The notes under the pieces: model-generated | What the model was told of the DNA's origin: nothing | What the model saw: the letters and a program-made list of their open reading frames with translations, nothing else | The model's database searches: none | Translations under genes and position numbers: made by a program | Assembly: GCA_964607415.1 (NCBI GenBank) | Contig: CAZSKK010000002.1 | Span: 9,991-73,990 of the forward strand | Reading direction: 5' to 3' | DNA: 64,000 nucleotides | Origin: an uncultured Candidatus Saccharibacteria bacterium | GTDB taxonomy: Bacteria > Patescibacteriota > Dojkabacteria > J137 | Shown: one piece after another, positions 1 through 64,000 of the stretch | Layout: each line of letters begins with the position of its first letter | How positions within the stretch are numbered: the first letter of the stretch is position 1

Positions 1-803
1 AGGCATCTGTAACTGGAACTGAAAACTTGGTTTTAGCTGCAGTAAAAGCAAATGGTAGAACAGTAATTTACAATGCAGCATGCGAACCTCACACACAGGA
101 TTTATGCAATTTTTTAGTTTCTGTAGGTGCCCAAATTGAAGGGATTGGAACTAACAAACTTGTAATTGATGGTGTTCAAAACCTAAGTGGGGGAGAGTGG
201 ACAGTCATTTCAGATCATATTGATATTGGTGGAATGATTGTTGCAGCAGCAGTTACTAATGGCGAGCTTCTAATTAAAAATGCAATCCCAAACCACATGA
301 CTCAAATTTTAAATTACTTTGCAAAGCTTAATTTAAAAGTAGAAATTCAAGGTGAAAATATTTTTGTTCCATCTGGACAGGAATTATATGCAATTCCTAA
401 CTTTAAAGGAGATATTGATAAGATCAATGACTTGCCTTGGCCAGGCTTTCCAGTAGATTTAATTCCACAAGCTTTAATTCTTGCGCTAAATGCAAAAGGA
501 AACATTCGAGTATATTCTAATCTTTACGAAGTTCAGCTTGTAGAATTGTTTGCAGAGCTATTCAAAATGAGGGCTAGCATGTCCTTAACCAATCCTAATC
601 AGATTATTACTTTTAATAAAAGTACTATATCCGGGACCACCGTAAACGCATCCACAATTTTGCAGTCTACACATGCGCTAATACTTGCAGGATTAAGCGG
701 GAAAGGTACTACAATAATTCACAATGCAGATATTATTTATAGAAGATTTCCCGAGATTATTGAAACATTCCAAAGGTTAGGAGCTAAGATAGAGAAGATC
801 TGA
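1..803 (+). CDS. murA: UDP-N-acetylglucosamine 1-carboxyvinyltransferase MurA, C-terminal ~265 aa; 5' end lies outside the window
   Basis: In-frame translation from nt 3 reads ASVTGTENLVLAAVKA..., matching the MurA GATGTEN region; the rest matches the MurA C-terminal domain (…TFQRLGAKIEKI stop). The ORF-track start at 27 is a TTG inside the gene, not the real start. Confidence 0.85.
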   Translation, partial: ASVTGTENLVLAAVKANGRTVIYNAACEPHTQDLCNFLVSVGAQIEGIGTNKLVIDGVQNLSGGEWTVISDHIDIGGMIVAAAVTNGELLIKNAIPNHMTQILNYFAKLNLKVEIQGENIFVPSGQELYAIPNFKGDIDKINDLPWPGFPVDLIPQALILALNAKGNIRVYSNLYEVQLVELFAELFKMRASMSLTNPNQIITFNKSTISGTTVNASTILQSTHALILAGLSGKGTTIIHNADIIYRRFPEIIETFQRLGAKIEKI

Positions 804-1270
804 AATTCTCTATAAGCAGCCTTAGCTTTTTTATCAAGCTTTTCAATAAGTGCCCTATATTCCGTTTCTTGTGTCCCAGTAAGTTGTCGCGTAACACTAA
901 GATTAAAAAGCTCTGTTTTTCTTTCCATTAAAGTATAGGTTAGAAGCATGTCTAAGCCTCCTTTTATTTTAGCAGTTCCTCTCTGCTCAAGCTGATTGAT
1001 GAATCTCTCAAAAATAGCCTCTCTATGTTCCTCTATATTTAAAGTCCCATATTCAAATATTCTTTTGAAATATACTATATAAGCCTTTGACTCAAATTTT
1101 CTTTCCGATTCACTATTTTTAACTTTTTCTGCTTCATTAACCAAAGTTGAATAAGAATTAATACCGGAAAGCAAGTTAAGAATCACATCTGCTTTCCTAT
1201 ACTTAGATTCAGTATTAAATAAAATATTTTGATTTTCAAATGCCTCAGCCAGATGATCTTTTGTATCCAT
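737..1270 (-). CDS. hypothetical protein (177 aa), downstream gene of a two-gene operon of unknown function; its 3' end overlaps the murA stop region convergently by ~67 nt
   Basis: Long ORF 2 nt downstream of the 209-aa ORF on the same strand; no motif I can recognise. The convergent overlap with murA is unusual. Confidence 0.5.
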   Translation of the reverse strand: MDTKDHLAEAFENQNILFNTESKYRKADVILNLLSGINSYSTLVNEAEKVKNSESERKFESKAYIVYFKRIFEYGTLNIEEHREAIFERFINQLEQRGTAKIKGGLDMLLTYTLMERKTELFNLSVTRQLTGTQETEYRALIEKLDKKAKAAYREFQIFSILAPNLWNVSIISGNLL

Positions 1271-1272
1271 AG

Positions 1273-1902
1273 TTATGATTCTGGGTTAGGTGCATGAGTA
1301 TGGAAATGGCTTCCTCCAACTACATTAACACCTTTTCTATTTAATCGTTTTGCTAGAAATTCTAGCTCTTGTATCTCTAATTTACTTGTACCACCAACTA
1401 CTTTCAACGAAAATAGATAGGAATAGCGCTGTCTCCTAATCCCACCTAGAACTGTTTCAAAATTAAATTCCCTATAGTTCGTTTGCGAAAGTCGTTGTGC
1501 AATAACTGCCTTAGTAATTAAAAAGTATCTTTCAAGGATTTCCTGTCTGTTTGCTTTTGCTGGAATAAAATCTTTATTAAATCTTATGTTACTAACCAGT
1601 GAAGCAACCATAGGGTTTTTTCTACTGCTATTTTGAAAAAAATATACTAAATCATCAAAATTATCGCATTCTCCTAGATTTTTAACAGCTTTATTTAAAT
1701 CAACATCCCTACAATCGTTGTTTACTAAAATTTGATTTATCTGCTCAATATCCTCATCAAGTAGAAGGCTTGACCAAGGTGATTCTAAAAAATCGTTAAG
1801 CCTGTTATTAAAAGATTCTTGTTTTTTTCTTTCAAGCATCAATTGAAACCCTTCTGTATAAACTGGATCTGGTTCGGAATTTGTGTGATTGAGATCACTC
1901 AT
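1273..1902 (-). CDS. hypothetical protein (209 aa), upstream gene of the two-gene operon of unknown function
   Basis: ORF with three weak internal VxGG repeats (TVLGG / VVGGT / VVGGS) and an HFHTH C-terminus; no family recognised. Confidence 0.55.
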   Translation of the reverse strand: MSDLNHTNSEPDPVYTEGFQLMLERKKQESFNNRLNDFLESPWSSLLLDEDIEQINQILVNNDCRDVDLNKAVKNLGECDNFDDLVYFFQNSSRKNPMVASLVSNIRFNKDFIPAKANRQEILERYFLITKAVIAQRLSQTNYREFNFETVLGGIRRQRYSYLFSLKVVGGTSKLEIQELEFLAKRLNRKGVNVVGGSHFHTHAPNPES

Positions 1903-2037
1903 AAAAAATAATTAATAATTGCGAAAGTTTACCAAAGCCTCCTTAATATGGCAACATTATTCCATTCTCTGGCTTCTGACCTCAGGCCTCTGGTTTCTAA
2001 CTTCTGACTTCTTTCCTTCAATTTGTTAAAATTAATC

Positions 2038-3105
2038 ATGGAAAATCTACAAAAACTTATAGATCAACTAAATCCCGAACACGTTAAATTAAACGAACCC
2101 CTTTCAAAACACACGACCTTAAAAATTGGTGGACCTGCAGATATTTTTTTCACGCCAACATCAACCGATGAGCTTGTAAACGCTGTAAAGGCTGCAAAAA
2201 GCCTGGGAGTTCCAGTAACCATGTTGGGCTGGGGTGCAAATGTTTTAATCGCAGATAAAGGCATTAGAGGCCTTGTAATAAGAAATAACTCTAAAAATAT
2301 TGAAGTTCTTGGGCAAACTAGTTCAAACGAATCACAGGAAAATTCTGATGATACAGAAGTAATTGCAAGATGGACTGCAAGTACAGAAGAGCAGGGCGCA
2401 CGCAAAATGTACGATTTTAAAGATTTGAACTATGATGAATCAGATAAACCTATTATTCAAGTAAAAATGGATAGCGGGGTAGATCTGCCTTATGCAATCA
2501 ATTATCTAATAAGTAAAGGCATTACTGGACTTCAATGGTATTCCAAAATTCCTGGAACAATTGGTGGCGGAATTTATAATAATATTCATGGAGGTACACA
2601 TTTTTTTAATGAAATTCTTGAATCAGTAACAATTTTAGATGAAAAGAATAATATTGTAACTTTAAATAAATCTGAATTGGGTCTTGGATATGATCAATCT
2701 CGCTTCCATAATTCAAAAGAGATAATTCTAAATGGCTTATTTAATTTAAGAGCAGGAGATAAAGAAAAAGCCCAATTTGTAAGCATTGAATGGGCAAGAC
2801 GTAAAGGTGCCCTTCAACCTGCAGTATCGTGTGGAAGCGTGTTTCAAACCCTCTCGAATGATGAAGTACAAAAACGAGGATATCCTACAGGAAGTGCAGG
2901 GTATGTGATTGAACACCTATTAAAAATGACCGGATTCCATGTAGGGGACGCCTGGGTTTCAGAAAAGCACCATAATTTCATAGAAAACAAAGGAGCTGCA
3001 ACTGCCTCAGACTATCTTTCAGTAATAAACGAAATTAAAACTCGAGCTAAACAAGAACTGGACTTAGATTTAAAATTAGAAATATTCCTTCTAGGCGACT
3101 TTTAA
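2038..3105 (+). CDS. murB: UDP-N-acetylenolpyruvoylglucosamine reductase MurB
   Basis: HTTLKIGGPADIFF...LGWGANVLIADKGIRGLVI is the FAD-binding MurB N-terminus; ATG at 2038 (MENLQKL) preferred over the TTG at 2023. Contains a ~60-aa acidic insertion. Confidence 0.85.
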   Translation: MENLQKLIDQLNPEHVKLNEPLSKHTTLKIGGPADIFFTPTSTDELVNAVKAAKSLGVPVTMLGWGANVLIADKGIRGLVIRNNSKNIEVLGQTSSNESQENSDDTEVIARWTASTEEQGARKMYDFKDLNYDESDKPIIQVKMDSGVDLPYAINYLISKGITGLQWYSKIPGTIGGGIYNNIHGGTHFFNEILESVTILDEKNNIVTLNKSELGLGYDQSRFHNSKEIILNGLFNLRAGDKEKAQFVSIEWARRKGALQPAVSCGSVFQTLSNDEVQKRGYPTGSAGYVIEHLLKMTGFHVGDAWVSEKHHNFIENKGAATASDYLSVINEIKTRAKQELDLDLKLEIFLLGDF

Positions 3106-3318
3106 AATATCCTATAATATTAAACTAGTGTTTATTACTTTTATCCTGAAGGCAATCAACGGAGTGCTTTATCTTCTTTCTAACGTTTGTTTAGCCCAAA
3201 TCTTCAGTAAATTTTTAGCCTACATTTAAAATATATGATTTTACTCAATTATTAATAGATGTCAACATCGCATTTTAGTGTAGTATATATATCGAGTATT
3301 GATTGAACCCCTAAACTT

Positions 3319-3369
3319 AAAGTAGAGAAGTAAGTATTATTTTCTATACTTGCAGTTTACTTCTACTTT
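3319..3369. other. imperfect hairpin (AAAGTAGAGAAGTAA...TTACTTCTACTTT) inside the 627-bp non-coding murB-mutL gap
   Basis: ~13-15 bp inverted repeat with a ~21 nt loop; no adjacent U-tract. Confidence 0.4.
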
Positions 3370-3732
3370 TAGAATACTTGCTCGCAAAGCGCATCGATAA
3401 GTTTTACGTAACGAAACAAATTTGATCATAGTAAAAATGTAAAGTTAATGTGTTTTTATATTTCCATAATATTTATTGGATATACATCAAGCGAATGTAT
3501 AAACAAATTATCCATAGCTAGCTGCAACCCTTTGCAAGAAGCTTGTTTCAGCTTTTTTGAAAATTCGAAAATTACAAATTGAAAATTAAATTTGGTTCTA
3601 CTTTTGTTATCAAACGCAAAATTTGCAAAATTTTGTAATTTTTATGTTTTGAGACGCAAATATGAACTTTTAGAAACATGTTAAAAATGTTAATCTTTAT
3701 TTTAGTAACATAAATTTCAAAAATCCCTAAAA

Positions 3733-5541
3733 ATGAGTATCAAAATCCTACCCGAAAACATAATTAATTTGATTGCAGCAGGCGAAGTAGTAGAAAGACC
3801 AGCTTCAGCACTAAAAGAACTAATTGAAAATTCAATTGATGCTGGAAGCTCAAGAATCATAATCAGGCTAGAAGAATTCGGTGAAAAGCTTATAGAAGTG
3901 GAAGATAATGGTGCCGGCATGGATGCTACCGACGCTAAGCTAGCATTTGTTCAACACGCAACTTCAAAAATCTCAAAAGAAGACGATTTAAATAGTATAA
4001 ATACACTAGGATTTAGAGGTGAAGCTTTAGCCAGCATTGCGTCTGTTGCTGAATATGTAGAACTGGAAACAAAAAAGGAAAATGCTGAGCCAGTTAAAAT
4101 TAAAGCAGAATCAAATACCGTAATTAATCAGGATAGTAACAAAAGCACAGTCGGTACAGTAATTTCGATACATAATCTTTTTGCAAAGGTGCCAGCTAGA
4201 AAAAAATTTCTAAAAAATCCTAATACAGAGTACAAGCACTTATTAAATACTTTTATAAACATAGCTCTAGTAAATACAAACATTCATTTTGAAATATTTC
4301 ATAACAACAAGCTTGTTTACAGACTTAATAAAACTGATAATTTTAAAGAAAGAGTTTTTGAACTATTTGGCAAAGAAATAAGTACAAACTTAATTGGACC
4401 AATTCACTATGAAAATAATTTTTGTACCATCAACCTATTTTTGGGAAGCCCTAGGCTATCAAAAAAAACCGCAACCAATCAATATACTTTCGTAAATAAT
4501 AGATTTGTTATAGATAAAGTAATTCAAGCAAGTATCGCCAATGGTTTTTCTGGATTTATCCACAAAGAACTCAAACCTGTATGGTTCGCATTTATCCACA
4601 TAAACCCTGAGTTAGTTGATGTAAATGTTCATCCTAGAAAGCTTGAGGTTAGATTTACAAATCCCAAAGATATTTATGGCATAACCTACTCACTAGCAAA
4701 AAAATCTCTTGAACAGGAAAGCAGATCCATAACTATCAATACTTTAGCCGACAGAAATGAGGCAACATCACCTGCCTTTATCTCTAATTTCAACAAATCT
4801 GCAAAGCAAATGTACAAATATGAAAATTATGGTAGCAACAAATCATCATCACCAAAAGTTATTATCGAAGAAGCAATCAGTTTTAGCAAAGCGCTATTAC
4901 AGCCGCTCGATGGTGAAAAATCCGACATAAATAACTTTAATGAATTTGCGCTAGATTCCGCTTTTCAACTTTTTAACACTTATATATTATATGAAAAAAA
5001 TGATTCACTAATTGTCGTGGATCAGCATGCAGCAAGCGAAAAAATTACATTTGAAAAGCTTATTTCTAATATCGATTCTATTAAAACAAAACCATTATTA
5101 CTTCCTAAAATAATTGAACTTAATTCAGCCCAGAAAGAGGAAATCATTGCTATGACTGATGAACTTAAAAAATTAGGCCTTGTGGTAAATGATTTTGGTG
5201 GCAATTCGATACAAATTTCAGAAATTCCAGAACAAATTGATGATCACGATCTTGAAGGTCTTATATTAGAATTGCTGGATGAGCCAATAGAATTTAAAAA
5301 GACCTTCTTTGAATATAGCAGGACAAATAATTCCCTGTCTGAAAAAATCTATTTAATGATCGCCTCAACTGCATGCCATGGGTCAATACGAGCTGGGCAG
5401 CGTCTAAATTCAATGGAAATGAAAAATATAATAAATGACCTTCTTAAATTAGAGAACCCCTACTCTTGCCCACATGGAAGGCCTGTTTTCTGGGAACTTA
5501 AAAAAGCAGAGTTAGAAAAAAACTTTAAACGTATATTATGA
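3733..5541 (+). CDS. mutL: DNA mismatch repair protein MutL (endonuclease-type C-terminus)
   Basis: N-terminal GHKL ATPase motifs (IAAGEVVERPASALKELIENSIDAG, VEDNGAGM); C-terminal DQHAASEKITFEKL, ACHGSIRAG and CPHGRP motifs typical of MutH-independent MutL. Confidence 0.9.
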   Translation: MSIKILPENIINLIAAGEVVERPASALKELIENSIDAGSSRIIIRLEEFGEKLIEVEDNGAGMDATDAKLAFVQHATSKISKEDDLNSINTLGFRGEALASIASVAEYVELETKKENAEPVKIKAESNTVINQDSNKSTVGTVISIHNLFAKVPARKKFLKNPNTEYKHLLNTFINIALVNTNIHFEIFHNNKLVYRLNKTDNFKERVFELFGKEISTNLIGPIHYENNFCTINLFLGSPRLSKKTATNQYTFVNNRFVIDKVIQASIANGFSGFIHKELKPVWFAFIHINPELVDVNVHPRKLEVRFTNPKDIYGITYSLAKKSLEQESRSITINTLADRNEATSPAFISNFNKSAKQMYKYENYGSNKSSSPKVIIEEAISFSKALLQPLDGEKSDINNFNEFALDSAFQLFNTYILYEKNDSLIVVDQHAASEKITFEKLISNIDSIKTKPLLLPKIIELNSAQKEEIIAMTDELKKLGLVVNDFGGNSIQISEIPEQIDDHDLEGLILELLDEPIEFKKTFFEYSRTNNSLSEKIYLMIASTACHGSIRAGQRLNSMEMKNIINDLLKLENPYSCPHGRPVFWELKKAELEKNFKRIL

Positions 5542-6044
5542 AAAAATTTTTTATTTTCTATACAATTTTCATCTTCATATTAATTCTAGTACTAGGATCT
5601 TTAACCATCTATATGCTATCTTCAAATTCAAAAACTAGTGGGATCCTTGATATTAAAACTGTTTCTGATAACTCAACAGTTACTTTAAAACATATCCCTT
5701 CAAATCGTAAAATTGAATTGGAAGTTGCCAAATCAATCGAAAAAAGAATGAATGGATTAATGCTCAAAACTAGCCTTGAAGAAAACTCAGGAATGATTTT
5801 TATTTCAGAGCAAGAATCAGAAATGACATTTTGGATGAAGAACACCTTGGTCTCTCTGGATGTGATTTATTTAGACAAAAATTTGAAAGTTGTAAGTTTC
5901 CACGAGTCAACTCAGAAAAACCAGACAACGGAAGTTTATCCTTCAAACGGCAAAGCTCTTTATGGCATAGAACTTAATGCAGGTTGGTCAGAAAAAAACA
6001 ACCTAAATGTTGGTGACCAATTTGAAATAGTTGGAATAAATTGA
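5538..6044 (+). CDS. DUF192-family membrane-anchored protein
   Basis: N-terminal TM helix; FWMKNTLVSLDVIYLD...GIELNAGW resembles the DUF192/COG1430 core. Start overlaps the mutL stop (ATGA). Confidence 0.55.
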   Translation: MKKFFIFYTIFIFILILVLGSLTIYMLSSNSKTSGILDIKTVSDNSTVTLKHIPSNRKIELEVAKSIEKRMNGLMLKTSLEENSGMIFISEQESEMTFWMKNTLVSLDVIYLDKNLKVVSFHESTQKNQTTEVYPSNGKALYGIELNAGWSEKNNLNVGDQFEIVGIN

Positions 6045-6097
6045 ACAGTAGGCTTATCTCGGAAACAATTGTATGTCAATAAGTCCAAGAAAAAGTG

Positions 6098-6126
6098 TTG
6101 ACAAAAAATTTTTATTAGGATAGAAT
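6098..6126 (+). promoter_or_regulatory. sigma70-like promoter TTGACA-N17-TAGAAT upstream of clpP
   Basis: Consensus -35 TTGACA (6098-6103), 17-nt spacer, -10 TAGAAT (6121-6126), ~200 nt upstream of clpP. Confidence 0.55.
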
Positions 6127-6182
6127 ATGAGTACAAAAGTAGCACAACAAAATTTCGAGGCAGTAAAAATAGTTAAAAGTGC

Positions 6183-6216
6183 AAGCAAATTATCCCGGTG
6201 ACGGGATAATTTGCTT
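6183..6216 (+). other. perfect 15-bp stem hairpin with GTGA (GNRA) loop in the clpP 5' leader
   Basis: AAGCAAATTATCCCG-GTGA-CGGGATAATTTGCTT; no U-tract follows, so not a canonical terminator. Confidence 0.6.
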
Positions 6217-6325
6217 TCTGGAGAAGAAGATCTCAAAATTATAGCTAAAACATATAAACTTAGCTAAAATAGTTAATATAATTGATCCAAAATATTTGTA
6301 CTTTTCTTATTTTTAATCTTTTTAT

Positions 6326-6949
6326 ATGAGTTATCTAGTACCAACAGTAATAGAAAGATCAAGAGAAGGTGAAAGAGCATACGATTTATATTCAAGATTA
6401 TTAAAAGATAGAATCATTTTTGTAGGAACAGCTATCGATGAAGGTGTTGCGAATGCAATCATTGCCCAGCTTTTATTTTTAGATAAAGAAGATCCAGAAA
6501 AAGACATAACAATGTATATTAACTGTCCTGGGGGGGTTATTTATTACGGGCTTGGGATTCTAGACACAATGAACCATATCAAAGCAGATGTCAGCACTGT
6601 AGTTGTCGGACTAGCTGCTTCTTTTGGTGCATTAATTGCAGCAAATGGAACTAAAGGTAAAAGATTTATATTGCCAAATGCAACAGTAATGATTCATCAA
6701 CCATGGTCAAGCGGAGGCGGAGGACAAGCAACAGACGTGGAAATAAGTGCTAAGGAAATATTAAGACAGAAGGATATTTTAAATAAAATTTTAGCTGAAA
6801 AAACTGGCCAAACATTGAATAAAATTGAAAAAGATGTGGATAGAGATAATTTTATGGATGCAAAGAAAGCACTTGAATATGGCTTAGTAGATAAGATAAT
6901 ACAGAAAGAAACATCAAGTTCAAAAAAAACAAGTTCGCATAAGGGTTAA
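6326..6949 (+). CDS. clpP: ATP-dependent Clp protease proteolytic subunit ClpP, with Lys/Ser-rich C-terminal tail
   Basis: [32 protein letters not shown] (catalytic Ser) and MIHQP (His) motifs. Confidence 0.9.
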
Positions 6950-7031
6950 TTAGTGAAAATGCAAACGGTTAATTCGTAGCACAAATCATCGAACTAATTA
7001 ACTGATAAACCAATTAACCTGTAACTTTTAT

Positions 7032-7104
7032 GAGCACTTAGCTCAGCTGGTAGAGCAAACGCTTGACGTGCGTTAGGTCATAGGTTCGATCCCTATAGTG
7101 CTCA
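7032..7104 (+). tRNA. tRNA-Val (anticodon GAC)
   Basis: Cloverleaf: acceptor GAGCACT/AGTGCTC, D arm GCTCAGCTGGTAGAGC, anticodon stem AACGC/GCGTT with loop TTGACGT, T arm GGTTCGATCC; CCA not encoded. Confidence 0.85.
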
Positions 7105-7267
7105 AATTAACCAATTAAGATTAACGGAAACAAATCACTAATTAACCCATCGATTTTAGTGCTATAATTTTTTAGATTTTGAGTAATTAGCCAAGTGATA
7201 AAACTATTAACTATTGGCTATAAGCTAACTCAAAAGCTATAACACATAACATAAACCTGGTTTATAT

Positions 7268-8824
7268 ATGGCACAAATAATTCCCATTTCAGATGAAGTT
7301 AAGCACTCTGCTGCACATGTTCTAGCTCTTGCAGTAAAAAGACAATTCCCAGACGTAAAAATAGGAATTGGTCCCGTCACTAAAGAAGGCTTCTACTATG
7401 ATTTTGATATAGGTAGAAGATTTACAGAAGAAGAAAAGAAAGCAATAGAAACCAATATTATGCAAATCGTTAAAGAAGATTTACCTTTTTCTCAGTTTTA
7501 TCTGAACAAAGAGAAGGCAATAACAATGCTTTTACAAAACGGTCAAGGCTACAAAGCTGAACTTGTGAAATCTATACCAGACGAAGAAATTAGCTTTTTT
7601 AAGGTCGGTGATGAATTCACCGATCTATGCAGAGGTCCTCATTTAAAATCTACTGGATATCTTGGCATTATTCAGATAGATAAAATAACAGAAACACATT
7701 GGAAAGAGGATCCTAAAAGACCTAAAATGGAAAGAATTCATGGTGTAGTATTTAGAAATGCAGAAGAAGCAGTAAACTTTCACAATGCAAAGTTAGAAGA
7801 GAAGTCTAGAGACTTCAAAAAAATCTCAGAAACTTCAAAGCTTGGTTTTGTGGTTGGGAAAGATTTGTATTTTACAAACCGTGGAACGTCAGTCCAAAGG
7901 CAAATTGAGAAGATTATTGTCGCTGAAATTAAAGGCAACAAGCTTGCCGATGAGATAACAGTACCAACTCAAAAAAGTGTAGAGGAAATAACTGGAAGTG
8001 TAGATTCTTATCTATCTTCTAACAACCATAGTTACAAAGATTTTCCCAGATATTTTTTTATAAGAACAAATGTAAAGTCAAAAGTAAAAAATGAAATAGA
8101 AGAAGGAAAAGCAATCATTTTTTTAAATTATCTAAAAGCAACAGATGCAGCCACCGAGCTTGGCAAAGCCATTGAAAATACAATCGGTATATTTAAGCAA
8201 TTTAATCTGGAGATTTTTGGCGAAATTCTTTGCAGCAACCTAGATGATCCTTATTTAGAAAGCATTTCAAATATTTTGAAAGGTAATCTTATTTCACACA
8301 ACAAGGTTTTAACTAAAAATAGAAACGATATTTCATTAATTCTGAAGGTAAAAGACTCAATTTCAAGAGATTGGAATTTATGTGTCATAAACTTAAGAAG
8401 TGAAAATACACCTAGATATATAAATGATGTAAACAATTCACAAAACACGGTTGTATTAGAGAATATATTTCCTATTTTAAATATTTACGGATACTTTATT
8501 GAAAATTTTGAAGGTGAATTGCCTCTTATTTTGAAACCAGTAAAAGTTAAGTGTATTCCTTTAACCAAAAAACAACATGAATATGCTAAGGAAATCTTAA
8601 GAAAAGTTATAGATCTTGGGTATTCAGCGGAAATTGATTTGAGGGCTAATAGTATGCAAGAAAAAATTAAAGACGCAGAGAATGAGGGAATTCCTATCAT
8701 TCTTGTGCTGGGTAATAAAGAAGCTGTTAACCAAGCAGTTTCAATAAGGCAAAACAGTATAGAAGTTGGATTAATAAGCCTTGATAATTTTAAAGACTAC
8801 CTCGCAGAAAATCTAAATTACTAA
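7268..8824 (+). CDS. thrS: threonyl-tRNA synthetase homologue (no TGS domain; editing and anticodon-binding domains conserved; catalytic core highly divergent, class II motifs not recognisable)
   Basis: HSAAHVLALAV + DLCRGPH (editing-domain HxxxH/CxxxH), RDFKKI hinge and a C-terminal class IIa anticodon-binding domain, all alignable to E. coli ThrRS by eye. The 210-aa middle lacks CPGH, the motif 2 FRNE...R...F and the motif 3 GSxERFIG Arg. Canonical position upstream of infC-rpmI-rplT. Confidence 0.7.
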   Translation: MAQIIPISDEVKHSAAHVLALAVKRQFPDVKIGIGPVTKEGFYYDFDIGRRFTEEEKKAIETNIMQIVKEDLPFSQFYLNKEKAITMLLQNGQGYKAELVKSIPDEEISFFKVGDEFTDLCRGPHLKSTGYLGIIQIDKITETHWKEDPKRPKMERIHGVVFRNAEEAVNFHNAKLEEKSRDFKKISETSKLGFVVGKDLYFTNRGTSVQRQIEKIIVAEIKGNKLADEITVPTQKSVEEITGSVDSYLSSNNHSYKDFPRYFFIRTNVKSKVKNEIEEGKAIIFLNYLKATDAATELGKAIENTIGIFKQFNLEIFGEILCSNLDDPYLESISNILKGNLISHNKVLTKNRNDISLILKVKDSISRDWNLCVINLRSENTPRYINDVNNSQNTVVLENIFPILNIYGYFIENFEGELPLILKPVKVKCIPLTKKQHEYAKEILRKVIDLGYSAEIDLRANSMQEKIKDAENEGIPIILVLGNKEAVNQAVSIRQNSIEVGLISLDNFKDYLAENLNY

Positions 8825-8967
8825 AGAAAATCCCATTGTGATTAAAAAACTAATGTGATATTATTACTATGCTTTTTAAGTATTAGAACTGTTTTCGTAT
8901 AAAAAAATACAATTATTACAAGCCGAAAGCTCCGCAAATAAGAAATTTTAAAAATGAAGAGATCCGA

Positions 8968-9483
8968 ATGCCTAAATTACGGGTTATTGATGAATCCGGT
9001 GAAAATTTAGGTATTTTATCAAGGGACGAAGCATTAAACCTAGCACGCGAAAGAGAATTAGATCTTGTATTAATCGCATCCAATTTAGAAATTCCAGTTG
9101 CAAAAATAATTGACTGGTCTAAATTTAAGTACGAAAAAAGTAAAAAAGCAAGACAATCTAAATCAAAGACAGAAGAAACAAAAGAGTGGTGGTTTAATCC
9201 AAATATAGGTGACCGTGACTTGGAAATCAGATTAAATAAAATCAAAGAGTTTATAGAAAAAGGTGGCAAAGCTAAACTTACTGTTAGATCTAGAAGGAGG
9301 GTATCTCCAGGACAAGTTGCAGAGGCCCTAGATAGAATTGTAAAATTTAGTGAAGGATTTGCAGAGCCTGTATCAGAAAAGCTTAGAGAAGGAAGAAATA
9401 TGGCAATTTACATAAAAATAAAGAAAAATAACACAAAAAAGAATTTAACTGTTGAGGAAACAAACAATGAAAACAAAGATTAA
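8968..9483 (+). CDS. infC: translation initiation factor IF-3
   Basis: LRVIDESGENLGILSRDEALNLARERELDLVLIA... is the typical IF3 N- and C-domain sequence. Confidence 0.9.
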   Translation: MPKLRVIDESGENLGILSRDEALNLARERELDLVLIASNLEIPVAKIIDWSKFKYEKSKKARQSKSKTEETKEWWFNPNIGDRDLEIRLNKIKEFIEKGGKAKLTVRSRRRVSPGQVAEALDRIVKFSEGFAEPVSEKLREGRNMAIYIKIKKNNTKKNLTVEETNNENKD

Positions 9484-9673
9484 AACACACAAAGCAAGTA
9501 AAAAAAGATTCAGAATAACAGGCAAAGGCAAAGTTGTTAGAGACAAACAAAGAATTAGAAATAGTTCACACTTAAAAAATAAAAGAAAATCTACTAGAAA
9601 ACTTATTCCAGAAAACCTTGGGTTAAGTTCTCAAAAAGAGTCTAAAAAAATTAAAAGATTATTAAATAACTAA
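9467..9673 (+). CDS. rpmI: 50S ribosomal protein L35
   Basis: MKTKIKTHKASKKRFRITGKGK; GAGGAAA Shine-Dalgarno 7 nt upstream of the ATG at 9467 (the ORF-track start at 9452 is probably too early). Confidence 0.85.
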   Translation: MKTKIKTHKASKKRFRITGKGKVVRDKQRIRNSSHLKNKRKSTRKLIPENLGLSSQKESKKIKRLLNN

Positions 9674-9675
9674 AC

Positions 9676-10020
9676 ATGAGAGTAAAAAGAGGCCAGAACA
9701 AAAAAGCTAAACATAAAAAAGTTCTAAAACAAACAAAAGGATATAGACTATCATATAGCAAACTATATAGGAGAGCTAAGGAAGCATCGGGACATGCAGG
9801 TAGCTATAACTATGCACATAGATTAAGAAGAAAATCGCAAAAAAAAGAAGAATGGATAAAAACTATTTCTGCGGAGCTTTATAATCATGGAATTTCTTAC
9901 AGCAAATTCAGTAAAATGCTTAACGACAAGAAAGTAATTATCGATAAAAAAAACTTGGCAGAAATGATCGTAACAAGACCAGAAAGCTTCAAGATACTTG
10001 TTGAAACAGTTACTAAATAA
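9676..10020 (+). CDS. rplT: 50S ribosomal protein L20
   Basis: MRVKRGQNKKAKHKKVLKQTKGY...GISYSKF matches the L20 consensus. Confidence 0.9.
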   Translation: MRVKRGQNKKAKHKKVLKQTKGYRLSYSKLYRRAKEASGHAGSYNYAHRLRRKSQKKEEWIKTISAELYNHGISYSKFSKMLNDKKVIIDKKNLAEMIVTRPESFKILVETVTK

Positions 10021-10037
10021 TAAGTTAAAGAGATTAA

Positions 10038-10068
10038 AACAGGAGGAATTATTCCTCCTGTTTTTTAT
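10038..10068. terminator. Rho-independent terminator after rplT (could act bidirectionally with the convergent PBP gene)
   Basis: AACAGGAGGAA-TTA-TTCCTCCTGTT stem followed by TTTTTTATT. Confidence 0.8.
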
Positions 10069-10087
10069 TATCTTTATTATCTTCCGG

Positions 10088-13000
10088 TTAGTTTATTGTA
10101 ATATTGCCACTATTGGGTGATCTTAATGTACCTGTATTGCCCACTGACACAAACACTACAAATGCGTATATGTCACCAACTTGCCTATCAGAAGGCGGCG
10201 TCCATGAATAGCTGTAAACATTTCCTATTTGATTCATATTTCCTGGCAATAGAGTTGTTGTAGTATTTCCGGCTCTAGTCCTAAGCTGATAAATTTGTGC
10301 AGTACCTACTGCATTAGGACCAGAATAAGTTACTGTAACAGCCTGATCTGGTAGTGAAGCAGGAGTTGCAGGTAAACTTGAAGGAAGTGGTCCAAAAGAA
10401 AGGTTTGAAGAAACCTCAGCACCTATTATAACTCTTATGTCTTGATTCCTTGTTAATGAGTTACTATCGCTAGCAGACAATCTTAAAGTATAAGTTCCAT
10501 TCTCTAAATTCAAAGACGCAATATTAAATGTCACATCGAAGTTAGAATATGTGGTTGAAGTACCAATTGGTAATCCATCAAGATAAAAACTAAGACTTGT
10601 TATATTTCCACTGGTAGTAAATACACTTCCACGAATATTTATATTGTTGCCAGAAATAACCTGGTTTGCAGTAGGAGCCTGAACAGAGAAGAAAGGACCA
10701 GGTGTTCCGGAACTTCTATCTATATTACATTGTTCTGTAGGGATTATATTTTGCTTAACGGTAGGATCTTCAGCACTTTTACCGCTGATGTAAGCATCTA
10801 AAAAATTCTGCCATCCAGCTACAGGGCTCTTATAATAAGTAAATTCTACTTCTTCAGCAAAACCTAGTGTTCTGTCTACATCTCTTGCAAGCCTGTCTCT
10901 TTGATCCCTGCAAACAGTAGCCCTTGTTCTTATGATTGTTCTTTCTGGATTCCTATCAACTATCATCCAGTTTCTTTCAAAACCTTGGCATTCTCCCGCG
11001 TCATTACAATCACCACCACCTTCATATACAAATCCCGGTCTATTTGTATCCCAAGATGTCTTGGCAGAGAAGTAAGGAGCTTCTCCTACATCTCTCATGT
11101 AATTTTTAACCCATGGTATTACAGTTGTTATTGGGAATGCTGCATTTGGATTCATTGGATAGTTGTTGTTATTTCCTACCCATCCAACAGTCACAAAATC
11201 AGGTGAATATGCCACAAACCAGTTATCCTTGTTGTCTTCTGATGTTCCTGTTTTACCAGATAAATCTCTTTGATCCCAGGAAAATCCATCAAGATTTTTT
11301 AATGATTGATTTAGAAGGTATACTCCTTGCGCATCTGCTACAGATTTTCTTTGCGGATTTGCTTGATATACTACATTTCCATCTTTATCTTCTATTTTTA
11401 AAATTGGGTCAAGCTGAACAAAGTCACCACCATTTGCAAATACACCGAAAGCCTGTGCATGTTCAACTGGATATACAGAAGTACCTCCAAGGATTACTGA
11501 GTGACCATAATCTTCATTATATGTGGTGTAGCCGAATTCTCGAGCTGTATTAACATAATTTTGAACACCAACCAATTCTACAACTTGTATAGCTGGAAGG
11601 TTTCTAGAATCTCTTAGCGCTTGCTGTGCAGTGTAGTTAATACCATTAAAGGTTCCATTCCAGTTTTTCGGACTATAACCTCCAATTTGAATAGGAATGT
11701 CTGGCAAGAAACTTCCTGGGAATAGCTTTCCTTCTTTGTAAGCCATATAATAACCCAATGGTTTATTTGTTGATCCAGGAGATTGTAGTGTTGTTAGAAC
11801 ATTAACTTGCGGATTGTATAGACAGTTTGCACCGTTACCGTCACAACCTTCACTAGTACCATAAAAGTCTTTAGACCCAACCATCGAAATGATTTGTCCA
11901 TTGCTTGGCGTTGTAGTTACAACGGCTGCATTATAAACATCCCAGTACGTGTAATCATTTCCAGCTCTTCTTACATAATCTTCTGCAATTCTTTGAATGT
12001 TATAGTCTAAAGAAGTATAGATCTTGTAGCCTCCAGAACCTAATTCAGCGTTTGTAAAAGGCTCCTGACCATTTTTGTAGTTTCTAGTTGTTAGTTGAGT
12101 TAGAACGTAGTCAACAAAGTGGCCGGCTTTTTTGTCAGTTGCAATAGGTGGTTTATATGCAAGTTCTTGATTTCTTGCTTCTTCAAGCATCTCCTTCGTA
12201 ATTACATCGTCCATTTCAGGATCATCGTAATTCTTTCTAGTTTGATCATTGATTTTTCCTAGATTATTTTCTAATTGGCCAAGAATATATAACTGTCTTT
12301 CCTTAACTTTAGCTTGAGCAGTTTCAGGATCAGGTAGGCCTTTTGTAGGTGAAAGCCTTGAAGGATTTTGAATAATAGCAGCTAAAATTGCTCCTTCTGC
12401 TAATGTTAAATCTTTTGGATCTTTATCAAAATAGAATTGTGAAGCTGTATTAATACCATAAATGGTTGCTCCAAAAGGTGCAACTTGCAAATACATTTGC
12501 AAAATATCGTCCTTAGAGTTTGATTGCTCAACTTTAATAGAAAGAAGAACTTCTTTTATTTTTCTTTCAATTTTTACCTCACTTTGTTTAGTTGTGATTT
12601 TCACCAACTGCTGGGTAATTGTACTTCCTCCACAAACATTATTTGAATCTTTTACATAGTTAACTCCACAACGCAGAATAGCTGCAGGGTCAAATCCTTT
12701 ATGTTCATAAAATGATTCGTCTTCTGCTGCAATAAATGCCCATTTTACGTACTCAGGAATTTCTTCGATATTTACAGGGTCGCTATTATATTGTTCATCG
12801 ATTTGTCTATATAATAAAGTGCCCTTACCATCTCCTTGCTCTAGCTCGTTTCTATCATAAATTTCACTTGCTACTGGGATCTCGGGAAAAACTGCATCTG
12901 TTGTTGGAATTTCTTTATTAAGTCTCTGAAGCCATGAAAATAGCAATAATCCAATAATTGCTCCAGCTACAATAAATACTGTAGCCAAAACTAGAGCAAT

Positions 13001-13168
13001 TTTTTTTAACCGTTTTGATACTTTTTTACTAAGCTTAAATTTTTTAGAAGATCTAACTCTTGATTTATTTAAATTGCTTTTTGCTATAGCAAGCCTAGCA
13101 TTGCTAGAAGAGTACAGTGATTTACTTCGTGTTTTCTTTGTATTTAATGATGTTTTCTTTGTTTTCAT
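10088..13168 (-). CDS. class A penicillin-binding protein (glycosyltransferase + transpeptidase) with ~300-aa Ser/Thr/Asn-rich beta-rich C-terminal extension
   Basis: EDESFYEHKGFD...GGSTITQQLVK (GT51 motifs), STNK and SGKTGT (transpeptidase SxxK/KTG), N-terminal TM anchor. ATG at 13168 preferred over the TTG at 13183. Confidence 0.85.
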   Translation of the reverse strand: MKTKKTSLNTKKTRSKSLYSSSNARLAIAKSNLNKSRVRSSKKFKLSKKVSKRLKKIALVLATVFIVAGAIIGLLLFSWLQRLNKEIPTTDAVFPEIPVASEIYDRNELEQGDGKGTLLYRQIDEQYNSDPVNIEEIPEYVKWAFIAAEDESFYEHKGFDPAAILRCGVNYVKDSNNVCGGSTITQQLVKITTKQSEVKIERKIKEVLLSIKVEQSNSKDDILQMYLQVAPFGATIYGINTASQFYFDKDPKDLTLAEGAILAAIIQNPSRLSPTKGLPDPETAQAKVKERQLYILGQLENNLGKINDQTRKNYDDPEMDDVITKEMLEEARNQELAYKPPIATDKKAGHFVDYVLTQLTTRNYKNGQEPFTNAELGSGGYKIYTSLDYNIQRIAEDYVRRAGNDYTYWDVYNAAVVTTTPSNGQIISMVGSKDFYGTSEGCDGNGANCLYNPQVNVLTTLQSPGSTNKPLGYYMAYKEGKLFPGSFLPDIPIQIGGYSPKNWNGTFNGINYTAQQALRDSRNLPAIQVVELVGVQNYVNTAREFGYTTYNEDYGHSVILGGTSVYPVEHAQAFGVFANGGDFVQLDPILKIEDKDGNVVYQANPQRKSVADAQGVYLLNQSLKNLDGFSWDQRDLSGKTGTSEDNKDNWFVAYSPDFVTVGWVGNNNNYPMNPNAAFPITTVIPWVKNYMRDVGEAPYFSAKTSWDTNRPGFVYEGGGDCNDAGECQGFERNWMIVDRNPERTIIRTRATVCRDQRDRLARDVDRTLGFAEEVEFTYYKSPVAGWQNFLDAYISGKSAEDPTVKQNIIPTEQCNIDRSSGTPGPFFSVQAPTANQVISGNNINIRGSVFTTSGNITSLSFYLDGLPIGTSTTYSNFDVTFNIASLNLENGTYTLRLSASDSNSLTRNQDIRVIIGAEVSSNLSFGPLPSSLPATPASLPDQAVTVTYSGPNAVGTAQIYQLRTRAGNTTTTLLPGNMNQIGNVYSYSWTPPSDRQVGDIYAFVVFVSVGNTGTLRSPNSGNITIN

Positions 13169-13316
13169 ATATAAAACTATCAATTAATCCTGTAAATATT
13201 TGCGCTTCTTTATTAAAGTACAAAAAAGTGTACACTTGGATCTAAGCGCATAAAATAGTATACAATAAGATAGACTTAAGTGTAAGAAAAAGTTCAAGTT
13301 CGAAATCTTTACTGAT

Positions 13317-13709
13317 TTACTTTAATCGTTCAAGCAGCCCTCTTCTTTTTACAATGTTTTTGTAATCCCACTGAATTTCTCGTGATTTTTTAAGCCAGCG
13401 CTTCAAATCCTTTACGTTTATCTGATCAACTGAGGTATATAAAATTGAAGCATCTTTAAATTTACCCGTTCCTATTTTAAGCTGAGGTTCATCGAAACTT
13501 AAGCCGCTCCAAAACATCAGTCTTACCCCATCTTTCAACTTATTATAGCCTACAATTGGGTTTCCCTGCAAAAACCAGACCGGATGTCTGTGCCAGATTT
13601 TATTTTCTGCATCGACCAAGAATTTATCAATATTATTGGCAAGAAGATCACATATTTCCTTATCTGCTTCAGTTTGTCTGCCATTGTATTCTTTAATTTC
13701 TACTTCCAT
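13317..13709 (-). CDS. DUF1801-like (YdhG-like) small protein
   Basis: 130 aa with a W..HP.WF..G.P..G and MFWSG pattern reminiscent of DUF1801; weak. Confidence 0.4.
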   Translation of the reverse strand: MEVEIKEYNGRQTEADKEICDLLANNIDKFLVDAENKIWHRHPVWFLQGNPIVGYNKLKDGVRLMFWSGLSFDEPQLKIGTGKFKDASILYTSVDQINVKDLKRWLKKSREIQWDYKNIVKRRGLLERLK

Positions 13710-13845
13710 ATTATCGCATTTTATATGAAAATTTCTTGGAAGGAAATAGATAGGGTTTTTGAAAGTATTAAGGAGAACTACTTCAGTTTAAGTTGAAGTG
13801 TAAGCTTAAGTATCGAGTCTATTGCTAGTTACTTAAACTATTGCT

Positions 13846-13934
13846 AATTTTTTTTGGCGGAGGGAGTGAGATTCGAACTCACGGTCCCTTGCGAGACGCC
13901 CGTTTTCAAGACGGGTACATTAGACCACTCTGCC
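13846..13934 (-). tRNA. tRNA-Ser (anticodon UGA), type II with long variable arm, CCA encoded
   Basis: Reverse complement GGGAGGGATGGCAGAGTGGTCTAATG...CGTCTTGAAAACGGG...GAGTTCGAATCTCACTCCCTCCGCCA; anticodon loop CTTGAAA. Confidence 0.85.
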
Positions 13935-14159
13935 ATCCCTCCCGAGATTGTTTCTCTAAAAAGCTTCGAAATTATAGCACTAAAACACAATCTGTTGTAG
14001 AAATTTTATCTTCTTTCTTTAATCATTTACCTTTCCACTTCTAACAATTTAAGTTCTCTTCCCCTTAGTCACTGTCAATGCTGCTGGACAATACATATAC
14101 TGCATATATACGCTCCTTGAGCATTCTGTATACAACCAAGCGCATCCATCTAAAATATT

Positions 14160-14187
14160 TTGACAATTCCTGCACATGTGATAAAAT
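14160..14187 (+). promoter_or_regulatory. putative promoter TTGACA-N16-TAAAAT for the NYN-domain gene
   Basis: Consensus -35 and good -10, ~30 nt upstream of the start codon. Confidence 0.45.
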
Positions 14188-14216
14188 TCCGGAAGAATTA
14201 AATCCTAACCCCAAAA

Positions 14217-14711
14217 ATGCCTGAACATATTTATTGTTTTATAGATAGCCAAAACCTTAGCTTAGGCATAAAAGCCCAAGGTTGGAAACTTGACTATCAA
14301 AAATTCCTTGTATACCTTAAAGATAAGTACAATGTACAAAAAACTTTTTTGTTTATTGGATACATTCCTGGATACGAAACATTTTACAATGCTCTAAAGG
14401 CCTTTGGATATGAACTTGTGTTTAAACCCACGTTCGAGATGCACTACAGCAAATCTAAAGCCAGCACCGATGTAGAACTTACCTTAAAAGCTCTGATAGA
14501 ATTTGAGAACTATGACAAGGCACTGTTAGTCACTGGAGATGGAGACTTTTACTGCTTGATTGATTATTTAAAAAAGAAAAATAAATTCCTAAAGGTTTTA
14601 GTACCAAACCATTCAAGTTATTCAAAACTATTAAATTTTCATGCAGCACATCGAATTGATTTTATGAATAATCTTAGAAATAAATTGGAGTATAAACAAG
14701 TAGATTATTAG
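14217..14711 (+). CDS. NYN-domain (LabA-like) putative ribonuclease
   Basis: IDSQNL...LVTGDGDF pattern and ~160-aa size typical of NYN/LabA PIN-like nucleases. Confidence 0.6.
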   Translation: MPEHIYCFIDSQNLSLGIKAQGWKLDYQKFLVYLKDKYNVQKTFLFIGYIPGYETFYNALKAFGYELVFKPTFEMHYSKSKASTDVELTLKALIEFENYDKALLVTGDGDFYCLIDYLKKKNKFLKVLVPNHSSYSKLLNFHAAHRIDFMNNLRNKLEYKQVDY

Positions 14712-14867
14712 TAAGCAAAAAAAAGAGAGGCAATTATATAAGGACTATCCCTTATAAACCTCCTCTCAATCGTAATGACAATATTTATTTTACCAGCACC
14801 GCAAAATAAAGTAAAATATTTTTGCAGGTATTTTTGTCTGCGCTATTCTATATAATTGTGGAACAAT

Positions 14868-14987
14868 TATGAGTAAAAGAAAAGAGAAGCATAAAAGCAC
14901 CGTTTGGTGGATTATAATGATAGTTATAGTTCTAAGTCTGTTACTTCCGCCACTTCTGGCAATAATTCAACTAATTAATAATGCTTG
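14868..14987 (+). CDS. possible small membrane peptide (39 aa) preceding recG
   Basis: ATG...MSKRKEKHKSTVWWIIMIVIVLSLLLPPLLAIIQLINNA: basic N-terminus plus one TM helix; its stop overlaps the recG start. Not in the ORF track (under 60 aa). Confidence 0.3.
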
Positions 14988-16987
14988 ATTTAATGCAACT
15001 GACTGACTCTGTAACTACGCTAAAACAAATAAGTAGTTCGTACGAACAGTTACTTAATAAACTAGAAATTAAATCTTTAAAAGATTTACTTACATACTTC
15101 CCAAGAAAGTACGAAAACGCTACAGCGATAGATCAAATTAGCGATATATTTTTAGAGCCAAACGAAAAGAAAGATTATATTCTAAAAGTAAATGTTTTGA
15201 AATTCACGAATGCTTACCTAAGAAGCAGGAAGACATTACAGCGGGCAGAACTAAATGATAATTCCGGGTCAATTAAAGCCATGTGGTTTAATCAACCGTA
15301 TTTGGAACAGGCATTAAAAGGAAATGCAAAATTTCTCATGAAAGGAAGAATCAGATCCAAAGGAAAGACTATAACCTTTTATCCTAATATTTACGAACCA
15401 ATAATTGAAGATAGAGAGAATGTACACCTGGGAAGGATAGTTCCAGAGTATTCATTAACGGAAGGTGTGAGTAGAAAATGGTTTAGGAATAGAATTAAAT
15501 ATCTAATCGACAACATCGACAGCATAGATATACCTAATGAACTTGCTTACTTTATTGATGATAAGACATTAAAACAATCAATCGCTCAGCTACACTTTCC
15601 TGAAAGCTTTGATGCCGTTAAGCTTGCGGAACAAAAACTTTCTTTAATGGAACTTACAAATATTCAGCTTCAATTAGAAGAAAAACGGCTCAGAAATAAA
15701 AAATTTAAAGCACCAATCATTGGTAAAGAAAATGAAGAACTGATTGACAACTTTATAAAAAGATTACCTTATGATTTAACTTCAGACCAAAGCAGTATCA
15801 TTACACACCTAGTTAAAAAAATAGAAGCTAGACAACTTCTTAATGAATTAATTCAAGGAGATGTAGGATCCGGTAAAACTATTGTTGCGGCAATTGTAGC
15901 TTTAGTAGTTGCAAATTCTGGCTATCAAGTTGCGATTTTCACACCCACAACTATTCTTGCCAAACAACATTTCAAGACATTTACTGAACTTTTTAGCCAA
16001 AACCCAGATATAAAAATCGAGTTTATAACTTCAGAGAATAAAAAGACAAAAGATGCCGATATTTTGATTGGTACATCAGCAATTTTGGCAAGAAAGACCA
16101 ATTTAATCAAAAATTTGGGTTGTGTGATTGTAGACGAACAGCATAAGTTTGGAGTTACACAAAGAGAAGAACTGCTAGAACCTTTTCAGCAATCAATAAA
16201 CACATCCCAGTTCCCACATTACATAAATATGACGGCAACTCCTATTCCCAGAACAATTGCACAAACATTTTTTGGTGATTTAGAAATATCCTCTATAAAA
16301 ACCAAACCTAAAGATAGAAAACCCGTGAAAACATTTCTAATAGAAGAAAAAAAGAGATTGGGGTGTCTAGAATGGATCGAAGAAGAAGTTAAAAAGGGCA
16401 ACCAAGCCTATTGGGTATGCCCACTTATATCTGAATCTGAAAAGCTAGAAATAGCTTCCGCTGAGGAAATTTATAAAAAACTTAAAAAATTAAAGAAAAA
16501 TATTAGATTCGGCCTTTTACATGGGCAAATGAAGCAAACTGAAAAATCAAAAATAATGAATAGCTTTGTAAGTGGAGAAATCGACATTTTGGTTTCAACA
16601 ACAGTTATTGAAGTGGGGGTTGACGTTCCAAACGCAACAATTATGGTTATCGAATCAGCTGAACGATTTGGATTGGCTCAGCTTCATCAAATCAGAGGAC
16701 GTGTTGGTAGGAGTGGCAAACAATCATGGTGCTTTTTGTTCCAAAGCAGTATTAGCCCTACAAGCAATGAACGTCTAACTTTTCTTGCAAACAATTTTGA
16801 TGGGAGTAAGATTGCTGAATTTGACCTAAAAACACGTGGACCTGGAGAAGTTTATGGTCAAAGACAAACAGGAGTACCTAATCTTAAAATTGCAAAACTA
16901 AACGATATTGAATTGATAAACAAAAGCAGAATCATTGCTGAAAAGTTGTATAATGATGGCGTTAGAAAAATCGAACTTTTTAGTTAA
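14981..16987 (+). CDS. recG: ATP-dependent DNA helicase RecG
   Basis: GDVGSGKT (Walker A), VVDEQH (DEQH box), helicase C motifs QLHQIRGRVGR; N-terminal wedge domain. Confidence 0.9.
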   Translation: MLDLMQLTDSVTTLKQISSSYEQLLNKLEIKSLKDLLTYFPRKYENATAIDQISDIFLEPNEKKDYILKVNVLKFTNAYLRSRKTLQRAELNDNSGSIKAMWFNQPYLEQALKGNAKFLMKGRIRSKGKTITFYPNIYEPIIEDRENVHLGRIVPEYSLTEGVSRKWFRNRIKYLIDNIDSIDIPNELAYFIDDKTLKQSIAQLHFPESFDAVKLAEQKLSLMELTNIQLQLEEKRLRNKKFKAPIIGKENEELIDNFIKRLPYDLTSDQSSIITHLVKKIEARQLLNELIQGDVGSGKTIVAAIVALVVANSGYQVAIFTPTTILAKQHFKTFTELFSQNPDIKIEFITSENKKTKDADILIGTSAILARKTNLIKNLGCVIVDEQHKFGVTQREELLEPFQQSINTSQFPHYINMTATPIPRTIAQTFFGDLEISSIKTKPKDRKPVKTFLIEEKKRLGCLEWIEEEVKKGNQAYWVCPLISESEKLEIASAEEIYKKLKKLKKNIRFGLLHGQMKQTEKSKIMNSFVSGEIDILVSTTVIEVGVDVPNATIMVIESAERFGLAQLHQIRGRVGRSGKQSWCFLFQSSISPTSNERLTFLANNFDGSKIAEFDLKTRGPGEVYGQRQTGVPNLKIAKLNDIELINKSRIIAEKLYNDGVRKIELFS

Positions 16988-16998
16988 GTTACTTACTT

Positions 16999-17841
16999 AT
17001 GAACATATTTCAAATCATTGTATTGGGTGCTGTCCAGGGCGCGACGGAGTTTATTCCGGTATCTAGTTCTGCGCACATTTTAATTTTTGAAAAGATTCTT
17101 GGTGTTTCTTCTGAGAATGAAAATTTAAATGCAATTAGTGTATTTTTACATCTTGGAACATTAATAGCTCTACTTTTATACTACAGATTAAGACTTAAAA
17201 CTTATGCATTAGATTTATTCAGCAAAGATAAGCAAAAGGCACGCACAACACTAAAACTTGTTTTTAAAATAGCAATTGCCTCAATTCCAATTGCCTTAGT
17301 AGGATTTCTTATTGAAAATAATCTGGATGAATTTTATGGAAAAGTTGAAAATCAGGACAAAGCATTGCTTTTAATTTCAACAACTCTTTTTTTATTTGGA
17401 CTATTATTTATTTTTAGCGAAAAACTTTTCAAAAATTCCAATAGCAAAATTACAGAATTAAAATATAAAAATTCTTTCTTTATTGGGCTTCTACAAATAC
17501 TGGCTTTAATATATGGGATTTCTAGATCTGGTTCTACAATAATAGCAGGAATGTTGAATGGGCTTAAAAAAGAAGAGGCCTTAGATTTTTCATTTTTGGT
17601 GAGTATCCCTGTAGTTGGCGGTGCAACAATTTATAAAACTTCCGAGTTAATTGTGAATAATTCTCTAACATCTACAGATGTGACCAACTATATAGCTGGA
17701 GTAGTAAGCTCGTTTGTGGTTGGATATTTTTCTATAAGTTTTCTTTTCAAATTTATAAAAACAAATAATCTAAAAATCTTTGGTATCTACAGAATTTTAC
17801 TATCTGCTGGTATAATTCTGATGTTGTTGTTTAATTTTTAA
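16999..17841 (+). CDS. uppP: undecaprenyl-diphosphatase UppP (BacA)
   Basis: GAVQGATEFIPVSSSAHIL at the N-terminus, 8-TM profile, …SRSGSTI motif. Confidence 0.85.
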   Translation: MNIFQIIVLGAVQGATEFIPVSSSAHILIFEKILGVSSENENLNAISVFLHLGTLIALLLYYRLRLKTYALDLFSKDKQKARTTLKLVFKIAIASIPIALVGFLIENNLDEFYGKVENQDKALLLISTTLFLFGLLFIFSEKLFKNSNSKITELKYKNSFFIGLLQILALIYGISRSGSTIIAGMLNGLKKEEALDFSFLVSIPVVGGATIYKTSELIVNNSLTSTDVTNYIAGVVSSFVVGYFSISFLFKFIKTNNLKIFGIYRILLSAGIILMLLFNF

Positions 17842-17843
17842 TA

Positions 17844-18305
17844 ATGGCAAGAGAAATAATACTTGTTTTAGATAACATTCGTTCAGCCTTAAATGTTGGC
17901 AGCATTTTCAGAACCTCAGATTGCCTTGGAGTAAAAGAAATACACATTATTGGAATTAGTCCTACACCTAATCATCCAAAGGTAAAAAAGACAGCAATTG
18001 GGGCAGAAGGTTACGTTAAGTGGAAGTACTTTAAATCTGTTAGAGAAAGTATCGATGATCTAAAAGAACGAGGGTATAAAATATATGCTGTAGAGCAGGT
18101 CAAAAATTCTAAAATTTTTAACGAGGTAACTTATCCCGATAAAGTAGCTTTAATCTTTGGACATGAGCTTACAGGGGTTAGTACTGACGGACTCGAATTG
18201 GCAGATTTAATTGTAGAAATTCCTATGTCAGGAAAAAAGAATTCATTAAATGTTTCCTTAACATCTGGTATCGTATTATCTTATTTAGTCTTTTCACATG
18301 ATTAA
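17844..18305 (+). CDS. SpoU/TrmH-family RNA 2'-O-methyltransferase (TrmL-like)
   Basis: LDNIRSALNVGSIFRTSDCLGV...IFGHELTGVS...EIPMSG; ~150 aa like TrmL. Confidence 0.75.
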   Translation: MAREIILVLDNIRSALNVGSIFRTSDCLGVKEIHIIGISPTPNHPKVKKTAIGAEGYVKWKYFKSVRESIDDLKERGYKIYAVEQVKNSKIFNEVTYPDKVALIFGHELTGVSTDGLELADLIVEIPMSGKKNSLNVSLTSGIVLSYLVFSHD

Positions 18306-18861
18306 TAAACTTAACCCAAGAATAATTGCTGGTGAATTTAAAAATAAAAAACTTTTAGTGCCTTTTGACTCCAGGCCAGTTACAGATAGAGTAAAAAAAA
18401 CAATTTTTGATATTTTAGGCGATTACGTCGAAAATTCTCTTGTTGTAGATTTATTTGCAGGTGCTGGAAGCTTTGGCTGTGAGGCTTTGAGTAGAGGAGC
18501 AAGTATTACTTACTTTATGGATTCTTCAGAAGATGCAATTCAAACTATAAAGGAAAACTTAGCTAACTTAGCTATTGATTCCGGTAGGTTTAAGGTAATC
18601 AAAACAGATTTTGATAACTTCATAAGAAAAAATAAGGGATTAGATGCAGATTTAGTTTTTGTGGATCCACCATTTTTTATGTGTGAAGACTTTCCAGTTT
18701 TTAAGCTTTTAAGAATATTAAAAAATGGTGGGGTTGCAGTATTCAAATTACCTTCAGAAATACGCGACCCACATATTCCAAATAGTTTTGAAATTTTAAA
18801 AGATAAGGAAATAGGTATAAACAGGGTGTTAATTCTGCAGAAAAACACAAAAAAAGACTAA
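18298..18861 (+). CDS. rsmD: 16S rRNA (guanine966-N2)-methyltransferase RsmD
   Basis: RIIAGEFKNKKL...DLFAGAGSFGCEALSRGA...VFVDPPF (the DPPF/DPPY motif of N6/N2 MTases). Confidence 0.8.
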   Translation: MINKLNPRIIAGEFKNKKLLVPFDSRPVTDRVKKTIFDILGDYVENSLVVDLFAGAGSFGCEALSRGASITYFMDSSEDAIQTIKENLANLAIDSGRFKVIKTDFDNFIRKNKGLDADLVFVDPPFFMCEDFPVFKLLRILKNGGVAVFKLPSEIRDPHIPNSFEILKDKEIGINRVLILQKNTKKD

Positions 18862-18969
18862 AAATTCCCCAAATTTGTATTGCAATACAATGCGTAAGAA
18901 AAAAATTTGAAATAAAATTAGGTCACTTAGAGGTTATCTATAGTGTTGGGGTAGGATTCATCTCTAGGT

Positions 18970-18989
18970 TCCCCTCCGCAAGGAGGGGA
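18970..18989 (+). other. GC-rich 8-bp hairpin with GCAA tetraloop in the rsmD-downstream intergenic region
   Basis: TCCCCTCC-GCAA-GGAGGGGA in an otherwise AT-rich spacer. Confidence 0.5.
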
Positions 18990-19176
18990 GGAAAAGAAGC
19001 TTAAGAGAAATTTTTTATAATGGTTTTATTTCGAAAATTAAGTCTATTTGGAAATCTAAAAACTAAATAATCATAAACCTTGCTTCTTACATTTCAAATT
19101 AAAGTTATTTCCTTTACTAACCTGCCTACCCATGCTACAATTTCATGTTTAAATTACAGTTTTTATAAAATAAAAT

Positions 19177-19395
19177 ATGGCAGCAACAATGAAACATAGA
19201 CGGTCTAAGAGTAAGAGAAATAGCACACGAAGCTCTAATAGATACGATAAATTACTAACTAAATTTAAAAAGATAAAAAAACAAGGTGGTAAGACACTAG
19301 CGAAAACCTCTACAAATAAATTTGTTCCACCTCATACTGTAACGAAAGACAATCCTGTGTATAATGGTGTTAAGGTTCTAAATACAGAGGAATAA
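19177..19395 (+). CDS. hypothetical highly basic small protein (72 aa)
   Basis: Lys/Arg-rich N-terminus; located immediately upstream of nusB; no family recognised. Confidence 0.4.
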   Translation: MAATMKHRRSKSKRNSTRSSNRYDKLLTKFKKIKKQGGKTLAKTSTNKFVPPHTVTKDNPVYNGVKVLNTEE

Positions 19396-19400
19396 ATAAA

Positions 19401-19859
19401 ATGTCTACTAGCAGTCAAAATCCTTCAAAAGATACCAGGCATGTAACCAGGGTATTAGTTATACAATACCTTTTCTCTAAAGCTAAAGCGGATCAACTAA
19501 GTATTGCTGAGAAGTCTGCAAGTTTTGACCCTCTATCCATTTTAAATGGAATTCTAGAAGAAAAAAAATTTAATAGAAAGCTATATGAAAAAATAGTTGA
19601 AGGTGTGGAAGAAAATACAAAAAAAATTGATAAAATAATAACTAAATATGCTCCAGAATGGCCTTTAGACCAGATTAATACAGTAGATTTGTGCATTCTA
19701 CGTGCTTCTATTTGGGAAGCATTTATTGGAGAAATTACTCCAAGTAAAGTGGTTATTAATGAGGCAATCGAACTTTCAAAAGAACTAAGTTCTGAAGAAA
19801 GCGCAGGTTTTATTAACGGTGTTTTAGGAAATATTTTAAAAAATACGAAGCTAAAATAA
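19401..19859 (+). CDS. nusB: transcription antitermination factor NusB
   Basis: RHVTRVLVIQYLF... and INEAIELSKELSSEESAGFINGVLGNI match the NusB consensus. Confidence 0.85.
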   Translation: MSTSSQNPSKDTRHVTRVLVIQYLFSKAKADQLSIAEKSASFDPLSILNGILEEKKFNRKLYEKIVEGVEENTKKIDKIITKYAPEWPLDQINTVDLCILRASIWEAFIGEITPSKVVINEAIELSKELSSEESAGFINGVLGNILKNTKLK

Positions 19860-19884
19860 TATTAAGGTAATAATTATTAACAGT

Positions 19885-20589
19885 ATGGATAAATCCTTGA
19901 AAAATTTCTACAAAAAAATTAAGGTAGAATTTTCTAATGAATCAATAATTAAAGAAGCACTGACCCATAGATCGCATTTGAATGAATCAAAAAATAAGGC
20001 ATTAAAGAATAACGAAAGAATGGAGTTTTTAGGTGATGCGGTTTTAGAAATGATTGTAACAATATTTCTACTAAAAAAATTTCCCGAATTCCCAGAAGGT
20101 GAACTTACAAGCTTAAGAGCAAGCTTGGTTAGAACAGAAAGTCTAGCTGAAGAAGCAAAAAGAATTGACTTAGGTAGTTTTATTTTAATGAGCAAAGGAG
20201 AAGAATCTACTGGGGGGAGAAATAGACCTTACATTTTAGCCAATGCCTTTGAAGCATTGATCGGAGCTATTTATTTGGATAAAGGATATGAAGCCGTTGA
20301 AAATTTTATTTTAAAAAATGTCTGTTACAAAATAGATAGTATTGTTGAAAGTAAGGGGTATATAGATTCCAAGTCAAGACTACAAGAACTATCTCAAGAG
20401 GTTTTAAAAATAACACCTAACTATAAGCTCCTAGGTTCAAGTGGTCCTGATCACAATAAAACATTTGAAATGGCAGTTTATATTGGTGAAAAGATCCACG
20501 GCAGAGGGCAGGGTAAAAGTAAGCAAGAGGCCGAACAAAATGCTGCCCTAAATGCCCTAAATTCATGGAGTGACGAAAAAGCAAACTAG
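19885..20589 (+). CDS. rnc: ribonuclease III
   Basis: ALTHRS...ERMEFLGDAVLE (RNase III signature) plus a C-terminal dsRBD. Confidence 0.9.
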   Translation: MDKSLKNFYKKIKVEFSNESIIKEALTHRSHLNESKNKALKNNERMEFLGDAVLEMIVTIFLLKKFPEFPEGELTSLRASLVRTESLAEEAKRIDLGSFILMSKGEESTGGRNRPYILANAFEALIGAIYLDKGYEAVENFILKNVCYKIDSIVESKGYIDSKSRLQELSQEVLKITPNYKLLGSSGPDHNKTFEMAVYIGEKIHGRGQGKSKQEAEQNAALNALNSWSDEKAN

Positions 20590-20660
20590 ATTTATGATTG
20601 CTTTTATTGATTCTTATTGCTAAAATATTCAAGTTTTAATTAAGTTTAATATATAAAAAC

Positions 20661-21032
20661 ATGGTAAGAATTAGATTATCAAGAGCAGGAAGAACACATT
20701 TAGCATTTTACAAAATTGTTGTAACTCCTCTAAGAGAGAAAAGAGATTCTAAATTTATAGAACAGTTAGGATATTACTCACCTCATACAAAAGAAATAAA
20801 ACTTGAAAAAGAAAGAGTAGAATACTGGCTATCAGTAGGTGCACAACCTTCAGATACAGTTAAAAGACTTTTTGTTAGACAAGGCTTTATTAAAGCTACT
20901 GATAAAAAAGTTGCTTTTAAAAATGCTCCTAAAAAGAAATCAGTAGAAAGAGCTAAAGCTAAGATAGAAAAAATAGAAGCTAAGAAAAAAGCAGCTGAAA
21001 CTCCAGAACCAGAAGCATCGGCTGCTGAATAA
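20661..21032 (+). CDS. rpsP: 30S ribosomal protein S16 with Lys/Ala-rich C-terminal extension
   Basis: MVRIRLSRAGRTHLAFYKIVV... Confidence 0.9.
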   Translation: MVRIRLSRAGRTHLAFYKIVVTPLREKRDSKFIEQLGYYSPHTKEIKLEKERVEYWLSVGAQPSDTVKRLFVRQGFIKATDKKVAFKNAPKKKSVERAKAKIEKIEAKKKAAETPEPEASAAE

Positions 21033-21087
21033 ATCACATTGAACTTTCTTTGAATCAAACTTTTGAAAGAACTTGGAAGTTTTTTTC

Positions 21088-21837
21088 TTAATTAACAGTC
21101 TGCCTTGATTCTATATATTGTTTAACTTTTTCATCAATCTGAGCCGTTAATGGAATTCTTTTGTAAACAGTCTGCAATTCCTCAGAATCTTTATCACTAA
21201 ATTGATATTTTACAACTTGAATTTCGAACGACCAAGGTTTTTGTTCTATATTATTATAATCAGAGTCTGAAAAATTAAGCTTCATTTCTTTTACAACAAC
21301 AAAATCTTCAAGCTGATCTAAGGATTGCAAAAAATTCTTAATATTATTCAAAGTCCCATTCATTTTAAATTCAGATGGCACTTCCTGAAGCCCAACAACA
21401 CCTATATAATTATTTCCTCCTTCCGGTAGGTTTGATAGGTTAGGTTCTACCACTTCACTGAATCTCTGTGACGATATTTCAAGGTTACTTTTTAATGCTA
21501 GCGCTGTTATTCTATCTCTAAAATTTACAACCTCTGTTGTTCCACTTGGAGCAATACTATTTATAATACTTAATTGATCAAGAATAATCACAGATCTTGA
21601 TGAGATAGAAGATAACTGCGATAAAGTATTATTTTTTTCAGCAATTTGATTATTAAGTGTATTTATCTCATCTAATTCGGAAAAAATATCTGAAACCTTT
21701 GGAAATACAAACCCTACAATAATACCTATAAATACTATTACAGAAATTATGGGAATTATATAGAGTCTTAAAATCTTAATAAAATTTGAAGACTTTGTTT
21801 TTTTCTTCTTTTTTGATATTTCATCAATTTCACTCAT
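21088..21837 (-). CDS. pilO: type IV pilus assembly protein PilO-like
   Basis: N-terminal TM + coiled coil; last gene of the pilM-N-O triplet. Confidence 0.6.
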   Translation of the reverse strand: MSEIDEISKKKKKTKSSNFIKILRLYIIPIISVIVFIGIIVGFVFPKVSDIFSELDEINTLNNQIAEKNNTLSQLSSISSRSVIILDQLSIINSIAPSGTTEVVNFRDRITALALKSNLEISSQRFSEVVEPNLSNLPEGGNNYIGVVGLQEVPSEFKMNGTLNNIKNFLQSLDQLEDFVVVKEMKLNFSDSDYNNIEQKPWSFEIQVVKYQFSDKDSEELQTVYKRIPLTAQIDEKVKQYIESRQTVN

Positions 21838-22391
21838 ACATTATTAACTGTGAACGATATTGTAAGTCTTACGGTATTCTCTTCCTTGGATACTTGTCTT
21901 AAAAATATATCTTCTATGCCTGAAACGGCATTACCTTCTTCAATGATTTTAGCTGCTGTATCGTAATTTGAAGTAACTATTGTCAGGGCAAACTTTCCTG
22001 TACTTTCCCTACCATAAGAAATGATTTTTGAATTTGGATCAGAAGCAACTATTTTTGAAGTTGTATCTAAAAATTTAATTGCTTCAAAATCTGTCTCCAA
22101 AATAGGTCCTAGAGCTTGGGCTTTTACAAATAATTCCCCGTTTGTAGCTCTAATGGTATCAAAACTTGCTATTTGACTATCCTGTTTGGAAAGATCAGAT
22201 TTTAACTTATTAATTCTAGGCTTGATAAAAACCGTTTGAATTATACTTAGAATAAAAAAGATCAGTACAGCAAAGAAAATGAGAATAAAAGAGTAGAGTA
22301 TAGAATTATCTCTTTCTTGAATAATCACTATCTCTTCCTTTGATTTTGGAGGTATAAGATTAAATTTAAATAGTTTAGAATTATTTTCCAT
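21834..22391 (-). CDS. pilN: type IV pilus assembly protein PilN-like
   Basis: FNLIPPK motif (PilN INLLP-like) followed by a TM helix; overlaps pilO by 4 nt. Confidence 0.65.
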   Translation of the reverse strand: MENNSKLFKFNLIPPKSKEEIVIIQERDNSILYSFILIFFAVLIFFILSIIQTVFIKPRINKLKSDLSKQDSQIASFDTIRATNGELFVKAQALGPILETDFEAIKFLDTTSKIVASDPNSKIISYGRESTGKFALTIVTSNYDTAAKIIEEGNAVSGIEDIFLRQVSKEENTVRLTISFTVNNV

Positions 22392-22393
22392 AA

Positions 22394-23437
22394 TTAATCA
22401 TTTTCACTTTTTAGACCAAGGCCCATAGCTACAGAATAGCTATGTATATTAACCTGGTCTACTTCTTTTCTAACATTACCTGATAATGTAATGTTAGCAA
22501 GTGGATTTACCAGAGAAGCTTTTATATTGATTTCTTTACTCAGGTATTCATCCAGTTTAGGAAGTAATGCACCACCTCCTGTCAAAAATAAATTTTTTAT
22601 TTCTGATCCACTAACCCTTTCCTTAAAGTAAGTAAATGTTCTTGAGATTTCTGAAACAAGAATCTTCATTATTGGCTCAATAGACCTGGCAATTTTTCCA
22701 TCACCATTGCTAAAGTCCATACCAAAAGTTGTTTTGTATTTTTCTGCCTGGACATTATCTATACCAAAATCAGCAGCAATCACTTTAGTAAGTGCATTAG
22801 ATCCGGTGCTTATGCTTTGAGAAAATACAACAACACCGTTTCGTACCAAGATAATATTCGAACTTTCTGCGCCAAAATCTAATACCATCATGTCTTTTAT
22901 CTCCTTATTTGCAAACGCTACCATCCTTGCAATCGCTAATGCCTCTGTTTCGACAGCTAAAAGCGTTAGTGACGCTTTATCCATAACGGTCTTAAGATTT
23001 TCTATTAAAGATTTTGGCGCAGCAACAACATACCAATTAGCCATAGCTTTATCATCTATTTTTCTTTCATCTATTTGTAAAAAGGAAACATTCACATTTT
23101 CTAAAGGCACAGGAATCAAAGGCTTTAATGCCCAATGTACCGATTCGGAAACCTCCTCGTCTTTTACAACAGGTAATGTTAAGAGTCTAGAAAAAACTGA
23201 AACTTCTGGAACAGAAACAACGCAGTTCTTTGTATCAATTCCAGAAGCTTTATATGCCTTACCTAACTCGTTGGAAAGGGCAGTTAATCCTGCCTCAGAA
23301 TTATTATCTAAAATACCACCAAGTGTTGGCACAGACCCTATATCAATCAATTGAGCCTTATCTCCATTTCTTTTCAATTGAGCAAGTTTTATAGAATTAT
23401 GACCTAAATCAAGTCCGAAAAATTCTGGTATAGCCAT
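22394..23437 (-). CDS. pilM: type IV pilus assembly ATPase-fold protein PilM
   Basis: FGLDLGHNSIKLAQL actin-like fold N-terminus; 347 aa. Confidence 0.8.
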   Translation of the reverse strand: MAIPEFFGLDLGHNSIKLAQLKRNGDKAQLIDIGSVPTLGGILDNNSEAGLTALSNELGKAYKASGIDTKNCVVSVPEVSVFSRLLTLPVVKDEEVSESVHWALKPLIPVPLENVNVSFLQIDERKIDDKAMANWYVVAAPKSLIENLKTVMDKASLTLLAVETEALAIARMVAFANKEIKDMMVLDFGAESSNIILVRNGVVVFSQSISTGSNALTKVIAADFGIDNVQAEKYKTTFGMDFSNGDGKIARSIEPIMKILVSEISRTFTYFKERVSGSEIKNLFLTGGGALLPKLDEYLSKEINIKASLVNPLANITLSGNVRKEVDQVNIHSYSVAMGLGLKSEND

Positions 23438-23553
23438 ATATGAAAAGTTACAAAAGTTAAAATGTTATAAAGTCTTTAAGATTTTAAGTTTAACGCTTTA
23501 ACGTTAAAACCTTACAACCTTAAAACTCAGCCATTATCATTCTACACAATCCT

Positions 23554-24510
23554 TCAGTTTGTATCTACTGAATCATTTGTTATGAAGCTATGATCAAATA
23601 CACTATCTACCTGTGGGAAAAGAGGAATTTGGGTAATAACTCTTGCAACAGGGCTTGCTGTATCGCTTGGATCAAATGAAACTGATTCAAATTGTCGTAT
23701 TTGGTAAGGGAAATTCCCGGGGTTTGTTGAAAGCACATCCAAGTCTATACTTCCATAAGTTTCTCTTGTTCTTACTGTTATTCGTAAAGATACTGTCGTA
23801 TGAGAAGCGTTCCAACCATCAAAAGTTGAAATATTAAAAGACACAGTATTATCAGTATCAGAAACATTGTTAACAGTAAAATTAAAAGGATGAATTGGAT
23901 TCAAATTATCGTATGGATTATCAGAGGCTAATGAAGTATAAACTTGATCCATATCAAAAACATCTTTTATAACTCTGTATTCGCCAGCAGGTCCTAAGTT
24001 TCTATAAATTAAGCTGAAGTCTAATGCTACTTCTGATCCAGTCCAACTAAAGTTAAGCCCTTGATTGTACCCATTTAAGTTTAAAACAAGGCTTTGATCT
24101 TTATTTATAGTATAGCCATCAACGTCTCTCGTGTCCGAAATTGTCATTTCTGTAAATAAGTTAGCTTCAGTTAAATCTATATTTGTAAATGTACACCTGT
24201 ATTGGTTTGAGTTCGTGGAAACGTTGCCCTGTGAACATGTTCCAGTAGCGGCCGAATTAAAGTCATTCGGAAGTGTGCTTAAAGAAGTTGTATAATCACC
24301 ATATTTTCTTATTATATTTAAAATGTTTGATTCAGAAACATTTAAAGCTTGCTCATACTTCTCAGTGTTTACAACTTCCAGAGTATCTCTTCTGGTTAAT
24401 ACAACAATACTGACAACTATAATACCCAAAATCATCAATACCAAAAGCGTAATTAGCATTATCTGTCCATTGAGTTTCTCTTGCTTTTTGTTATTTTTAT
24501 TTATTTTCAT
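23554..24510 (-). CDS. putative pilus-associated minor pilin (PilX-like) lacking a canonical prepilin motif
   Basis: Basic N-terminus, then a hydrophobic helix (GQIMLITLLVLMILGIIVVSIVVL) and a Ser/Thr/Asn-rich beta-rich body; position matches other T4P operons. Confidence 0.4.
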   Translation of the reverse strand: MKINKNNKKQEKLNGQIMLITLLVLMILGIIVVSIVVLTRRDTLEVVNTEKYEQALNVSESNILNIIRKYGDYTTSLSTLPNDFNSAATGTCSQGNVSTNSNQYRCTFTNIDLTEANLFTEMTISDTRDVDGYTINKDQSLVLNLNGYNQGLNFSWTGSEVALDFSLIYRNLGPAGEYRVIKDVFDMDQVYTSLASDNPYDNLNPIHPFNFTVNNVSDTDNTVSFNISTFDGWNASHTTVSLRITVRTRETYGSIDLDVLSTNPGNFPYQIRQFESVSFDPSDTASPVARVITQIPLFPQVDSVFDHSFITNDSVDTN

Positions 24511-24528
24511 TTTAATCTGTAATCTTAT

Positions 24529-25068
24529 TTATAGTGTATAGTTTCTAGTTGAAATAGTTACTTGTCTTACAACGTTAGTAATGTTTAATCTCTCATTGCT
24601 ATGATTCCCAACAACAGTAAACAATATATTCCCTTTTCTAGGATCAGTCAAAGTTGCAACACCTCTTTCAAATGAGAAAGTAGTGACGCTTAGAACTGGT
24701 GATGTTTGAAAACTTTGGGCGCTTGATCCAGAAACAGAGTCTATTACATTTCTACAAACTGCATTGCCACATTGTGCCCAGGAAATCCTTTCTCCGTTTA
24801 CAACTAGATCACAGCTTTGGGTGCTGCCACTATCACCACAGTTTAAAATAATATCTGCATTTCTTACATCTCTGGATATTAAAGTTGTAACCTCACCTAT
24901 TTCTTCTCTGACAATACTTCTCGATAAGGTTTTGTTTGTAACTTGAATTGCAATGATTAATGCATTAAAAAGAATTGTTAAAATTACTCCTATTATTGCA
25001 AGGCTTATGATTACTTCCGCTAAAGAATATGCTCTTTTCTTTTTTTTATTGGTTAAGTTTTTTGTCAT
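24529..25068 (-). CDS. pseudopilin (type IV prepilin-like)
   Basis: KRAYSLAEVIISLAIIGVIL: class III signal with Glu at +5. Confidence 0.7.
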   Translation of the reverse strand: MTKNLTNKKKKRAYSLAEVIISLAIIGVILTILFNALIIAIQVTNKTLSRSIVREEIGEVTTLISRDVRNADIILNCGDSGSTQSCDLVVNGERISWAQCGNAVCRNVIDSVSGSSAQSFQTSPVLSVTTFSFERGVATLTDPRKGNILFTVVGNHSNERLNITNVVRQVTISTRNYTL

Positions 25069-25069
25069 G

Positions 25070-25594
25070 TTATCTTAAAATGAAACTATCTTTTCTATAA
25101 CCTGTAACACTATTTATAATAGTTTCACCTTCAAGTTGATAAACTATTTTAGAAGTTATTGCATAAATACTTTGATCCAAGGTATTTTGAGGCGTGATCT
25201 CTATAACTAGACAAACGTTAATATTCTGTGCCTGTGATCCTTGAGTTAAATCGGTTATATAAGGACTTTGTGAATCACAACTATTTGCAGTTGAGCTTTC
25301 ACGCCTTAATGTATATTGATTATTCTGATTTTGGATACTAAAAAAGTAAACTTGCCCATTGACAGTGTTTACAAGAGAAGTATCCGAAACATAAATATCA
25401 GCAGGTGATTTTGCAATCTCCAGTGCCTTTACCATAACTCCATTTGCAGTATCTTCTATTTCATTATTTTTAATCGTTGCCAATGCTTTAACCACAAGAG
25501 TAGTAGAAGCAATCACTGTAGTTGATATTATTGCTAAAATAATTAGTACTTCAGCAAGACTTGTAGCTTTCTTTTTTTTCTGCATAATAATCAA
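25070..25594 (-). CDS. pseudopilin (type IV prepilin-like)
   Basis: KKATSLAEVLIILAII prepilin signal with E+5. Confidence 0.7.
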   Translation of the reverse strand: MIIMQKKKKATSLAEVLIILAIISTTVIASTTLVVKALATIKNNEIEDTANGVMVKALEIAKSPADIYVSDTSLVNTVNGQVYFFSIQNQNNQYTLRRESSTANSCDSQSPYITDLTQGSQAQNINVCLVIEITPQNTLDQSIYAITSKIVYQLEGETIINSVTGYRKDSFILR

Positions 25595-26130
25595 TTTAAT
25601 TGGAGTGTATCATTATCCGCATTTACAATTATGCTTCTTAAATCTCCTAAGGATGTTTGCGTTAATCTTATTGTGCAAGAACCTGTTGGATCTGCAGTAA
25701 ACAACGCACCATTTGTTTGGACTAAATCAATGTTACCAGTTAGCCTTTCAAATGCAATTCCTATACAACCTTCGATTTGAAGCTGCACACCTGAAGGCAT
25801 TATCACACTTTCCTGTTGACTTAAAGTAGAACAATTTAAACGATCAGATAGAACCATACAGTCAAAAAAATCATATGAATTATTTTCAACTCTTAGAGTG
25901 TATAAGTCAGGTACTGCATTAGGAATATCACTTGATATGGCTGAACTAGCAACTGAGTTTTTTGCTTTATTTTGTAAACTCTTTAAAGAAGAAACTAGTT
26001 CGTTATACGAAGTAGTAAGTTGTGTGTAGTTTCTGAATCGAATTAACGCAATTGTGCCAAGGCCAAAAAGAAAGGCTATAACTCCAAGTACAACCATTAT
26101 TTCGAGCAAGGTGAAAGCTTTTTTATTCAT
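25591..26130 (-). CDS. pseudopilin (type IV prepilin-like)
   Basis: KKAFTLLEIMVVLGVIAFL prepilin signal. Confidence 0.75.
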   Translation of the reverse strand: MNKKAFTLLEIMVVLGVIAFLFGLGTIALIRFRNYTQLTTSYNELVSSLKSLQNKAKNSVASSAISSDIPNAVPDLYTLRVENNSYDFFDCMVLSDRLNCSTLSQQESVIMPSGVQLQIEGCIGIAFERLTGNIDLVQTNGALFTADPTGSCTIRLTQTSLGDLRSIIVNADNDTLQLN

Positions 26131-26189
26131 ATTTGTAATCAGAGATTTACTAATACCAGTTTATATTCTAATCTAACATAATTCAAGAA

Positions 26190-27002
26190 CTAGGTAAGCC
26201 AAACAAAGTTTATAAAATCTTCCCCGAAGCCAATAACTATCAAGAATCCTAAAAAAATAAAAGGAACTAAGGGCACTAAAACATCTCTAAATTTCTTGAC
26301 TAACATAGCTAAAATTAGCGAAAATACTCCCCCTGTAAGTAAAGTAAAGAAAATTGATATAAGTGAATAAGGCCAGCCTAAAGATAGACCAACTATTCCC
26401 ATAATATCAACATCGCCTTCACCAAGTCCTTTTTCTTTAGAAACTTTAACTAAAATGTATGTTACTGCCCAAAAAATCAAACCGATTAAAAGATTATCCA
26501 CTTGGCCAAGTTCAACATTTTTAAAAATTAAATCACCTGATAACTGGAAAGAAAAAAATCTAACTGATACAACAAATAGATTTGAAAAGCCTACAAACAT
26601 TAGAAAAAGCTTTACAACATTTGTTGGAATAGAGTAGCACAAGGAATCAAATATAGAAAGGTAAAGAAAAAATATGTAACTAGCTATAAAAAAAATCAAA
26701 ATCACAAGAATCTCCTCTATTTTTAAATTTTCGATACTTCTAAGATACCTCTCTAAACTAACAATCAAAAGAAAGGAGCTGATAAGTCCTAACAGCTGAA
26801 TAAAAACAAGTCTCAAATGTTTCTTAAAATCAATTTTTTTATAATAAATAACTTGCAAATAAAAAGGTAAAAAAATTGAGCGAATTAAATCCCCTTGCAG
26901 CATATTAAATCTATAAATTTTTTCTTGTTTATCTATAAAAAACAAAAAAAGATTTGAAAGAACAGATCCAGTATATAGAAAAATCAAGGAGACAATAATC
27001 AC
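26190..27002 (-). CDS. pilD: prepilin peptidase (A24 family) PilD
   Basis: Polytopic membrane protein with FDSLCYSIP (first Asp) and GLGEGDVDIMGIVGLSLGW (GxGDVKL-like second Asp motif). Confidence 0.8.
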   Translation of the reverse strand: MIIVSLIFLYTGSVLSNLFLFFIDKQEKIYRFNMLQGDLIRSIFLPFYLQVIYYKKIDFKKHLRLVFIQLLGLISSFLLIVSLERYLRSIENLKIEEILVILIFFIASYIFFLYLSIFDSLCYSIPTNVVKLFLMFVGFSNLFVVSVRFFSFQLSGDLIFKNVELGQVDNLLIGLIFWAVTYILVKVSKEKGLGEGDVDIMGIVGLSLGWPYSLISIFFTLLTGGVFSLILAMLVKKFRDVLVPLVPFIFLGFLIVIGFGEDFINFVWLT

Positions 27003-27021
27003 TTAAGAAAAAGTTAATAAT

Positions 27022-27438
27022 TTAATTCCAATTTGAAATAGGAGGACATTCATCTGTGCCTAAACTTTTTATTTCATTCGACTCAAGTTGTATACAAAAA
27101 ATAAAACCATTTGCACTTTTATTATAAAAATACTTGGTTCCATTGGAACTAGTGATACTTGCAGGCTGAGTAAATCCAGAGAACGTATAATAAGTCCTGT
27201 TATCAATTCTAAAAGTTGATGGATTAAACTCTACGTTAACTTTTTGTGGGTAAGACAAGGTTACCCTTGTATACCTATTTATTTGATTTACTATTTCAGC
27301 CCCTACAGTAAGCCGTTTTTTATCTCTTGAGTTTTTTTGCAAAATAGATGCGCCATAAAGGCCTAGCAGCAAAAGAACTGCAATAATCACCAAGGTCACC
27401 ATTATTTCTATTAAAGTAAAAGCTCCCTTTTTCCTCAT
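27022..27438 (-). CDS. type IV pilin
   Basis: MRKKGAFTLIEIMVTLVIIAVLL; start moved to the Met just before the prepilin signal. Confidence 0.75.
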   Translation of the reverse strand: MRKKGAFTLIEIMVTLVIIAVLLLLGLYGASILQKNSRDKKRLTVGAEIVNQINRYTRVTLSYPQKVNVEFNPSTFRIDNRTYYTFSGFTQPASITSSNGTKYFYNKSANGFIFCIQLESNEIKSLGTDECPPISNWN

Positions 27439-27521
27439 AAAAAAATTATATAGTATATAAACAAAAACTGGTAGGTTTGAGCCATTCCTCAAAACCTACC
27501 AGTTTTAAAATTTCAATAGTT

Positions 27522-27977
27522 TTAATTAACTGCAACTGGAGTTGTACAATTTGGAAGGCTAGGCTCTCCAAGTTGAAGGCCCCATAGACTTCCTTCTAAA
27601 TCAACGGAAAGTTTGTATGATCCAGCATTAACAGAGTAACAATATCTTGTATATGTTGAGTTAACTGCGCTTGTAGTATTCTGAGGTACAGTTGCACCTG
27701 TAAATCTATAAACTACCTGACTATTTATTTCGACTCTGTCCGAATAAAATCTAATACCTGCTGCGGTATTGTAGGCTGGATAATTAGCTGTAGCTTCAAA
27801 GTATTGTTGAATAGCCAAATTAATATCATCAGCAGCTTTTCTTCTAGAAGTATTTCTTAAAGATCTTTGAACAAGTGAAATACCGTAAATGGACATTGCA
27901 GCAAGAATTGCAATAACTCCCATTGCTACCATAAGTTCCAAAAGAGTAAAACCTTTTTTTGTTTTATTTTTTCTCAT
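27522..27977 (-). CDS. type IV pilin (probable major pilin)
   Basis: KKGFTLLELMVAMGVIAILAA: canonical G/FTLLE prepilin signal; adjacent to pilC. Confidence 0.8.
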   Translation of the reverse strand: MRKNKTKKGFTLLELMVAMGVIAILAAMSIYGISLVQRSLRNTSRRKAADDINLAIQQYFEATANYPAYNTAAGIRFYSDRVEINSQVVYRFTGATVPQNTTSAVNSTYTRYCYSVNAGSYKLSVDLEGSLWGLQLGEPSLPNCTTPVAVN

Positions 27978-28016
27978 TATTAAAAATTAAAAAATACAAA
28001 TTTAAGAACTTACTTT

Positions 28017-29246
28017 TTATTGAATCTTTCCCAGTATTGAATAAATTGGCAAATAAACTGCAATAGCAAGAAATCCAACCATTAACCCAGCTATAACTAG
28101 AATAAAAGGTTCCAAAAGCTTTGTCAAGTTATTAGTCATCTGTTCAACTTCATTATCGTAAAACACGCTCATATCTTCCAAGACTTTATCCAACTTTCCT
28201 GCTTCTTCTCCTGTTGCTATTATTTTAAGAAGAACCACTGGAATTGCTCCGTAAGTGTTATTTTTAGCCAAAGAAATAGATAAGCTTTCTCCTTTTTTTA
28301 TACCTTCAACTGAATTTGCAACAGCCTCTACGAATATCTTATTTCCTAAAGCTCTTGAAACTATATTTATTGCATCCAGAATAGGAATACCACTTTTTAG
28401 AAGCATAGATAAAATTCGGCAAAATTCAGCAAGCTCAATTTTTGTTGTAAGTTTGCCAAATACAGGAATTTTCAGTTTAAAACGATCTACCAGAATTTTG
28501 CCTTGCTTAGTTGAATTTATGTACTTATAGACAACAAATAACATAGCAAAGAAAAGAAGAGTCAAAAATAAGCTTACAGGTTTACCAAGTATTTCACCAA
28601 TAACAACAAGAATTTGGGTGACCAAAGGTAGTTCATCCTGACCCAGACTGGTATACAATTCTTTAATTTGAGGAACCATAAAAGTTATCATTATCGCAAG
28701 AACTATGAACATTATTATGAAAATTATTATTGGATAAATCATTGCACCCACAATCTTACCTCGTAGATTCTTACTTTTTTCCAAATCTTCAGAAACCTTC
28801 TGAAGCATTTCACTTAAATTACCACTTTTTTCTCCAGCTGCAATTAAATTTAGTTGCACCTCTGTAAAAATACCTTCTTCTCGTCTAAATGCTTCAGACA
28901 GAGTTATACCTGATTCAATCATTTTATAAACATTTTCCAACTTTACTTTTATAGAATCTTTTTCGGCCTGCTGACCTAAAATATCTATACACTGAATTAA
29001 AGGAATGCCTGCTGCAATCATTGTAGCTAGTTGTTTTACAAGAACAACCTTTTCAGAAAGTGGATAGCCACCAATTTCAATATTAATTATCTTATTCAAG
29101 TTAACCCCGACTTTTTCATCAACAGAAATAACAGTCAAATTGTTGGCAGTCAAATAGCTAACAACGTCATCCTTGGATTCGGATTCTCGCATCCCTTTTA
29201 TTCTTTTTCCTTCTGCAGTAATCGCAGTATAATTAAATTCGGCCAT
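28017..29246 (-). CDS. pilC: type IV pilus platform protein PilC (GspF family)
   Basis: 409 aa, duplicated GspF domains, 3 TM segments. Confidence 0.85.
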   Translation of the reverse strand: MAEFNYTAITAEGKRIKGMRESESKDDVVSYLTANNLTVISVDEKVGVNLNKIINIEIGGYPLSEKVVLVKQLATMIAAGIPLIQCIDILGQQAEKDSIKVKLENVYKMIESGITLSEAFRREEGIFTEVQLNLIAAGEKSGNLSEMLQKVSEDLEKSKNLRGKIVGAMIYPIIIFIIMFIVLAIMITFMVPQIKELYTSLGQDELPLVTQILVVIGEILGKPVSLFLTLLFFAMLFVVYKYINSTKQGKILVDRFKLKIPVFGKLTTKIELAEFCRILSMLLKSGIPILDAINIVSRALGNKIFVEAVANSVEGIKKGESLSISLAKNNTYGAIPVVLLKIIATGEEAGKLDKVLEDMSVFYDNEVEQMTNNLTKLLEPFILVIAGLMVGFLAIAVYLPIYSILGKIQ

Positions 29247-29274
29247 ATATAAAAAATGCTTTTACATCTTACTT

Positions 29275-29355
29275 CTCCTGAAAATGCACATTATGCATTC
29301 AAATGCAGTTAATTTAGTTACACTCAACAGCACAACATGCTGTCTCAGGATGAGG
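29275..29355. repeat. copy A of an ~80-nt structured intergenic repeat (two covarying hairpins), between pilT and pilC
   Basis: CTCCTGAAAATGCACATTATGCATT...ACAGCACAACATGCTGTCTCAGGATGAGG; matches 53074-53152 and 62235-62335. Confidence 0.75.
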
Positions 29356-29382
29356 TTTTAAGTTAAATTCTTTTTTTATGTT

Positions 29383-29456
29383 CTCGACAACAGCATAATA
29401 TGCTTTTTCGAGTTGATCCTGAACTTGCTTGCCAGCCTATGCTATGGTTTCAGGAT
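29383..29456. repeat. degenerate relic of the repeat family (second-hairpin copy + ATCCTGAA...TTCAGGAT inverted repeat)
   Basis: CTCGACAACAGCATAATATGCTTT resembles hairpin 2 of copy C; GATCCTGAACTTG shared with 61010-61023. Confidence 0.5.
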
Positions 29457-29497
29457 TGAGATACTCTTGATTCTTAATTTCCCTTGAATCATTCTGT

Positions 29498-30982
29498 TTA
29501 TTTTCTCATCAATAAATCTATTTCATCTGGTTTGTTGCTGATTAATTTTGCTGTATCAAGAGAAATTAATCCCTGCTTAATCATACTTACCAATGATTTC
29601 TCCATTGACATCATTCCAATATCTTGACCTGTTTGAATCATATTGTCAATCTGATAGGTTTTTCCTTCTCGAATTGCATTTTTTACTGCAGGTGTTGCAA
29701 TTAAAATTTCAGTTGCAGCTCTTCTTCCTCCAGATGTTAAAGGTACAAGTCTTTGAGAAACGACAGCTGCAATTACATTGGCAAGTTGTGCCCTAATTTG
29801 TGCCTGCTGAGAGTCTGGAAAAACATCAATAATTCTATCAAGAGTTTGTGAAGCTGAATTTGTATGCAAAGTAGCAAATACAAGATGCCCTGTCTCAGAA
29901 ATAGTAATTGTTGTAGCAATAGTTTCATAATCCCTCATTTCTCCGACAAGTACAACATCCGGATCCTGTCTTAATACTGATCTTAAAGCCTTTTGCCAAC
30001 CAGAAAAATCTATTCCAAATTCTCTCTGGTCAATTAAACCAACACCTGCTGGAAAAACAAATTCAATTGGATCTTCAAGTGTGATTATATGCCTTGGCTG
30101 ATTTAAATTAATATCATTTAAAATTGAAGCTAAAGTTGTAGATTTACCACTCCCTGTTGGTCCAGTTACTAGAACTAAACCATTTGGAAGCTTTCCAAAT
30201 TCCCTTAAAATATTTGGTAGCATCAATTCTTCAGTAGTTAGAATTCTTTCAGGAATTAATCTCATTACAGCAGAATATTGTCCTTTTTGTTTAAAGATAT
30301 TTACTCTGAATCTTCGTGTTTGATATGTATAGCTCAAATCTTCTTGTTCTATGTTCTCAACACTTATATTTTTTCTAGATACCACTAGTTTATTAACGTA
30401 TTCAAACATTTGATCTGGTGTAATTGTCTGGGAATTGATACTTCGTAAGCTTCCATCTACTCTTACAATTGCTCTATATCCAACTGTCAAATGCAAGTCT
30501 GAAGCATTAAGTCTAATTGCTTCTGTGCAAAGTTCATCTAAAGAATAAACCTTCGACTGTAACTCAGTAACATTCAAATTTTCAGCTTGAGATTGCATAC
30601 TACGATTAGGTTCTGAATTATTCTGAGTTTTAACAAGATCTTCTGTAGTTAGTAATGATTGGGTTTCAATATTGGCTGGTTTTGGTGCTTCAACTGGTAG
30701 GGGTGGAAGCTTTGAATTTAAATCCTTTAGTTTTTGTTCCAATTCTGTTGAGACGTCCTTTATCTCATCCTGATTTATTTCTACATTTGAAGGTTTAGAA
30801 ATACTCTTTATTCCTTTTTCATCTGTTGTTACCTTAAAGTCATCCGCCATTTCAATTTGTTTAGGAGATTGAACAGAATCTGTGTCCGAATGAGAAGTAT
30901 ACTGCATAGATAAAGGTGTTTGGCCCGTTGTTGCGCCAGGGGTTCCAGATGCATTTTGATTTGTTATATCTATAATAGGCAT
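29498..30982 (-). CDS. pilT: twitching-motility ATPase PilT with ~130-aa low-complexity N-terminal extension (or start at internal Met, nt 30598)
   Basis: LVLVTGPTGSGKSTT (Walker A), GEMRD, ATLHTNSA motifs; the core begins ASDLHL... about 150 aa into the ORF. Confidence 0.85.
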   Translation of the reverse strand: MPIIDITNQNASGTPGATTGQTPLSMQYTSHSDTDSVQSPKQIEMADDFKVTTDEKGIKSISKPSNVEINQDEIKDVSTELEQKLKDLNSKLPPLPVEAPKPANIETQSLLTTEDLVKTQNNSEPNRSMQSQAENLNVTELQSKVYSLDELCTEAIRLNASDLHLTVGYRAIVRVDGSLRSINSQTITPDQMFEYVNKLVVSRKNISVENIEQEDLSYTYQTRRFRVNIFKQKGQYSAVMRLIPERILTTEELMLPNILREFGKLPNGLVLVTGPTGSGKSTTLASILNDINLNQPRHIITLEDPIEFVFPAGVGLIDQREFGIDFSGWQKALRSVLRQDPDVVLVGEMRDYETIATTITISETGHLVFATLHTNSASQTLDRIIDVFPDSQQAQIRAQLANVIAAVVSQRLVPLTSGGRRAATEILIATPAVKNAIREGKTYQIDNMIQTGQDIGMMSMEKSLVSMIKQGLISLDTAKLISNKPDEIDLLMRK

Positions 30983-31071
30983 TTTCTTAATTTAAAAATT
31001 CGGACACTTAAGTTTAGATCAAATTTTAAATCTATGCAATTTAAGAATAAACTCCTTTTGACTCATTGCCA

Positions 31072-32931
31072 TTATTCATTTTTAACCCTTAGGACTTCTT
31101 CTATCGTTGTTATTCCTTCCAAGGCTTTTATAAACCCATCTTGAATCATTGTAATCATACCTTCTTGAACACCAATTTTTTGGATTTCTGAAATCGCCTT
31201 CTTTTCTATAACTGCTTTTGATATATTTTCAGACATTTTCATAGCTTCAAAAATTCCAGTTCTACTAATATAACCAGAATCATTACATTTAGGGCAACCA
31301 ACTGCCTTATAAAGCGTGAGATTTTGACTATTTTTATCAAAATGTAACTTAAGACTCTTATCTTCATTTAATAAGTTAAATCCACCAAGTAAGTCTAGTT
31401 CTTCGTGAATTTTATCTGAAATTTCTTTTGGGGCTGCATAAGGTTCCTTGCATTCACAAAGAACTCTAACAAGCCTTTGAGCTACAACGATATTAACTGT
31501 AGAAGAGAGTAGGAATGGTTCAACTCCCATATCTATTAACCTTGGGAACGCTCCTGCTGAGCTATTTGTGTGAATTGTAGAAAGTACAAGCCTTCCCACA
31601 AGAGCAGCTTGAATTGCAAGATTTGCTGTTTCTGAATCTCTTACCTCTCCAACCATAATAACATCTGGGTCCTGTCTTAAAATCGACCTTAAGCCTGAAG
31701 CAAAAGTTAACCCAACTTCGGAATTTACTTGTACAGCATTAACTCCATCTAATTTTATCTCCACAGGATCTTCAAGTGTAATAATGTTAACTTCGGATGA
31801 ATTTAAAATCTTTAAGCAAGAAGCAAGTGTTTGGGTTTTACCACTACCTGTTGGGCCAGTAACTAAAATTACACCTTGCGTCTTACTCAAGGCATCTTTT
31901 AATCTTGTAAAGCTAACACCCCTAATACCAAGATCCTCAAGGTCTTTTATTCCTTGAGTTTTTTCAAGAAGTCTCATTACTATTTTTTCTCCATGGATTG
32001 CAGGAAGCACTGAAACTCTAACATCCAAAAGAGCAGAAGAACTTTTTACCTGAAAACGACCGTCCTGAGGAATTCTATGTTCATCAATTTTTAAATTCGA
32101 AAGTATTTTAATTCGAGTAACAACAGACGAAAGTAATTTTTTTGGTAAAGTAAGTTTTTCATATAAAATTCCCCTTATTCTAAACCTAACAACAATTCTG
32201 TTTTCTTGCGGTTCAATATGAATATCTGAGGCCTTATTCTTAATTCCATAATCCAAAATCATATTGATAATTCTAATCATTGGGGCTTCTTCTACATTAT
32301 CAATTTTACTTTCAGTATAAGAATTAATATCCAAAGATCCTTCCCCTACATCCTCTAAAGCCAAATCTACATCTTCGCCTAATTGTGCTCCATATTTAGT
32401 ATCAATAATCTGAATAATATCGTCATAACTGGCATAGTATGGTTCTATTGTTTTTTTTAAAATTGATTCAAGATATTTAATTTTTTGAAGATCTAGAGGA
32501 TCCAGCAATGCAACTTTAAATCTATTTGGCGTTTCTTCAAAAACAATAGCCATATTGTTTTTAGCAGTCTCGGCGTTAATCTTGTTTAAAGTCTCAAATT
32601 TAAGATCTATTGCTTTAAGATCTATAAAATCCAAGCCTTTCATTTCGGCAAAAGTTCTCGCAATAGCATCTGCAGATATTATTTTATGGTCTCTTAGCAA
32701 AGCCTCTTGTGACTTTCCTGAATTTATTGACTCAAACTTTATTGAATTATATTGATCAATTGTTATTAACCCTTTAGCCAAAAGAGCATCCAATATATTA
32801 TTTAATCCTTTTACATCTGTTTTTTGAACTCCAGATGTCACTTGCGCTTTAGGATCAGAGCTCAAAAGCTGCCTGGTTTTTTCCACCAGACTTGCTTGAT
32901 TACTTGTAGGAGGGTTGGAATTTTGATTCAT
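31072..32931 (-). CDS. pilB: type IV pilus assembly ATPase PilB (GspE family)
   Basis: N-terminal GSPII_E_N, VLVTGPTGSGKTQTL, tetracysteine CECK...CPKC zinc motif. Confidence 0.9.
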   Translation of the reverse strand: MNQNSNPPTSNQASLVEKTRQLLSSDPKAQVTSGVQKTDVKGLNNILDALLAKGLITIDQYNSIKFESINSGKSQEALLRDHKIISADAIARTFAEMKGLDFIDLKAIDLKFETLNKINAETAKNNMAIVFEETPNRFKVALLDPLDLQKIKYLESILKKTIEPYYASYDDIIQIIDTKYGAQLGEDVDLALEDVGEGSLDINSYTESKIDNVEEAPMIRIINMILDYGIKNKASDIHIEPQENRIVVRFRIRGILYEKLTLPKKLLSSVVTRIKILSNLKIDEHRIPQDGRFQVKSSSALLDVRVSVLPAIHGEKIVMRLLEKTQGIKDLEDLGIRGVSFTRLKDALSKTQGVILVTGPTGSGKTQTLASCLKILNSSEVNIITLEDPVEIKLDGVNAVQVNSEVGLTFASGLRSILRQDPDVIMVGEVRDSETANLAIQAALVGRLVLSTIHTNSSAGAFPRLIDMGVEPFLLSSTVNIVVAQRLVRVLCECKEPYAAPKEISDKIHEELDLLGGFNLLNEDKSLKLHFDKNSQNLTLYKAVGCPKCNDSGYISRTGIFEAMKMSENISKAVIEKKAISEIQKIGVQEGMITMIQDGFIKALEGITTIEEVLRVKNE

Positions 32932-33059
32932 ATCCTATACTATTTATTAGATAGTAAGATTTTACTTAATTAAATATAATTAGTAGGCTAGTATTATCTT
33001 TTAAAGATTAAACATAGCTAATCTAGCTAAGATACATTATATATTCAATTCGGTCAAAA

Positions 33060-33713
33060 ATGAAATACCAATCTGTAATATTCTTTCATGGAGATAAAGA
33101 GCCTACAACAAAAGAGATCATAGAAACTGTAGCCGAAAAATTTCATGAAACATTAGATAATTTTGATAAATTTAATCAAATAGAAATTTTCACGGAAGAC
33201 AATAAGCTTGGAATTTCCGATGTAAGGTCAATTAACGAATGGAACGCTATGAAAACTGAAGATAAGATTAAGTTAAGCTTAATTAGACAAGCTGAGAAGT
33301 TAACTGTTGAAGCTCAAAATGCTATTTTAAAAGTAGTAGAAGAACCCAATGAAAATACGTTAATAGTTTTATCTACTAATAATATTGACTCTCTTCTAGA
33401 AACAGTTAAGTCAAGATGCTTAATCATTACTTTTAAACAAAAAGAAAATAATAATGAAAACTCTGAACTTGTAAATACCTTCCTGAACTCAGACTTTCTG
33501 CAAAGGTCAGTAATCTTAGAAAACCTGGCAAGAGAAAATAGAGCAGTAATAAAAGACTTTTTATACATTCTAATAAAAAAAACAGTTGAGAATGATGGCC
33601 ACAACACCAAACTAGTTGAAACAATCAAAGCTTCTTACATTGGAATTGAAATGAGCACCAATACAAAGCTTAGTCTGGATGTAATAAATATTGCCCTTTT
33701 AGAAAAAGAATAG
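33060..33713 (+). CDS. holB: DNA polymerase III delta'-like subunit (HolB-like, P-loop degenerate)
   Basis: AQNAILKVVEEPNENTLIVLSTN...LETVKSRC aligns to the HolB sensor/SRC region. Confidence 0.6.
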   Translation: MKYQSVIFFHGDKEPTTKEIIETVAEKFHETLDNFDKFNQIEIFTEDNKLGISDVRSINEWNAMKTEDKIKLSLIRQAEKLTVEAQNAILKVVEEPNENTLIVLSTNNIDSLLETVKSRCLIITFKQKENNNENSELVNTFLNSDFLQRSVILENLARENRAVIKDFLYILIKKTVENDGHNTKLVETIKASYIGIEMSTNTKLSLDVINIALLEKE

Positions 33714-33835
33714 TATCCTTAAGTAAGTTTATAGTCTTCAGTTAACAGTTATTAAGACTTTATTAACAATATTATAAAGCTTTAACTGAAATTTAGATAA
33801 TCTTAAAACTTATTACTTATTACTTAAAACTTTAT

Positions 33836-34348
33836 ATGAAGAAATTATCCTTTTTAGTTTATGCCTGGGGTACAACAATTTTATTCGCTGGGCTTATTTA
33901 TTGGCTTGCAACAATTCCAAATCTGGATGCAGGAGATGAAGTAACTGATGAACTTGTAAAAGTTATTTTCAAAATGACTTTGTATTCAATTCTTTTTATC
34001 TTGGTTTACAGATCAATAATAATAACGTTAAAAAGTACAGTGACACGACTTGCATCATGGAGATCTAAAAAGGAAAAGACTGAAGATGCTGAATTTGTTT
34101 TAATAATAGAAACTTTAGTAGTAATTATTACAGCACTTGGAACAACATTATTTTCAATTTTTGAGGAATACGTACAGAATTTTGTAGATGGAAGAACTGC
34201 TGATGTCAAAGATGTTTTAATAAGTGTTATGGCAATTCTATTAACCTCAATTGTAGTTTACAGTGTTCCTGTAATTGGAGAGTTAGAATATGCTATTAGA
34301 CATAGTCTACAGAGATCTTCTAAAAAAGATTCTACTGATAAAACCTAA
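33836..34348 (+). CDS. VanZ-like family membrane protein
   Basis: 4 TM helices; GRTADVKDVLISVMAILL resembles the VanZ R..D...N motif. Confidence 0.4.
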   Translation: MKKLSFLVYAWGTTILFAGLIYWLATIPNLDAGDEVTDELVKVIFKMTLYSILFILVYRSIIITLKSTVTRLASWRSKKEKTEDAEFVLIIETLVVIITALGTTLFSIFEEYVQNFVDGRTADVKDVLISVMAILLTSIVVYSVPVIGELEYAIRHSLQRSSKKDSTDKT

Positions 34349-34476
34349 TTCATTTGGAGCTTAAAGTGCCATGTGATTTAGCGATTGAGTGGTAGATGAA
34401 TACTTTCATTTTTCCCAAATTCAGTGTAAAATCATATGCGCTCGAATATAACTATTCACTACAGGATGGATTCTAA

Positions 34477-36423
<1,947 letters not shown>

Positions 36424-36464
36424 AAATATTTAAATCAATAAACATAATTAAATTTTAATTCTTG

Positions 36465-36500
36465 CTTTATGATTCATAACTGCTTTTTATGAATCATAAG
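36465..36500. repeat. 13-bp inverted repeat TTATGATTCATAA...TTATGAATCATAA in the gyrB-gyrA spacer
   Basis: Seen directly; related to the TGATTCA/TGAATC motifs near rpsB-tsf and rpmE. Confidence 0.5.
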
Positions 36501-36511
36501 TCTAAAAATCT

Positions 36512-39190
36512 ATGGCTGACAACGATAACACTAAACCAAAAGAACAACCAATAGATACAGAAAAAAAAGTAGAACAAACTACCTTAAATTCTGTAGCTAT
36601 CAATGACAACGTAACTTCACAAAATATTGTAGATGAAATGAAGAAAAGTTACATTGACTATGCAATGAGTGTTATTGTTGCAAGAGCACTACCCGATGTA
36701 CGTGATGGCTTGAAACCTGTTCAAAGAAGAATTTTATATGCTATGTACAAAATGGGTATTACTCCCGGATCTTCCTATAAGAAAGTTGCAAGAATCTCAG
36801 GGGAAGTTATGGGTAAATATCACCCTCATGGAGACGCTTCAATCAATGATGCATTAGTAAGGTTAGCTCAAGACTTTAACATGAGATACCCGCTAATAGA
36901 CGGACAAGGAAACTTTGGGTCCGTTGATGGCGATCCTGCGGCTGCTGCAAGATATATTGAAGCAAGATTAGATAAGAATGGTGCCAAAATGCTTGAGGAA
37001 ATAGATAAAATGACTGTTGATTTTGGACCCAACTATGATGGTAACGAGATTGAACCCAAAGTATTACCAACTATTCTACCAACACTTCTTTTAAACGGTA
37101 GTGAAGGAATTGCTGTCGGAATGGCAACTAAAATTCCTCCACATAGTCTCTCTGAAGTTATTGACGCTACAGTAAAATTAATTGATTCGGGCAACAAATG
37201 GAATTTTGATGAAATAAAAAAGCTTAACCTTGATTACGAAAAAGATTTACGAACAGTTGCAGATATTCAGAATTTACCTGCTGGCAGATACCACAAGTTT
37301 GAATCTGAATTAACGATTTCGGACATTTTAACCGAGCTTAAAGGCCCAGATTTCCCTACTGCAGCAGAATTCTACTATTCGGATGAGGTTAAAGAAGTTT
37401 ATGAGACAGGAAGGGGAAGAATTGTAATGAGAGGTGTTTCTAAAATAGAAGAAGTTAAGGGAGGTAGATTCAGAATTGTAATTACGGAAATCCCTTATCA
37501 GGTAAATAAGGCAAGCCTGATTGTAAAAATTGCTCAATTATATAAAGATAAGAAAATAGAAGGAATATCAGATATTAGAGATGAGTCCAACAATAGAGAA
37601 GGTATTAGAATTGTAATTGATCTTAAAAAAGACGCAAAACCAAAAACTGTACAGAATCAACTTTATAAGTATACTGAACTTCAAAAAGCATTTAATGCTA
37701 ACATGTTAGCTTTAGTCAATGGAGAACCTAAACTTCTAAACTTAAAAGAAATTCTTCAATATTTCATAATTCATAGACAAGAAATTTTAATAAGAAGAAA
37801 CGAATTTGAACTCGGGAAATTAAGAGAAAGGGAGCACATTCTACAAGGTTTGATGATTGCTCTTGATAATATCGATGAAATTATAAGTACAATTAGAAAT
37901 TCTAAAGATGCAGAAACTGCAAAAACCGCTTTAATGGCTAAATTTAAGCTTTCTGACATTCAATCTCAAGCTATTTTAGACATGCAATTAAGAAAACTTG
38001 CAGCACTAGAAAGGCAAAAGATCGAAGAAGAATATAAACAAGTACAGCAAAGTATTAAAGATACATTAGCTTTATTGACCTCACCAGAGAAAATATTAAG
38101 TGCAATTAAAACAGAACTATTAGAAGTTAAGGAAAAGTTTGGAGATGGTAGAAAAACTAAGATAATAAACGGTAAACCAGGCGAAATCAATGAAGAGGAC
38201 TTGATACCCAAAGAAGAGACTTTCGTAACAATTAGCGAACAAGGTTATGTTAAAAGAGTTAAGAATGATTCTTATCAATCGCAAAAAAGAGGAGGAGTGG
38301 GCAAAAAAGCTATGACTACGAAAGAAGATGATGCTGTAAGACACGTATTTAACTGTAATACTCATGATGAAGTCATGTTCTTTTCTAACAAGGGAAAAGT
38401 TTATGCACTAAAGGTTTACGAGATTCCTGAATATTCAAGGGTCGCTAAAGGACTACCTTTGGTAAATTTAATCAATATCGAGCCTGATGAACTAATAACA
38501 AGCGTTTTAACAAGAAGCGCAGATGGCTACATACTTGATGAAGATACAACTCAGGAAGGAGAGCAAAAGACAGAAAATAAAGGCTCAAAATACAAATTTT
38601 TATTTATGGCTACAAAACTAGGGGTTGTTAAGAAAACTGAGATTGAGTTATTCGATAATATTAGATCCAACGGACTTATTGCAATTAACTTAGACCAAGG
38701 TGATGAGCTTGTATGGGTTAAACCTACAACAGGATCTAATACAGTTATTTTAATTACCAAAGGTGCCAAATCAATCCACTTCAAAGAAGAAGATGTTAGA
38801 GAAACTGGTAGAGCTTCCCGAGGAGTTAGAGGTATTAAATTAAAAGCTGATGATATAGTTATTTCTATGGATGTTATCAGAAAACTTGAAGATTTTATGC
38901 TAACAATTTCCGAGAAAGGATTTGGGAAACTTACTGTTTTAGATAACTTTACAATCCAAAATAGAGGTGGTTCTGGTATTTTTGCAGCAAAAGTTGGAGA
39001 AAGAACTGGAAAACTTGCTATCGCAAGAGTTTTAGACCATCCACAAAAAGAACTTTTAATCCTAAGCGCCTTAGGAATTGGTGTTAAAATTCCAACAAAC
39101 GACTTACCTGTTCAAGGTAGACAAACATCAGGTGTGCGTTTAATGAAAGTTAAACAGGATGATAAAGTTGCAGCTATTGCAGTTGTATAA
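36512..39190 (+). CDS. gyrA: DNA gyrase subunit A
   Basis: YAMSVIVARALPDVRDGLKPVQRRILY, the active-site AARYIEARL, C-terminal beta-pinwheel. Confidence 0.95.
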   Translation: MADNDNTKPKEQPIDTEKKVEQTTLNSVAINDNVTSQNIVDEMKKSYIDYAMSVIVARALPDVRDGLKPVQRRILYAMYKMGITPGSSYKKVARISGEVMGKYHPHGDASINDALVRLAQDFNMRYPLIDGQGNFGSVDGDPAAAARYIEARLDKNGAKMLEEIDKMTVDFGPNYDGNEIEPKVLPTILPTLLLNGSEGIAVGMATKIPPHSLSEVIDATVKLIDSGNKWNFDEIKKLNLDYEKDLRTVADIQNLPAGRYHKFESELTISDILTELKGPDFPTAAEFYYSDEVKEVYETGRGRIVMRGVSKIEEVKGGRFRIVITEIPYQVNKASLIVKIAQLYKDKKIEGISDIRDESNNREGIRIVIDLKKDAKPKTVQNQLYKYTELQKAFNANMLALVNGEPKLLNLKEILQYFIIHRQEILIRRNEFELGKLREREHILQGLMIALDNIDEIISTIRNSKDAETAKTALMAKFKLSDIQSQAILDMQLRKLAALERQKIEEEYKQVQQSIKDTLALLTSPEKILSAIKTELLEVKEKFGDGRKTKIINGKPGEINEEDLIPKEETFVTISEQGYVKRVKNDSYQSQKRGGVGKKAMTTKEDDAVRHVFNCNTHDEVMFFSNKGKVYALKVYEIPEYSRVAKGLPLVNLINIEPDELITSVLTRSADGYILDEDTTQEGEQKTENKGSKYKFLFMATKLGVVKKTEIELFDNIRSNGLIAINLDQGDELVWVKPTTGSNTVILITKGAKSIHFKEEDVRETGRASRGVRGIKLKADDIVISMDVIRKLEDFMLTISEKGFGKLTVLDNFTIQNRGGSGIFAAKVGERTGKLAIARVLDHPQKELLILSALGIGVKIPTNDLPVQGRQTSGVRLMKVKQDDKVAAIAVV

Positions 39191-39262
39191 ATAAGTGTTA
39201 AAATTCATCACCCTATTATAATTTTAAGCTTTTAAAGTGATAAATTACTTATTACTTTATTT

Positions 39263-39739
39263 TTGCATATGGGTGATAATAATAACTTTGGTGATGGCAC
39301 TAATAGTGAAATTTTCGCTGACATAACGCCAACTTCTGTATCTGAAGATATAGCTAAGTTCATTGATACACTAAAATCAAATCTTGAGTCATCTAAATAC
39401 TCTGATACAGCTATTCAAGAATCAATAAACAGTATTCAACAAGGAATAAAGGCTCAGTTACTTGAGCTTTCGAAAATAAATGAGGCTTCAGCTTACACCT
39501 CAGAAATCATATCTGCATTTAGTAAAGATGGTGAAGATTTGAAGGTTTACATTTATAATGGAAGACTTCCGCAAATTTGTTCCATACAACGTGCAAGAAA
39601 ACTTCTACTTAATAGTGAGTTTTACACAATGAGCTTAGATTGGGAAATTCTACCCACTGTAAACCAGTATTGTTGTAATATTTACTTTCTAAACTTATTA
39701 GGCTACAACTTAACGGAATATTTAAGAAAAAAAGGATAA
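39263..39739 (+). CDS. hypothetical protein (158 aa)
   Basis: ORF only; no family recognised. Confidence 0.4.
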   Translation: MHMGDNNNFGDGTNSEIFADITPTSVSEDIAKFIDTLKSNLESSKYSDTAIQESINSIQQGIKAQLLELSKINEASAYTSEIISAFSKDGEDLKVYIYNGRLPQICSIQRARKLLLNSEFYTMSLDWEILPTVNQYCCNIYFLNLLGYNLTEYLRKKG

Positions 39740-40206
39740 ACTTTCAATATAAAAGTAAACAACTTCACAAATTGAATGGTAAAAAAGCTAAAAATCACCC
39801 TTTTCTATCCATAAACCGCTCAAATGTCCTATAGCAGGCCATTTTAGGCCGTAACGCTCTGAAATGAGCTAGAAGGGCATAGTTTTCCAAAAGCCGAGTA
39901 ACTTATCATCTAAAAATAGAGTAAAAAGTGAAAATTTTGAAAAAACTCAAAAAAGTAGTTTAAAAATAAAAATTTAAAAATTGTAAACTAATTTGAAATA
40001 GTAGTTAAGTGTGTAAGAATAGAGAAGTATAATTAGGTTTATAAAATACTATGATTTTTAAGTTCCCTTCTCTTCAATTTAACGCTTTACTAAATATAAG
40101 AGATATTATACTCAGTAAAAACATGCTAAAAAGATGCGATTTTAAATAGCCCCAACTACTCTATGTTTAAAAGTTTTTAATAAAAACTTAATATTATTCT
40201 GCTATT

Positions 40207-41364
40207 CTAGAAGACTAAACCATTAATACCCCATACACTATTGGAAACGAGTAGAATAGAAATAAGAAGAATTAGAAGGCTATACTCTAACCACACATAC
40301 TTTGTAAGATTTGTTCGCATTTCAAGGCTCATACTTAAAAGTACGTAATAAATCACTGCAGTTGATAAGATAGCATACACATAATTTACCGGCCAAACTG
40401 AGAATATAACTACAGCGAGCCCCATTAGGAAATAGATGTTTAATGACCTAGTTAGTACCTGTTGCAAGCTTATTTCCTTCAAGAACCAAATGCATGAGTA
40501 TGATAAGTAGAAAATAATCCCCGAAATAAAAATCAACCTAACTAGGAAGTCTAATTCTGATCCATAAACAAAAATCAAGGTTAAGTAAGTAGTTATTAAC
40601 GAAAATATAAACTGAGATGCTTTCGCAGCCTGCTCTAAAGGGATTTTCACGTATACAGATGTATTTAAAATATTTACAGTCAATAAGATTAAATAGACGC
40701 CTACTCCATAAGCAAGTGCAACACCCATAGAAAAAATAAACTTATTAGCCGTTGTATTAACACTTAAAAGCAAAGATAGCGTTAATGATAAAAGAGGCAT
40801 TGCTGCAACAGAAGGGAATACTCCTATAGTAAAGAATGTTATCTTTTTCAATTTAAAAAATAAAGTCCACAATGTCCCTAAAAGCAAGAACATTGAGCTT
40901 AAAATTAAATTTACTGCTATAAACCCATTAGAGTTATCCACATTCTCATTTATATTGGCTTTAAAAGAATTTATTTCAATATTAGGAATCGCATCAAATT
41001 CTACTCCACTCGATTTATTAGATGAATCATCTTCAGCATAAAATTTCACTCTGTACTCTACCCCATTCTCAAGGCCAGTAAGTAAAAATGCCGTTTCTTT
41101 TGTAAAGTATTCATTTACCTTATTCCCTGCCCTAAAAAGCTGTATTCTATATCCTTTAATATCAAATTCTTTATTGGCACTCCAGGAAAGATCTATCTCA
41201 CTTGATTTTTGAATAACCTCGATATTACTTACTTTTTTAGGACTAGTAATAATTTCATAAGTCCAGGTGCTTATAGGACTAATTGAAAAGAATAGAATGA
41301 TTGGAAGGACAAAACTTACCAACATCGCTCTCTGTCTTGTATTTAAATTCTTAAGAAATCTCAT
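40207..41364 (-). CDS. hypothetical membrane protein: N-terminal FN3/Ig-like ectodomain + ~7 TM helices
   Basis: TM signal anchor, beta-rich domain (WSANKEFDIKGYRIQLF...VEYRVKFYAED), then a polytopic hydrophobic body. Confidence 0.5.
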   Translation of the reverse strand: MRFLKNLNTRQRAMLVSFVLPIILFFSISPISTWTYEIITSPKKVSNIEVIQKSSEIDLSWSANKEFDIKGYRIQLFRAGNKVNEYFTKETAFLLTGLENGVEYRVKFYAEDDSSNKSSGVEFDAIPNIEINSFKANINENVDNSNGFIAVNLILSSMFLLLGTLWTLFFKLKKITFFTIGVFPSVAAMPLLSLTLSLLLSVNTTANKFIFSMGVALAYGVGVYLILLTVNILNTSVYVKIPLEQAAKASQFIFSLITTYLTLIFVYGSELDFLVRLIFISGIIFYLSYSCIWFLKEISLQQVLTRSLNIYFLMGLAVVIFSVWPVNYVYAILSTAVIYYVLLSMSLEMRTNLTKYVWLEYSLLILLISILLVSNSVWGINGLVF

Positions 41365-41398
41365 TATTTAATGTAAGTAATTGATAATTTATAAATTA

Positions 41399-42403
41399 CT
41401 AGGCTATATTATCATATTTATTACCATATAACCTTAAAGCATTATCTGTTACTACTCTGCCCCTTGGAGTTCTTTTCAGCAAGCCTTTTTTTATTAAAAA
41501 CGGTTCATAAACATCTTCAATTGTTTCGGCTTCTTCAGATATTGATGCAGCCAATGTGCTTAGCCCAACAGGTTTATTATCAAAATTTTTGATTATTGAA
41601 TACAGTAAATTTCTGTCTATTTCATCCAATCCAAACTCATCAACACCCAACAATTCAAGTGTTTTATAAACAGTATCGCTTGTAATTGATTTTTTTTCAT
41701 TAACTATTGCCATGTCGCGTACTCTTTTTAGTATTCTTATAGCGATTCTAGCGGTCATTCTGGCTCTTTGCGCTATAATCATCGCAGCTTCATCATCAAT
41801 TGAAATATTCATCATCCTAGCCTTTTGCTTCACTAATAAAACTAGCTCATCGTCGGAGTAAAAATCCAGCCTAAAGTTCATTCCAAATCTATCCCTTAAA
41901 GGTGCACTAATCATGGATAGCTTAGTTGTTGCCCCAATTATGGTAAACTCTGGAAGGTCTATTCTTAAGGTCTTTGCGTTTGGCCCTTTGCCGATAACAA
42001 TATCCAAAACACTATCTTCCATTGCTGGATACAAAATTTCTTCAATTGATTTTTTTAATCTATGAATTTCATCTATAAAAAGAATAGAAAATTGATCTAA
42101 AGATGTTAGTATTGCTGCCAAATCACCAGGCTTATCTATAGCACCTCCACTAGTCACATGAATCGGTACATTCATTTCTTTTGCAACAACATAAGAAAGT
42201 GTTGTTTTACCAAGGCCTGGCGGACCATGAAAAAGAATATGATCAATAGATTTGCTTCTTTTTTTTGCTGATTCAATCATGATTTTAAGACTTTTTTTCT
42301 CAATCTCTCTACCTATAATTTCAGCAAAGTTATCTGGTCTTAAATTACGCTCAAGCTCTACTTCAGATTCATTTTTTTGGTCATTAGTTAAAAACCTATC
42401 CAT
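41399..42403 (-). CDS. ruvB: Holliday junction helicase RuvB
   Basis: HILFHGPPGLGKTTL (Walker A), IDEIHRL, sensor motifs. Confidence 0.95.
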   Translation of the reverse strand: MDRFLTNDQKNESEVELERNLRPDNFAEIIGREIEKKSLKIMIESAKKRSKSIDHILFHGPPGLGKTTLSYVVAKEMNVPIHVTSGGAIDKPGDLAAILTSLDQFSILFIDEIHRLKKSIEEILYPAMEDSVLDIVIGKGPNAKTLRIDLPEFTIIGATTKLSMISAPLRDRFGMNFRLDFYSDDELVLLVKQKARMMNISIDDEAAMIIAQRARMTARIAIRILKRVRDMAIVNEKKSITSDTVYKTLELLGVDEFGLDEIDRNLLYSIIKNFDNKPVGLSTLAASISEEAETIEDVYEPFLIKKGLLKRTPRGRVVTDNALRLYGNKYDNIA

Positions 42404-42405
42404 AA

Positions 42406-43002
42406 TTATAATTTCTTTAAAGCTAATTTAATTAAATCAGAAGATGTTTCATATTCAACTTGGCTGCTGATTTGTTCCACAATCTTTTTAGTATCAATAT
42501 ATGAATATCCTAAAGCCACAAGACCGTTAATTGCATCTTCTATTATAGAACTGCTGACAAAATTTGGATTATCACCCTGCCCTAATGTGTTTTCAGAACC
42601 CAGAGTGCTTTCAAAGTCCTTAATTTTATCTTTAAGCATTATTATTATCTTTTCAGCTGTTTTATTACCAACTCCCGAAACTTTAATTTTTGTTATATCT
42701 GAAGTTATTATACCCAAAACTACTTGTTTCACGCCCTTTTCGCAAATAATTGACTGTGCTGTTCTTGGACCAACTCCCGAAACAGTTAGAAGTAGGTTAA
42801 AAATATCAAGTTCATTCTTGGTTTTAAAGCCCCAAAGCGATATATCGTTTTCCCTAAGTGCAGTGTGTATAAAAAGTTCCAATTCTTGGTTATCGTCAAT
42901 AGATAAATTCCCAACGTTAACTAACCAGCCTAAATTGCCCGCCAAAATTGTTACCTTACCATTCTCGTAATATTTGGGTGTACCTTTTATGTAACTTATC
43001 AT
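42406..43002 (-). CDS. ruvA: Holliday junction DNA-binding protein RuvA
   Basis: MISYIKGT...GVGPRTAQSII (HhH), C-terminal domain III. Confidence 0.9.
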   Translation of the reverse strand: MISYIKGTPKYYENGKVTILAGNLGWLVNVGNLSIDDNQELELFIHTALRENDISLWGFKTKNELDIFNLLLTVSGVGPRTAQSIICEKGVKQVVLGIITSDITKIKVSGVGNKTAEKIIIMLKDKIKDFESTLGSENTLGQGDNPNFVSSSIIEDAINGLVALGYSYIDTKKIVEQISSQVEYETSSDLIKLALKKL

Positions 43003-43084
43003 AAAGTTTAATTAAATTTTCAAAAAAAGTTAATTATTGATTAGCTAATAGTTACAAATTAACCTAGCTATAGTAGTAACAAAA

Positions 43085-43591
43085 TTAACTCGCTTTAGAT
43101 GTTAGGTTAGGCTTTCTGTAACTACTTATATGACATGTGGCAATTGCAACTGCATCGGCTGCATCATCTGGCTTTGGAGCTTCTTTTAATCCAAAAACCA
43201 TTTGAATCATTTTTTGAACCTGTTTTTTTTCTGCTCTACCATATCCAGTTACAGATGTTTTTACCTGCAAGGGTGTATAGTTAAAAGTTTCTATATTTTT
43301 AATTTTACCAGCAAGCAAAATTACTCCTCTTGCTTGACTAACATTTATTACAGTTTTTTGATTTTTAAAGTAGAAAATACTTTCAACCGCCATATGATCT
43401 GGATTATATTGATCAATAATACTACAAAGGCTGTTAAAAAGTTGTAATAATCTTTCTTCGAAAGGAGCTTTACTATCCGTAAGTATAACGCCAAAATCAA
43501 TAAGCTTCATTCCGTTTTTTGAAAAATTATCTTTTTCTACAATAGACCACCCTGTTGTAGCAAAACCTGCATCAATTCCTAATACTTTCAT
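43085..43591 (-). CDS. ruvC: crossover junction endodeoxyribonuclease RuvC
   Basis: MKVLGIDAGFATTGWSIVE...; overlaps yebC by 4 nt. Confidence 0.9.
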   Translation of the reverse strand: MKVLGIDAGFATTGWSIVEKDNFSKNGMKLIDFGVILTDSKAPFEERLLQLFNSLCSIIDQYNPDHMAVESIFYFKNQKTVINVSQARGVILLAGKIKNIETFNYTPLQVKTSVTGYGRAEKKQVQKMIQMVFGLKEAPKPDDAADAVAIATCHISSYRKPNLTSKAS

Positions 43592-44340
43592 AATTCATTT
43601 AAATTAGTCCAAATATTAACAACATCGTTACAAGTATAAATCTTTTCCTCCAATTCTAATAGTGCCTTAATATCATTATCTGATAAATCGATTGAATTCT
43701 TAGCTAACTTAACTATTTTTATTGAATTTATGATTGTTTTTTGTCCAAAATCTTTTAGGATGTTATCGTGTACTTCCTTGAGTAGTTCCCTTTCTGTAGT
43801 AATTCTGACAGAGTTTTTTGATTCAACTTGAATATCTTTAACTCCTTGGTATTCCATTACCATTAAAATAAATTCATCTTCCAAAGATATTTCTGACGAG
43901 GGAATATCAACAATAATCTCACCCACTTCCTCAAACTGCCAGGAAAGTGAACCTTCAGCAACCATCTTAAATCCTGCTTTTGTTATAATAGTTCTAATTT
44001 CAGTAACAGTTCTGTTTGGATTATCTGTTTCACAATCAATTAGAATAGCAACTCCACCTGGTCCATATGCTTCGTAAGTCTTTTCAAATATAAATTCTGA
44101 TTCATCGCTAATACCTAGACCCTTTTTTATGGCTTTTTCTATCCTTTCATTTGTCATATTCTGAAGCTTAGCCTTCTCAATAGCAACCCTTAAAATTGGG
44201 TTGAAATTTATATCCCCACTCTTGCCTAGCCTTGTAGCATTAATTATGTCTTTAGAAAGACGTGTAAAGGCTGCACCACGCTTAGCGTCTGCCGCTCCCT
44301 TAGATCTTTTGATTGTAGCCCACTTGGAATGACCTGACAT
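43588..44340 (-). CDS. yebC: YebC/PmpR-family transcriptional regulator
   Basis: MSGHSKWATIKRSKGAADAKRG is the family N-terminus. Confidence 0.9.
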   Translation of the reverse strand: MSGHSKWATIKRSKGAADAKRGAAFTRLSKDIINATRLGKSGDINFNPILRVAIEKAKLQNMTNERIEKAIKKGLGISDESEFIFEKTYEAYGPGGVAILIDCETDNPNRTVTEIRTIITKAGFKMVAEGSLSWQFEEVGEIIVDIPSSEISLEDEFILMVMEYQGVKDIQVESKNSVRITTERELLKEVHDNILKDFGQKTIINSIKIVKLAKNSIDLSDNDIKALLELEEKIYTCNDVVNIWTNLNEL

Positions 44341-44495
44341 ATATAAGTTTTATTTACCTCACCGGAGAATTATACTGTTTATGCACTAGCCTTAGCTCCA
44401 TTCGAAATCGAACAGTAAATCAAGTATTCTTGAACATAAAACATTGTTTATGTCTCCAGGCGAGGCCAGTCTTAACTAAGAATTAACCAGGTAAA

Positions 44496-45863
44496 TCAAT
44501 TTGCTCCTATATCTTTTCCCAAGATTATAATTATATCTCCTGAATAATTCTCATTATAACCTTCTGTTGTAACTTCTACTTCAAAATCAAAAGATCTTTT
44601 AATCATATCTACTGTATTTCTTAAAGATTTTACGTCTGTTTTAGTAATAAATACCGTAGTTTTTTCTCTTTCCTGATTATAATTACCATATTTAACCACT
44701 TTTGAACCGCTATTTTCGTAAAGCCTTCTATAATAAAATGCAAGTCCACTTAAACCTGAACCATTGTAAATTTCAATTTTTGCTTGTTCTTTTAAAATTT
44801 CAACATCTCGAAAGAATCTGGATACTTTTTCATCAACTAAAACTTGATCTGAAAGATAACCATTATCTATACTTTTAGGATCTTTCAACGCTCCTTCTGT
44901 TGAAATGAATTCAGATTCAACCGGGTAGTCCGCAGAAACCATTATCCTACTTATGTAGAAGATCTCTTCTCTATTCAAATTTGTATAAAATATTTTAACT
45001 AATTCTGATGATTTCCAAAAAAGCTTATACATATTAAAGTAATTCGAATTTCGTTCGATATTATTGTTCAAAAAAGTTAAAAATCTTTCAAAAACCTTCG
45101 TGTCAGCTTTAACAAGATCATCTTCATTAAATAGATAATTATTTAATTCTGGCCCTTTGATTGTATTCCCTAAAGAAAAACTCTTTTTAATACCAATAAA
45201 AGAATCTTCAATAACTTTTGATTGCAAATTATGCTTATCAATAAAAGCTTTCATATCTGAATACTTAAATGCGACGTATCTATCTATTCTCAACCCCAAG
45301 AAACTATTCAATGAACTAAGCAATTTCTGAAGTTTTTCCTCATTTGTAACCTGCAAGTTATTAAACATTGTTTTGAAGGTAAATGTATTTGTAAAGCCTT
45401 CTATTCTGTAACTGAAATTTGGATCAATAAGCAAGTGTTTAACTCTGCCTGTCTTTGTATCTAGAGACTGAAGAACAATGTTATATAAAAACATATAGTC
45501 ACCCTTATCTTCAAATCCAAGATATACTATATTTATTTGGTTTCCGTTAATATTATTTTGAGTACTAATAACTGAATTATTAAACTCCACGGGTCTGATA
45601 CTAAAGTACTGTATTACATTAAGCAATAAAGTCCCTATCAAAATAACAACTACTGAAATTAGAATGTAAGTTTGAAACTTTTGAAAAACTTTGAAGTTAA
45701 ACTTAGTCAATTTAGTTTTCTTTAAAGAATTACCGTTAGTTCTATCAGATCTTCTTGATGATTTAAGTGACCTATTTAGCTTGATAAATACCTGACCCAC
45801 TAAAGTACTTTGTAAGTACTTAAAATGATTTTTTTTCTGTTTAAATTTAGTGCTAGTAATCAT
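44496..45863 (-). CDS. LytR-CpsA-Psr (LCP) family protein, putative cell-envelope polymer transferase
   Basis: Basic cytoplasmic tail, a TM helix, then INIVYLGFEDKGDYMFLYNIVLQSLD...GLRIDRYVAF, reminiscent of the LCP core. Confidence 0.5.
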   Translation of the reverse strand: MITSTKFKQKKNHFKYLQSTLVGQVFIKLNRSLKSSRRSDRTNGNSLKKTKLTKFNFKVFQKFQTYILISVVVILIGTLLLNVIQYFSIRPVEFNNSVISTQNNINGNQINIVYLGFEDKGDYMFLYNIVLQSLDTKTGRVKHLLIDPNFSYRIEGFTNTFTFKTMFNNLQVTNEEKLQKLLSSLNSFLGLRIDRYVAFKYSDMKAFIDKHNLQSKVIEDSFIGIKKSFSLGNTIKGPELNNYLFNEDDLVKADTKVFERFLTFLNNNIERNSNYFNMYKLFWKSSELVKIFYTNLNREEIFYISRIMVSADYPVESEFISTEGALKDPKSIDNGYLSDQVLVDEKVSRFFRDVEILKEQAKIEIYNGSGLSGLAFYYRRLYENSGSKVVKYGNYNQEREKTTVFITKTDVKSLRNTVDMIKRSFDFEVEVTTEGYNENYSGDIIIILGKDIGAN

Positions 45864-45868
45864 TGTAT

Positions 45869-46627
45869 TTAGCTTCTTAATCGTTTACTACTAACTGTTT
45901 TATAGAAATTAAATGTAAGAAAAGTTAATAATAGTATTATACCGCTTAAAAACGCTATAAAGTTGGTAGAGATTTCTGATATATCGAAAGATATCAAGAT
46001 AATTATAAAACCCAAGAAGGAAGCCCAGTTTATATTTACCCAAATTTGTAAATTCTTCCTTAGTGCTACCTTTAGTATTACTTGCCAAAGAAAATATAAC
46101 AAAGATAATACAATTAAAGTTCTTTGCTGCTCTGAAAGTAAAGATAACTGAATATCTGTTTTTTCATAATCGTTTATTGTTGAGTAAAAAGAAAAAAAGA
46201 GAAAAAAAACAGCAGCAAACACATTTAAATTAGCTATAAATGGTGCTTCATCCCTTAACTTAACTTTTGTATGGGCCTTTTTAATTACTATCTGCGCAAT
46301 TAATGGTACAAGCAGAATGCAAAAAAAATATAAATTCCCATCCCAAAATTTTATTAATGACCAGGGCAGCTCGGAAGAAAGTTTGGCTTCTCCTTGTGCA
46401 TTTTGTATGAACGGAAAAATAGAAAAACCTTGATCTATATAAAACGAAGCTTCTTTTAAAACCCCTAGCACTCTCGATAGTATAGGAAAAGTAATTATTG
46501 ATGTAAACAAAAAGTCAAATGCTATAAAATTGAATTTGACTACCGAAGCTACATATATCCAAACAAAATAGATAGATATACAAATTAAAACAATAATTAT
46601 ATTGGTAATTATAGAAGACTGGATCAT
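45869..46627 (-). CDS. hypothetical polytopic membrane protein
   Basis: ~7 hydrophobic helices. Confidence 0.45.
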   Translation of the reverse strand: MIQSSIITNIIIVLICISIYFVWIYVASVVKFNFIAFDFLFTSIITFPILSRVLGVLKEASFYIDQGFSIFPFIQNAQGEAKLSSELPWSLIKFWDGNLYFFCILLVPLIAQIVIKKAHTKVKLRDEAPFIANLNVFAAVFFLFFSFYSTINDYEKTDIQLSLLSEQQRTLIVLSLLYFLWQVILKVALRKNLQIWVNINWASFLGFIIILISFDISEISTNFIAFLSGIILLLTFLTFNFYKTVSSKRLRS

Positions 46628-46632
46628 AAGTT

Positions 46633-47280
46633 TTACTTCTTAGTTTTCTTTTCTTGTTCTTGGGCAGAATCTTCTGGCTTTACCAACTTTTGCTCGTGTT
46701 CTGAAAGTGTTGAAGAGTAATTTTTAACACTCGAAATTAAACTTTTAGCACCACTACCAAATTTAGATTTAATAACACTTACCTTTTCTTTAACTTTCTC
46801 ATTTGATCCACCTATTTTTTTAATTTCAGATGATTGAGTAAGGTTTGCCCTATCCACTACAACCAAGTTAGGATTTTTTTCATCTACCTCTACATTGATC
46901 TTAAGATTTGGATTATTTAAAGCAATTTTTGAAATATTTAAACCAAAGCTTAATTCTATACTTCCAGACTCACCCACAAAATTGACAAGTGGTACGTTAA
47001 TTCCACCATTTGGTGAATATGATTCTGGTCCATATACAAACATATCTTCATCATCTTCAGGTCTAATAATCAAATAGAAAATCAATGCCGGAAAATTTAA
47101 AATTAGAACAGCTATAAATAACAAAATTGGAGTTAGTGAATTTTCATATCTTTTTTTAGCATCAAAAAATACCCAAATGCAAAATAGTAACCACAATGAT
47201 ACTAAATATACAGCAGCATAGGCTAAAATACTTTTATAATCAATATTAACTTGAAGAATATCTAAAATGAAATCAAACAT
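46633..47280 (-). CDS. hypothetical membrane protein (2 TM + soluble C-terminal domain)
   Basis: ORF and hydropathy only. Confidence 0.45.
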   Translation of the reverse strand: MFDFILDILQVNIDYKSILAYAAVYLVSLWLLFCIWVFFDAKKRYENSLTPILLFIAVLILNFPALIFYLIIRPEDDEDMFVYGPESYSPNGGINVPLVNFVGESGSIELSFGLNISKIALNNPNLKINVEVDEKNPNLVVVDRANLTQSSEIKKIGGSNEKVKEKVSVIKSKFGSGAKSLISSVKNYSSTLSEHEQKLVKPEDSAQEQEKKTKK

Positions 47281-47434
47281 AGTGGGTAGAATTAATAACT
47301 AACTAGACTAGAATTAACTATAGCAGATTAAAGGAAAGAAGAGAATATGAAAAGCAAAAAAAGAGAAAGAGACAGTTTAAGCTTAGGTATATGTTCAAGT
47401 AATAAGCGCTGATGACTTAAACTTGAACTAGTTT

Positions 47435-47517
47435 ATCGGAGGAGGGAGTTGAACCCTCACGAGGTTTGATCCTCACCAGATTTTGAGTCTGACGTGTCTG
47501 CCATTCCACCACTCCGA
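47435..47517 (-). tRNA. tRNA-Leu (anticodon CAA), type II, CCA not encoded
   Basis: Reverse complement GTCGGAGTGGTGGAATGGCAGAC...CAGACTCAAAATCTGG...long variable arm...GGGTTCAACTCCC...; G1-U72 wobble. Confidence 0.8.
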
Positions 47518-47639
47518 CTAAATAATTGTGTTAAATTTTTAAAAAGTTTATGTCTGCTCCCGCTTCGTTAAAACTTCACGGAACTAAGATCTTCTTAAAT
47601 TCGACTTCACTTACGCTTGTCTCGTTTAGAATCTCTTGA

Positions 47640-47657
47640 GCATTCCACCACTCCGAC
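47640..47657 (-). repeat. 18-nt duplicate of the tRNA-Leu 5' end (GTCGGAGTGGTGGAATGC) 122 bp upstream of the tRNA
   Basis: 17/18 identity to tRNA-Leu nt 1-18; downstream sequence does not fold as a tRNA. Confidence 0.6.
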
Positions 47658-47666
47658 ATTTCTTTT

Positions 47667-48995
47667 TTATTTTTCATCGTAGAACTTCTGAAATTCACCA
47701 ACGAATTTTAACACAAGTTTTCCCGTTGGGCCGTTTCTGTGTTTTGCAACAGAAATATCAACCAATTTACTTTTTTGATTTAACACGTCTTCTTCCTGAG
47801 ACATATCGCGACTTAAAAAAATCACCAAGTCTGCGTCTTGCTCGATAGATCCCGATTCTCTAAGATCTGAAAGCTGTGGGATCCTATCCTGCCTGTTCTC
47901 TACTGCTCTATTTAACTGCGACAAGGCAATAATTGGAACATTTAACTCCCTAGCTAAAATCTTTAACGATCTGGATATTTCCCCTACTTCTTGTGCTCTA
48001 CTATCTGCATACTTAGGGTTACCTTGCATTAACTGAAGATAGTCAATTAAAATTAAATCAATTTTTTTATCCATCATCAGTTTTCTAGCCTTACTTCTCA
48101 ATTGCATAATGCTAATACCAGGAGTTTCATCTACAAAAATATTACTGTCAGCAAGCTTTGCCTGTCCTAGGTTAAATCTTTTGTATTCGTCATTATTCAT
48201 CCCACCCATTCTTAGTTTCCACAAACTTATTTCTGTTTGTTGAGCAAGCAGCCTTTCAATAACCTGAATAGCAGGCATTTCTAAAGAAAAAATTACAATA
48301 TTCTTTTTTTCTACAACTGAAATATGTCTTACAATATCAAATCCAAAAGCTGATTTTCCAACGCTAGGACGTGCAGCAATAATTATAAGATCAGATCTAT
48401 GTAACCCACCCAGAAGATTATCAAAGCTCGAAATCCCTGTTGGAAAACCCCTTAATGCATTTGGGTTTTTAGCAAACTCATCAGCTTTTTTCATTTGCAT
48501 TTCAAGAAGAGTTTCAGCATCAAAAAAATCTTTTGCAATAGTTTTTTGAGAAACTAATAACAAGTCTTTTTCCATATCATCAATAACTTGATCGAGTTCA
48601 AGTTCTTCATTCCTAGCACTTTCATCTAGTTTTGCACCAAACGAAATCAAATTTCTTCTAACAGCAGCCTCTTTAACAAGATTTGCATACTCTTCAATGT
48701 TTGCAGAAGTTGGAACCGAATTGATTAGATCAGATATGTAACTATTGCCTCCAGCTTCTTTATGTTTATTACTTTTTTTTAGCTCAGCAGATAACGTTAA
48801 AACATCTAACGCTTTGCTGGAAGAAAAAAGCTTATACAAGTGTTCAAATATTATTTCGTTTCTAGGATCATAAAAATATTTAGGTTCTAATAAATCCGCA
48901 ACTTTATTAAAAGCTTCATCATCTATCAGAACTGACCCTAAAACCGCCCTTTCTGCTTCAATATTTTGTGGAGGAACTCGTAAATTATTATTCAT
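47667..48995 (-). CDS. dnaB: replicative DNA helicase DnaB
   Basis: N-terminal domain EAERAVLGSVL, Walker A ARPSVGKSAF, RecA-like C-terminal domain. Confidence 0.95.
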   Translation of the reverse strand: MNNNLRVPPQNIEAERAVLGSVLIDDEAFNKVADLLEPKYFYDPRNEIIFEHLYKLFSSSKALDVLTLSAELKKSNKHKEAGGNSYISDLINSVPTSANIEEYANLVKEAAVRRNLISFGAKLDESARNEELELDQVIDDMEKDLLLVSQKTIAKDFFDAETLLEMQMKKADEFAKNPNALRGFPTGISSFDNLLGGLHRSDLIIIAARPSVGKSAFGFDIVRHISVVEKKNIVIFSLEMPAIQVIERLLAQQTEISLWKLRMGGMNNDEYKRFNLGQAKLADSNIFVDETPGISIMQLRSKARKLMMDKKIDLILIDYLQLMQGNPKYADSRAQEVGEISRSLKILARELNVPIIALSQLNRAVENRQDRIPQLSDLRESGSIEQDADLVIFLSRDMSQEEDVLNQKSKLVDISVAKHRNGPTGKLVLKFVGEFQKFYDEK

Positions 48996-48996
48996 T

Positions 48997-49524
48997 TTAG
49001 TTCAGAATATGATAAGTTGTTGCGTGATCTTCTAAAGTTTCAAAGTCTGAATCGTCAAATTTAAACTTGGTATCTTCTATTATATTCTGGCTGCCTAATT
49101 CTTTTTTGGATAATTCTATCCAGCTGGAATCACCAGTTAAAATTACTTTAACTGGATCAAAAATTTCTATGTAACGTTTTAGATACTTTTCGCTCACATT
49201 AGAAAGTATCAAAACATACGAATTAGATAAATTCTCTGCCTGTTTTTTCTCAACCTCAACATCCGAAAACATACACACAACTCCTACCGATCCAGATTCT
49301 ACATAACTCAGATCTATTTTTGATTCCATCTGGTCTTTTTTTGATTCTAGAACAAGAATATCTAAAGTTCCAAATTCATATTCGCCCGGTTTTTCAATTA
49401 CACTTTCTCCTCGTTCTGAATTTACAACGAATTTAATTTCTTTTACATTTGAAAAATCAAGAATTGCTTTTGATTTAGGAACTTCAAAGCTCAATTGAGT
49501 CTTACTTGCTTTTTTAATTGTCAT
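48997..49524 (-). CDS. hypothetical protein (175 aa) immediately upstream of dnaB
   Basis: Not L9; no motif recognised. Confidence 0.4.
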   Translation of the reverse strand: MTIKKASKTQLSFEVPKSKAILDFSNVKEIKFVVNSERGESVIEKPGEYEFGTLDILVLESKKDQMESKIDLSYVESGSVGVVCMFSDVEVEKKQAENLSNSYVLILSNVSEKYLKRYIEIFDPVKVILTGDSSWIELSKKELGSQNIIEDTKFKFDDSDFETLEDHATTYHILN

Positions 49525-49705
49525 AAAAGTTAGTTAAAGGTTAAATGTTAATAGTTAATGGTTGAATGTTAAAGCTGTTTGAACTGCCTTGTATAAAAAT
49601 TAATTAACACTTCACTATCTAAAGGATTTACAAAAAGAGATCAGATGTTAGTGACTATTAGCCTATGATTGAGCTTTGTGTGAAATTCGTAAATGCGTCA
49701 CTTAT

Positions 49706-49777
49706 GTCATCCTGAGCTTATCGAATCTATACCTCAGCCAAGTATTTTTGTCTACCCTTCGACAAGCTCAGGATGAC
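49706..49777. mobile_element. MITE-like miniature element: 20-bp terminal inverted repeats GTCATCCTGAGCTTATCGAA / TTCGACAAGCTCAGGATGAC around a 32-bp core
   Basis: 19/20 matching inverted termini seen directly; ends share the CATCCTGAG/CTCAGGATG motif with the structured repeat family. Confidence 0.55.
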
Positions 49778-49990
49778 ATAATTACAATGTTAAATAAAGT
49801 TCATTATACTTATCTGGCTTAAAGTCTCTGGCTTTTACTCACGAATCTTAATCAGAAATCTGAACTCTATCATCTGTTCTCTGACTTCTAATCTTCCCAG
49901 TAATTATAATATCTTTTGAAAATTTAACAAATGTTTTTTAACATAATCTGATACCTCTAGCTAGAACTTTTGTTCAGACTTGATTTTTAA

Positions 49991-50005
49991 TTCACGAATC
50001 GTGAA
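49991..50005. promoter_or_regulatory. perfect palindrome TTCACGAATCGTGAA ~20 bp upstream of the rpmE -35 box
   Basis: 7-1-7 dyad; a near-identical TTCATGAATCGTGAA sits at 59832-59846. Confidence 0.4.
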
Positions 50006-50026
50006 TTTATATTCAGAGAATTGTTC

Positions 50027-50055
50027 TTTACATATGTTAATTTTATCGATATAAT
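50027..50055 (+). promoter_or_regulatory. putative promoter TTTACA-N17-TATAAT for rpmE
   Basis: Consensus -10 and near-consensus -35 about 30 nt upstream of the rpmE start. Confidence 0.5.
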
Positions 50056-50085
50056 TCTAATGCTTTAAAAGTAATACACAGTCTT

Positions 50086-50403
50086 ATGAAAAAAGGAATT
50101 CATCCAGAATGGCATAAAAATGCAAAGATAATCTTTAACGGGAAACAGGTTATGACAGCAGGTTCAACAAAACCTGAGCTTAATCTTGAAATCTGGTCTG
50201 GAAATCATCCTTTCTATACAGGACAACAAATCTTAGTAGACACCGACAACCTTGTTGAAAAATTCAATAAGAAAAGAGAAGCTGCTCAAAATCTTTCTTC
50301 AAAAGTAGTCAGTAAAAAAGAAAAAAGAGCTAAAAGACGAACTACTGCATCTATCGCTAATAAGCCTGTCACACTAAAAGACATGCTTAAAGATTTACAG
50401 TAG
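50086..50403 (+). CDS. rpmE: 50S ribosomal protein L31 (zinc-free type, with basic C-terminal extension)
   Basis: MKKGIHPEWHK...NHPFYTGQQ; the four Zn-ligand Cys of type A L31 are absent. Confidence 0.8.
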   Translation: MKKGIHPEWHKNAKIIFNGKQVMTAGSTKPELNLEIWSGNHPFYTGQQILVDTDNLVEKFNKKREAAQNLSSKVVSKKEKRAKRRTTASIANKPVTLKDMLKDLQ

Positions 50404-50419
50404 ATATACTACCCTCAAT

Positions 50420-51502
50420 ATGGATTCATCAACCCAAAAGACTTTAGAAAGTCTTAACATATTTGTAGATCTTAATAAATTAGATTCTGATTTTGAAGAT
50501 CTATCAAAAAAGCTTTCATTAGTTAATCCTAAAGATTCAGGAAAGCAGGAAAATATTGAACTTCTTAAAAAGTTTAATAAAACACAAAGAATTAAGGATT
50601 TAATATCTGAATTTAAGAAGTTAGAAAAACAAAAATTAGAAAACATTGAGTTAACTAGTGATCCAGATTTTAAAGATCTTGCAACTGAAGAAACCCAGAA
50701 AATTGAAGAGAAAATTGTGGAAATAACCAAAGAACTTGCCAAGCTTTGTAAAGTACCTCTAGCCAATGATGAGGAGAAAGCCATTATTGAAATACGACCA
50801 GGTGTGGGGGGAGTTGAAGCATCATTGTTTGCGGAAGATTTGTTCAAAATGTACACGCGATATTTTTCAAATAATGGAATGAAGGTTGAAGTATTTTCAA
50901 TAGACTATAACTCTGAAGGTGGCATTAACGAGGCGATTTTTTTGGTTGATGAACTTGATTCATTTGGATTATTAAGATTTGAAAGTGGAGTACATAGAGT
51001 TCAAAGAGTTCCCAAAACAGAATCATCTGGAAGAATTCATACATCTTCTGCATCAGTAGTTGTTATGCCAAAGTTTTCAAAGAGCACTGTAAATGTTAAA
51101 TCAGAAGAATTAAGAATTGACGTATTCAGAGCTGGAGGTCCTGGTGGACAATCTGTAAATACTACAGATTCAGCTGTTAGAATTACCCACTTACCTACAG
51201 GGATAACCGTATCATGTCAAAATGGGAAATCGCAACATAAAAATAAAGAAATGGCGATGAGTATCTTATTGAATAAATTACAACAAATTGAAGACGAAAA
51301 GAAAGCTACCTCTATTCAAAATTTAAGAGAATCATCTATTCAGTCAGGAGACAGATCTGTAAAAATTAGGACATACAACTTTCAACAAAGTAGAGTTACT
51401 GATCACAGAATTAATCAAAGTTGGTTTAATCTGGAAGAGATTTTAAATGGTGAAATTGAAGAAGTTCTTACAGAAACGAACAAAACTCTAAGACAATTAT
51501 AA
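50420..51502 (+). CDS. prfA: peptide chain release factor 1
   Basis: RVPKTESSGRIHTS (PxT tripeptide region), GGPGGQSVNTT (GGQ), RPGVGGVEASLFA. Confidence 0.85.
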   Translation: MDSSTQKTLESLNIFVDLNKLDSDFEDLSKKLSLVNPKDSGKQENIELLKKFNKTQRIKDLISEFKKLEKQKLENIELTSDPDFKDLATEETQKIEEKIVEITKELAKLCKVPLANDEEKAIIEIRPGVGGVEASLFAEDLFKMYTRYFSNNGMKVEVFSIDYNSEGGINEAIFLVDELDSFGLLRFESGVHRVQRVPKTESSGRIHTSSASVVVMPKFSKSTVNVKSEELRIDVFRAGGPGGQSVNTTDSAVRITHLPTGITVSCQNGKSQHKNKEMAMSILLNKLQQIEDEKKATSIQNLRESSIQSGDRSVKIRTYNFQQSRVTDHRINQSWFNLEEILNGEIEEVLTETNKTLRQL

Positions 51503-52786
51503 CGTTGCTATTTCTTTGGCTTTTTCCAATTGCGGATCCGTTCCCTTGTTAAAGTCATCTTGCGTGTAATCTACTTCAAAATCCGGCTTTACAGGGCTTT
51601 CTTTAGTTATGTTATTGCCATTTGGTGTAAGCCATTTTTGAAATACAAGTAGTAACATACTCCCATCCTCAAAATCATCTAGTATTATCTGCTCTACCCC
51701 TTTCCCAACTGTAGGCATTCCTACAAGCTTTCCCCTATTATTTTCAGAAATTGCAGTCGCAAAAATTTCAGATGCAGAAGCACTTCCTTGATTTACCATA
51801 ACGACAACGGGAACATCTTCAAACCGTCCTACTCTAAAATCTTTATATATTTTAGGATCTTGGTTTTTTATCTGTTCAGACATCAATGTAGTTCCATTAG
51901 TCAGAAACTCTTCCAATGTATGCCTAACGCTTACAACGAAGCCACCAGGGTTATTTCTTAGGTCAATAATAATATTTGTAGGCTTGCCCTTAGCTAAAAT
52001 TTCATTTACTACTTCATCCCAGGAATCATTAAATTTATCTGGCGATTCATCACTAAACTGAGAAATATCAATTAAAATTTGTCCATTACCAAGATCTTTC
52101 CAGGTTACATTATCAATATCAATTTTTTCTCTAGTTATTTCAAATTCTTTTATTTCCCCATTAGAGTTTTCTGATGCTCTGAAAAGTTTTAATTTTACGT
52201 TAGTTCCTTCTTTCCCTCTAATCTTTGTAGCAACAATTTGAGGTTGTTTACCCTGCTGATCTTCTCCATCCACTTCTAAAATTGTGTCCCCAACTTTTAT
52301 ACCATTTCTCTGCGCTGGGAATCCTTCTAGAACTGTTTCAACATAAGTGTTCTCGCCGTCGAATGCTAGAGTAACACCTATACCTTCAAAGTCACCTGTA
52401 CGGCCTTCTAAATATACTTTAGCCTCTTCAGGGGTTAGGTAAGTTGTGTATGGATCGTTTAAAGAGTTTATAATGCCTTTTATAGCTCCGTAGTTTAATT
52501 CTTTGTTAGTTGGAAGCTCATTTATATAGATTTGTTTTAAATAGCTGTAAACTTGTTCTAAAGAGCCTGAATTTAGAAATTCTAAGTCTACCTGTGTTGT
52601 TTCTACAGTTGTTTCAGGATCTTTTGATTTTAGACTTATCCAATCAGGGAATTTAATTACTAGTACACCTAGTACAAAACCTGCAAGCACGGAAGCAGTG
52701 ACTACAAATGGTAAAGCAGTCCCGAATTTTTTAAATTCGGGACTGCTTTTGTCCTTATCTTGTTTAAAAGAATTCTTTTTAGTCAT
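51497..52786 (-). CDS. ctpA: carboxy-terminal processing peptidase (S41 family)
   Basis: N-terminal TM, PDZ (GIKVGDTILEVDG), S41 core VVVMVNQGSASASEIFA. Confidence 0.85.
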   Translation of the reverse strand: MTKKNSFKQDKDKSSPEFKKFGTALPFVVTASVLAGFVLGVLVIKFPDWISLKSKDPETTVETTQVDLEFLNSGSLEQVYSYLKQIYINELPTNKELNYGAIKGIINSLNDPYTTYLTPEEAKVYLEGRTGDFEGIGVTLAFDGENTYVETVLEGFPAQRNGIKVGDTILEVDGEDQQGKQPQIVATKIRGKEGTNVKLKLFRASENSNGEIKEFEITREKIDIDNVTWKDLGNGQILIDISQFSDESPDKFNDSWDEVVNEILAKGKPTNIIIDLRNNPGGFVVSVRHTLEEFLTNGTTLMSEQIKNQDPKIYKDFRVGRFEDVPVVVMVNQGSASASEIFATAISENNRGKLVGMPTVGKGVEQIILDDFEDGSMLLLVFQKWLTPNGNNITKESPVKPDFEVDYTQDDFNKGTDPQLEKAKEIATL

Positions 52787-52800
52787 TCTAAGAGTGTTAG

Positions 52801-53049
52801 TTACACGTATTGAGTGTATGGAAGCAAAGCTACCTGCCTTGCTCTCTTAATTGAAAGTGCAAGTTTTCTTTGGCATTTTGCAGATACCCCAGTTTTAGTT
52901 ACTGGTCTTATTCTACCCCTTGTTGTAATGTACTTTTTTAATGTTTGCACATCTTTGTAGTCGATTCTTGAAGAATCTCCATCAAAAGGACATTTTATGC
53001 CTAATTGCTTTGCAGTTTTTTCTTTTACTTTCTTTTTTGCAACTGCCAT
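52801..53049 (-). CDS. rpsR: 30S ribosomal protein S18
   Basis: [11 protein letters not shown]...[40 protein letters not shown]; the ORF-track N-terminal extension (to 53100) would overlap the repeat copy B and is rejected. Confidence 0.85.
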
Positions 53050-53073
53050 ATATAAAAAGTTATTCCACATGCC

Positions 53074-53152
53074 TCTCCTAAGAATGCATAATGCATTCAA
53101 ATGCAGTTAATTAGCTACACTCAACAGCACAATGTGCTGTTTCGAGGTGTGG
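53074..53152. repeat. copy B of the structured intergenic repeat, between ssb and rpsR
   Basis: CTCCTAAGAATGCATAATGCATT...ACAGCACAATGTGCTGTTTCGAGGTGTGG. Confidence 0.75.
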
Positions 53153-53168
53153 TTTATAAAATAATTAA

Positions 53169-53651
53169 TTAAAATAATTCTTTACTATCGAATTCTTCAT
53201 CAGACACCTCTTCTGAAGAATAATCTTCAGATGGAGCATTTTCCTCCGAAACTACTGGAGTTTCTGTAGCATCTGGCTCACCTTCAATACTGCCTGCGCC
53301 TTTCTTGTCCTTAGAATTTAACAAAACCATATCGTTAAGCTTAATTTCTGTTCTGTAAATTTTCTTTCCTGTTTCTTCTTCTTCCTTAACTCTTGTTCTT
53401 AACTCTCCCTCAACATAAACCAACATTCCTACTGATAAAACTTGTACACAAATTTCAGCTAATTTATTAAATGCTACAATATTATGAAATTCAGCTTTTT
53501 CTTGAACATTTCCTGAAGCGTCCTTCCACATAGAGTTTGTAGCAATTCCGAAAGTGCAGACTTTAACTCCGTTTCCGGTTTCTTTTAAGCTAGGATCTCT
53601 TGTTAAATTTCCTATCAGCATAACTTTATTTAGTGATCTTGCCTTTGCCAT
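53169..53651 (-). CDS. ssb: single-stranded DNA-binding protein
   Basis: MAKARSLNKVMLIGNLTRDP...OB fold, acidic C-terminal tail ending DEEFDSKELF. Confidence 0.9.
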   Translation of the reverse strand: MAKARSLNKVMLIGNLTRDPSLKETGNGVKVCTFGIATNSMWKDASGNVQEKAEFHNIVAFNKLAEICVQVLSVGMLVYVEGELRTRVKEEEETGKKIYRTEIKLNDMVLLNSKDKKGAGSIEGEPDATETPVVSEENAPSEDYSSEEVSDEEFDSKELF

Positions 53652-53688
53652 TGTCTTTTTTGCTAAAAAATAAAACTTAAAATAAAAA

Positions 53689-53979
53689 TTAAAGCTCTTC
53701 TTCTTTCACTAAAAGATATCTCAAAACCTCATCTGTCAAATTCAGAGTTTTTTCGATTTCTTTCGTTTCAGCAGGATTAGCTTCCAAGGTGAATAGAACA
53801 TAGTAACCTTCTTTATATTTTTTTATAGGATATGCAAGAAGTCTTTTACCCATAAGCTCCTTAAGCTCTAATTTAGCTTTATGATCTGCGAGCTTTTTTT
53901 CAAGCTTCTTCATTACCTTCTCTTTGATATCTTCTACCAACAAAGGCTTTAGCACAACCATTAATTCATATTTTTGCAT
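53689..53979 (-). CDS. rpsF: 30S ribosomal protein S6
   Basis: MQKYELMVVLKP... Confidence 0.85.
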   Translation of the reverse strand: MQKYELMVVLKPLLVEDIKEKVMKKLEKKLADHKAKLELKELMGKRLLAYPIKKYKEGYYVLFTLEANPAETKEIEKTLNLTDEVLRYLLVKEEEL

Positions 53980-54120
53980 TTATGGTTTCAATTAATAACT
54001 AAAAGTCAGTTTGAATTATAATATAAAAATATCCTGTTATCAATTGATTATAGAAAAACCCTCCAACCTGCTTCTCTGTCTTCCTCCTTTTTTTATAAAG
54101 CCGAGAAATTAACAAGGGGT

Positions 54121-54726
54121 TCAATCGAATTCTGCTCTGCTTTTTAAGGAATCTACAATCGTTTGTTGTGACACAAATTCTAAATCACTGCCCACAGGAA
54201 TTCCTTTTGCAAGTCTTGTGATTTTCACATCAGCATTAATCTTATTTATTTGGGCTTTAATATACATGCTTGTAGAATCTCCTTCAACATTAGGATTTAA
54301 GCCTAAAATAATTTCACTAGGTTGAAGTTCTGAAATTCTTTTAAACAAGCTATCCAAGTTTATATCATTTGGTCCTATGCCATTAATTGGAGAAATAACT
54401 CCGTTCAAAACATGATATAAACCATGGAATTCTTTAGTTGACTCAATACTATAAAGATCAAGTGCATCTTCTACAACAAAGAAAATATCCTTTTTTCTTG
54501 TGTCATCAGAACAAATTTCACAAATTTCTGAAGTGGTGACATTTCCACATTCAATACAAGTTCTAATTTTTGAACTTACATCAACTAGTGAATTAGCGAG
54601 GTTAATTGCTTGTTTCTTACCACCTACTGAAAGATACATTGCCAATCGATTGGACATCTTAGGGCCAATTCCTGGCAATGAATTCAAAGCGTCGCTTAAA
54701 TTTACAATCTCTTTAGGTGTATTCAT
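54121..54726 (-). CDS. recR: recombination protein RecR
   Basis: HhH N-terminus, C4 zinc finger CIECGNVTTSEICEIC, Toprim domain. Confidence 0.9.
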   Translation of the reverse strand: MNTPKEIVNLSDALNSLPGIGPKMSNRLAMYLSVGGKKQAINLANSLVDVSSKIRTCIECGNVTTSEICEICSDDTRKKDIFFVVEDALDLYSIESTKEFHGLYHVLNGVISPINGIGPNDINLDSLFKRISELQPSEIILGLNPNVEGDSTSMYIKAQINKINADVKITRLAKGIPVGSDLEFVSQQTIVDSLKSRAEFD

Positions 54727-55043
54727 TAGCTTAATAAATCCTTCAAATCGTCGAGACTTGTTGCAGATGCCATCTGCTTTTCCAGCTGTTTTTTAGCATC
54801 TTTCAAAGCTTCCTTGACGTTTTTCTTTAATAAATCAGCAATTTTTTGAAGATCTTTTTCTGAAAGTTCAAGCTGAAGTTCATCTTTAAGTTTTTCTTCA
54901 GAAACTTCCACTTCCGTTACTTCGTAAAGACCATTCATTAATAAAGCAAGGCTTCCTGACTGACCCGCAACTTCTAGCTGCTCCATTTTCTTTTTTGCCT
55001 GTCTTGCCTTCTGAATCATTTTTGTTGTGTCCATTAAACCCAT
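54726..55043 (-). CDS. ybaB: nucleoid-associated protein YbaB/EbfC
   Basis: MGLMDTTKMIQKARQAKKKMEQLE...; classic dnaX-ybaB-recR order. Confidence 0.85.
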   Translation of the reverse strand: MGLMDTTKMIQKARQAKKKMEQLEVAGQSGSLALLMNGLYEVTEVEVSEEKLKDELQLELSEKDLQKIADLLKKNVKEALKDAKKQLEKQMASATSLDDLKDLLS

Positions 55044-55138
55044 ATTTAGAAATTTTAAAAGTTAAATGCACAAGTCAATTATTGTCTATAGTCAATGGTT
55101 CATAGTATCACTATTGACCATTAGCTATTAACCAGGAA

Positions 55139-56602
55139 CTATAATAGTCCTTCTACCACCGAACTATTGTCTACACTTTCTTTCTTAGAATCTAAACTCA
55201 AACTATTTACTTTTTCTTTATCCATTATAACCTGCAAACCAGAGATTTTTGTAATAGATTGCTTTAATAAATCAAGAAACTTTTGTTTCCTTTCAGAATC
55301 ACTAATGTATGTATAATCGTGCTTGTGTTTAACGTAAACATAAATAACACCTTCTTTAAGCTCAATAACCGAAGCTTCAAGCTTGATAGAAAATCCAAGA
55401 TCAATCTTCTTTGCATTTTCAAAAATAGCATTTAAAATATCTTTACTAAGATTATCTTCCAACGTTTTATCAGATAAAATAATTTCTTCAACTATCACTT
55501 CTGAAATTTGTTCTTTTCTAGATGGTTGAGCGATCATCTCTTGCATTACTTTATTTTGCGATGAATTTGATACGTTTGTATTTTGACAAAGTTTTATAAA
55601 AGCTATTTGCAACAAGAGAGTTTTATCGTTAAAAAACCTCATCTGGTTTTTTACATCCACAAGTTCCTTAACAATAATGAAAATTCTTGAATTTGTTTTA
55701 CCAGACTCAATATTTTTAACAAGTATATCTCTGAAAATATCTAATAGTTGATCTAAAAAGAACTGTAAATCTATACTTTGGTCAAAAATCTTTTTAGTAA
55801 ACTCATTCATTCTTTGAAGATTTGACTCAATCAAAATTTCTGCGCATTCATTCAAAATATCCTGCGAGATCAATCCTAATGAATTAACAACAATATCCAA
55901 AGTAACATTTTTATCTTTTGAAGACGATAGGACTTTCGATAATAAACTTTCTGCATCTCTAAAACTTCCACCAGAATATTTATATAATGCATCAAGTGCT
56001 GAATCTTCATATTTAAACTCCTCTGCTTCTAAAATTTTAATGAGCTTAAATTTCATTTCAGAGTTTGTTGCAAGTCTAAAATCATACCTTTGGACTCTAG
56101 ATAAAATTGTAACTGGTATTTTATGAGCTTCCGTTGTTGCCAGAATAAAAATTACATGGCTAGGAGGTTCTTCCAAAGTCTTTAAAAGTGCATTAAAAGC
56201 ATCTTTAGTAAGCATGTGAGCCTCGTCAATGATGTAGACTTTGTATTTTAAATTATTTGGCAGAAAATTTATTTTATCTTTTATATCTCTAATTTCTTCA
56301 ATACCTCTATTGGATGCAGCGTCCATTTCAATAATATCTAGGCTTGCATTTGATGCTATTTCTTTACATGAGTTACATTCGTTACAAACGTCAGAATGAA
56401 TTTGAAAATTTTCGCAGTTAACTGCTTTAGCTAGAATCCTGGCAACTGTCGTTTTTCCAGTTCCTCTAGGACCACAAAGAAGATATGCATGAGCAATATT
56501 TGTGGAAGAAACGGAATTTCTTAAAATATCAGTAATATGCTTCTGGCCAACAACCTCTGCAAAGCTATTAGACCTGTATTTTCTATATAGTACTGCGTCC
56601 AT
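55139..56602 (-). CDS. dnaX: DNA polymerase III subunit gamma/tau
   Basis: YRKYRSNSFAEVVGQ...CGPRGTGKTT...zinc module CENFQIHSDVCNECNSC. Confidence 0.9.
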   Translation of the reverse strand: MDAVLYRKYRSNSFAEVVGQKHITDILRNSVSSTNIAHAYLLCGPRGTGKTTVARILAKAVNCENFQIHSDVCNECNSCKEIASNASLDIIEMDAASNRGIEEIRDIKDKINFLPNNLKYKVYIIDEAHMLTKDAFNALLKTLEEPPSHVIFILATTEAHKIPVTILSRVQRYDFRLATNSEMKFKLIKILEAEEFKYEDSALDALYKYSGGSFRDAESLLSKVLSSSKDKNVTLDIVVNSLGLISQDILNECAEILIESNLQRMNEFTKKIFDQSIDLQFFLDQLLDIFRDILVKNIESGKTNSRIFIIVKELVDVKNQMRFFNDKTLLLQIAFIKLCQNTNVSNSSQNKVMQEMIAQPSRKEQISEVIVEEIILSDKTLEDNLSKDILNAIFENAKKIDLGFSIKLEASVIELKEGVIYVYVKHKHDYTYISDSERKQKFLDLLKQSITKISGLQVIMDKEKVNSLSLDSKKESVDNSSVVEGLL

Positions 56603-56654
56603 TTTTACGCTGATATATTAAGGGTTTAATTATTTCTTTTTAGAAATTGAAGAA

Positions 56655-56861
56655 TTATTTAGATTTGTTTCTTCTTGCTGCAGCTCTTCTTCTTCTTTTA
56701 GTCTTTGCCCAAATCTTATTTTTCTCGTGCCTTAATGTTGTAGGCGAAACATAATATCTTCTTTTTTGAAGTTTTTCTATAACACCTTCTCTAGTAGCTT
56801 CTCTCCAAAGAAGTCTTAAGCCAAGGTCTATTGGTGTGTTGTCGTTTACTATAACTGACAT
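56655..56861 (-). CDS. rpsU: 30S ribosomal protein S21
   Basis: Arg/Lys-rich 68 aa; the ...REGVIEKLQKRRYYVSPTTLRHEKNK... pattern parallels E. coli S21. Confidence 0.7.
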   Translation of the reverse strand: MSVIVNDNTPIDLGLRLLWREATREGVIEKLQKRRYYVSPTTLRHEKNKIWAKTKRRRRAAARRNKSK

Positions 56862-56963
56862 ATTGAATAGAATTAAACAAACTTAAATTAGAAACGAAAT
56901 AATTGTAGCACGAAAATTAAGAAAATGAATACAAAATTATGCTTTAATAACAAAGTTCACTTT

Positions 56964-56994
56964 CCTTGCCTAAGTGCTTCGGCTCGCAGGCAGG
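56964..56994. other. GC-rich bulged hairpin with UUCG tetraloop ~100-140 nt upstream of rpsU (downstream of rseP)
   Basis: CCTTGCCTAAGTGC-TTCG-GCTCGCAGGCAGG; stands out in AT-rich context. Confidence 0.45.
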
Positions 56995-57091
56995 AAGCAT
57001 TCAAAATTTTCAAGTTACAAGCATCAATTTTCAACTAAGTTAAATGAAAATTTGTACTTGTTTTGAAAGCTTTAATGTTTGCCTTATCTGA

Positions 57092-58504
57092 TCATCTTCC
57101 TACAACACTCCTAACAAACTCTCCTACCGAATCAATCCATCCCAACTGTACTACATCTTTTATGGTTACAAATATTGAAAATGCAATCAAAATTGTAAAT
57201 CCACTCATGTTGATTAAATTCAAAATTTTATCCGGGATTCTTTTCCTACTTATTGATTCAACTATAGCAATTGCAAGCTGACCACCATCTAAAGCCGGAA
57301 AAGGTAGAATGTTTGCAGTGGCTAAAGCTATGCTCACCAATGCTGTTAAAGGGATTAAAAAACTAAAAGCTTGAAAATCGACAACTTGCCCTACTTCTTC
57401 CCCAAGCCTTGGAACCCCTCCCACGGCATCTGAAACCTGATTATAATCACCTGTTTTAAATGCATCGCTAATAAGTCCGCCAAGAACTTTTAGCTGATAG
57501 ATACTCAAATCAAATGTAAGAGAAGTTCCATTTAAAATATTCTTATTATATGAAAGAAAGTAACTTTCTTTATTTGATGCAGTGTCATAACTTACACCTA
57601 AGCCTAAACCATAACTTAATCTTGCATAAAGCAGCTGACCCTGATCGTTTCTTTGACCTAGTTTTAAAAGCCTATTTTCTATGGTTCCATCCTCTTTAAG
57701 CATTTGAAAGTTCACCTCTGAATTTTGATATTGATCTACTGTTGCAGTAAAGTCTTCAAAACTTGTAAAAAACTTGGAATCAACCCCAATGATAGCATCT
57801 CCCGGTTTTAAGTACTGAAGCATATCCTGAGAAACAACTTCTTCTACTGTTATTGGAAAATAACCATCGTTCGTTAAGAAATTTACATTAAACGTTTCTT
57901 TTGTTGTTTTAAAAGTATCTAAATCTAAGACCTCAAATTCTGTATCCTGATTTAAATTTCTATAAATTTTATTCTGAAAATCTTCAAACGATTCAATCTT
58001 TTGATTATTGATACTAACAATAGTTTTATCCGTTAGTGATTGATCCCATTTTCTGTCTTCTTCTACCTCTAAAATGGAAATTGGAAAGTAACTATTTTGT
58101 GACGAAACATTTGAGAAATTATAATTCGAATAGTTAGGAAGTATAAACTTAGAGCCAGTTGCAAACAAAAATATTGTTAAGAATATACACGCAAATATAA
58201 AATTCATTCCCACTCCTGCCACCAAAATCAAAGCCTTAGCCCATAAAGGCTTTCTTCTAAAACTTCCTGGTCCCGTATCTTCTCGTTCTCCTTCAAGTTG
58301 AACGTAACCTCCCAGTGGAATTGTACAAATCTTATACTTTGTGCCTTTATAAGATTTAGAAAAAATGGCATTACCAAATCCTATTGCAAATTCGTGTACA
58401 TGTACTCCGACTGCTTTTGCAGCCAAAAAATGACCCAGTTCATGGATAAAAACTAGAAACCCCAAAATCAAAATTAGGAAAAATAGTGTTAATAGGAAGT
58501 TCAT
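57092..58504 (-). CDS. rseP: RIP metalloprotease RseP (site-2 protease, M50)
   Basis: HELGHFLAA (HExxH), PDZ domains, LNLLPFPALDGG. Confidence 0.9.
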   Translation of the reverse strand: MNFLLTLFFLILILGFLVFIHELGHFLAAKAVGVHVHEFAIGFGNAIFSKSYKGTKYKICTIPLGGYVQLEGEREDTGPGSFRRKPLWAKALILVAGVGMNFIFACIFLTIFLFATGSKFILPNYSNYNFSNVSSQNSYFPISILEVEEDRKWDQSLTDKTIVSINNQKIESFEDFQNKIYRNLNQDTEFEVLDLDTFKTTKETFNVNFLTNDGYFPITVEEVVSQDMLQYLKPGDAIIGVDSKFFTSFEDFTATVDQYQNSEVNFQMLKEDGTIENRLLKLGQRNDQGQLLYARLSYGLGLGVSYDTASNKESYFLSYNKNILNGTSLTFDLSIYQLKVLGGLISDAFKTGDYNQVSDAVGGVPRLGEEVGQVVDFQAFSFLIPLTALVSIALATANILPFPALDGGQLAIAIVESISRKRIPDKILNLINMSGFTILIAFSIFVTIKDVVQLGWIDSVGEFVRSVVGR

Positions 58505-58507
58505 ATT

Positions 58508-59053
58508 TTAAATTTTAAGAATTTCCTGCTCTTTTTGTGAAGCAATTTTATCTAAATCAGCAATTTGATTATCAACAACTTCTTGAAGCTTTTTTGTATC
58601 TCGTTCTTGTTCGTCTTCTGAAACACCTGTTGCTGCTTCAATTTTTTCTTTAAACTTTTGTCTTAGTTGCCTTATTGAAACTTTTGCTTTTTCTAAAAGT
58701 TCGCCTAATTCCTTAACTCTTTCTTTTCTATCTTCTTCACTTACTGGATTAAATTTTAATCTAATAAAACCTGAGTCCATAATCACATTTGCACCAATAT
58801 TTGCTTCTCTTAAAGCTTTTTCTACATTTGGCATTACGTTTTTATCCCAGATATTAACTTTTACACTAACTGCATCTTCAACAACAATATTGCTTAAAGC
58901 TGTAAGCTTGTTCATTGCACCATAAGCTTCAACCATAATATTATCAAAAAGTTCCATGGTTGCTCTACCCGTTCGTAGTTTTTTTAATTCACTATTAAAA
59001 TGATCTACGATTCCTTGTGCATCACTTTTGAACTGTTGTTCGTTGAAAAGCAT
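58508..59053 (-). CDS. frr: ribosome recycling factor
   Basis: 181 aa; MLFNEQQFKSDAQGIVDHF...KLRTGRA... Confidence 0.9.
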   Translation of the reverse strand: MLFNEQQFKSDAQGIVDHFNSELKKLRTGRATMELFDNIMVEAYGAMNKLTALSNIVVEDAVSVKVNIWDKNVMPNVEKALREANIGANVIMDSGFIRLKFNPVSEEDRKERVKELGELLEKAKVSIRQLRQKFKEKIEAATGVSEDEQERDTKKLQEVVDNQIADLDKIASQKEQEILKI

Positions 59054-59160
59054 ATTTGAAAAAAGTTAAAAGTTAAATGTAGAAAGTAAAAAGTTCGTTA
59101 TGAGTTATGGGTTTTGAGTTATGAGTTTGTGTTAACTCATAACCCATTACCCAATACTGA

Positions 59161-59766
59161 TTACTGTTTTGCCATTACTGTCTCTTTCGCAACTTCAAAT
59201 CTTGCAAATTGAACAATTTCAATCTTCTCGCCTATTTTTGCAACCATTTCATCAAGGTAATCTTTTACAGTTTTTGAGTCGTCAACAAAAAGATCCTGTT
59301 TTAATAATACTATCTCTTTATAGAATTTCTCAAGTTTTCCTGAAAGAATTGTTTCTTGAATATTTTCTGGTTTGCCTTCAAGCTCTTTCATGTAAACTTC
59401 TTTTTCTGCATCAATAATTTGGCTATCAATATCCTCTACTTTTATGTATTTAGGGCTCATTGCAGCAACTTGAACTGCCATATCACTTGCAAATTTTTTC
59501 ATGTCATCGCTATTTGCAGCAAAGTCAGTTTCGCAGTCTACTTCAACAACAATCACTACTCTATTTGTTGGGTGAATGTATGTTCCAATAATACCATTAG
59601 ATGCTACTCTTTCTTTCCTTTTATCTGCTTTAGCAACACCTTTTTGTCTTAAAATTTTGATTGCTTCTTCCTGATTTCCATTTGCTTGCTCTAATGCTTC
59701 TCTTACAGCATTAAGTCCTGCGCCTGTCATCTCTCTTAATTGTTTTACTTGGTCTAGTGTTATCAT
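59161..59766 (-). CDS. tsf: elongation factor Ts
   Basis: MITLDQVKQLREMTGAGLNAVREALEQANGNQEEAIKILRQKG. Confidence 0.9.
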   Translation of the reverse strand: MITLDQVKQLREMTGAGLNAVREALEQANGNQEEAIKILRQKGVAKADKRKERVASNGIIGTYIHPTNRVVIVVEVDCETDFAANSDDMKKFASDMAVQVAAMSPKYIKVEDIDSQIIDAEKEVYMKELEGKPENIQETILSGKLEKFYKEIVLLKQDLFVDDSKTVKDYLDEMVAKIGEKIEIVQFARFEVAKETVMAKQ

Positions 59767-59792
59767 ATTTTTTAGTTAATATTTAATAAATT

Positions 59793-59848
59793 AGATTCAG
59801 GAATTATGATTCAAGATTTAAGAATTCTTAATTCATGAATCGTGAATC
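59793..59848. repeat. cluster of GATTCA/TGAATC palindromic units including TTCATGAATCGTGAA in the rpsB-tsf spacer
   Basis: GATTCAGGAATTATGATTCAAGATTTAAGAATTCTTAATTCATGAATCGTGAATC seen directly. Confidence 0.45.
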
Positions 59849-60844
59849 TTACTTCTTACTACTCTTCTTTGTAGCTTTTCTTTTCTTCTCAGTTTCTTCC
59901 TGAACTCTCTCTAAAATCCCCTTTACTGCTTTGGATTTTGTAGCAGTTTTTTTAGGAGCAGTTGTTTGAACTTTTGGTTCACTTACAAATGCTTTAGCTT
60001 CTGCTTCAACTATTGCTTTAGCTTTTTCTTCTTCTAATGGCTCTTCTACCTTTGCAATTTTAACTTCTGCTTTTGCGTAGTCTTTAAGGTCATGTTTAAT
60101 ACCATTTCCGCCATTACCTGTTAAGACTGAATCTGCCAGGCATCCTACAATTAGTTCAAGAGTTTTTACTGCATCATCATTTGATGGAATTACATAGTCA
60201 GCTTTATCAGGATCGTTATTTGTATCAACAAGAGCAACAACAGGGATTCCTAGTTTTTTAGCTTCTCTGATTGCTCCCTTGTCATATTTAACATCAACAA
60301 CAACTACAGCTGTTGGTTTGCTTGCTAATAATTTTACTCCTGCGTAAAGTCTGTCTAATCTTTGCCATTCTTTCTTCATTCTAGAAATTTCGTACTTCGT
60401 TCTTCCTTCAACACCTTCTGTAAATGCTTGTTCAAGAGCTTTTAATTTATTCAAACTTCTTTTTACTTCTTCGAAGTTTGTAAGTAGTCCTCCTGCCCAT
60501 CTTTTATCAATAAAGAATGACCCCGATTTAATTGCGTTAGTTTTAATAATTTCTTGAGCTTGTTTTTTTGTTCCTACAAATAAAACCGGTCCTCTGCTTG
60601 CAGCTTCTACCAAGAATTCCGATGCTTTTTTAAGTGATTCAATTGTTTGTTCTGCATCAATAATGTGAATTCCGTTTTGAGCTTTGTAAATGAATTTCTT
60701 CATTTTAGGATTCCATCTTTGAGTTTCGTGTCCAAAGTGTGATCCTGCCTCTAGTAGGTCTTTTAGTGTAGGTAATTTAACTTTCTTTGGGGCTTTTTTT
60801 TCTACCGCAGCCTCTGCGTGAGTTGTTGAAGCGTCTGTCGCCAT
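59849..60844 (-). CDS. rpsB: 30S ribosomal protein S2 with extended Lys/Ala/Glu-rich C-terminus
   Basis: LLEAGSHFGHETQRWNPKM...LFVGTKKQAQ... Confidence 0.9.
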   Translation of the reverse strand: MATDASTTHAEAAVEKKAPKKVKLPTLKDLLEAGSHFGHETQRWNPKMKKFIYKAQNGIHIIDAEQTIESLKKASEFLVEAASRGPVLFVGTKKQAQEIIKTNAIKSGSFFIDKRWAGGLLTNFEEVKRSLNKLKALEQAFTEGVEGRTKYEISRMKKEWQRLDRLYAGVKLLASKPTAVVVVDVKYDKGAIREAKKLGIPVVALVDTNNDPDKADYVIPSNDDAVKTLELIVGCLADSVLTGNGGNGIKHDLKDYAKAEVKIAKVEEPLEEEKAKAIVEAEAKAFVSEPKVQTTAPKKTATKSKAVKGILERVQEETEKKRKATKKSSKK

Positions 60845-60868
60845 TTCCTTAATAATAATAAATTAAAT

Positions 60869-60942
60869 ATTCTTCCGAAGAATGCTCCCGTTTCCGGGTA
60901 GGAAAATTAATTCTTCGTGCTGGATTAAGAAAGATTATATCA
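60869..60942 (-). promoter_or_regulatory. rpsB 5' leader: extended -10 promoter (TGATATAAT on the minus strand at ~60931-60942) and a nested stem-loop leader structure
   Basis: The reverse complement carries TGATATAAT; the leader folds as CGAAGAAT[gctCCCGtttcCGGGtaggaaaatta]ATTCTTCG, and ATTCTTCCGAAGAAT is itself a palindrome. Confidence 0.45.
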
Positions 60943-61009
60943 GAACAGGTCAAGAAGTTAAAGAGTTGACGCGTTTACGGGTTAATCAGTTTGTCAATTC
61001 TATCAGGAC

Positions 61010-61033
61010 GTCATCCTGAACTTGTTTCAGGAT
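61010..61033. repeat. short relic of the inverted-repeat family (GTCATCCTGAACTTGTTTCAGGAT)
   Basis: Left arm matches the 49706 element's terminus; 8-bp hairpin ATCCTGAA/TTCAGGAT. Confidence 0.45.
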
Positions 61034-61123
61034 CTAACTAAATTTTATTTACAAAATACAATTTACTATTTACTGACTACTCTTCTCTGCTATAATTCCG
61101 GAAATTAATTTTTCAAAAACAAT

Positions 61124-61447
61124 ATGGAAGACCCAAAACAGCAATTATTAGACCCTCTTGAAATTGAGATGGAAAAAATCCAAAAAGAAATTCTAGAATT
61201 AGATTTGGCATTGGATAAGGTTAGGCATCAAGCAGAATTAGCAAAGCAAGTTAAAGATTTAATAGAAACAATAGGTGCGCCTGTATTCGACCCTACTTTT
61301 ATGGAGGCATTGAACACAAAGTTAAATGCAGAAGAAATTACTATCGAGCTTTACAACGCAACAATTGAGTTAATAAGCGATGCAGTTAAAACTATAGAAA
61401 ACCTAGCTGTAAATCTGATTACGCCTAAATCGAATTTTGAAGGATAA
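61124..61447 (+). CDS. hypothetical coiled-coil protein (107 aa)
   Basis: ORF only. Confidence 0.4.
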   Translation: MEDPKQQLLDPLEIEMEKIQKEILELDLALDKVRHQAELAKQVKDLIETIGAPVFDPTFMEALNTKLNAEEITIELYNATIELISDAVKTIENLAVNLITPKSNFEG

Positions 61448-61538
61448 AAAATTTACAGCTTAATTTCTTGCATTAAATTTCTGACATACTCCTCTTCTAT
61501 CAGCAGTAACCCTAAAATTATTTTTATATTTTTCTGCA

Positions 61539-61766
61539 ATGGAGTATGAAACAAAAGTTATTCTATACAAAAGTATTTCTTCTATGAATAATGGAATAGC
61601 CAATATGCAAGCTTCTGGTTGGGAAGTTCTAGAAACCGAGACTCTTTCTGGTAATTATGGTTGTGCCAAGACAGCATGCTTTGGCTGCTTATTTTTACCT
61701 CTAGCACTTCTAGGAAAAAAATCTGATCAATTCAAAGTTGTATATAAAAGAAAGAAAAGCCTTTAA
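61539..61766 (+). CDS. small protein, possibly DUF4177-like
   Basis: MEYETKVI...ASGWEVLE...VVYKRKK loosely matches the DUF4177 pattern (WEYK...GWELV...FKR). Confidence 0.3.
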   Translation: MEYETKVILYKSISSMNNGIANMQASGWEVLETETLSGNYGCAKTACFGCLFLPLALLGKKSDQFKVVYKRKKSL

Positions 61767-61859
61767 CACTAATATCAAACTTAGTGAGTTGGTCAAGGAA
61801 TTGTAAGTTTAAGAGTTAACGTGTTTTCGGGTTAGAGAATTAACGGCTTAATAATAAGA

Positions 61860-62213
61860 TTAAAGCTCTTCTGCAATCCTATTCAGTACTTTATCAATAT
61901 CCAAGAAAACCTCTTCATTTGTAAATCTGATTATTTTTATATAGAAACTTTCAATATGTACAGTTCTTACTCTGTCGTAATCTGATATTTCAGGTAATAA
62001 ATGGTGTGAACCGTCAATTTCAATACCTAGTCTGCTACCAGGGCAATAAAAATCCAAAATATATTTGCCAATGGAATACTGCCTTAGAAATCTTACGCCA
62101 TACAGCCTACGCTTTCTAAGATTTTTCCACATCAAAGCCTCGTAGTCTGTAGGCGACTTTCTTAGTTCTCTTCTGTAGTATTTTAAATTTTCAGTGTTGT
62201 ATAACTTAGTCAT
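61860..62213 (-). CDS. DUF559 (Vsr-like endonuclease fold) protein
   Basis: MTKLYNTENLKYYRRELRKSPTDYEALMWKNLR...YILDFYCP...IEIDG; start trimmed because the upstream in-frame codons lie across repeat copy C. Confidence 0.6.
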   Translation of the reverse strand: MTKLYNTENLKYYRRELRKSPTDYEALMWKNLRKRRLYGVRFLRQYSIGKYILDFYCPGSRLGIEIDGSHHLLPEISDYDRVRTVHIESFYIKIIRFTNEEVFLDIDKVLNRIAEEL

Positions 62214-62234
62214 AATTGGAATAACCCCACCGGC

Positions 62235-62335
62235 TCTCCGAGCCACCCGAAAATGCACATTGTGCATTTGAGTGCAGCTTACTAGAGGGCCTCATTAGCT
62301 CCACTCGACAGCATAATATGCTGTCTCAGGGGAGG
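62235..62335. repeat. copy C of the structured intergenic repeat (with ~20-nt internal insertion), in the DUF559 upstream region
   Basis: CTCTCCGAGCCACCCGAAAATGCACATTGTGCATT...ACAGCATAATATGCTGTCTCAGGGGAGG. Confidence 0.75.
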
Positions 62336-62442
62336 AATCAAAGGAGGGGTTATTAAGTGTACCGAATAGTATAAAGTTCCGCATTGTACCGCAGCACAAA
62401 TTTCATCTGATATAATTTGTAATTACTCTTTAAAACTACCCT

Positions 62443-63243
62443 ATGTCTGAAATAAAAATAATCTCCTGGAACGTAAATGGAATTAGAGCAGCTTTAAAGA
62501 AAGGCTTTGTTGATTATGTTAAACAAGAAAATCCAGATATAATCTGCCTTCAAGAAACTAAAGCAATGCAAGGACAAGCCGAAATTGACTTACCTGATTA
62601 CATTGAATATTGGAACTCTGCCGAAAGAAAAGGCTATTCAGGAACTGCAATTTTCAGTAAAACTCCTGCTATTAAGGTTTTTAACAATATTACTGCAAAT
62701 GGAAAATTAATTGAAATTGCAGATAAATACGGTAACGCAAACAATGAAGGACGTGTAATTGCAACTGAATTTGAAAAATTTTTTGTAGTTAGTGTTTACA
62801 CGCCAAACTCAAAAGGAGATTTAACAAGGTTAGAATTTAGACATAAAAATTGGGATCCAACTTTTTTAAATTATATTAAAGAACTTGAAAAACAAAAGCC
62901 AGTAATATTTTGTGGAGATTTAAATGTTGCACATACGGAAATTGATCTTGCTAGACCAAAAACAAACGAATTTAGCCATGGTTTTACCAAAGAAGAAAGA
63001 CAAGGTTTTGATAATATTATAAATGCAGGATTTATAGATACTTTTAGAACTCTTCACCCTAATGAACTTAACGCATATAGCTGGTGGGCACCTTTTGGTA
63101 AAGCAAGAGAACAAAATATTGGATGGCGTATAGATTACTTTTGTGTTTCGAAATCTTTAAAAAGTAACGTAAAAGATGCGTTTATTAGACCAGAAGTAAA
63201 AGGCTCAGATCATTGTCCGGTTGGGGTTATAGTAGATTGTTGA
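62443..63243 (+). CDS. xth: exodeoxyribonuclease III
   Basis: IISWNVNGIRAA...DIICLQETK...GSDHCPV. Confidence 0.9.
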   Translation: MSEIKIISWNVNGIRAALKKGFVDYVKQENPDIICLQETKAMQGQAEIDLPDYIEYWNSAERKGYSGTAIFSKTPAIKVFNNITANGKLIEIADKYGNANNEGRVIATEFEKFFVVSVYTPNSKGDLTRLEFRHKNWDPTFLNYIKELEKQKPVIFCGDLNVAHTEIDLARPKTNEFSHGFTKEERQGFDNIINAGFIDTFRTLHPNELNAYSWWAPFGKAREQNIGWRIDYFCVSKSLKSNVKDAFIRPEVKGSDHCPVGVIVDC

Positions 63244-63279
63244 TTTGTTTAATGTTAATTTGTCTATCGAATTAACAAA

Positions 63280-64000
63280 TTAACTACTCACTAACTGCTT
63301 TTTAGCAATTCTCTTTATATCCTTAACCTTTGGATAATCTGGGTGCGCCCAAAAGAAGCCGAACTTACCAGATTTTAGAAGATAATCTTTTCCATCCTCA
63401 GTTTTGGGAGGTTCACCAAATGTTGCTCTTAATTTTTCCGGCTTCATGACAAGTGGCTTGGCATCTTTAACTTTTGGGTAATCAGGGTGTGCCCAAAATT
63501 TGCCAAATTTACCAGCTTTCAGAACATAATCTTTGCCATCTTCTGTTTTTGGAGGGTCTTCATAGTCATTTTTAAATTCAACTGATTGTGCTTCTTTTTC
63601 GATATCCTCTTTGCTTTGAAGATCAATTGATAACATTCCCTTACAATCAGGAAACCTGGAACAACTGTAAAATCTTCCATACCTGCCTAATTTAATAACC
63701 ATTTTTGATCCACACTCCGGACATTTAACGCTATCTGGAGCATCTCCTAGCACTGTAAATTCATCTCTTGGAATATCTTTTTCCTTCTCTTTTATTGTTT
63801 TTTCAAAAGGAAAATAAAAATCAGATAGCATTGCCACCCAATCTAATTTTCCGTCAGCAATCTTATCCAGTTCATCTTCCATTTCTGCTGTAAATGCATA
63901 ATCTACAATATTAAAGAAGTATTTTGTTAACAATTTGTTAACAACTCTTCCAGTATCTGTTGGTTTTAAATATCTACCTTCTTTTTCGACATATTTTCTG
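63280..64000 (-). CDS. topA: DNA topoisomerase I, C-terminal part (gene continues beyond window end)
   Basis: In-frame translation continues past 63933 (…YVEKEGRYLKPTDTGRVVNKLLTKYFFNIVDYAFTAEMEDELDKIA = Topo IA domain); C4 zinc ribbon CPECGSK...CSRFPDCK; two DGKDY(V/L)LK.GKFG.FWAHPDYPK Topo_C repeats. Confidence 0.85.
   Translation of the reverse strand, partial: RKYVEKEGRYLKPTDTGRVVNKLLTKYFFNIVDYAFTAEMEDELDKIADGKLDWVAMLSDFYFPFEKTIKEKEKDIPRDEFTVLGDAPDSVKCPECGSKMVIKLGRYGRFYSCSRFPDCKGMLSIDLQSKEDIEKEAQSVEFKNDYEDPPKTEDGKDYVLKAGKFGKFWAHPDYPKVKDAKPLVMKPEKLRATFGEPPKTEDGKDYLLKSGKFGFFWAHPDYPKVKDIKRIAKKQLVSS

Follow-up and report, generated by a model that had tools for sequence, protein, structure and literature searches.

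Replacement-type flexible genomic islands, and accessory or defense hotspots flanked by core genes, are a known kind of locus, and idiomorph or specificity loci are known from the staphylococcal agr groups, the pneumococcal pherotype or bacteriocin-immunity loci and the imm regions of heteroimmune phages. The genomes of CPR/Patescibacteria are tiny, belong to largely unculturable organisms and contain many unannotated genes. Here, we describe a locus that resembles those above in a 64-kb window (the whole stretch of DNA analyzed, 64,000 nucleotides), where two genes, A and B, lie antisense between murA and murB; the pair is restricted to one genus-level clade of Ca. Dojkabacteria (Patescibacteria/CPR). 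As in replacement-type and idiomorph-like loci, the same slot is occupied in close relatives by alleles that are unalignable or nearly so. The boundaries are sharp and the cassette is incongruent with its flanks, read from short-read contigs that are possibly chimeric at conserved blocks. The pair is very probably a strain-variable, polymorphic accessory cassette rather than a housekeeping unit. That A and B are a cognate binding pair with a conflict or toxin-antitoxin (TA)-like mechanism is a tentative inference, well short of even odds, and the statement as a whole, a polymorphic accessory cassette that carries a conflict- or addiction-type pair, has in our judgment slightly less than an even chance of being right.

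The first-pass annotation of this DNA had placed two minus-strand ORFs of 209 and 177 amino acids (aa), 2 nt apart, between murA and murB, and these coordinates held. The features of the locus, in window positions, are the following.

27..803, plus strand: 3' part of murA, left conserved flank (Pfam EPSP_synthase, E 7e-28)
737..802, minus strand: read-through extension of gene B, 21 codons (QIFSILAPNLWNVSIISGNLL) plus stop, on the strand opposite murA's final codons
737..1270, minus strand: gene B (ORF2), type-1 allele, 177 aa, ATG start
803..1270, minus strand: conserved 156-codon core of gene B, ending in ...AAYREF
804..1918, strand not applicable: variable (swapped) segment (sliding-window identity and junction alignments)
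1273..1902, minus strand: gene A (ORF1), type-1 allele, 209 aa, ATG start
1919..1958, minus strand: conserved 40-nt block with the promoter of the pair, AATGTTGCCATATTAAGGAGGCTTTGGTAAACTTTCGCAA (promoter scan and junction alignment)
2023/2038..3105, plus strand: murB, right conserved flank (Pfam MurB_C and FAD_binding_4)

The entire 1.1-kb insert is filled by the two ORFs, and the gap between them reads TAA-CT-ATG. The promoter scan placed the promoter of the pair at 1954..1926 on the minus strand (-35 TTGCCA, a 17-nt spacer and a TG-extended -10 TAAACT), and a promoter-like site of murB's own was found at 2004..2032. Because of the 2-nt spacing and the single conserved promoter, the pair probably forms an operon. 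Both ORFs were called as genes on at least 19 contigs from many samples; P0001, the gene A protein, is on 19 contigs. Rfam returned nothing in the gene-pair region and only three tRNAs across the whole window.

A convergent overlap of ORF2 with the end of murA had been described, and in the window the two do share 67 nt (737-803). In L001, L002 and L101, ORF2 stops at a TAG directly after ...AAYREF, giving a protein of 156 aa; P0002 and P0003 are 156-aa forms of gene B with the TAG stop. Position 802 of the window is G and not A, so that murA ends in TGA instead of TAA, and on the other strand TAG becomes CAG, by which ORF2 gains 21 codons and overlaps murA. Judging from these alleles, the convergent overlap is a by-product of one stop-codon single-nucleotide polymorphism (SNP) and not a designed feature, and there is a lesson for annotation in so conspicuous an overlap being the accident of a single SNP. 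Type 2 gene B ends 9 nt before the murA stop, and that of type 3 ends 20 nt inside murA. L101 and L102, which come from independent samples, have an identical 1-nt frameshift in gene B, with gene A intact, indicating that gene B is dispensable while gene A is retained. No relatives of type-1 gene B were found outside its own type by phmmer or profile comparison.

The VxGG repeats and HFHTH tail that the first-pass annotation had pointed out in ORF1 are present (VLGG at residues 151-154, VVGG at 168-171 and at 194-197; His-rich C terminus SHFHTHAPNPES), but they do not define the family, as they are conserved only inside type 1 and are missing in the homologous type-2 protein. This homologue, P0007, is 26% identical to ORF1 (phmmer E 3e-7, HHalign probability 97.9%). 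The AlphaFold2 (AF2) model of ORF1 is a soluble, all-alpha protein with eight predicted helices and a disordered C-terminal tail (pLDDT 63.8, pTM 0.59), while that of ORF2, also soluble and all helices, reached a pLDDT of only 43 and was unusable. A JAB/MPN metalloprotease was considered for the HxHxH tail and rejected: the tail makes up the last 11 residues, is predicted to be disordered and is absent from type 2, and JAB/MPN proteins have an alpha/beta fold with an E...HxH...S..D zinc site, in contrast to the predicted all-alpha ORF1, which has no Pfam match.

The comparison of gene neighborhoods, which had been suggested as a check, showed the pair to be absent or replaced in outgroups and present as swapped types within the clade. 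One slot is occupied by at least three types (1, 2, 2' and 3) that have diverged deeply, with the gene order murB-A-B-murA in L010 to L013, L016, L017 and L020. Between types, gene A is 26% identical or has no detectable similarity, and gene B is 29 to 34% identical or likewise undetectable. In sliding windows, the variable segment is 30 to 52% identical between types and the flanks 85 to 100%; at the protein level, murA is 98 to 99% identical to that of strains with other cassette types, and murB is 91 to 94% identical across cassette types. The left boundary of the variable segment is exactly the murA stop codon. On the right, identity falls about 20 nt before the ATG of gene A, just past the promoter block, which is kept in every cassette type with one substitution, in L013. 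The gap between A and B is 2 nt in type 1, 15 nt in type 2 and 1 nt in type 3; because gap and frame differ by type and each ORF has its own ATG, fusion of A with B by a programmed frameshift was rejected. A1 is homologous to A2, and B2 to B3, while neither B1 compared with B2/B3 nor A3 compared with A1/A2 showed profile-level similarity, so that a common ancestry of all types may be inferred from architecture only. Paralogy between A and B was not established, since a Smith-Waterman z of 6.3 (window A versus L016 B) was accompanied by a BLASTP E of 0.12, an HHalign E of 0.19 and a rank of 62/18,006 in the HMM-versus-decoy test. Most of the columns that do not vary across types are hydrophobic core residues; there is no catalytic His/Cys/acidic (Asp) cluster conserved across types, and no invariant His across A1/A2 or B2/B3.

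Outside the clade, the junction itself varies. In AP024679.1, murA and murB are adjacent with a 3-nt gap and the pair is absent; it is also absent from L014, where a 258-nt spacer holds no called gene. Contiguous murA-murB is the ancestral state in this lineage. Other relatives carry unrelated cargo here, namely, Nudix-like and RelE/YoeB-like (TIGR02116, E 4.5e-7) genes in L015, C39-peptidase and HD-like genes in L022/23 and CutA1 in L027, which makes the murA-murB junction a hotspot for accessory genes. Housekeeping homologues with conserved synteny, which would have spoken for a place in the dcw/mur cluster, were not found: presence and synteny are not conserved across the wider lineage, and within the one genus-level clade that has the synteny, the content is swapped.

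As had been remarked, neither protein has a recognizable motif or family, and profile, sequence and fold searches ended without a match. Pfam, NCBIfam, PADLOC and PHROGs gave only noise for the window proteins and for types 2 and 3 (best matches: RFC1, 0.057; AbiEii, 0.049, for ORF2 in PADLOC; phrog_5778, 0.019; DUF226, 0.004). A word-indexed search of 5.8 billion clustered proteins returned only self and near-self matches, and an exhaustive phmmer search of 1.84 billion representatives, with A and B concatenated as the query, gave P0007 as the one real distant match of ORF1 and no relatives of ORF2; the match to P0008, a repeated eukaryotic reverse-transcriptase fragment, was spurious. Sequence and profile searches of the PDB yielded no real match for either protein (1viq aligned to its His tag), and AcrIF23, at E 0.92, was noise. 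The proposed search with predicted structures was carried out as far as the ORF1 model, for which Foldseek found nothing with E <0.3 or TM >0.26 in the PDB and BFVD (best TM about 0.25); these fold negatives are weak because the structure models are of low to moderate confidence. Profiles detected no RHH, HTH, AbrB or Phd domain, although weak models still allow a small helical DNA-binding motif. A contig scan of genomes with the ORF1 alignment found nothing. Literature searches on hypervariable loci of Dojkabacteria and TA hotspots of Patescibacteria retrieved nothing relevant and no paper on the locus.

The earlier suggestion of an orphan module stands as far as the pair is orphan, lineage specific, hypervariable and absent from outgroups, whereas the support for a TA or defense function is circumstantial, consisting of the hotspot, the RelE/YoeB-like module at this junction in a sister lineage, the allele swaps and the loss of B with A kept. 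Against such a function, the pair has no copies in phages, plasmids (tblastn) or scanned viral contigs, and the rest of the 64-kb window holds no paralogues of it, unlike most mobile TA and defense modules.

The alternative that survives best, possible if rather unlikely, is a lineage-specific factor without a role in conflict, that is, fast-evolving accessory or regulatory proteins involved, for example, in envelope or growth regulation connected with murA/murB or in contact between episymbiont and host, with the types reflecting adaptation to host or niche. It would agree with the setting in a cell-wall gene cluster and with the strongly conserved promoter, but the nearest outgroups have murA and murB adjacent and live without the pair, and natural strains exist with a frameshifted gene B. 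Purifying selection within types, residues conserved across types that look structural and the missing association with mobile elements are also as expected of such a factor, while the replacement of whole cassettes between near-identical flanks would be unusual for core regulators. The antisense layout could tie expression of the pair to the transcription of murA, as no terminator is seen where gene B and murA converge; a surface or host-contact role, on the other hand, finds no support in the A and B proteins, which have no signal-like or transmembrane (TM) hydrophobic segments (maximum KD19 ≤1.26).

It is improbable that the pair is what remains, in decay, of DNA acquired horizontally long ago (cargo of a mobile element or phage), with hardly any function or none and tolerated because the junction is permissive. 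Within types, both genes show dN/dS values of 0.16 to 0.25 at dS 0.4 to 0.7 (gene A, 0.18 to 0.20; gene B, 0.25 compared to L001). These values of about 0.2 are above the 0.01 to 0.07 of murA and murB, as decay would have it, but maintained over such distances they indicate that both ORFs are real genes under sustained purifying selection. The proteins are orphans, the junction takes unrelated cargo in other lineages and type-1 gene B has been damaged twice, by the frameshift of L101/L102 and by the stop-codon loss of the window lineage; nevertheless, at least three types all retain the two-gene architecture and the almost invariant promoter block, and scars of an integrase, of repeats or of a tRNA are absent.

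It is very improbable that one ancestral cassette diverged where it stood, through extreme positive selection or through local hypermutation, with no exchange. A shared origin is plausible given the homology of A1 with A2 and of B2 with B3 and the architecture common to all types, but L010 and L016 differ by a dS of only about 0.1 in the flanks while the synonymous divergence of their cassettes is saturated, which argues that the divergence was not generated in place. In the converse case, L010 and L013 have identical cassettes, yet their murB genes differ by a dS of 0.88. The sole difference between L020 and L010 is a patch of 300 to 400 nt within gene B. These mosaic patterns indicate exchange by recombination; moreover, dN/dS is below 1 throughout, and neither a diversity-generating retroelement nor repeat machinery lies nearby. 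The alleles are mostly from metagenome contigs assembled from short reads, in which chimeras are possible across conserved blocks of at least 31 nt, and part of the incongruence between flanks and cassette could be an assembly artifact, but several types at one locus are beyond what such an artifact explains. Lastly, chance antisense frames in an AT-rich spacer, which the lack of database homologues and the low-confidence structure models might suggest, are effectively refuted by reading frames that stay open across alleles 75 to 84% and 26 to 34% identical with dN/dS of 0.16 to 0.25, by the conserved promoter and by ORFs that span the whole insert, itself missing in outgroups.

In the reading we prefer, a polymorphic accessory cassette with a conflict- or addiction-type pair, the cassette is an antisense insertion, confined to a single genus-level clade of Dojkabacteria, in what used to be a contiguous murA-murB operon, and lineages exchange its types, whole or in part, through homologous recombination within the conserved flanks. 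A and B would be partners in binding (TA-, abortive-infection- or self-recognition-like) rather than enzymes, as suggested by the mostly hydrophobic invariant columns and by the lack of a catalytic cluster and of TM segments. Several specificity types might be maintained by frequency-dependent selection from phages or competitors and, if the pair is TA-like, the upstream gene A would be the neutralizer and the downstream gene B the dispensable effector. More speculatively, and unlikely in this full form, A and B would be a new conflict-module family specific to CPR/Dojkabacteria, with incompatible idiomorph types under balancing selection and an antisense promoter that couples their activity to the transcription of cell-wall genes.

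The locus offers a foothold for judging which of the orphan genes of CPR matter, since a two-gene slot and promoter that stay constant while the content is swapped mark conflict or specificity systems by their population genetics, a signature that can be read independently of homology. Should A and B prove to be a cognate addiction or defense module, the known systems would gain a new protein family, and ultra-reduced episymbionts too would be seen to keep such balanced polymorphisms. Even if they are not a conflict module, the locus illustrates, cleanly and on a small scale, the replacement of cassettes at a hotspot that drives it in CPR.

Among known systems, HEPN/MNT and AbiE pairs resemble A/B solely in their two-gene layout and helix content. 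A nuclease fold such as HEPN or nucleotidyltransferase, which the first-pass annotation had proposed to look for, left no signature, and no catalytic residues are conserved across types; A/B have no Rx4-6H, conserved His or GSx10DxD-type NTase motif. The AbiE reading was discarded, as its sole match (AbiEii, see above) was noise and had no Foldseek support. There was no meaningful match to a model of known antiphage defense (PADLOC-DB 2.0), and a polymorphic toxin-immunity cassette (CDI/Rhs/T6SS type) was rejected because the pair is flanked by murA and murB, with no large toxin gene upstream, and lacks TM segments and signals.

Type II TA systems are closer in layout, with two small codirectional genes, here 1 to 15 nt apart under their own promoter, that are accessory and strain variable, and in which the downstream gene can be frameshifted while the upstream one is retained; the RelE/YoeB-like module of L015 sits at the same junction. 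They differ in that A/B show no homology to toxin or antitoxin superfamilies and no detected DNA-binding domain; in none of the types did the profile libraries place a partner in a known toxin superfamily (RelE/ParE, MazF/CcdB, PIN, HEPN, Fic/Doc, GNAT, Zeta, HipA and others). The A/B proteins (156 to 214 aa, pI 5.0 to 7.9) are also larger and less charge-asymmetric than is typical, and they are single copy, off mobile elements and found in one clade only.

With idiomorph or specificity loci, the pair shares discrete, deeply diverged classes between conserved flanks and behind a conserved promoter, and partners that change together (A1/B1, A2/B2 and A3/B3), a pattern broken by the partial swap of B in L020. 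Unlike those loci, it comes without signaling peptides, kinases, repressors or secretion signals. Replacement-type islands and hotspots resemble it in the fixed slot between core genes with sharp homology boundaries, in content that is unrelated or barely related among close relatives and is exchanged through the flanks and in the cargo, which changes from one sister lineage to the next and includes a RelE/YoeB-like TA set. No A/B allele matches a known defense gene, in contrast to defense hotspots, and, compared to replacement-type islands, the A/B slot is tiny (1.1 kb, two genes), lies antisense in an essential cell-wall operon and keeps a constant architecture and promoter throughout the clade.

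The two minus-strand open reading frames between murA and murB were found again at the positions, lengths and 2-nt separation (TAA-CT-ATG) described in the first-pass annotation; here they are called gene A (ORF1) and gene B (ORF2). The three VxGG repeats and the His-rich tail noted in the larger protein are also present, as VLGG, VVGG and VVGG and as SHFHTHAPNPES. The GC content is ~32% across the pair versus 35 to 37% in the flanks. The features of the locus, in which both promoter entries come from a promoter scan, are as follows:

27..803, plus strand: 3' part of murA, left flank (Pfam EPSP_synthase, E value of 7e-28)
737..1270, minus strand: gene B, 177 aa
1273..1902, minus strand: gene A, 209 aa
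1954..1926, minus strand: predicted sigma-70-like promoter of gene A with a TG-extended -10 element (TTGCCA-17-TAAACT)
2004..2032, plus strand: second promoter-like site, facing murB
2038..3105, plus strand: murB, right flank (MurB_C and FAD_binding_4), followed by mutL

For murB, gene callers and alignment to relatives support the ATG at 2038 (355 aa) over the TTG at 2023 of a mechanical ORF list (360 aa, with 2023-2037 extra). Between the murB stop and the mutL start lies a 627-nt noncoding gap (3106-3732) with the lowest GC content of the region (26 to 28%). Its first 110 to 170 nt are essentially unalignable between strains, while the remaining ~400 nt are ~90% conserved, without a long ORF, and an Rfam search of the gap gave no match. 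It could represent an unannotated ncRNA or a mutL regulatory leader, plus a second small variable patch.

By its murB sequence, the window belongs to Candidatus Dojkabacteria (WS6, Patescibacteria); among species-representative genomes, AP024679.1 (KatS3mg085) is the nearest, with a murB identity of 59%. In that genome murA and murB run in the same direction with a 3-nt gap, and mutL, DUF192 and ClpP come next, as they do in the window; in contig L014 (murB identity of 66%) the 258-nt spacer between them has no gene called within it. Therefore, the A-B pair is an opposite-strand insertion into a formerly contiguous murA-murB unit. To compare murA-murB spacing, we scanned JGI metagenomes by murB alignment (L021 to L100), and murA directly upstream of murB was kept only in lineages near Dojkabacteria. 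The junction is a hotspot: it holds nothing in L009 and L014, CutA1 in L027 (E value of 7e-22), a C39-like peptidase, an HD-like protein, a small ORF and a Nudix-like fragment in L022/L023, and a Nudix/MutT-like protein with a RelE/YoeB-like toxin and small antitoxin-like partners in L015. No relatives of A or B were found at any of these junctions. The L015 toxin matches (TIGR02116, E value of 4.5e-7; YafQ, 1e-5; RelE, 1.5e-3) are under curated cutoffs yet mutually consistent. This sister-lineage cargo (L015 1861-3426; murB identity of 67%) comprises four same-strand genes, whose products are a Nudix/MutT-like protein (248 aa), a protein of 110 aa, the RelE/YoeB/YafQ-like toxin (94 aa) and a protein of 58 aa sharing 40% identity with the C-terminal portion of the 110-aa protein; the set looks like a toxin-antitoxin module with a duplicated antitoxin-like partner. 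The L022 set (2825-4735, equal to L023 5059-6969; murB identity of 64%) consists of the cysteine peptidase (E value of 2e-12), the HD-like protein, a 66-aa ORF and a 93-aa Nudix-like ORF. Nudix-like genes thus recur beside the junction in two unrelated cargo sets.

Within the clade of the window, murB proteins at least 91% identical all fall in one 90% cluster, and on all of their contigs two antisense genes fill this slot, with differing content. The alleles of this cassette are the following:

Type 1: window and L002 to L008; A of 209 aa, B of 156 or 177 aa
Type 1 variants: L001, diverged (A 75%, B 84%); L101/L102 (A 97%, B frameshifted)
Type 2: L010 to L013 and L020; A of 214 aa, B of 175 to 176 aa
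Type 2': L017 and L019, partial contigs; A 75% identical to type 2 A, B off the contig
Type 3: L016; A of 156 aa, B of 209 aa

A1 and A2 share 26 to 30% identity (HHalign probability of 97.9%) and B2 and B3 share 29 to 34%, while A3 has no recognizable similarity to A1 or A2, nor B1 to B2 or B3. The flanking proteins are 98 to 99% (murA) and 91 to 94% (murB) identical across types, and in sliding windows nucleotide identity is 85 to 100% in the flanks versus 30 to 52% in the cassette. Junction alignments showed that on the left, alignment of all types resumes precisely at the murA stop codon. On the right, a 40-nt block, AATGTTGCCATATTAAGGAGGCTTTGGTAAACTTTCGCAA (window 1919-1958), is common to every cassette type with a single substitution, in L013; it holds the gene A promoter and ends ~20 nt before the gene A ATG. 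Its near-invariance extends past the -35 and -10 elements, and a perfect Shine-Dalgarno-like AAGGAGG within the promoter spacer, ~45 nt upstream of the ATG, is unchanged in every allele; no such sequence lies near the start codon of gene A or murB. Between the two divergent promoters (1955-2022) there are degenerate purine-rich repeats, AGAAGYCAGA-like on the cassette strand, which are expanded by 24 nt in L013; the plus strand also carries a predicted terminator-like hairpin (1971-1988). Repeats and hairpin could be operator or regulatory elements.

The overlap of gene B with the 3' end of murA, pointed out in the first-pass annotation, is present in the window, but it is a one-base accident. 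In L001, L002 and L101, a TAG stop directly after ...AAYREF gives a B protein of 156 aa, and the murA stop is TAA. In the window, a G at position 802 makes the murA stop TGA and turns the opposite-strand TAG into CAG, extending gene B by 21 codons antisense to the last codons of murA. Apart from this change, both proteins of L002 match those of the window at 100% identity, so the change is a SNP within a population. Gene B ends 9 nt before the murA stop in type 2 and 20 nt inside murA in type 3, so the overlap, varying by type and stemming from one base, is not a conserved design feature. In L101 (903-1372) and L102 (1010-1240), from two sequencing runs, gene B has lost one nucleotide at an identical position (GGG to GG near codon 75), which breaks it into a 76-aa and a 49-aa piece, the latter catalogued separately as P0006, while gene A is intact. 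Judging from this frameshift and the stop-loss extension in the window lineage, type 1 gene B seems either less constrained than gene A or in the process of being inactivated.

Both proteins are orphans, as the first reading had proposed. Pfam, NCBIfam, PADLOC and PHROGs gave nothing significant for A, B or their diverged alleles, and a word-indexed search of 5.8 billion protein clusters returned only self or near-self sequences. An exhaustive phmmer search of 1.84 billion representatives with a concatenated A+B query retrieved one genuine distant relative of A (P0007; 214 aa, 26% identity over residues 33 to 193, E value of 3e-7) and none of B; a match to P0008 was spurious, due to a eukaryotic reverse transcriptase repeat. 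Profile searches against PDB sequences were empty or artifactual. AF2 modeled A as an eight-helix bundle (pLDDT of 63.8, pTM of 0.59) with residues 188 to 209, including the tail, disordered, and B as all-helical (pLDDT of 43); Foldseek found no match for the A model in PDB and BFVD (best TM of ~0.25). A JAB/MPN site in the HxHxH tail was ruled out, because the tail is missing in the type 2 homologue and is disordered, on an all-alpha protein. Neither a HEPN or nucleotidyltransferase motif nor a conserved His occurs in A or B across types, and neither has a transmembrane-like segment. Isoelectric points are 6.1 to 7.9 for A and 5.0 to 6.8 for B. The invariant residues are mainly hydrophobic core plus a few polar positions (in A, E53, N56, N96, N105, R119 and K131), and A and B change type together, from which we infer that they are probably binders rather than enzymes.

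The locus is therefore an accessory cassette of two genes, polymorphic and recombining, that occupies a hotspot, occurs only in a single clade and has a conserved predicted promoter. The first-pass annotation had suggested a toxin-antitoxin or defense pair; nothing links either protein to a known family of that kind, and thus we do not claim membership in one. As a class, a cognate pair in conflict or addiction is tentatively the best fit to the population signature, given the deep discrete alleles, the fixed promoter, the covariation of the two genes, the toxin-antitoxin-hosting hotspot in a sister lineage and the tolerated loss of the downstream gene. In a toxin-antitoxin-like pair, the neutralizer would be A and the effector B. 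A lineage-specific factor outside any conflict is only slightly less likely than this, and a decaying acquired remnant is unlikely. Divergence in place at an extreme rate is very improbable: synonymous divergence between types has reached saturation even with near-identical flanks (L010 versus L016, flank dS of ~0.1); conversely, L010 and L013 are 99 to 100% identical in the cassette and murA 3' end with a murB dS of 0.88, switching at the promoter block; and L020 equals L010 everywhere save a 300-to-400-nt patch within gene B (70 to 79% identity). These comparisons indicate old allelic classes that homologous recombination has transferred, either entire or in pieces. Because short-read metagenome contigs supplied most of the alleles, chimeras at conserved blocks of at least 31 nt could affect individual flank-cassette combinations; that several types exist side by side at one locus is independent of this. 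Spurious ORFs are scarcely credible, with within-type dN/dS values of 0.18 to 0.20 for gene A and 0.16 to 0.25 for gene B, so that both are under purifying selection, weaker than that on murA (0.01 to 0.04) and murB (0.04 to 0.07).

The locus offers a tractable way into the uncharacterized genes of CPR bacteria and possibly a new conflict module. The A and B families are new, while a replacement-type cassette at a hotspot flanked by core genes is a known phenomenon.

Follow-up and report, generated by a model that had tools for sequence, protein, structure and literature searches.

The open reading frame (ORF) at positions 7268 to 8824 of the 64-kb window, the whole stretch of DNA analysed here, is best explained as a gene that no longer aminoacylates, a degenerated positional orthologue of thrS found in a large clade of Candidatus Dojkabacteria (CPR/Patescibacteria). 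As judged from its sequence, its product is probably a tRNA-Thr-specific trans-editing deacylase, a bacterial-domain counterpart of the crenarchaeal ThrRS-ed. Since the catalytic core is dead and the editing and anticodon parts are intact, the most likely role of the protein is only to remove misattached serine. The genes of the locus follow the order ClpP, tRNA-Val, the ORF, infC, rpmI and rplT:

6326-6949, ClpP, upstream of the tRNA-Val gene
7031-7105, + strand, tRNA-Val(GAC), directly 5' of the ORF
7268-8824, + strand, ThrRS-derived pseudo-synthetase, whole ORF, with an ATG start, 518 aa and a stop codon at 8822-8824
8899-9483, + strand, infC (Pfam IF3_N and IF3_C)
9452-9673, + strand, rpmI (L35; Pfam)
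9676-10020, + strand, rplT (L20; Pfam)
10036-10064, no strand assigned, strong bidirectional terminator-like hairpin 3' of rplT, from a consensus scan only

The earlier note on this DNA had placed a ThrRS homologue at a thrS-infC-rpmI-rplT locus, and this was borne out: the bounds of the ORF were exact and Pfam identified the neighbours. The ATG-delimited ORF of infC begins at 8968; because IF3-like sequence extends 5' of this position, where the in-frame translation reads ...APQIRNFKNEEIRMPKLRVID, infC probably starts at an ATA at 8899. On the + strand, the consensus scan found no terminator-like site from the ORF to rplT, which suggests that the ORF, infC, rpmI and rplT constitute one operon. 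The tRNA-Val(GAC) gene is kept 5' of degenerate and canonical Dojkabacteria thrS genes alike.

Along its length the protein has the architecture of a ThrRS, with an N2 editing domain, a class II core and a class IIa anticodon-binding domain. Its parts, all on the + strand, are the following:

7268-7762, + strand, N2-type editing domain, residues 1-165 (Pfam tRNA_SAD), which aligns with residues 72-284 of S. aureus ThrRS
7304-7318, + strand, HxxxH editing motif with H13 and H17, equivalent to E. coli H73 and H77, invariant in all 120 matches listed
7622-7642, + strand, DxCRGPH editing motif with D119, C121 and H125, equivalent to E. coli D180, C182 and H186, invariant
7808-8524, + strand, degenerate class II core, residues 181-419, with the fold kept and no PF00587 match
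8030-8047, + strand, motif 1 remnant S255-Y256...P260, with S255 and P260 in at least 90% and Y256 in at least 80% of family members
8480-8503, + strand, NIYGYFIE, aligned to the motif 3 sequence GSxERFIG, with S517 replaced by P and R520 by N
8525-8821, + strand, class IIa anticodon-binding domain, residues 420-518 (Pfam HGTP_anticodon, 9.8e-15)

Only tRNA_SAD (residues 110-157) and HGTP_anticodon (residues 427-514) were matched by Pfam in the 518-aa protein, and its score against the thrS equivalog TIGR00418 (191.9 bits) missed the curated cut-off of 383.65. A search with the tRNA-synt_2b profile, which the earlier note had proposed, indeed left PF00587 unmatched in this protein; across the family, 0 of 51 members matched tRNA-synt_2b (E <= 0.01) and 51 of 51 matched tRNA_SAD and the anticodon-binding domain. 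The degenerate family nevertheless aligned with canonical ThrRS over the full length in hhalign, with a probability of 100%. The AF2 model of the protein has a pLDDT of 93.5 and retains the beta-sheet of the core, and its best Foldseek matches are bacterial ThrRS structures, the highest TMq (0.78) being that of E. coli ThrRS (1qf6). These profile-profile and structure comparisons show that the middle region still has a ThrRS-type class II fold. In the hhalign alignment, the Zn, motif 2 and motif 3 columns are without conservation in the degenerate family.

We scored thirteen residues of the synthetic site: C334, R363, E365, R375, Q381, D383, H385, Y462, K465, Q484, H511, S517 and R520. The protein keeps none of the 13, in both the MAFFT and the hhalign alignment; family members keep 0 to 2, and canonical ThrRS among the matches listed keep 11 to 13, nearly all of them 13. 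At the positions of the Zn ligands C334, H385 and H511 of E. coli ThrRS the protein has a gap, a gap and E, and hhalign recovers none of the three ligands. The motif 2 residues R363, E365 and R375 and the motif 3 residue R520 are replaced by S, K, L and N, motif 2 carries an internal deletion of 8 aa, and no family member restores the residues lost through the Zn-loop and motif 2 deletions. In these respects the earlier reading of the core was correct: the Zn site, motif 2 and the motif 3 arginine are missing, and the segment aligned to GSMERFIG reads (L)NIYGYFIE. It had overestimated the shortening of the core, given as about 90 aa; between the conserved RD and the proline of FPxWLxP the core spans 239 aa, compared with 292-302 aa in canonical ThrRS, a difference of 53-63 aa. 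No region of the family is less conserved than the core (mean pairwise identity 24%), whose few conserved positions belong to motif 1 or are structural. Motif 1 is the dimer-interface motif of class II aminoacyl-tRNA synthetases, and its proline (P260) is retained.

These observations bear on whether the protein could still be the ThrRS of the cell, with a radically remodelled, Zn-independent active site. The gene does occupy the canonical thrS locus, its product still has the class II fold, and no second ThrRS was found in the window, in about 200 kb of related loci or among the listed matches of the protein search described below. Against this stand the loss of all 13 residues, including the motif 2 and motif 3 arginines that are universal in class II enzymes, the deletion of the Zn loop and of part of motif 2, and the low conservation of a core whose constant positions are those of motif 1 or the scaffold. 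We therefore regard such an enzyme as highly improbable, and the fast-evolving but active ThrRS that the earlier note had offered as one option is strongly disfavoured by the 0/13 count, the deletions in the Zn loop and motif 2 and the failure of any member to restore what was lost.

The editing domain presents the opposite picture. All six editing residues, H13, H17, K96, D119, C121 and H125 (H73, H77, K156, D180, C182 and H186 in E. coli), are kept in the protein, as they are in all 120 matches listed and in nearly all of about 70 degenerate cluster representatives; the equivalent of C182 is replaced in a few representatives, by D in P0255 and by G in P0281. The roles of H73 and H77 (PMC3592468) and of C182 and H186 (PMC4787780) in editing by E. 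coli ThrRS have been described. Both motifs that had been called intact, H13xxxH17 and D119-L-C-R-G-P-H125, are present, and the editing domain is the best-conserved part of the family, with a mean pairwise identity of 57% versus 24% for the core. No TGS (N1) domain precedes it. The absence of TGS had been correctly noticed, but it is not a peculiarity of this protein, since fully canonical ThrRS of Dojkabacteria and other CPR bacteria (584-593 aa) likewise lack the domain. At the other end, the anticodon-binding domain is intact, as had been claimed: it matches HGTP_anticodon, and its residues I467, P476, G482, E485 and R494 correspond, in the hhalign register, to the invariants I582, P591, G597, E600 and R609 of canonical ThrRS. 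Positions of this domain that are invariant in canonical ThrRS are strictly kept across the degenerate family.

A Ser-tRNA-Thr deacylase activity is accordingly a prediction, made from residue conservation only. The conserved editing pocket and anticodon-binding domain would also suit a tRNA-Thr-bound hydrolase with another purpose, such as clearing tRNA-Thr of wrongly attached Ala, Gly, Cys or D-amino acids or deacylating Thr-tRNA-Thr in a regulated way; the substrate cannot be read from the sequence, and such an activity would explain why the gene is retained if a separate ThrRS already edits serine. None of the six residues with which E. coli ThrRS acts on Ser-tRNA-Thr is changed, however, and the editing pocket shows no sign of remodelling, so that we consider this hydrolase unlikely. 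A second reading dispenses with catalysis altogether: the protein would bind tRNA or mRNA without acting as an enzyme, as a regulator or scaffold that controls infC-rpmI-rplT, sequesters tRNA-Thr or serves as a subunit of another synthetase. The apparent co-transcription with infC, rpmI and rplT, the first terminator-like site lying at 10036, is in its favor, as is the autoregulation of E. coli ThrRS, whose anticodon-binding domain and core act on the mRNA of the enzyme itself. But Rfam found neither a T-box nor a leader RNA, and mere binding would give no reason for H13, H17, K96, D119, C121 and H125 to stay constant in nearly all of about 70 divergent clusters. A regulator or scaffold is, in our estimation, a poor prospect.

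Clustering at 50% identity gives about 70 clusters with the degenerate pattern, a recurrence far beyond chance, and wherever a source names the organism of a degenerate cluster it is always Candidatus Dojkabacteria. All five degenerate copies examined elsewhere, two of which come from complete or near-complete genomes, occupy the canonical Dojkabacteria thrS slot. The degenerate form lies between ClpP and infC-rpmI-rplT in AP024679.1 (862 kb) and BOLA01000001.1 (1.11 Mb), the intermediates P0066 and P0061 fill the same ClpP-to-rplT slot, and so do the fully canonical Dojkabacteria ThrRS P0052 and P0134. Because canonical Dojkabacteria ThrRS share this slot, the ORF at 7268-8824 is a positional orthologue of thrS and not a paralogue. 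The editing-only paralogue proposed earlier thus stands in part: an editing-only protein, with threonylation supplied by a putative second ThrRS of archaeal or other type, fits the conserved editing and anticodon-binding residues and the purifying selection described below, and the paralogue label was not borne out. Within the class, the number of synthetic-site residues forms a graded series that runs from 13/13 through 10, 9, 7 and 5 to 0/13, and the Zn-ligand cysteine is the first loss throughout. In the 10/13 intermediates P0066 and P0269 the residues that bind ATP are still there, and those that bind Zn and Thr have been replaced.

In comparison with one 83%-identical orthologue, dN was 0.05-0.15 and dS was saturated in every domain; all domains are under purifying selection. 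This excess of dS over dN, the intact ORF in more than 70 clusters, the confidently predicted fold (pLDDT 93.5) and the almost universal conservation of the editing and anticodon-binding residues refute the notion of a decaying, functionless pseudogene, to which the degenerate core with its several deletions might otherwise have pointed and to which we assign a negligible probability. Our searches of the literature on Dojkabacteria ThrRS, on bacterial ThrRS-ed/ThrRS-cat and on these genomes found no description of the degenerate family.

A trans-editing deacylase would work alongside a separate ThrRS, and we looked for one at several scales. A Pfam scan of all ORFs of at least 300 aa and two shorter ones revealed no second ThrRS in the 64-kb window. 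Likewise, tblastn found no extra ThrRS in related Dojkabacteria loci totalling about 200 kb, using as queries a canonical core and an archaeal-type ThrRS sequence that matches ThrRS structures in the PDB. When the core and anticodon-binding domain of the canonical Dojkabacteria ThrRS P0052 were searched against 5.8 billion proteins, the matches listed included only canonical orthologues of other lineages; the long contigs with degenerate copies (862,240, 1,114,243 and 1,149,470 bp) contributed no paralogue to them. Patterns from the family alignment (F[ITV]DLCRGPH etc.) fit every bacterial ThrRS, and Dojkabacteria were absent among the at least 600 contig matches listed. No tRNA-Thr gene was found in the Dojkabacteria loci examined, the window included.

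Several individual sequences were set aside. The short matches P0131 and P0154 are both broken off by the ends of their contigs. P0070, a canonical ThrRS off the infC locus, was a candidate second copy but gained no support: a neighbour-joining tree places it among Firmicutes-like sequences, and its neighbour genes are not shared with the Dojkabacteria loci. P0097 and P0024, on contigs of 112,414 and 112,416 bp, come from different contigs and different organisms and not from a single contig, and P0120 is a thrS-infC orthologue from another lineage.

It is conceivable, though we hold it to be rather improbable, that these Dojkabacteria lack a conventional ThrRS altogether and that their tRNA-Thr is charged by an unrecognised enzyme or route, with the present protein as its dedicated proofreader. 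The charging enzyme might then be a class II synthetase that was recruited or changed its specificity, or else a ThrRS-cat of very divergent sequence; the complete genomes of 0.86-1.1 Mb would carry only the dead copy at the thrS locus, and the system would be error-prone.

The preferred reading, a trans-editing deacylase, has precedents. In crenarchaea such as Sulfolobus and Aeropyrum the functions of ThrRS are split into ThrRS-cat and ThrRS-ed, and ThrRS-ed clears Ser-tRNA-Thr in trans for ThrRS-cat (PMC3592468, PMC7373986). Like ThrRS-ed, the Dojkabacteria protein is derived from a ThrRS, contains a dead synthetase remnant (0/13 residues) and still has both an editing and an anticodon-binding domain. 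A non-catalytic remnant combined with an anticodon-binding domain is also part of the domain layout of ThrRS-ed. The editing domains, by contrast, are unrelated, being archaeal and DTD-like in ThrRS-ed and of the bacterial N2/AlaX-like type (HxxxH...CxxxH) here: the N-terminus of the protein is of the bacterial N2/SAD type and not archaeal DTD-like, and the ThrRS-ed model NF011500 (Ser-tRNA(Thr) hydrolase) matched only residues 413-496, in the anticodon-binding domain, with 28 bits against a cut-off of 362. The two are convergent and not one homologous family. Furthermore, the partner of ThrRS-ed is known in crenarchaea, whereas that of the Dojkabacteria protein is putative.

A bacterial precedent is the Anabaena variant T1-SYY, a ThrRS without active-site Zn or synthetic activity that has full editing activity and trans-edits Ser-tRNA-Thr produced by the editing-poor T2; T1 can also heterodimerise with its catalytic paralogue (PMC4787780). 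As in apo-T1 and T1-SYY, the bacterial-type ThrRS seen here has a synthetic site that is inactive and without Zn, trans-editing being demonstrated there and proposed here. The inactivity of T1 is, however, conditional (through Zn loss) or engineered, and the wild type is a full ThrRS, whereas the inactivation of the Dojkabacteria protein is genetic, complete (0/13 plus deletions) and fixed across the clade. With canonical bacterial ThrRS (TIGR00418, and the TGS-less P0052 and P0134) the protein shares the locus, the N2 editing domain, the class II fold and the anticodon-binding domain, and it differs from them in its missing Zn ligands and motif 2 and 3 residues, its shorter core and its scores below the NCBIfam and Pfam thresholds. 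The free-standing AlaX proteins also edit in trans (PMC7373986), as is proposed here, and have a homologous editing fold with HxxxH and CxxxH-type motifs. Unlike the Dojkabacteria protein, AlaX consists of the editing domain alone, without a synthetase core or anticodon-binding domain, and targets Ser-tRNA-Ala; the AlaXM model NF040865 gave 30 bits against a cut-off of 300, and the core remnant and anticodon-binding domain show that the protein is not a stand-alone editing domain.

We propose that the anticodon-binding domain would still recognise tRNA-Thr and that the shrunken class II core would act as a rigid dimerising spacer that sets the distance between the N2 and anticodon-binding domains. 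A separate ThrRS with poor editing or none would release Ser-tRNA-Thr, which the N2 domain would then hydrolyse; the deacylase would act as a homodimer or, possibly, pair with the catalytic enzyme in a heterodimer. The substrate, the dimerisation and the existence and type of a partner ThrRS are what we infer; should the separate ThrRS carry an editing domain of its own, the need for trans-editing would be in doubt, which is a point against the proposal. The negative searches for a partner ThrRS in the window, in the related loci and among the listed matches also count against it, as does the replacement of C182 in a few cluster representatives.

If this reading is correct, the archaeal division into ThrRS-ed and ThrRS-cat would have its first counterpart of bacterial type (N2-domain) in the Dojkabacteria protein, which would also be a natural, clade-wide version of the conditional or engineered state of Anabaena T1. 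Some proteins of the degenerate family are labelled 'threonine--tRNA ligase' in some sources, so that genomes seem complete for ThrRS though the gene at the thrS locus cannot charge tRNA; these labels on dead copies expose an annotation trap. The Dojkabacteria protein also raises the concrete, testable question of which enzyme is responsible for tRNA-Thr charging in CPR genomes as reduced as these. The graded series from 13/13 to 0/13 would constitute a rare natural record of an aminoacyl-tRNA synthetase decaying into a trans-editing factor.

The 518-aa product of the ORF at 7268..8824 (+ strand, ATG start, as first noted) matched only two Pfam families: tRNA_SAD, over residues 110-157, and, over 427-514, the class IIa anticodon-binding domain (ABD); the Pfam tRNA-synt_2b search proposed in the earlier note gave no match even at E <= 1. 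Against TIGR00418, the NCBIfam thrS equivalog, the protein scored 191.9 bits (cut-off 383.65). In a phmmer search of PDB sequences, residues 10-220 and 405-497 aligned with S. aureus ThrRS 72-284 and 526-619, respectively, and the middle was left unaligned. A profile of 51 members of the short family of degenerate relatives matched a profile of 25 canonical ThrRS over the whole length (100% probability, E 1e-107). In an AlphaFold2 model built from the family alignment (pLDDT 93.5), the antiparallel sheet of the class II core was preserved, and the best Foldseek matches were bacterial ThrRS structures, with the highest TMq (0.78) for E. coli ThrRS 1qf6. The middle of the protein is a ThrRS core that has no active site.

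We tabulated 13 synthetic-site positions, in E. coli numbering and following established structural work on ThrRS: the Zn ligands (C334, H385, H511), motif 2 (R363, E365, R375), motif 3 (S517, R520) and Q381, D383, Y462, K465 and Q484. The protein kept 0/13 and the 51 short family members 0-2/13; canonical matches kept 11-13/13, nearly all of them 13/13. The Zn site, motif 2 and the motif 3 arginine are thus absent, as the earlier note had claimed, and the segment opposite GSMERFIG does read NIYGYFIE. Lost by deletion are the loop bearing C334 (~29 aa), an 8-aa stretch of motif 2 and some other segments. Of motif 1, the proline P260 is conserved, together with S255 and Y256. Between the conserved RD and the proline of FPxWLxP the core has 239 aa, compared with 292-302 aa in canonical enzymes, so that the shortening is 53-63 aa and not the ~90 aa estimated before. 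The TGS domain is indeed missing, but this is a lineage trait and not peculiar to this protein, since it is also absent from fully canonical ThrRS (584-593 aa) of Dojkabacteria and other CPR bacteria. A fast-evolving, remodelled but still active ThrRS is very unlikely: it would have to work without the universal arginines of motifs 2 and 3, and no other part of the protein is as poorly conserved as the core.

The N-terminal editing domain, in contrast to the core, is intact. Members of the short family share a mean pairwise identity of 57% over the editing domain, against 37% for the ABD and 24% for the core. The equivalents of E. coli H73, H77 (role: PMC3592468), K156, D180, C182 and H186 (role of the last two: PMC4787780) were found in 120/120 of the first-search matches listed and in nearly all degenerate cluster representatives. 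The canonical-invariant ABD positions I582, P591, G597, E600 and R609, here I467, P476, G482, E485 and R494, are conserved or invariant across the family. Relative to the 83%-identical orthologue at locus L091, dN was 0.05 for the editing domain, 0.095 for the ABD and 0.12-0.15 for the core, with dS saturated; consequently, every domain, dead core included, is under purifying selection. That the gene is a pseudogene was ruled out by this selection and by a family of about 34 plus about 35 clusters.

The ORF lies among the following features:

6326-6949, ClpP, upstream
7031-7105, tRNA-Val(GAC), upstream
7268-8824, + strand, the ORF itself
downstream, in this order, infC, rpmI and rplT
22394-23437, - strand, PilM-like
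26190-27002, - strand, prepilin peptidase-like gene
28017-29246, - strand, PilC/T2SSF
29498-30982 and 31072-32931, - strand, two T2SSE ATPases

The last five genes belong to a type IV pilus/type II secretion-like cluster (21088-32931, - strand) interspersed with several small ORFs. Further genes of the window (GC ~32%) include MurB, MutL, PBP1, RecG, GyrB/GyrA, RuvB and DnaB. The only + strand terminator-like hairpin of the region, by consensus scan only, lies 3' of rplT (10036-10064), so that the ORF, infC, rpmI and rplT look like a single operon. This 13-bp perfect hairpin between A and T runs could be a bidirectional terminator between rplT and a convergent 1031-aa PBP1-like gene (10088-13183). 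An extended -10-like element, TGCTATAAT at 7160-7168, lies ~100 nt 5' of the ORF and 3' of the tRNA-Val gene; with no -35 hexamer match nearby, it was not called by the consensus promoter scan. tRNA-Val(GAC) stood between clpP and the thrS-locus gene, canonical or degenerate, in every Dojkabacteria locus examined (the window, L001, L002, L003, L004, L005, L008, L091 and L095), in most directly 5' of the latter. An IF3-like reading (...APQIRNFKNEEIR-MPKLRVID) continues in frame 5' of the first infC ATG (8968) as far as a stop at 8884-8886 (region 8884-8970); The start codon of infC is thus probably non-canonical, as usual for this gene in bacteria, with ATA at 8899-8901 the most plausible candidate.

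The closest relatives were labelled Candidatus Dojkabacteria (CPR/Patescibacteria lineage), and so was every degenerate form to which any source attaches a name. A profile search over 1.84 billion representatives, clustered at 50% identity, gave about 34 clusters of the short form (~500-527 aa) and about 35 of longer intermediates (549-594 aa) keeping 0-10/13 catalytic residues. The Zn-ligand cysteine was gone from every degenerate form among the tabulated representatives; forms with 10/13 and 9/13 lacked it but kept ATP-binding residues. AP024679.1 (862-kb genome), BOLA01000001.1 (1.11-Mb contig) and a 112-kb JGI contig share the degenerate-gene slot (X) in the order MurA, MurB, MutL, DUF192, ClpP, X, infC, rpmI, rplT, PBP1. 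Elsewhere the ClpP-to-rplT slot is occupied by intermediates P0066 and P0061 and by canonical (13/13) Dojkabacteria ThrRS P0052 and P0134. The gene is thus a positional orthologue of thrS and not a paralogue as had been proposed. Canonical and degenerate forms interleaved in a neighbour-joining tree, a weak method, which suggests that decay occurred more than once. The intermediate thrS-locus orthologues P0066 (L003 6001-7776), P0269, P0288 and P0268 retain all their ATP and motif 2/3 residues (R363, E365, R375, S517 and R520). At Zn- and Thr-binding positions, P0066/P0269 carry C334T, D383A and Q484H, and P0288 carries C334N and H511Y. The four may represent either a first decay step or an altered amino-acid specificity.

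An ABD and an intact hydrolytic site on a class II scaffold, with no adenylate-forming site, make a tRNA-Thr-specific trans-editing deacylase the probable function. The ABD would still bind tRNA-Thr, the editing site would hydrolyse Ser-tRNA-Thr, and a rigid, probably dimeric scaffold would link the two; activity, substrate, dimerisation and partner enzyme are all what we infer. Of the earlier alternatives, an editing-only protein fits best, its 'paralogue' part excepted. Precedents support trans-editing. Several crenarchaea divide ThrRS into ThrRS-cat and ThrRS-ed, which edits in trans (PMC3592468; PMC7373986). The Anabaena T1-SYY mutant, without active-site Zn or synthetic activity, retains full editing and removes Ser-tRNA-Thr produced by the editing-poor T2, with which apo-T1 can heterodimerise (PMC4787780). 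The logic of a separate editing protein is that of ThrRS-ed, but the domain used here is the unrelated bacterial N2; NF011500, the crenarchaeal ThrRS-ed model, matched the ABD only (28 bits vs 362). The protein is convergent with that family and not a member. Hydrolysis of another aminoacyl-tRNA-Thr substrate, with which the sequence alone is compatible, is a minor possibility. Less probable still is a purely regulatory binder, which leaves the near-universal hydrolytic residues unexplained; a leader RNA was sought and not found.

Since proteins encoded in the window contain threonine, some enzyme must charge tRNA-Thr. No second ThrRS turned up in the window's large ORFs or in ~200 kb of retrieved Dojkabacteria loci, and no close bacterial-type paralogue among the matches listed on long contigs with degenerate copies; several candidate leads did not hold up. 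It is accordingly an alternative of low probability that genomes with a degenerate copy encode no conventional ThrRS. In a Dojkabacteria genome, the tRNA-Tyr at L002 1937-2012 is only 76 nt long and so has no long variable arm. This agrees with the archaeal-type TyrRS and tRNA-Tyr identity that PMC5370408 reports for Dojkabacteria, and shows that synthetase replacement by horizontal transfer does occur in the lineage. L096, from another genome, carries a canonical thrS-infC-rplT-pheST locus; there an AlaX-like editing protein of 236 aa, free-standing (tRNA-synt_2c + SAD; 16776-17486), is encoded directly 3' of pheT.

Full-text literature searches (Dojkabacteria with ThrRS; ThrRS-ed/ThrRS-cat; CPR trans-editing; genome accessions) found no description of the family, whose members are variously annotated 'threonine--tRNA ligase', 'hypothetical' or 'His/Gly/Thr/Pro-type tRNA ligase C-terminal domain-containing protein'. 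We would rate the protein as a putative member of a known category, synthetase-derived trans-editing factors. It represents a natural, clade-wide pseudo-synthetase that occupies an essential locus, with a decay series visible among thrS-locus orthologues, and raises a directly testable question: how tRNA-Thr gets charged in reduced Dojkabacteria genomes.

Follow-up and report, generated by a model that had tools for sequence, protein, structure and literature searches.

The 64,000-nucleotide window analysed here (G+C ~32%), from an uncultured member of the Dojkabacteria (a placement given by its PilC homologues), carries on its minus strand three copies of a structured intergenic element. By Pfam assignment, copy A (29272-29355) occupies the pilT-pilC spacer, with a T2SSE ATPase of 494 aa on one side and PilC (T2SSF) on the other, copy B (53072-53152) lies between ssb and rpsR (S18) in an rpsF-ssb-rpsR cluster, and copy C (62243-62337) forms the 5' leader of a DUF559 gene divergent from an Exo_endo_phos gene. 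A preliminary description of the sequence had placed three copies at these sites; they are real, with the boundaries refined to those given above, and the hairpin sequences and partial end complementarity quoted there are correct as read on the plus strand. All three copies point in the same direction as their downstream genes, as that description also stated, and they end 22-26 nt before the start codons of pilC, rpsR and DUF559. A degenerate 23-nt core pattern picked out copies A, B and C and nothing else in the window, with no match in 100 shuffles, and a repeat search of the window recovered both halves of the element as three-copy families (D1 and D5). A link to DUF559 genes was rejected, as no close paralogues were found.

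The element had been described as two hairpins, which did not hold: a third, middle hairpin (H2) and a closing stem were found, so that the fold is a four-way junction. On the minus strand each copy consists of three 8-bp hairpins, H1 (consensus ACAGCAYrnuRUGCUGU, also written ACAGCAYnnnRUGCUGU), H2 (GAGUGKAR...CUGCAYUY, with a variable loop) and H3 (AAUGCAY..RUGCAUU, also AAUGCAYnnnRUGCAUU), enclosed by an outer stem between a pyrimidine and a purine tract. In copy A (97.7 bits with R1, the covariance model derived from the three full copies) the 5' pyrimidine flank CCUCAUCCUGAGA (29343-29355) pairs with the 3' purine flank UUUCAGGAGAAG (29272-29283) around H1 (29326-29344), H2 (29301-29325) and H3 (29282-29300), and a tail, UAAGAUGUAAAAGCAUUUUUUAUAU (29247-29271), ends at the pilC AUG (29246). 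Copy B (91.4 bits) has the flanks CCACACCUCGAA (53141-53152) and UUAGGAGAGG (53072-53081) around H1 (53123-53141), H2 (53099-53122) and H3 (53082-53098), and its tail CAUGUGGAAUAACUUUUUAUAU (53050-53071), which ends at the rpsR AUG (53049), lengthens the outer stem by pairing UGUGG with CCACA. Copy C (83.8 bits) has the flanks UUCCUCCCCUGAGA (62324-62337) and UCGGGUGG (62243-62250) around H1 (62307-62325), H2 (62270-62306; its loop holds a 12-nt insertion) and H3 (62251-62269). Around copy C, on the same strand, AAUAACCCCUCC (62343-62354) and GGUGGGGUUAUU (62220-62231) form an extended outer stem spanning 62220-62354, a small hairpin, GGCUCGGAGAGCC (62232-62244), lies beside the copy, and the complete leader up to the DUF559 AUG at 62213, which has a further outer stem AAUAACCCC/GGGGUUAUU, folds at -60 kcal/mol.

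No base is left unpaired at the junction, which makes it a perfect four-way junction. This cloverleaf is the minimum-free-energy fold of copies B and C; copy A favours an alternative fold, a long hairpin formed by H1 and H3, whose near-identity as palindromes allows them to pair with each other. The two share a single gap-free 19-nt scaffold, and H3 is a paralogue of H1. Fold z-scores of the three copies range from -3.9 to -6.5, the purine tract is paired in every case, and in the extended folds the start codons are unpaired within A/U-rich sequence. With the tRNA cloverleaf the element shares a four-way junction, a closing stem of 5-7 bp and three arms, but it differs in having no D- or T-loop motifs, no tRNA junction nucleotides and no anticodon-type loop, its arms being 8-bp helices with 3-nt loops; a tRNA-like element was rejected because ARAGORN and the Rfam tRNA model detected only three true tRNAs. 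Neither tRNA-Ser nor tRNA-Leu is similar to H1, and both were dismissed as its source. A hammerhead-like core was rejected on sequence, since CUGAGAC does not fit CUGANGA and copy B is without it.

The element probably also misleads gene callers. The database call for S18 starts at AUG 53070, within the copy B region (53050-53070), and gives 89 aa against 83 aa in relatives, and the DUF559 call (135 aa) starts at AUG 62267, inside copy C (stretch concerned, 62214-62267); both starts are probably mis-annotations caused by the repeat. In copy C and in a further copy, F, Logan short-read contigs of the same species repeatedly break off or begin within a hairpin (H3 of copy C, 62241-62270; H1 of copy F, L013 7661-7679), consistent with assembly-graph breaks at repeats, and the element may therefore fragment short-read assemblies.

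The sense strand of the RNA is the minus strand, that is, the sense of the downstream genes. On this strand the cells that depart from Watson-Crick pairing are 15 G.U against 3 A.C, and 12 against 3 (binomial p=0.018) if the H2 wobbles common to copies A and B enter the count a single time. In copies A and B, H2 can pair only as sense RNA, the opposite strand having A.C mismatches. Copy A folds at -34.6 kcal/mol in the sense orientation versus -23.5 kcal/mol in the antisense orientation, and in copies B and C both strands fold almost equally well. Copies A-C score 84-98 bits on the minus strand versus 43-61 bits on the plus strand with a model that was itself built on the sense strand.

Compensatory changes between copies had been taken as a sign of selection on the fold, a claim that stands in part. 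Of the cells in the three full copies 94.9% are paired, and double-sided changes occur in five pairs, with variation inside the hairpins confined to each stem's bottom and top pairs; this covariation is not significant, since the percentage paired together with the double-change count was reached by 81 of 500 shuffles and the covariation score by 54 of 500. The ten pooled H1/H3 hairpins do carry the signal: 98.6% of cells are paired, double changes occur in four of the eight pairs, and the covariation score of 0.431, versus 0.193 in shuffles, was reached in none of 500. Pairing is thus kept through changes on both sides, but the pooled copies are related and palindrome-templated correction would give the same pattern without selection on RNA.

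In the window, R1 found no further full copy and matched one degenerate solo H1 hairpin (copy A', CUCGAAAAAGCAUAUUAUGCUGUUGUCGAG; 29383-29412, minus strand, 12.7 bits) lying 28 nt 5' of copy A (29383 versus 29355). R1 also picked up more divergent H1-bearing copies just beyond both window ends, on contigs of the same species: copy D between tRNA-Phe and tRNA-Val, copy E 5' of murA, and copy F 5' of tRNA-Tyr, where a short-read contig ends inside H1. Seven H1 instances occur in the ~72 kb of this genome that were read, every one co-oriented with its downstream gene. Copy E is ordered as a TATAAT box, H1, a degenerate H2, CCUCACCC, H4 (a 9-bp hairpin with an ACAAAG loop), H5 (CCUCUCCU-AAA-AGGAGAGG) and a tail, GCAUGUGGAAUAAACUUAAUAUAU, extending as far as the AUG. 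The family is therefore modular, with H1-only and degenerate copies beside the full form. Scanning ~220 kb of relatives' sequence with R1 gave no core copies; the strict pattern GCTGTYGAGTGN{8,38}GCAYTYRAATGCA, searched against 185,579 representative genomes and 241 million metagenome records, hit only one unrelated Selenomonadales sequence; and scans of IMG/VR viral sequences returned one chance match in a probable coding region and nothing else. No relevant publication on repeats in Dojkabacteria or other CPR bacteria came up in a literature search, and to our knowledge small structured repeats in reduced CPR genomes have been little described.

Copies A, B and C have no match in Rfam at the gathering threshold, at E<=10 (copy A) or at E<=1 (whole window), which agrees with the initial failure to match the element to a known family; that impression fails for the flanks and sibling elements, which are whalefall-1 (RF01762). 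RF01762 gives 45.7 bits on the H4-H5 portion of copy E (gathering score 37), and in relatives with 87% PilC identity a copy 5' of gyrB (L009) scores 34.6 bits and a copy 5' of pilC (L010/L011) 32.0 bits. The H4 stems of these three copies differ on both strands (GUGAA/UUCAC, CUGA/UCAG and UUGC/GCAA) and the loop is conserved. Descriptions of whalefall-1 had been limited to whale-fall metagenomes, where it was classed as a non-coding RNA with a CUUG tetraloop (Weinberg et al. 2010, PMC2864571); neither an organism nor a context nor a function had been assigned to it.

In the whalefall-1 layout a CUCUCC-loop-GGAGAG hairpin stands next to a second hairpin of 9 bp, and a purine-rich GGGUGAGGA tract comes after them. 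Three parts of this layout persist in copies A and B: the pyrimidine tract, CCUCAYCC, complementary to the purine tail; AGGAGARG, from the 3' side of the first hairpin; and the adjoining tail. They differ in that the H1-H2-H3 core, which closes into the four-way junction, takes the place of the second, 9-bp hairpin and of half of the first. The replacement is seen at the orthologous pilC site, which in L010 reads CCTCATCC-[H4 + 5' half of H5]-AGGAGAAGTAAGTTGTATAA and in the window CCTCATCC-[TGAGA-H1-H2-H3-TTTTC]-AGGAGAAGTAAGATGTAAAA; copy A and the L010 element have CCTCATCC ... AGGAGAAGTAAG in common, with different interiors, and their tails are homologous. The tail of copy B is near-identical to that of copy E, the whalefall-1 copy 5' of murA, and the best matches in the window to R2, a sense-strand model of the whalefall-1-type (type II) element, are copy B and copy A. 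From the shared flanks, the tail and the R2 ranking we conclude that the window element is a derivative in which the three-hairpin core replaces the whalefall-1 interior.

The orientation supported here is opposite to that of Rfam, as each of the three RF01762 matches (copy E, L009 gyrB and L010 pilC) lies antisense to the gene beside it. In the original whale-fall sequences, tetraloops and G.U pairs favour the Rfam orientation, in conflict with the sense-strand reading. Whalefall-1 gains from these matches a likely host lineage, the Dojkabacteria, and a context, directly 5' of start codons and variable among close relatives; it proves to be one of the modules from which a wider family of mosaic repeats is built, and a derived family member forms a four-way junction.

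Occupancy of orthologous spacers differs among relatives. The pilT-pilC spacer, 251 nt in the window species, is 118 nt and free of the element in four relatives with 87% PilC identity (L009, L038, L039 and L041), 113 nt with a whalefall-1-type element in two others at 87% (L010 and L011), and 0-5 nt in relatives at 59-64% identity (L012 and L036). The ssb-rpsR spacer, ~119 nt in the window, measures 20, 22, 49 and 50 nt, without the element, in four relative alleles, and at gyrB a copy is present in L009 and absent in the window. Spacers that are empty or hold the whalefall-1 version show that the element turns over quickly, and its lack of conservation at orthologous sites argues against an ancient dedicated regulatory element; the suggestion of a miniature repeat, made at the outset, fits this pattern. 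No target-site duplication is visible on comparison of filled and empty ssb-rpsR and pilT-pilC sites, at the limited resolution given by relatives with 87% protein identity, and the filled sites look like spacer replacement rather than simple insertion. Neither the checked window ORFs nor the gene tables for the fetched loci include a transposase, of Y1/HUH, RAYT or any other type. The terminal complementarity (for example, CCTCATCCTGA versus TCAGGAGAAG) is ~8/10 and involves the same tracts that form the closing stem of the RNA.

No promoter or terminator was predicted within copies A and B or between them and their flanking genes, which makes co-transcription of these operon copies plausible, as had been proposed. 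No site with a GC-rich hairpin and U-run, of the kind expected of an intrinsic terminator, occurs in the regions of copies A, B and C, and a role as intrinsic terminator or internal promoter was rejected because no sites exceeded shuffled expectation. Window promoters look like extended -10 boxes (TGnTATAAT). A Shine-Dalgarno-like 4-mer lies within 20 nt 5' of the start in only 3 of the 57 window genes, and translation initiation in this organism appears to be independent of Shine-Dalgarno sequences; in a genome nearly devoid of them, the paired AGGAGARG tract of the element is conspicuous. The purine tract lies 25, 22, 23, 22 and 23 nt from the start codon in copies A, B and E and in the L010 and L009-gyrB copies, respectively, a constant spacing that keeps a regulatory reading alive, and in the same five copies an AUG or UUG comes 1-4 nt after the tract. 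A functional Shine-Dalgarno sequence or upstream ORF was rejected, because the genome is essentially free of the former and the upstream AUG is, depending on the copy, in frame, out of frame or followed by a stop codon (directly so in copy A). 'TATAT' just before the ATG was likewise rejected as proof of an exact element boundary, since a similar context precedes 13 of the 57 genes.

Taken together, we consider it probable that the element is a lineage-restricted, modular, dispersed mosaic repeat of Dojkabacteria (CPR) that is co-transcribed in leader RNA and acts there as a passive RNA domain. The repeat is real, of a fairly ordinary dispersed structured kind built on the whalefall-1 scaffold, and not categorically new. 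The H1-H2-H3 core sits between CCUCAYCC-like and AGGAGARG-like tracts whose pairing closes the four-way junction; flanks and tail are those of the two-hairpin whalefall-1 element, the core in copies A and B taking the place of H4 and the 5' half of H5. We infer that the unit is transcribed in the sense direction within the leader or intercistronic RNA of whichever gene follows, and the start codon, 22-26 nt past the element, would be left free in the unpaired A/U-rich tail. Its gain, loss and swapping among close relatives would most likely proceed by recombination or gene conversion between dispersed copies through their shared flanks rather than by cut-and-paste transposition, and recombination of this kind would explain why the same core stands between two different tails in copies A and B. 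Once transcribed, the stable domain may serve as a barrier to processing or decay and as an insulator of the translation start, comparable to REP/BIME, BOX and Correia elements, rather than as a switch for a ligand or signal. As a counterpoint, the similar distance to the start codon and the single orientation of all copies amount to more order than a purely selfish repeat needs. Through this family one can approach intergenic turnover, and perhaps the function of leader RNA, in an organism whose initiation is not Shine-Dalgarno-led.

A rival reading is a dedicated cis-regulatory leader, in which AGGAGARG would be clamped by competing CCUCAYCC or CYUCUCCU and a signal (protein, temperature or ribosome) would shift the pairing and so control translation or reinitiation at the AUG 22-25 nt downstream. 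Fixed orientation, near-constant distance between purine tract and start, invariable pairing of the tract, the prominence of AGGAG where so few genes have a Shine-Dalgarno sequence and the AUG or UUG just after the tract all fit such a device, but the downstream genes are unrelated (pilC, rpsR, DUF559, murA, gyrB and tRNAs), the same genes lack the element in close relatives, copy C is missing the AGGAG tract, the frame of the upstream AUG is inconsistent among copies, with its immediate stop in copy A, and the arms are plain helices with no conserved internal loops resembling a ligand pocket. We regard this leader as unlikely, and a riboswitch or gene-specific leader class does not describe the element, given that no one gene family lies downstream and that it is missing at the same genes in close relatives. 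The antisense placement of all three whalefall-1 matches raises a different prospect, a small RNA read from the opposite strand, in the Rfam orientation, from a promoter over the adjacent gene start in a divergent or cis-antisense arrangement, with the H1-H3 core as an insertion within it. Whalefall-1 was classed as a non-coding RNA with a CUUG tetraloop (Weinberg et al., PMC2864571); UCGG loops occur in the aligned whale-fall sequences, wf2 contigs have a conserved TTGACA 5' of the motif, and a promoter-like TTGAAT-16-TATATT lies just 5' of copy E in that orientation. This last match is no better than shuffled expectation, and the window copies themselves fold worse as antisense RNA (by more than 10 kcal/mol in copy A), show A.C mismatches in H2 of copies A and B, and score far lower on that strand, though with a sense-built model; we judge a small RNA of this kind to be quite unlikely.

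The element might instead work as DNA, its near-perfect H1 and H3 palindromes being bound or cleaved by a dimeric protein or a hairpin recombinase (RAYT, IS200/IS605-type) or extruded as cruciforms, in which case the compensatory changes would reflect palindrome-templated repair. Both hairpins consist of perfect 8-bp inverted repeats around a 3-nt spacer, solo H1 copies exist, the two strands of copies B and C fold almost equally well, and turnover among relatives is typical of mobile DNA. Against this stand the wobble strand bias, the co-orientation of every copy with transcription, the restriction of H2 pairing in copies A and B to sense RNA, and the lack of any Y1/HUH or other transposase in the window ORFs checked and the gene tables of the fetched loci, and we hold a DNA function to be very unlikely. 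A bolder proposal would make whalefall-1 and its four-way-junction derivative CPR-specific 'portable leaders', mobile cassettes of RNA structure that install themselves directly 5' of start codons, with no visible transposase, and clamp an SD-like purine tract in an SD-free genome; were this so, the translation or processing of arbitrary genes, essential ones included, would be rewired, but we put it forward as a long shot, on a par with the antisense RNA.

Our preferred reading, a co-transcribed passive mosaic repeat, has parallels among known extragenic repeats. REP/BIME elements of enterobacteria and BOX elements of Streptococcus pneumoniae are short extragenic mosaics of hairpins, co-transcribed and variably present, that are thought to act in mRNA stability or processing. 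The Dojkabacteria element resembles them as a short extragenic assembly of recombined hairpin modules that varies among relatives and would be co-transcribed, but it has no sequence similarity to them, no RAYT or other mobilising enzyme was found in the sequence read, and its position just 5' of start codons and strict co-orientation are atypical of REP or BOX. REP/BIME elements are further characterized by short imperfect palindromes with a conserved 5' tetranucleotide, high copy number and association with a RAYT gene; here there are palindromic modules and solo H1 copies, with the seven H1 instances noted above, and no RAYT within the same ~72 kb. MITEs such as the Correia elements of Neisseria and pneumococcal RUP are intergenic units of ~100 nt that show presence/absence polymorphism and affect the RNA of neighbouring genes. 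The element is similar in its length of ~100 nt, partly complementary ends, intergenic location and presence/absence polymorphism, but it differs in that no target-site duplication is visible, its sites are replacement-like, its ends are only ~8/10 complementary, and no parent IS was found in the window and fetched flanks.

Several other features were noted in passing. In a relative with 59% PilC identity (L037 3140-5085), a DNA methylase and EcoRII-C restriction gene pair is inserted directly behind pilC, ahead of the pilin genes. A second, unrelated inverted repeat, with 21-nt arms TGTCATCCTGAGCTTATCGAA / TTCGACAAGCTCAGGATGACA and a loop of ~32 nt, lies at 49705-49725 and 49758-49778 of the window, within a spacer separating divergent genes (49524 to 50086); another copy is found at a different locus, 5' of pilT, in an 87% relative (L039 1-80), so that this repeat looks mobile too. 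The palindrome AATTCACGAATCGTGAATT (AATTCATGAATCGTGAATC in the second copy) of family D10 occurs at 49989-50007, 5' of the gene at 50086, and at 59830-59848, overlapping the 3' end of rpsB (ORF 59849-60844) and 5' of tsf, and could be an operator or a terminator-like site. Directly 3' of tRNA-Leu(CAA) in a relative (L025 8223-8292, orthologous to window positions ~47360-47434) there is an H1-like hairpin, AACAGCATAAAATGCTGTT, followed by sequence resembling the tRNA's 3' half (GGGGTTCGAGTCCCTCCTTCGGTA) that is absent from the window; hairpin and tRNA-like piece could be an integration scar or a tRNA-derived fragment. Finally, a shared motif, TTAG(T)AGCAATAGTTTAAG, follows tRNA-Ser and tRNA-Phe on the minus strand (window ~13825-13850 and L019 ~12795-12825) and may be a signal associated with tRNA 3' processing or termination, or another short repeat.

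Follow-up and report, generated by a model that had tools for sequence, protein, structure and literature searches.

A probable tail-to-tail doublet of NTS/SRM-like hairpin units in an intergenic spacer of a Candidatus Saccharibacteria bacterium

The closest described counterparts of the repeat analysed here are the hairpin repeats associated with Ssn nucleases. In Neisseria, the NTS repeat (CGTCATTCCCGCGMAVGCGGGAATCYRG) flanks ssnA in the order NTS-ssnA-NTS; ssnA encodes a 94-aa single-domain GIY-YIG protein of the CDD family cd10448, and "Ssn-related motifs" (SRM) occur in diverse bacteria (Chenal et al., Nat Commun 2025, PMC11893778). SsnA binds the hairpin solely as ssDNA and in one orientation only, and cuts "a few nucleotides upstream" of it; the GTC (3 nt before the palindrome) serves cleavage, the C right after the palindrome serves binding, and cleavage extends to split hairpins assembled from two oligonucleotides (PMC11893778). 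Recognition of ssDNA hairpins was shown for Neisseria, Wolbachia and related homologues, and in N. meningitidis the system restricts transforming DNA that bears NTS (PMC11893778). The authors likened NTS-ssnA-NTS to IS elements and to REP/RAYT/BIME, and left open the role of the system in other bacteria and the multiplication of the repeats (PMC11893778). The dRS3 repeats of Neisseria (ATTCCC-N8-GGGAAT) form the palindromic core of NTS, the prototype of the family. REP, REPIN and BIME elements with RAYT transposases are said to have been described by Nunvar in 2010, Bertels and Rainey in 2011, and Ton-Hoang in 2012.

In this study, we analysed a 64,000-nt stretch of DNA (the window, from whose first letter all positions are counted) of an uncultured Candidatus Saccharibacteria bacterium (GCA_964607415.1, CAZSKK010000002.1:9991-73990). 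The palindrome at 49702-49781 is probably a tail-to-tail doublet of NTS/SRM-like hairpin units, a variant of the SRMs that flank, and are cut by, Ssn GIY-YIG nucleases.

Anatomy of the doublet and its hairpin unit

A repeat search found an inverted repeat at 49702-49725 and 49758-49781, whose 24-nt arms (TTATGTCATCCTGAGCTTATCGAA and TTCGACAAGCTCAGGATGACATAA) are 23/24 (96%) complementary, with A49720 against C49763 as the sole mismatch. There are 32 nt between the arms, and the whole palindrome measures 80 bp. The first-pass annotation had placed inverted termini around a 32-bp core at 49706-49777; these are present and longer than it stated, its 20-nt arms being the inner portion of the 24-nt repeat. 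At up to three mismatches, the 20-mer matched the two arms only in 64 kb, with 0 expected from 100 shuffles. As ssDNA, the 92-nt region folds at -20.2 kcal/mol on the plus strand and -22.8 kcal/mol on the minus strand (z = -7.7 and -8.1) into a 24-bp hairpin, and none of 200 shuffles folded equally well. The spacer, given earlier as about 560 bp and gene-free, spans 561 bp between a 175-aa ORF (hyp175, start 49524, minus strand) and rpmE (start 50086, plus strand); the two genes are divergent, the doublet lies between their starts, and the sole ORF in the spacer is a 48-aa frame (49676-49822) that crosses the palindrome. A gathering-threshold Rfam search of the whole window returned three tRNAs only and no family for the doublet. 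Permissive Rfam matches in the spacer were rejected as sub-threshold hits to long-hairpin families (AaHKsRNA41, 28 bits against a gathering threshold of 97; mir-1677), and literature searches with nucleotide strings gave unrelated primer matches only, or nothing.

Each arm is one copy of a unit of about 28 nt with the consensus (T/C)GTCAYNCT-GAGCTTGTCGA-AGNRT. Unit A, the left arm (49702-49732, plus strand), reads TTAT-GTC-ATCCT-GAGCTTATCGA-ATCTATAC. Its head and loop are intact and its own 3' half-stem is degenerate (ATCTAT, not AGGAT), so that it pairs mainly with the other arm; this 3' half resembles ATCCATAC in the unit of a relative. A linker (49733-49749, CTCAGCCAAGTATTTTT) separates it from unit B, the complete right arm (49750-49781, minus strand), which reads TTAT-GTC-ATCCT-GAGCTTGTCGA-AGGGT-AGAC, is an exact match to GTCAYNCTGAGCTTGTCGAAGNRT and has a 5-bp stem including one G.T pair. 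The 32-nt core (49726-49757) is thus the linker plus the 3' halves of both units. The GTC heads of the doublet are T-GTCAT at 49705-49710 (plus strand) and T-GTCAT at 49778-49773 (minus strand), and the base 3' of the stem is G after the long stem and A or T after the short stems. Against R1, a covariance model built from 91 GAGC-loop units, unit A scored 15.6 bits (E about 0.08) and unit B 44 bits (E 3e-9), unit B itself being among the 91 model-building sequences. An SRM-head-like hexamer, CGTCAC, is present at 49691-49696, 9 nt upstream of the GTC of the doublet, and also at the matching place in the spacer of a doublet-less relative (L189); it could be chance (a probability of roughly 0.1) or a hint of target preference.

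The unit is widely distributed. The 20-mer GTCATCCTGAGCTTRTCGAA was found in 14 unrelated IMG/VR contigs whose G+C content varies widely, nearly always as a single copy continuing ...GGATC or ...GGATG. A GTDB scan with GTCAYNCTGAGCTTGTCGAAGNRT, using one genome per species, gave at least 120 loci, and the matches listed came from Bacteroidota, Nitrospirota, Zixibacteria, Verrucomicrobiota, Patescibacteria, Chloroflexota, Calditrichota, Eremiobacterota, Spirochaetota, Ignavibacteria, Clostridia, Elusimicrobiota, Nitrospinota and others. The unit spans more than 15 phyla and is also present in phage contigs. The 163 GAGC-loop instances among the matches listed show no conservation outside about -1 and about +25 to +28, indicating a stand-alone unit of about 28 nt rather than the end of a larger element; at position -1 they carry T (103/163) or C (40/163), that is, T or C in 143/163. 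A sister variant with a GAAC loop (GTCAYNCTGAACTTGTTTCAGNRT) accounted for 115 units in 93 IMG/VR loci, with T or C at -1 in 108. The C 3' of the palindrome is present in all 115 of these, and in 71 of the 163 GAGC-loop units among the matches listed.

The stem of the unit is constrained in structure. Pairing in the 5-bp inner helix reaches 98.9% across 91 distinct units, and the two free positions of the pattern covary almost perfectly with their partners (the free pair 10-26 is CG in 37, AU in 22, GC in 19 and UA in 6). None of 500 shuffles reached the observed covariation score, and slid controls were 37-52% paired. The stem of the GAAC-loop variant covaries likewise (paired in 111/115). 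The isolated hairpin, with 5 bp and an 11-nt loop, folds at only -1.6 kcal/mol, no better than shuffles, which makes recognition by a factor a likelier source of the constraint on the stem than thermodynamic stability. Translations of the units yield recurrent pseudo-peptides, such as VILSLSKD, and pseudo-peptides of this kind probably seed spurious hypothetical proteins in databases.

The likeness of this unit to NTS and the SRMs extends to several features. It is an oriented unit of about 28 nt with a non-palindromic (C/T)GTCAT head directly before the hairpin and ATCY as its 3' tail; the GAAC-loop variant, including a solo unit near 61010 of the window, has a C following the palindrome; the units are multi-copy, intergenic, clustered and spread over many phyla; and in other genomes some of them lie beside single-domain GIY-YIG genes of about 94 aa, in four loci on both sides. 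Both heads of the doublet and that of the 61010 unit conform to HGTCWY directly 5' of a palindrome, and covariation of the family stems indicates a hairpin palindrome kept by selection, as in SRMs. Within the window, the stem has 5 bp in unit B and 8 bp in the 61010 unit, and unit A pairs with unit B only. Unlike NTS and the SRMs, the units have AT-richer stems and long conserved loops (GAGCTTGTCGA or GAAC-TTG-GTTC), the arms of the doublet lack the 3' C, and no ssn gene was seen in the window. A dispersed doublet with a conserved core is likewise a departure from the SRMs as described by Chenal et al. (PMC11893778). The unit differs from dRS3 in the sequence of its palindrome and in its oriented GTC head, which dRS3 as defined lacks. 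The published SRM expression, HGTCWYN(0-2)YYVSBRHN(0-5)WNVSBRGN(0-2)RNCYNB, does match the NTS consensus; it matched none of the 163 GAGC-loop units, none of the 115 GAAC-loop units (0/278) and nothing in the window. SRMs of the published type co-occur with the units in two loci (L020 and L039).

The R1 model matched three sites only in the window: unit A, unit B and 61006-61039 (plus strand; 20.1 bits, E 0.005). The last of these, C-GTC-ATCCTGAA-CTTGT-TTCAGGAT-C-TAAC, is a solo copy belonging to the sister variant, whose loop is GAAC..GTTC; it has a C-GTCAT head at 61009-61014, a perfect 8-bp stem and a C (61034) directly after the palindrome; its DNA fold has -6.1 kcal/mol (z -3.3). A generic scan for GTCAY followed by any 5-bp stem gave 8 matches against 11 expected in shuffles and is thus useless as a criterion, so that only the three strong units stand. 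The first-pass annotation had grouped the doublet with three further sites as one family in several states of decay. The motif it placed at 61010-61033 is the intact solo unit above, and the relic at 29415-29456 is indeed a decayed copy with a long loop (29413-29457, plus strand; GTTG-ATCCTGAACTTG-(20 nt)-TTTCAGGAT-T). It shares ATCCTGAACTTG and TTTCAGGAT with the 61010 unit, 12 + 9 nt being identical (29416-29456) around a 20-nt loop insert, and differs in its head (GTTG, not GTC) and in the T rather than C after the stem; its fold has z -2.7, and the R1 scan of the window did not detect it. The grouping fails for the site at 29345-29355. Its 9-mer (29344-29352) is present, but belongs to an unrelated repeat of about 100 nt with three hairpins, as the 5' strand of the closing stem, and was rejected as a relic; it is not conserved in the other two copies of that repeat. 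Short motif counts in the window were 3 against 0.34 expected for CATCCTGAG and 6 against 0.45 for TCATCCTGA; the TCATCCTGA matches at 28633 and 30765 were rejected, being inside genes and missed by the covariance model.

Insertions into loops or arms also occur elsewhere. A 30-nt GC-rich hairpin is placed inside GAGC...TGTCGA in L084 (1365-1420), another insertion lies upstream of 1816 in L096, and the right arm of a relative's doublet carries an 18-nt insert (L195, 2560-2580). The 20-nt insert at 29429-29448 of the window is a change of this type too. The second repeat family, of about 100 nt, is present at 29242-29358, 53045-53155 and 62246-62330; its minus strand folds so that a closing stem (CCTGA/TCAGG) encloses three hairpins. 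An AGGAG-like site comes right after the end of the repeat and is followed by a gene start at two of the three copies (T2SSF, 28017-29246; a DUF559 ORF, 61860-62267). It has no Rfam match, and its three copies show no compensatory changes; its role may be that of a cis-regulatory leader, or it may be one more mobile repeat. Assemblies of the window strain break at about 62250. The segment 60958-62401 (1444 nt) holds the solo unit at 61010, ORFs of 107 and 75 aa, and a 135-aa DUF559 gene with a Vsr-like endonuclease fold (E 6e-29). In a relative with about 90% identity its place is taken by an unrelated 150 nt (L195, 482-631), and a direct repeat, AAGAGTTGACGCGTTTACGGGTTA (60960) and AAGAGTTAACGTGTTTTCGGGTTA (61812), brackets the solo unit and the two small ORFs. 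This segment looks like a small variable islet.

Arrangement and dispersal of the units

With a loose head pattern (GTCAYNNYGARC), 348 units in 120 loci were collected among the matches listed, and the counts of arrangement that follow hold for these. Solo units, with no neighbour within 150 nt, numbered 117 of the 348, roughly one in three, and a similar share of the units belongs to tail-to-tail doublets. Neighbouring units were paired tail-to-tail in 61 cases, head-to-head in 31 and directly, including tandem arrays, in 59. The tail-to-tail order, with the heads outward, is the arrangement of the window doublet. The outer length of tail-to-tail pairs has its mode at 70-79 nt and that of the window doublet is 72 nt, so that the window element is an ordinary doublet of the family. 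Tandem arrays were seen at several sites. In a Limnocylindria MAG, a 30-nt unit is repeated about 12 times (L073, 3270-3625); in a Flavobacteriales MAG, two-unit repeats of about 100 nt adjoin a GIY-YIG gene (L079, 280-640); in a Clostridia MAG, a GIY-YIG gene is surrounded by complex arrays in which many GTCAC heads are truncated (L084, 1050-2330); and a further site is in L047 (1960-2700).

The mirror symmetry of tail-to-tail doublets extends beyond the conserved unit. In 58 of them (L020-L139), it runs about 5 nt past GTC into the variable flank. Mirrored identity at positions -1 to -5 was 0.78, 0.52, 0.43, 0.47 and 0.43, against 0.42, 0.29, 0.26, 0.26 and 0.28 at the same positions in random unit pairs, a control that is uncorrected for flank preferences within a genome; background was reached at -6. 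The mirrored flank of the window doublet measures 4 nt (TTAT/ATAA) and lengthens the arms from 20 to 24 nt. The extent of the mirrored flanks, about 5 nt beyond GTC in the family and 4 nt in the window, coincides with the reported cut position of SsnA.

Comparison with relatives showed that close relatives differ in the loci at which the doublet, core included, is found. The window organism (G+C 32-33%) is represented by Logan assemblies and one 445-kb NCBI contig, and four contigs of the same strain have an identical 561-bp spacer with the doublet in all. In a related organism, whose DnaB falls in the same 90% cluster and whose genes are 80-90% identical in nucleotide sequence, the orthologous spacer has 212 bp, against 561 bp in the window, and lacks the doublet. 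As the best anchor, AAACTAGTCAATACGTCACGCAATTTATG/ATGTT in the relative corresponds to AAATTCGTAAATGCGTCAC-TTATG/TCATCC...GACATAATTACA/ATGTT in the window; spacers among the relatives are too diverged to place insertion boundaries to the nucleotide. Metagenome relatives reached through prfA (about 60% identical) have spacers of 80-180 bp without units and are too distant for boundaries.

Contigs from the samples of this relative have a doublet between tsf and frr, a spacer that is free of doublets in the window; they were taken as the same organism as the relative, with an rpsB region 90% identical to the window. That doublet reads GTCATGGTGAGCTTGTCGAATCCATAC-ATCTGGAATGTATTTTGAA-CATGCTTCGACAGGCT(18-nt insert)CAGGATGAC, and its arms and core align with those of the window doublet, the core at 20/32 positions, a score equalled in 5 of 5000 shuffles. 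Because arms and core are homologous at another locus, it appears that the whole doublet was copied, and not the unit alone. On the evidence of these sequences, the doublet behaves as a REPIN-like dispersed unit.

Intergenic regions turn over fast between these relatives, and genes stay 80-90% identical. In the tsf-frr spacer of the window, an imperfect palindrome of GTTATGAGTT-like repeats (59097-59164) is found where the relative carries the SRM doublet instead. The rpmE promoter region (50024-50085; TTTACA-17-TATAAT plus leader) is kept in L140, L141, L142 and L189, even where prfA is only about 60% identical, and the rest of the spacer is not conserved.

Small GIY-YIG genes and alternative readings

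We searched for a partner gene by an all-against-all comparison of the ORFs within 1.2 kb of the units. The sole recurrent neighbours of a nuclease or mobile type were small GIY-YIG proteins of 75-106 aa, in which the Pfam GIY-YIG domain is the only domain (6/6); the other recurrent clusters were housekeeping families (SDR, aldehyde dehydrogenase, ABC transporters). A profile search located the GIY-YIG genes in L035, L079, L084, L091, L096 and L289. Units in these genomes lie directly beside the small GIY-YIG genes: in L035, L084, L091 and L096, GTCAT...ATGAC units of several variants occupy both sides of the gene within tens of nucleotides. In L079 the end of the locus cuts the gene region and upstream units only were seen, and in L289 the unit cluster is downstream only. 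The GAAC-loop variant flanks the genes in L035 and L289. NCBIfam has no specific family for these proteins, and their nearest PDB match, an UPF0213 protein (E 0.005), is not close. GIY-YIG genes were present in 6 of about 213 motif-selected loci, compared with 0 of 65 controls; by counts this difference is not significant, and the argument from these genes rests on immediate adjacency and the published association. No GIY-YIG ORF was found in the 64-kb window plus about 8 kb of extra flank, and the flank beyond the window (about 1 kb on the left, to the contig end, and about 7 kb on the right) contained no further unit.

The architecture of the doublet is shared with REP, REPIN and BIME elements, in which 5'-headed hairpin units form inverted doublets as the replicating unit and the enzyme gene is flanked by repeats. 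An inverted, long-hairpin doublet as the dispersed unit, the mark of a REPIN, is evident here from the fold, the doublet statistics and the homologous doublet in the relative. A REP/REPIN element mobilised by a RAYT, an IS200/IS605-like Y1 HUH transposase, and not by a GIY-YIG nuclease, would account for an inverted doublet of short palindromic units that yields a long hairpin, like REPINs and BIMEs, and for a conserved non-palindromic head 5' of the hairpin, comparable to GTAG in REPs. However, the head is GTCA rather than GTAG, and no Y1-transposase family was among the recurrent neighbours, whereas GIY-YIG, a hydrolytic enzyme and not a Y1 HUH one, emerged. The unit is also nearly identical across phyla, whereas REPs are lineage-specific. 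We regard mobilisation by a RAYT as unlikely.

The first-pass annotation had read the element as MITE-like. A classical MITE would be a deletion derivative of an IS, with terminal inverted repeats of 20-24 bp bound by a DDE transposase, for instance of an IS630/Tc1-like element duplicating TA. The inverted ends of 24 nt (23/24), the short non-coding core, the total of 80 bp, the intergenic position and the variable presence between relatives agree with this, as they do with bacterial MITEs such as the Correia elements of Neisseria and IS630-derived ones, and read as TA-TGTCAT...ATGACA-TA the element has TA on both flanks. But the arms are self-contained hairpin units that also occur solo, head-to-head and in tandem across phyla, and their internal stem covaries, which is unexpected for transposase-binding ends. 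No direct target-site duplication was found; the flanks, ...CACTTAT/ATAATTACA..., are inverted and share the palindromic TA alone, and T at -1 is family-wide (103/163 among the matches listed). The annotation saw no transposase in the window, and none was found; beside the units, no recurrent IS or transposase appeared in about 213 loci, so that neither a parent IS nor an IS partner emerged. What survives of the MITE label is a small, non-coding and non-autonomous palindromic repeat that is dispersed and has relatives in decay, and its transposase-type ends, target-site duplication and IS partner do not; we consider descent from an IS to be quite improbable.

The palindrome could also be a functional local hairpin, serving as a terminator, an mRNA stabiliser or an operator of the divergent hyp175/rpmE promoters, with its resemblance to repeats secondary. 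It is very stable and lies between divergent genes, and the co-option of REP-like elements as 3'-UTR regulators is known. However, no T-run follows it (0 terminator-like sites), both promoters lie downstream of it (that of rpmE, which is conserved and the best promoter match, at 50027-50055), it matches no Rfam family, and the orthologous spacer lacks the element in a close relative and in three distant ones. A purely local role is very unlikely. A chance palindrome in an AT-rich spacer has in its favour only the frequency of short palindromes in the window (38 pairs) and is refuted, with a negligible probability, by the shuffles (0/100 and 0/200 reach the doublet) and by exact matches to the motif in hundreds of unrelated contigs.

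A possible mechanism and its meaning

We propose a scheme for the preferred reading, a tail-to-tail doublet of NTS/SRM-like units. The unit itself, (T/C)GTC followed by a 5-8 bp stem, the conserved loop GAGCTTGTCGA and the returning stem, is constrained in structure and found across phyla. When single-stranded during replication, uptake or transfer, either strand of the doublet would form a GTC-headed hairpin, presented as the stem of the unit itself or as the 24-bp stem between the arms. By analogy with SsnA, a cognate Ssn-type nuclease could bind and nick this hairpin. The tail-to-tail order puts a GTC-headed hairpin on each strand, so that either strand would be cuttable when single-stranded. 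The doublet may have been propagated as a REPIN-like non-autonomous unit via repair or copying initiated by the nuclease. GIY-YIG enzymes are hydrolytic, and peel-and-paste of the IS200/IS605 type would therefore need host ligation or repair.

A bolder idea, which we advance tentatively and hold to be doubtful, is that SRM doublets move as REPIN-like units, with Ssn cleavage defining their ends, and that the loop-variant units are a cross-phylum, horizontally spreading selfish class. If so, the process would be a single-strand hairpin copy-out/copy-in, or homing, driven by a GIY-YIG nuclease, and the units with GAGCTTGTCGA and GAAC..GTTC loops would be a horizontally spreading class of selfish repeats missed by the published SRM definition. 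We know of no element for which GIY-YIG-driven copying or homing of a single-strand hairpin has been demonstrated.

The class that suits the element best is that of a REPIN-like doublet built from an SRM/NTS-type repeat, a loop variant outside the published definition. This replaces the generic MITE label with a specific, testable one, the DNA partner of Ssn-type ssDNA nucleases. In annotation, the units give rise to spurious small ORFs (49676-49822 in the window), and assemblies probably break at them. Two abundant cross-phylum classes of units, with GAGCTTGTCGA and GAAC..GTTC loops, escape the published SRM expression; censuses of Ssn and SRM thus probably undercount, especially in Bacteroidota, Chloroflexota, candidate phyla and phages. 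The architecture of the doublet, its core, its presence or absence between relatives and its mirrored flanks provide material on how the repeats multiply, a question left by the 2025 paper.
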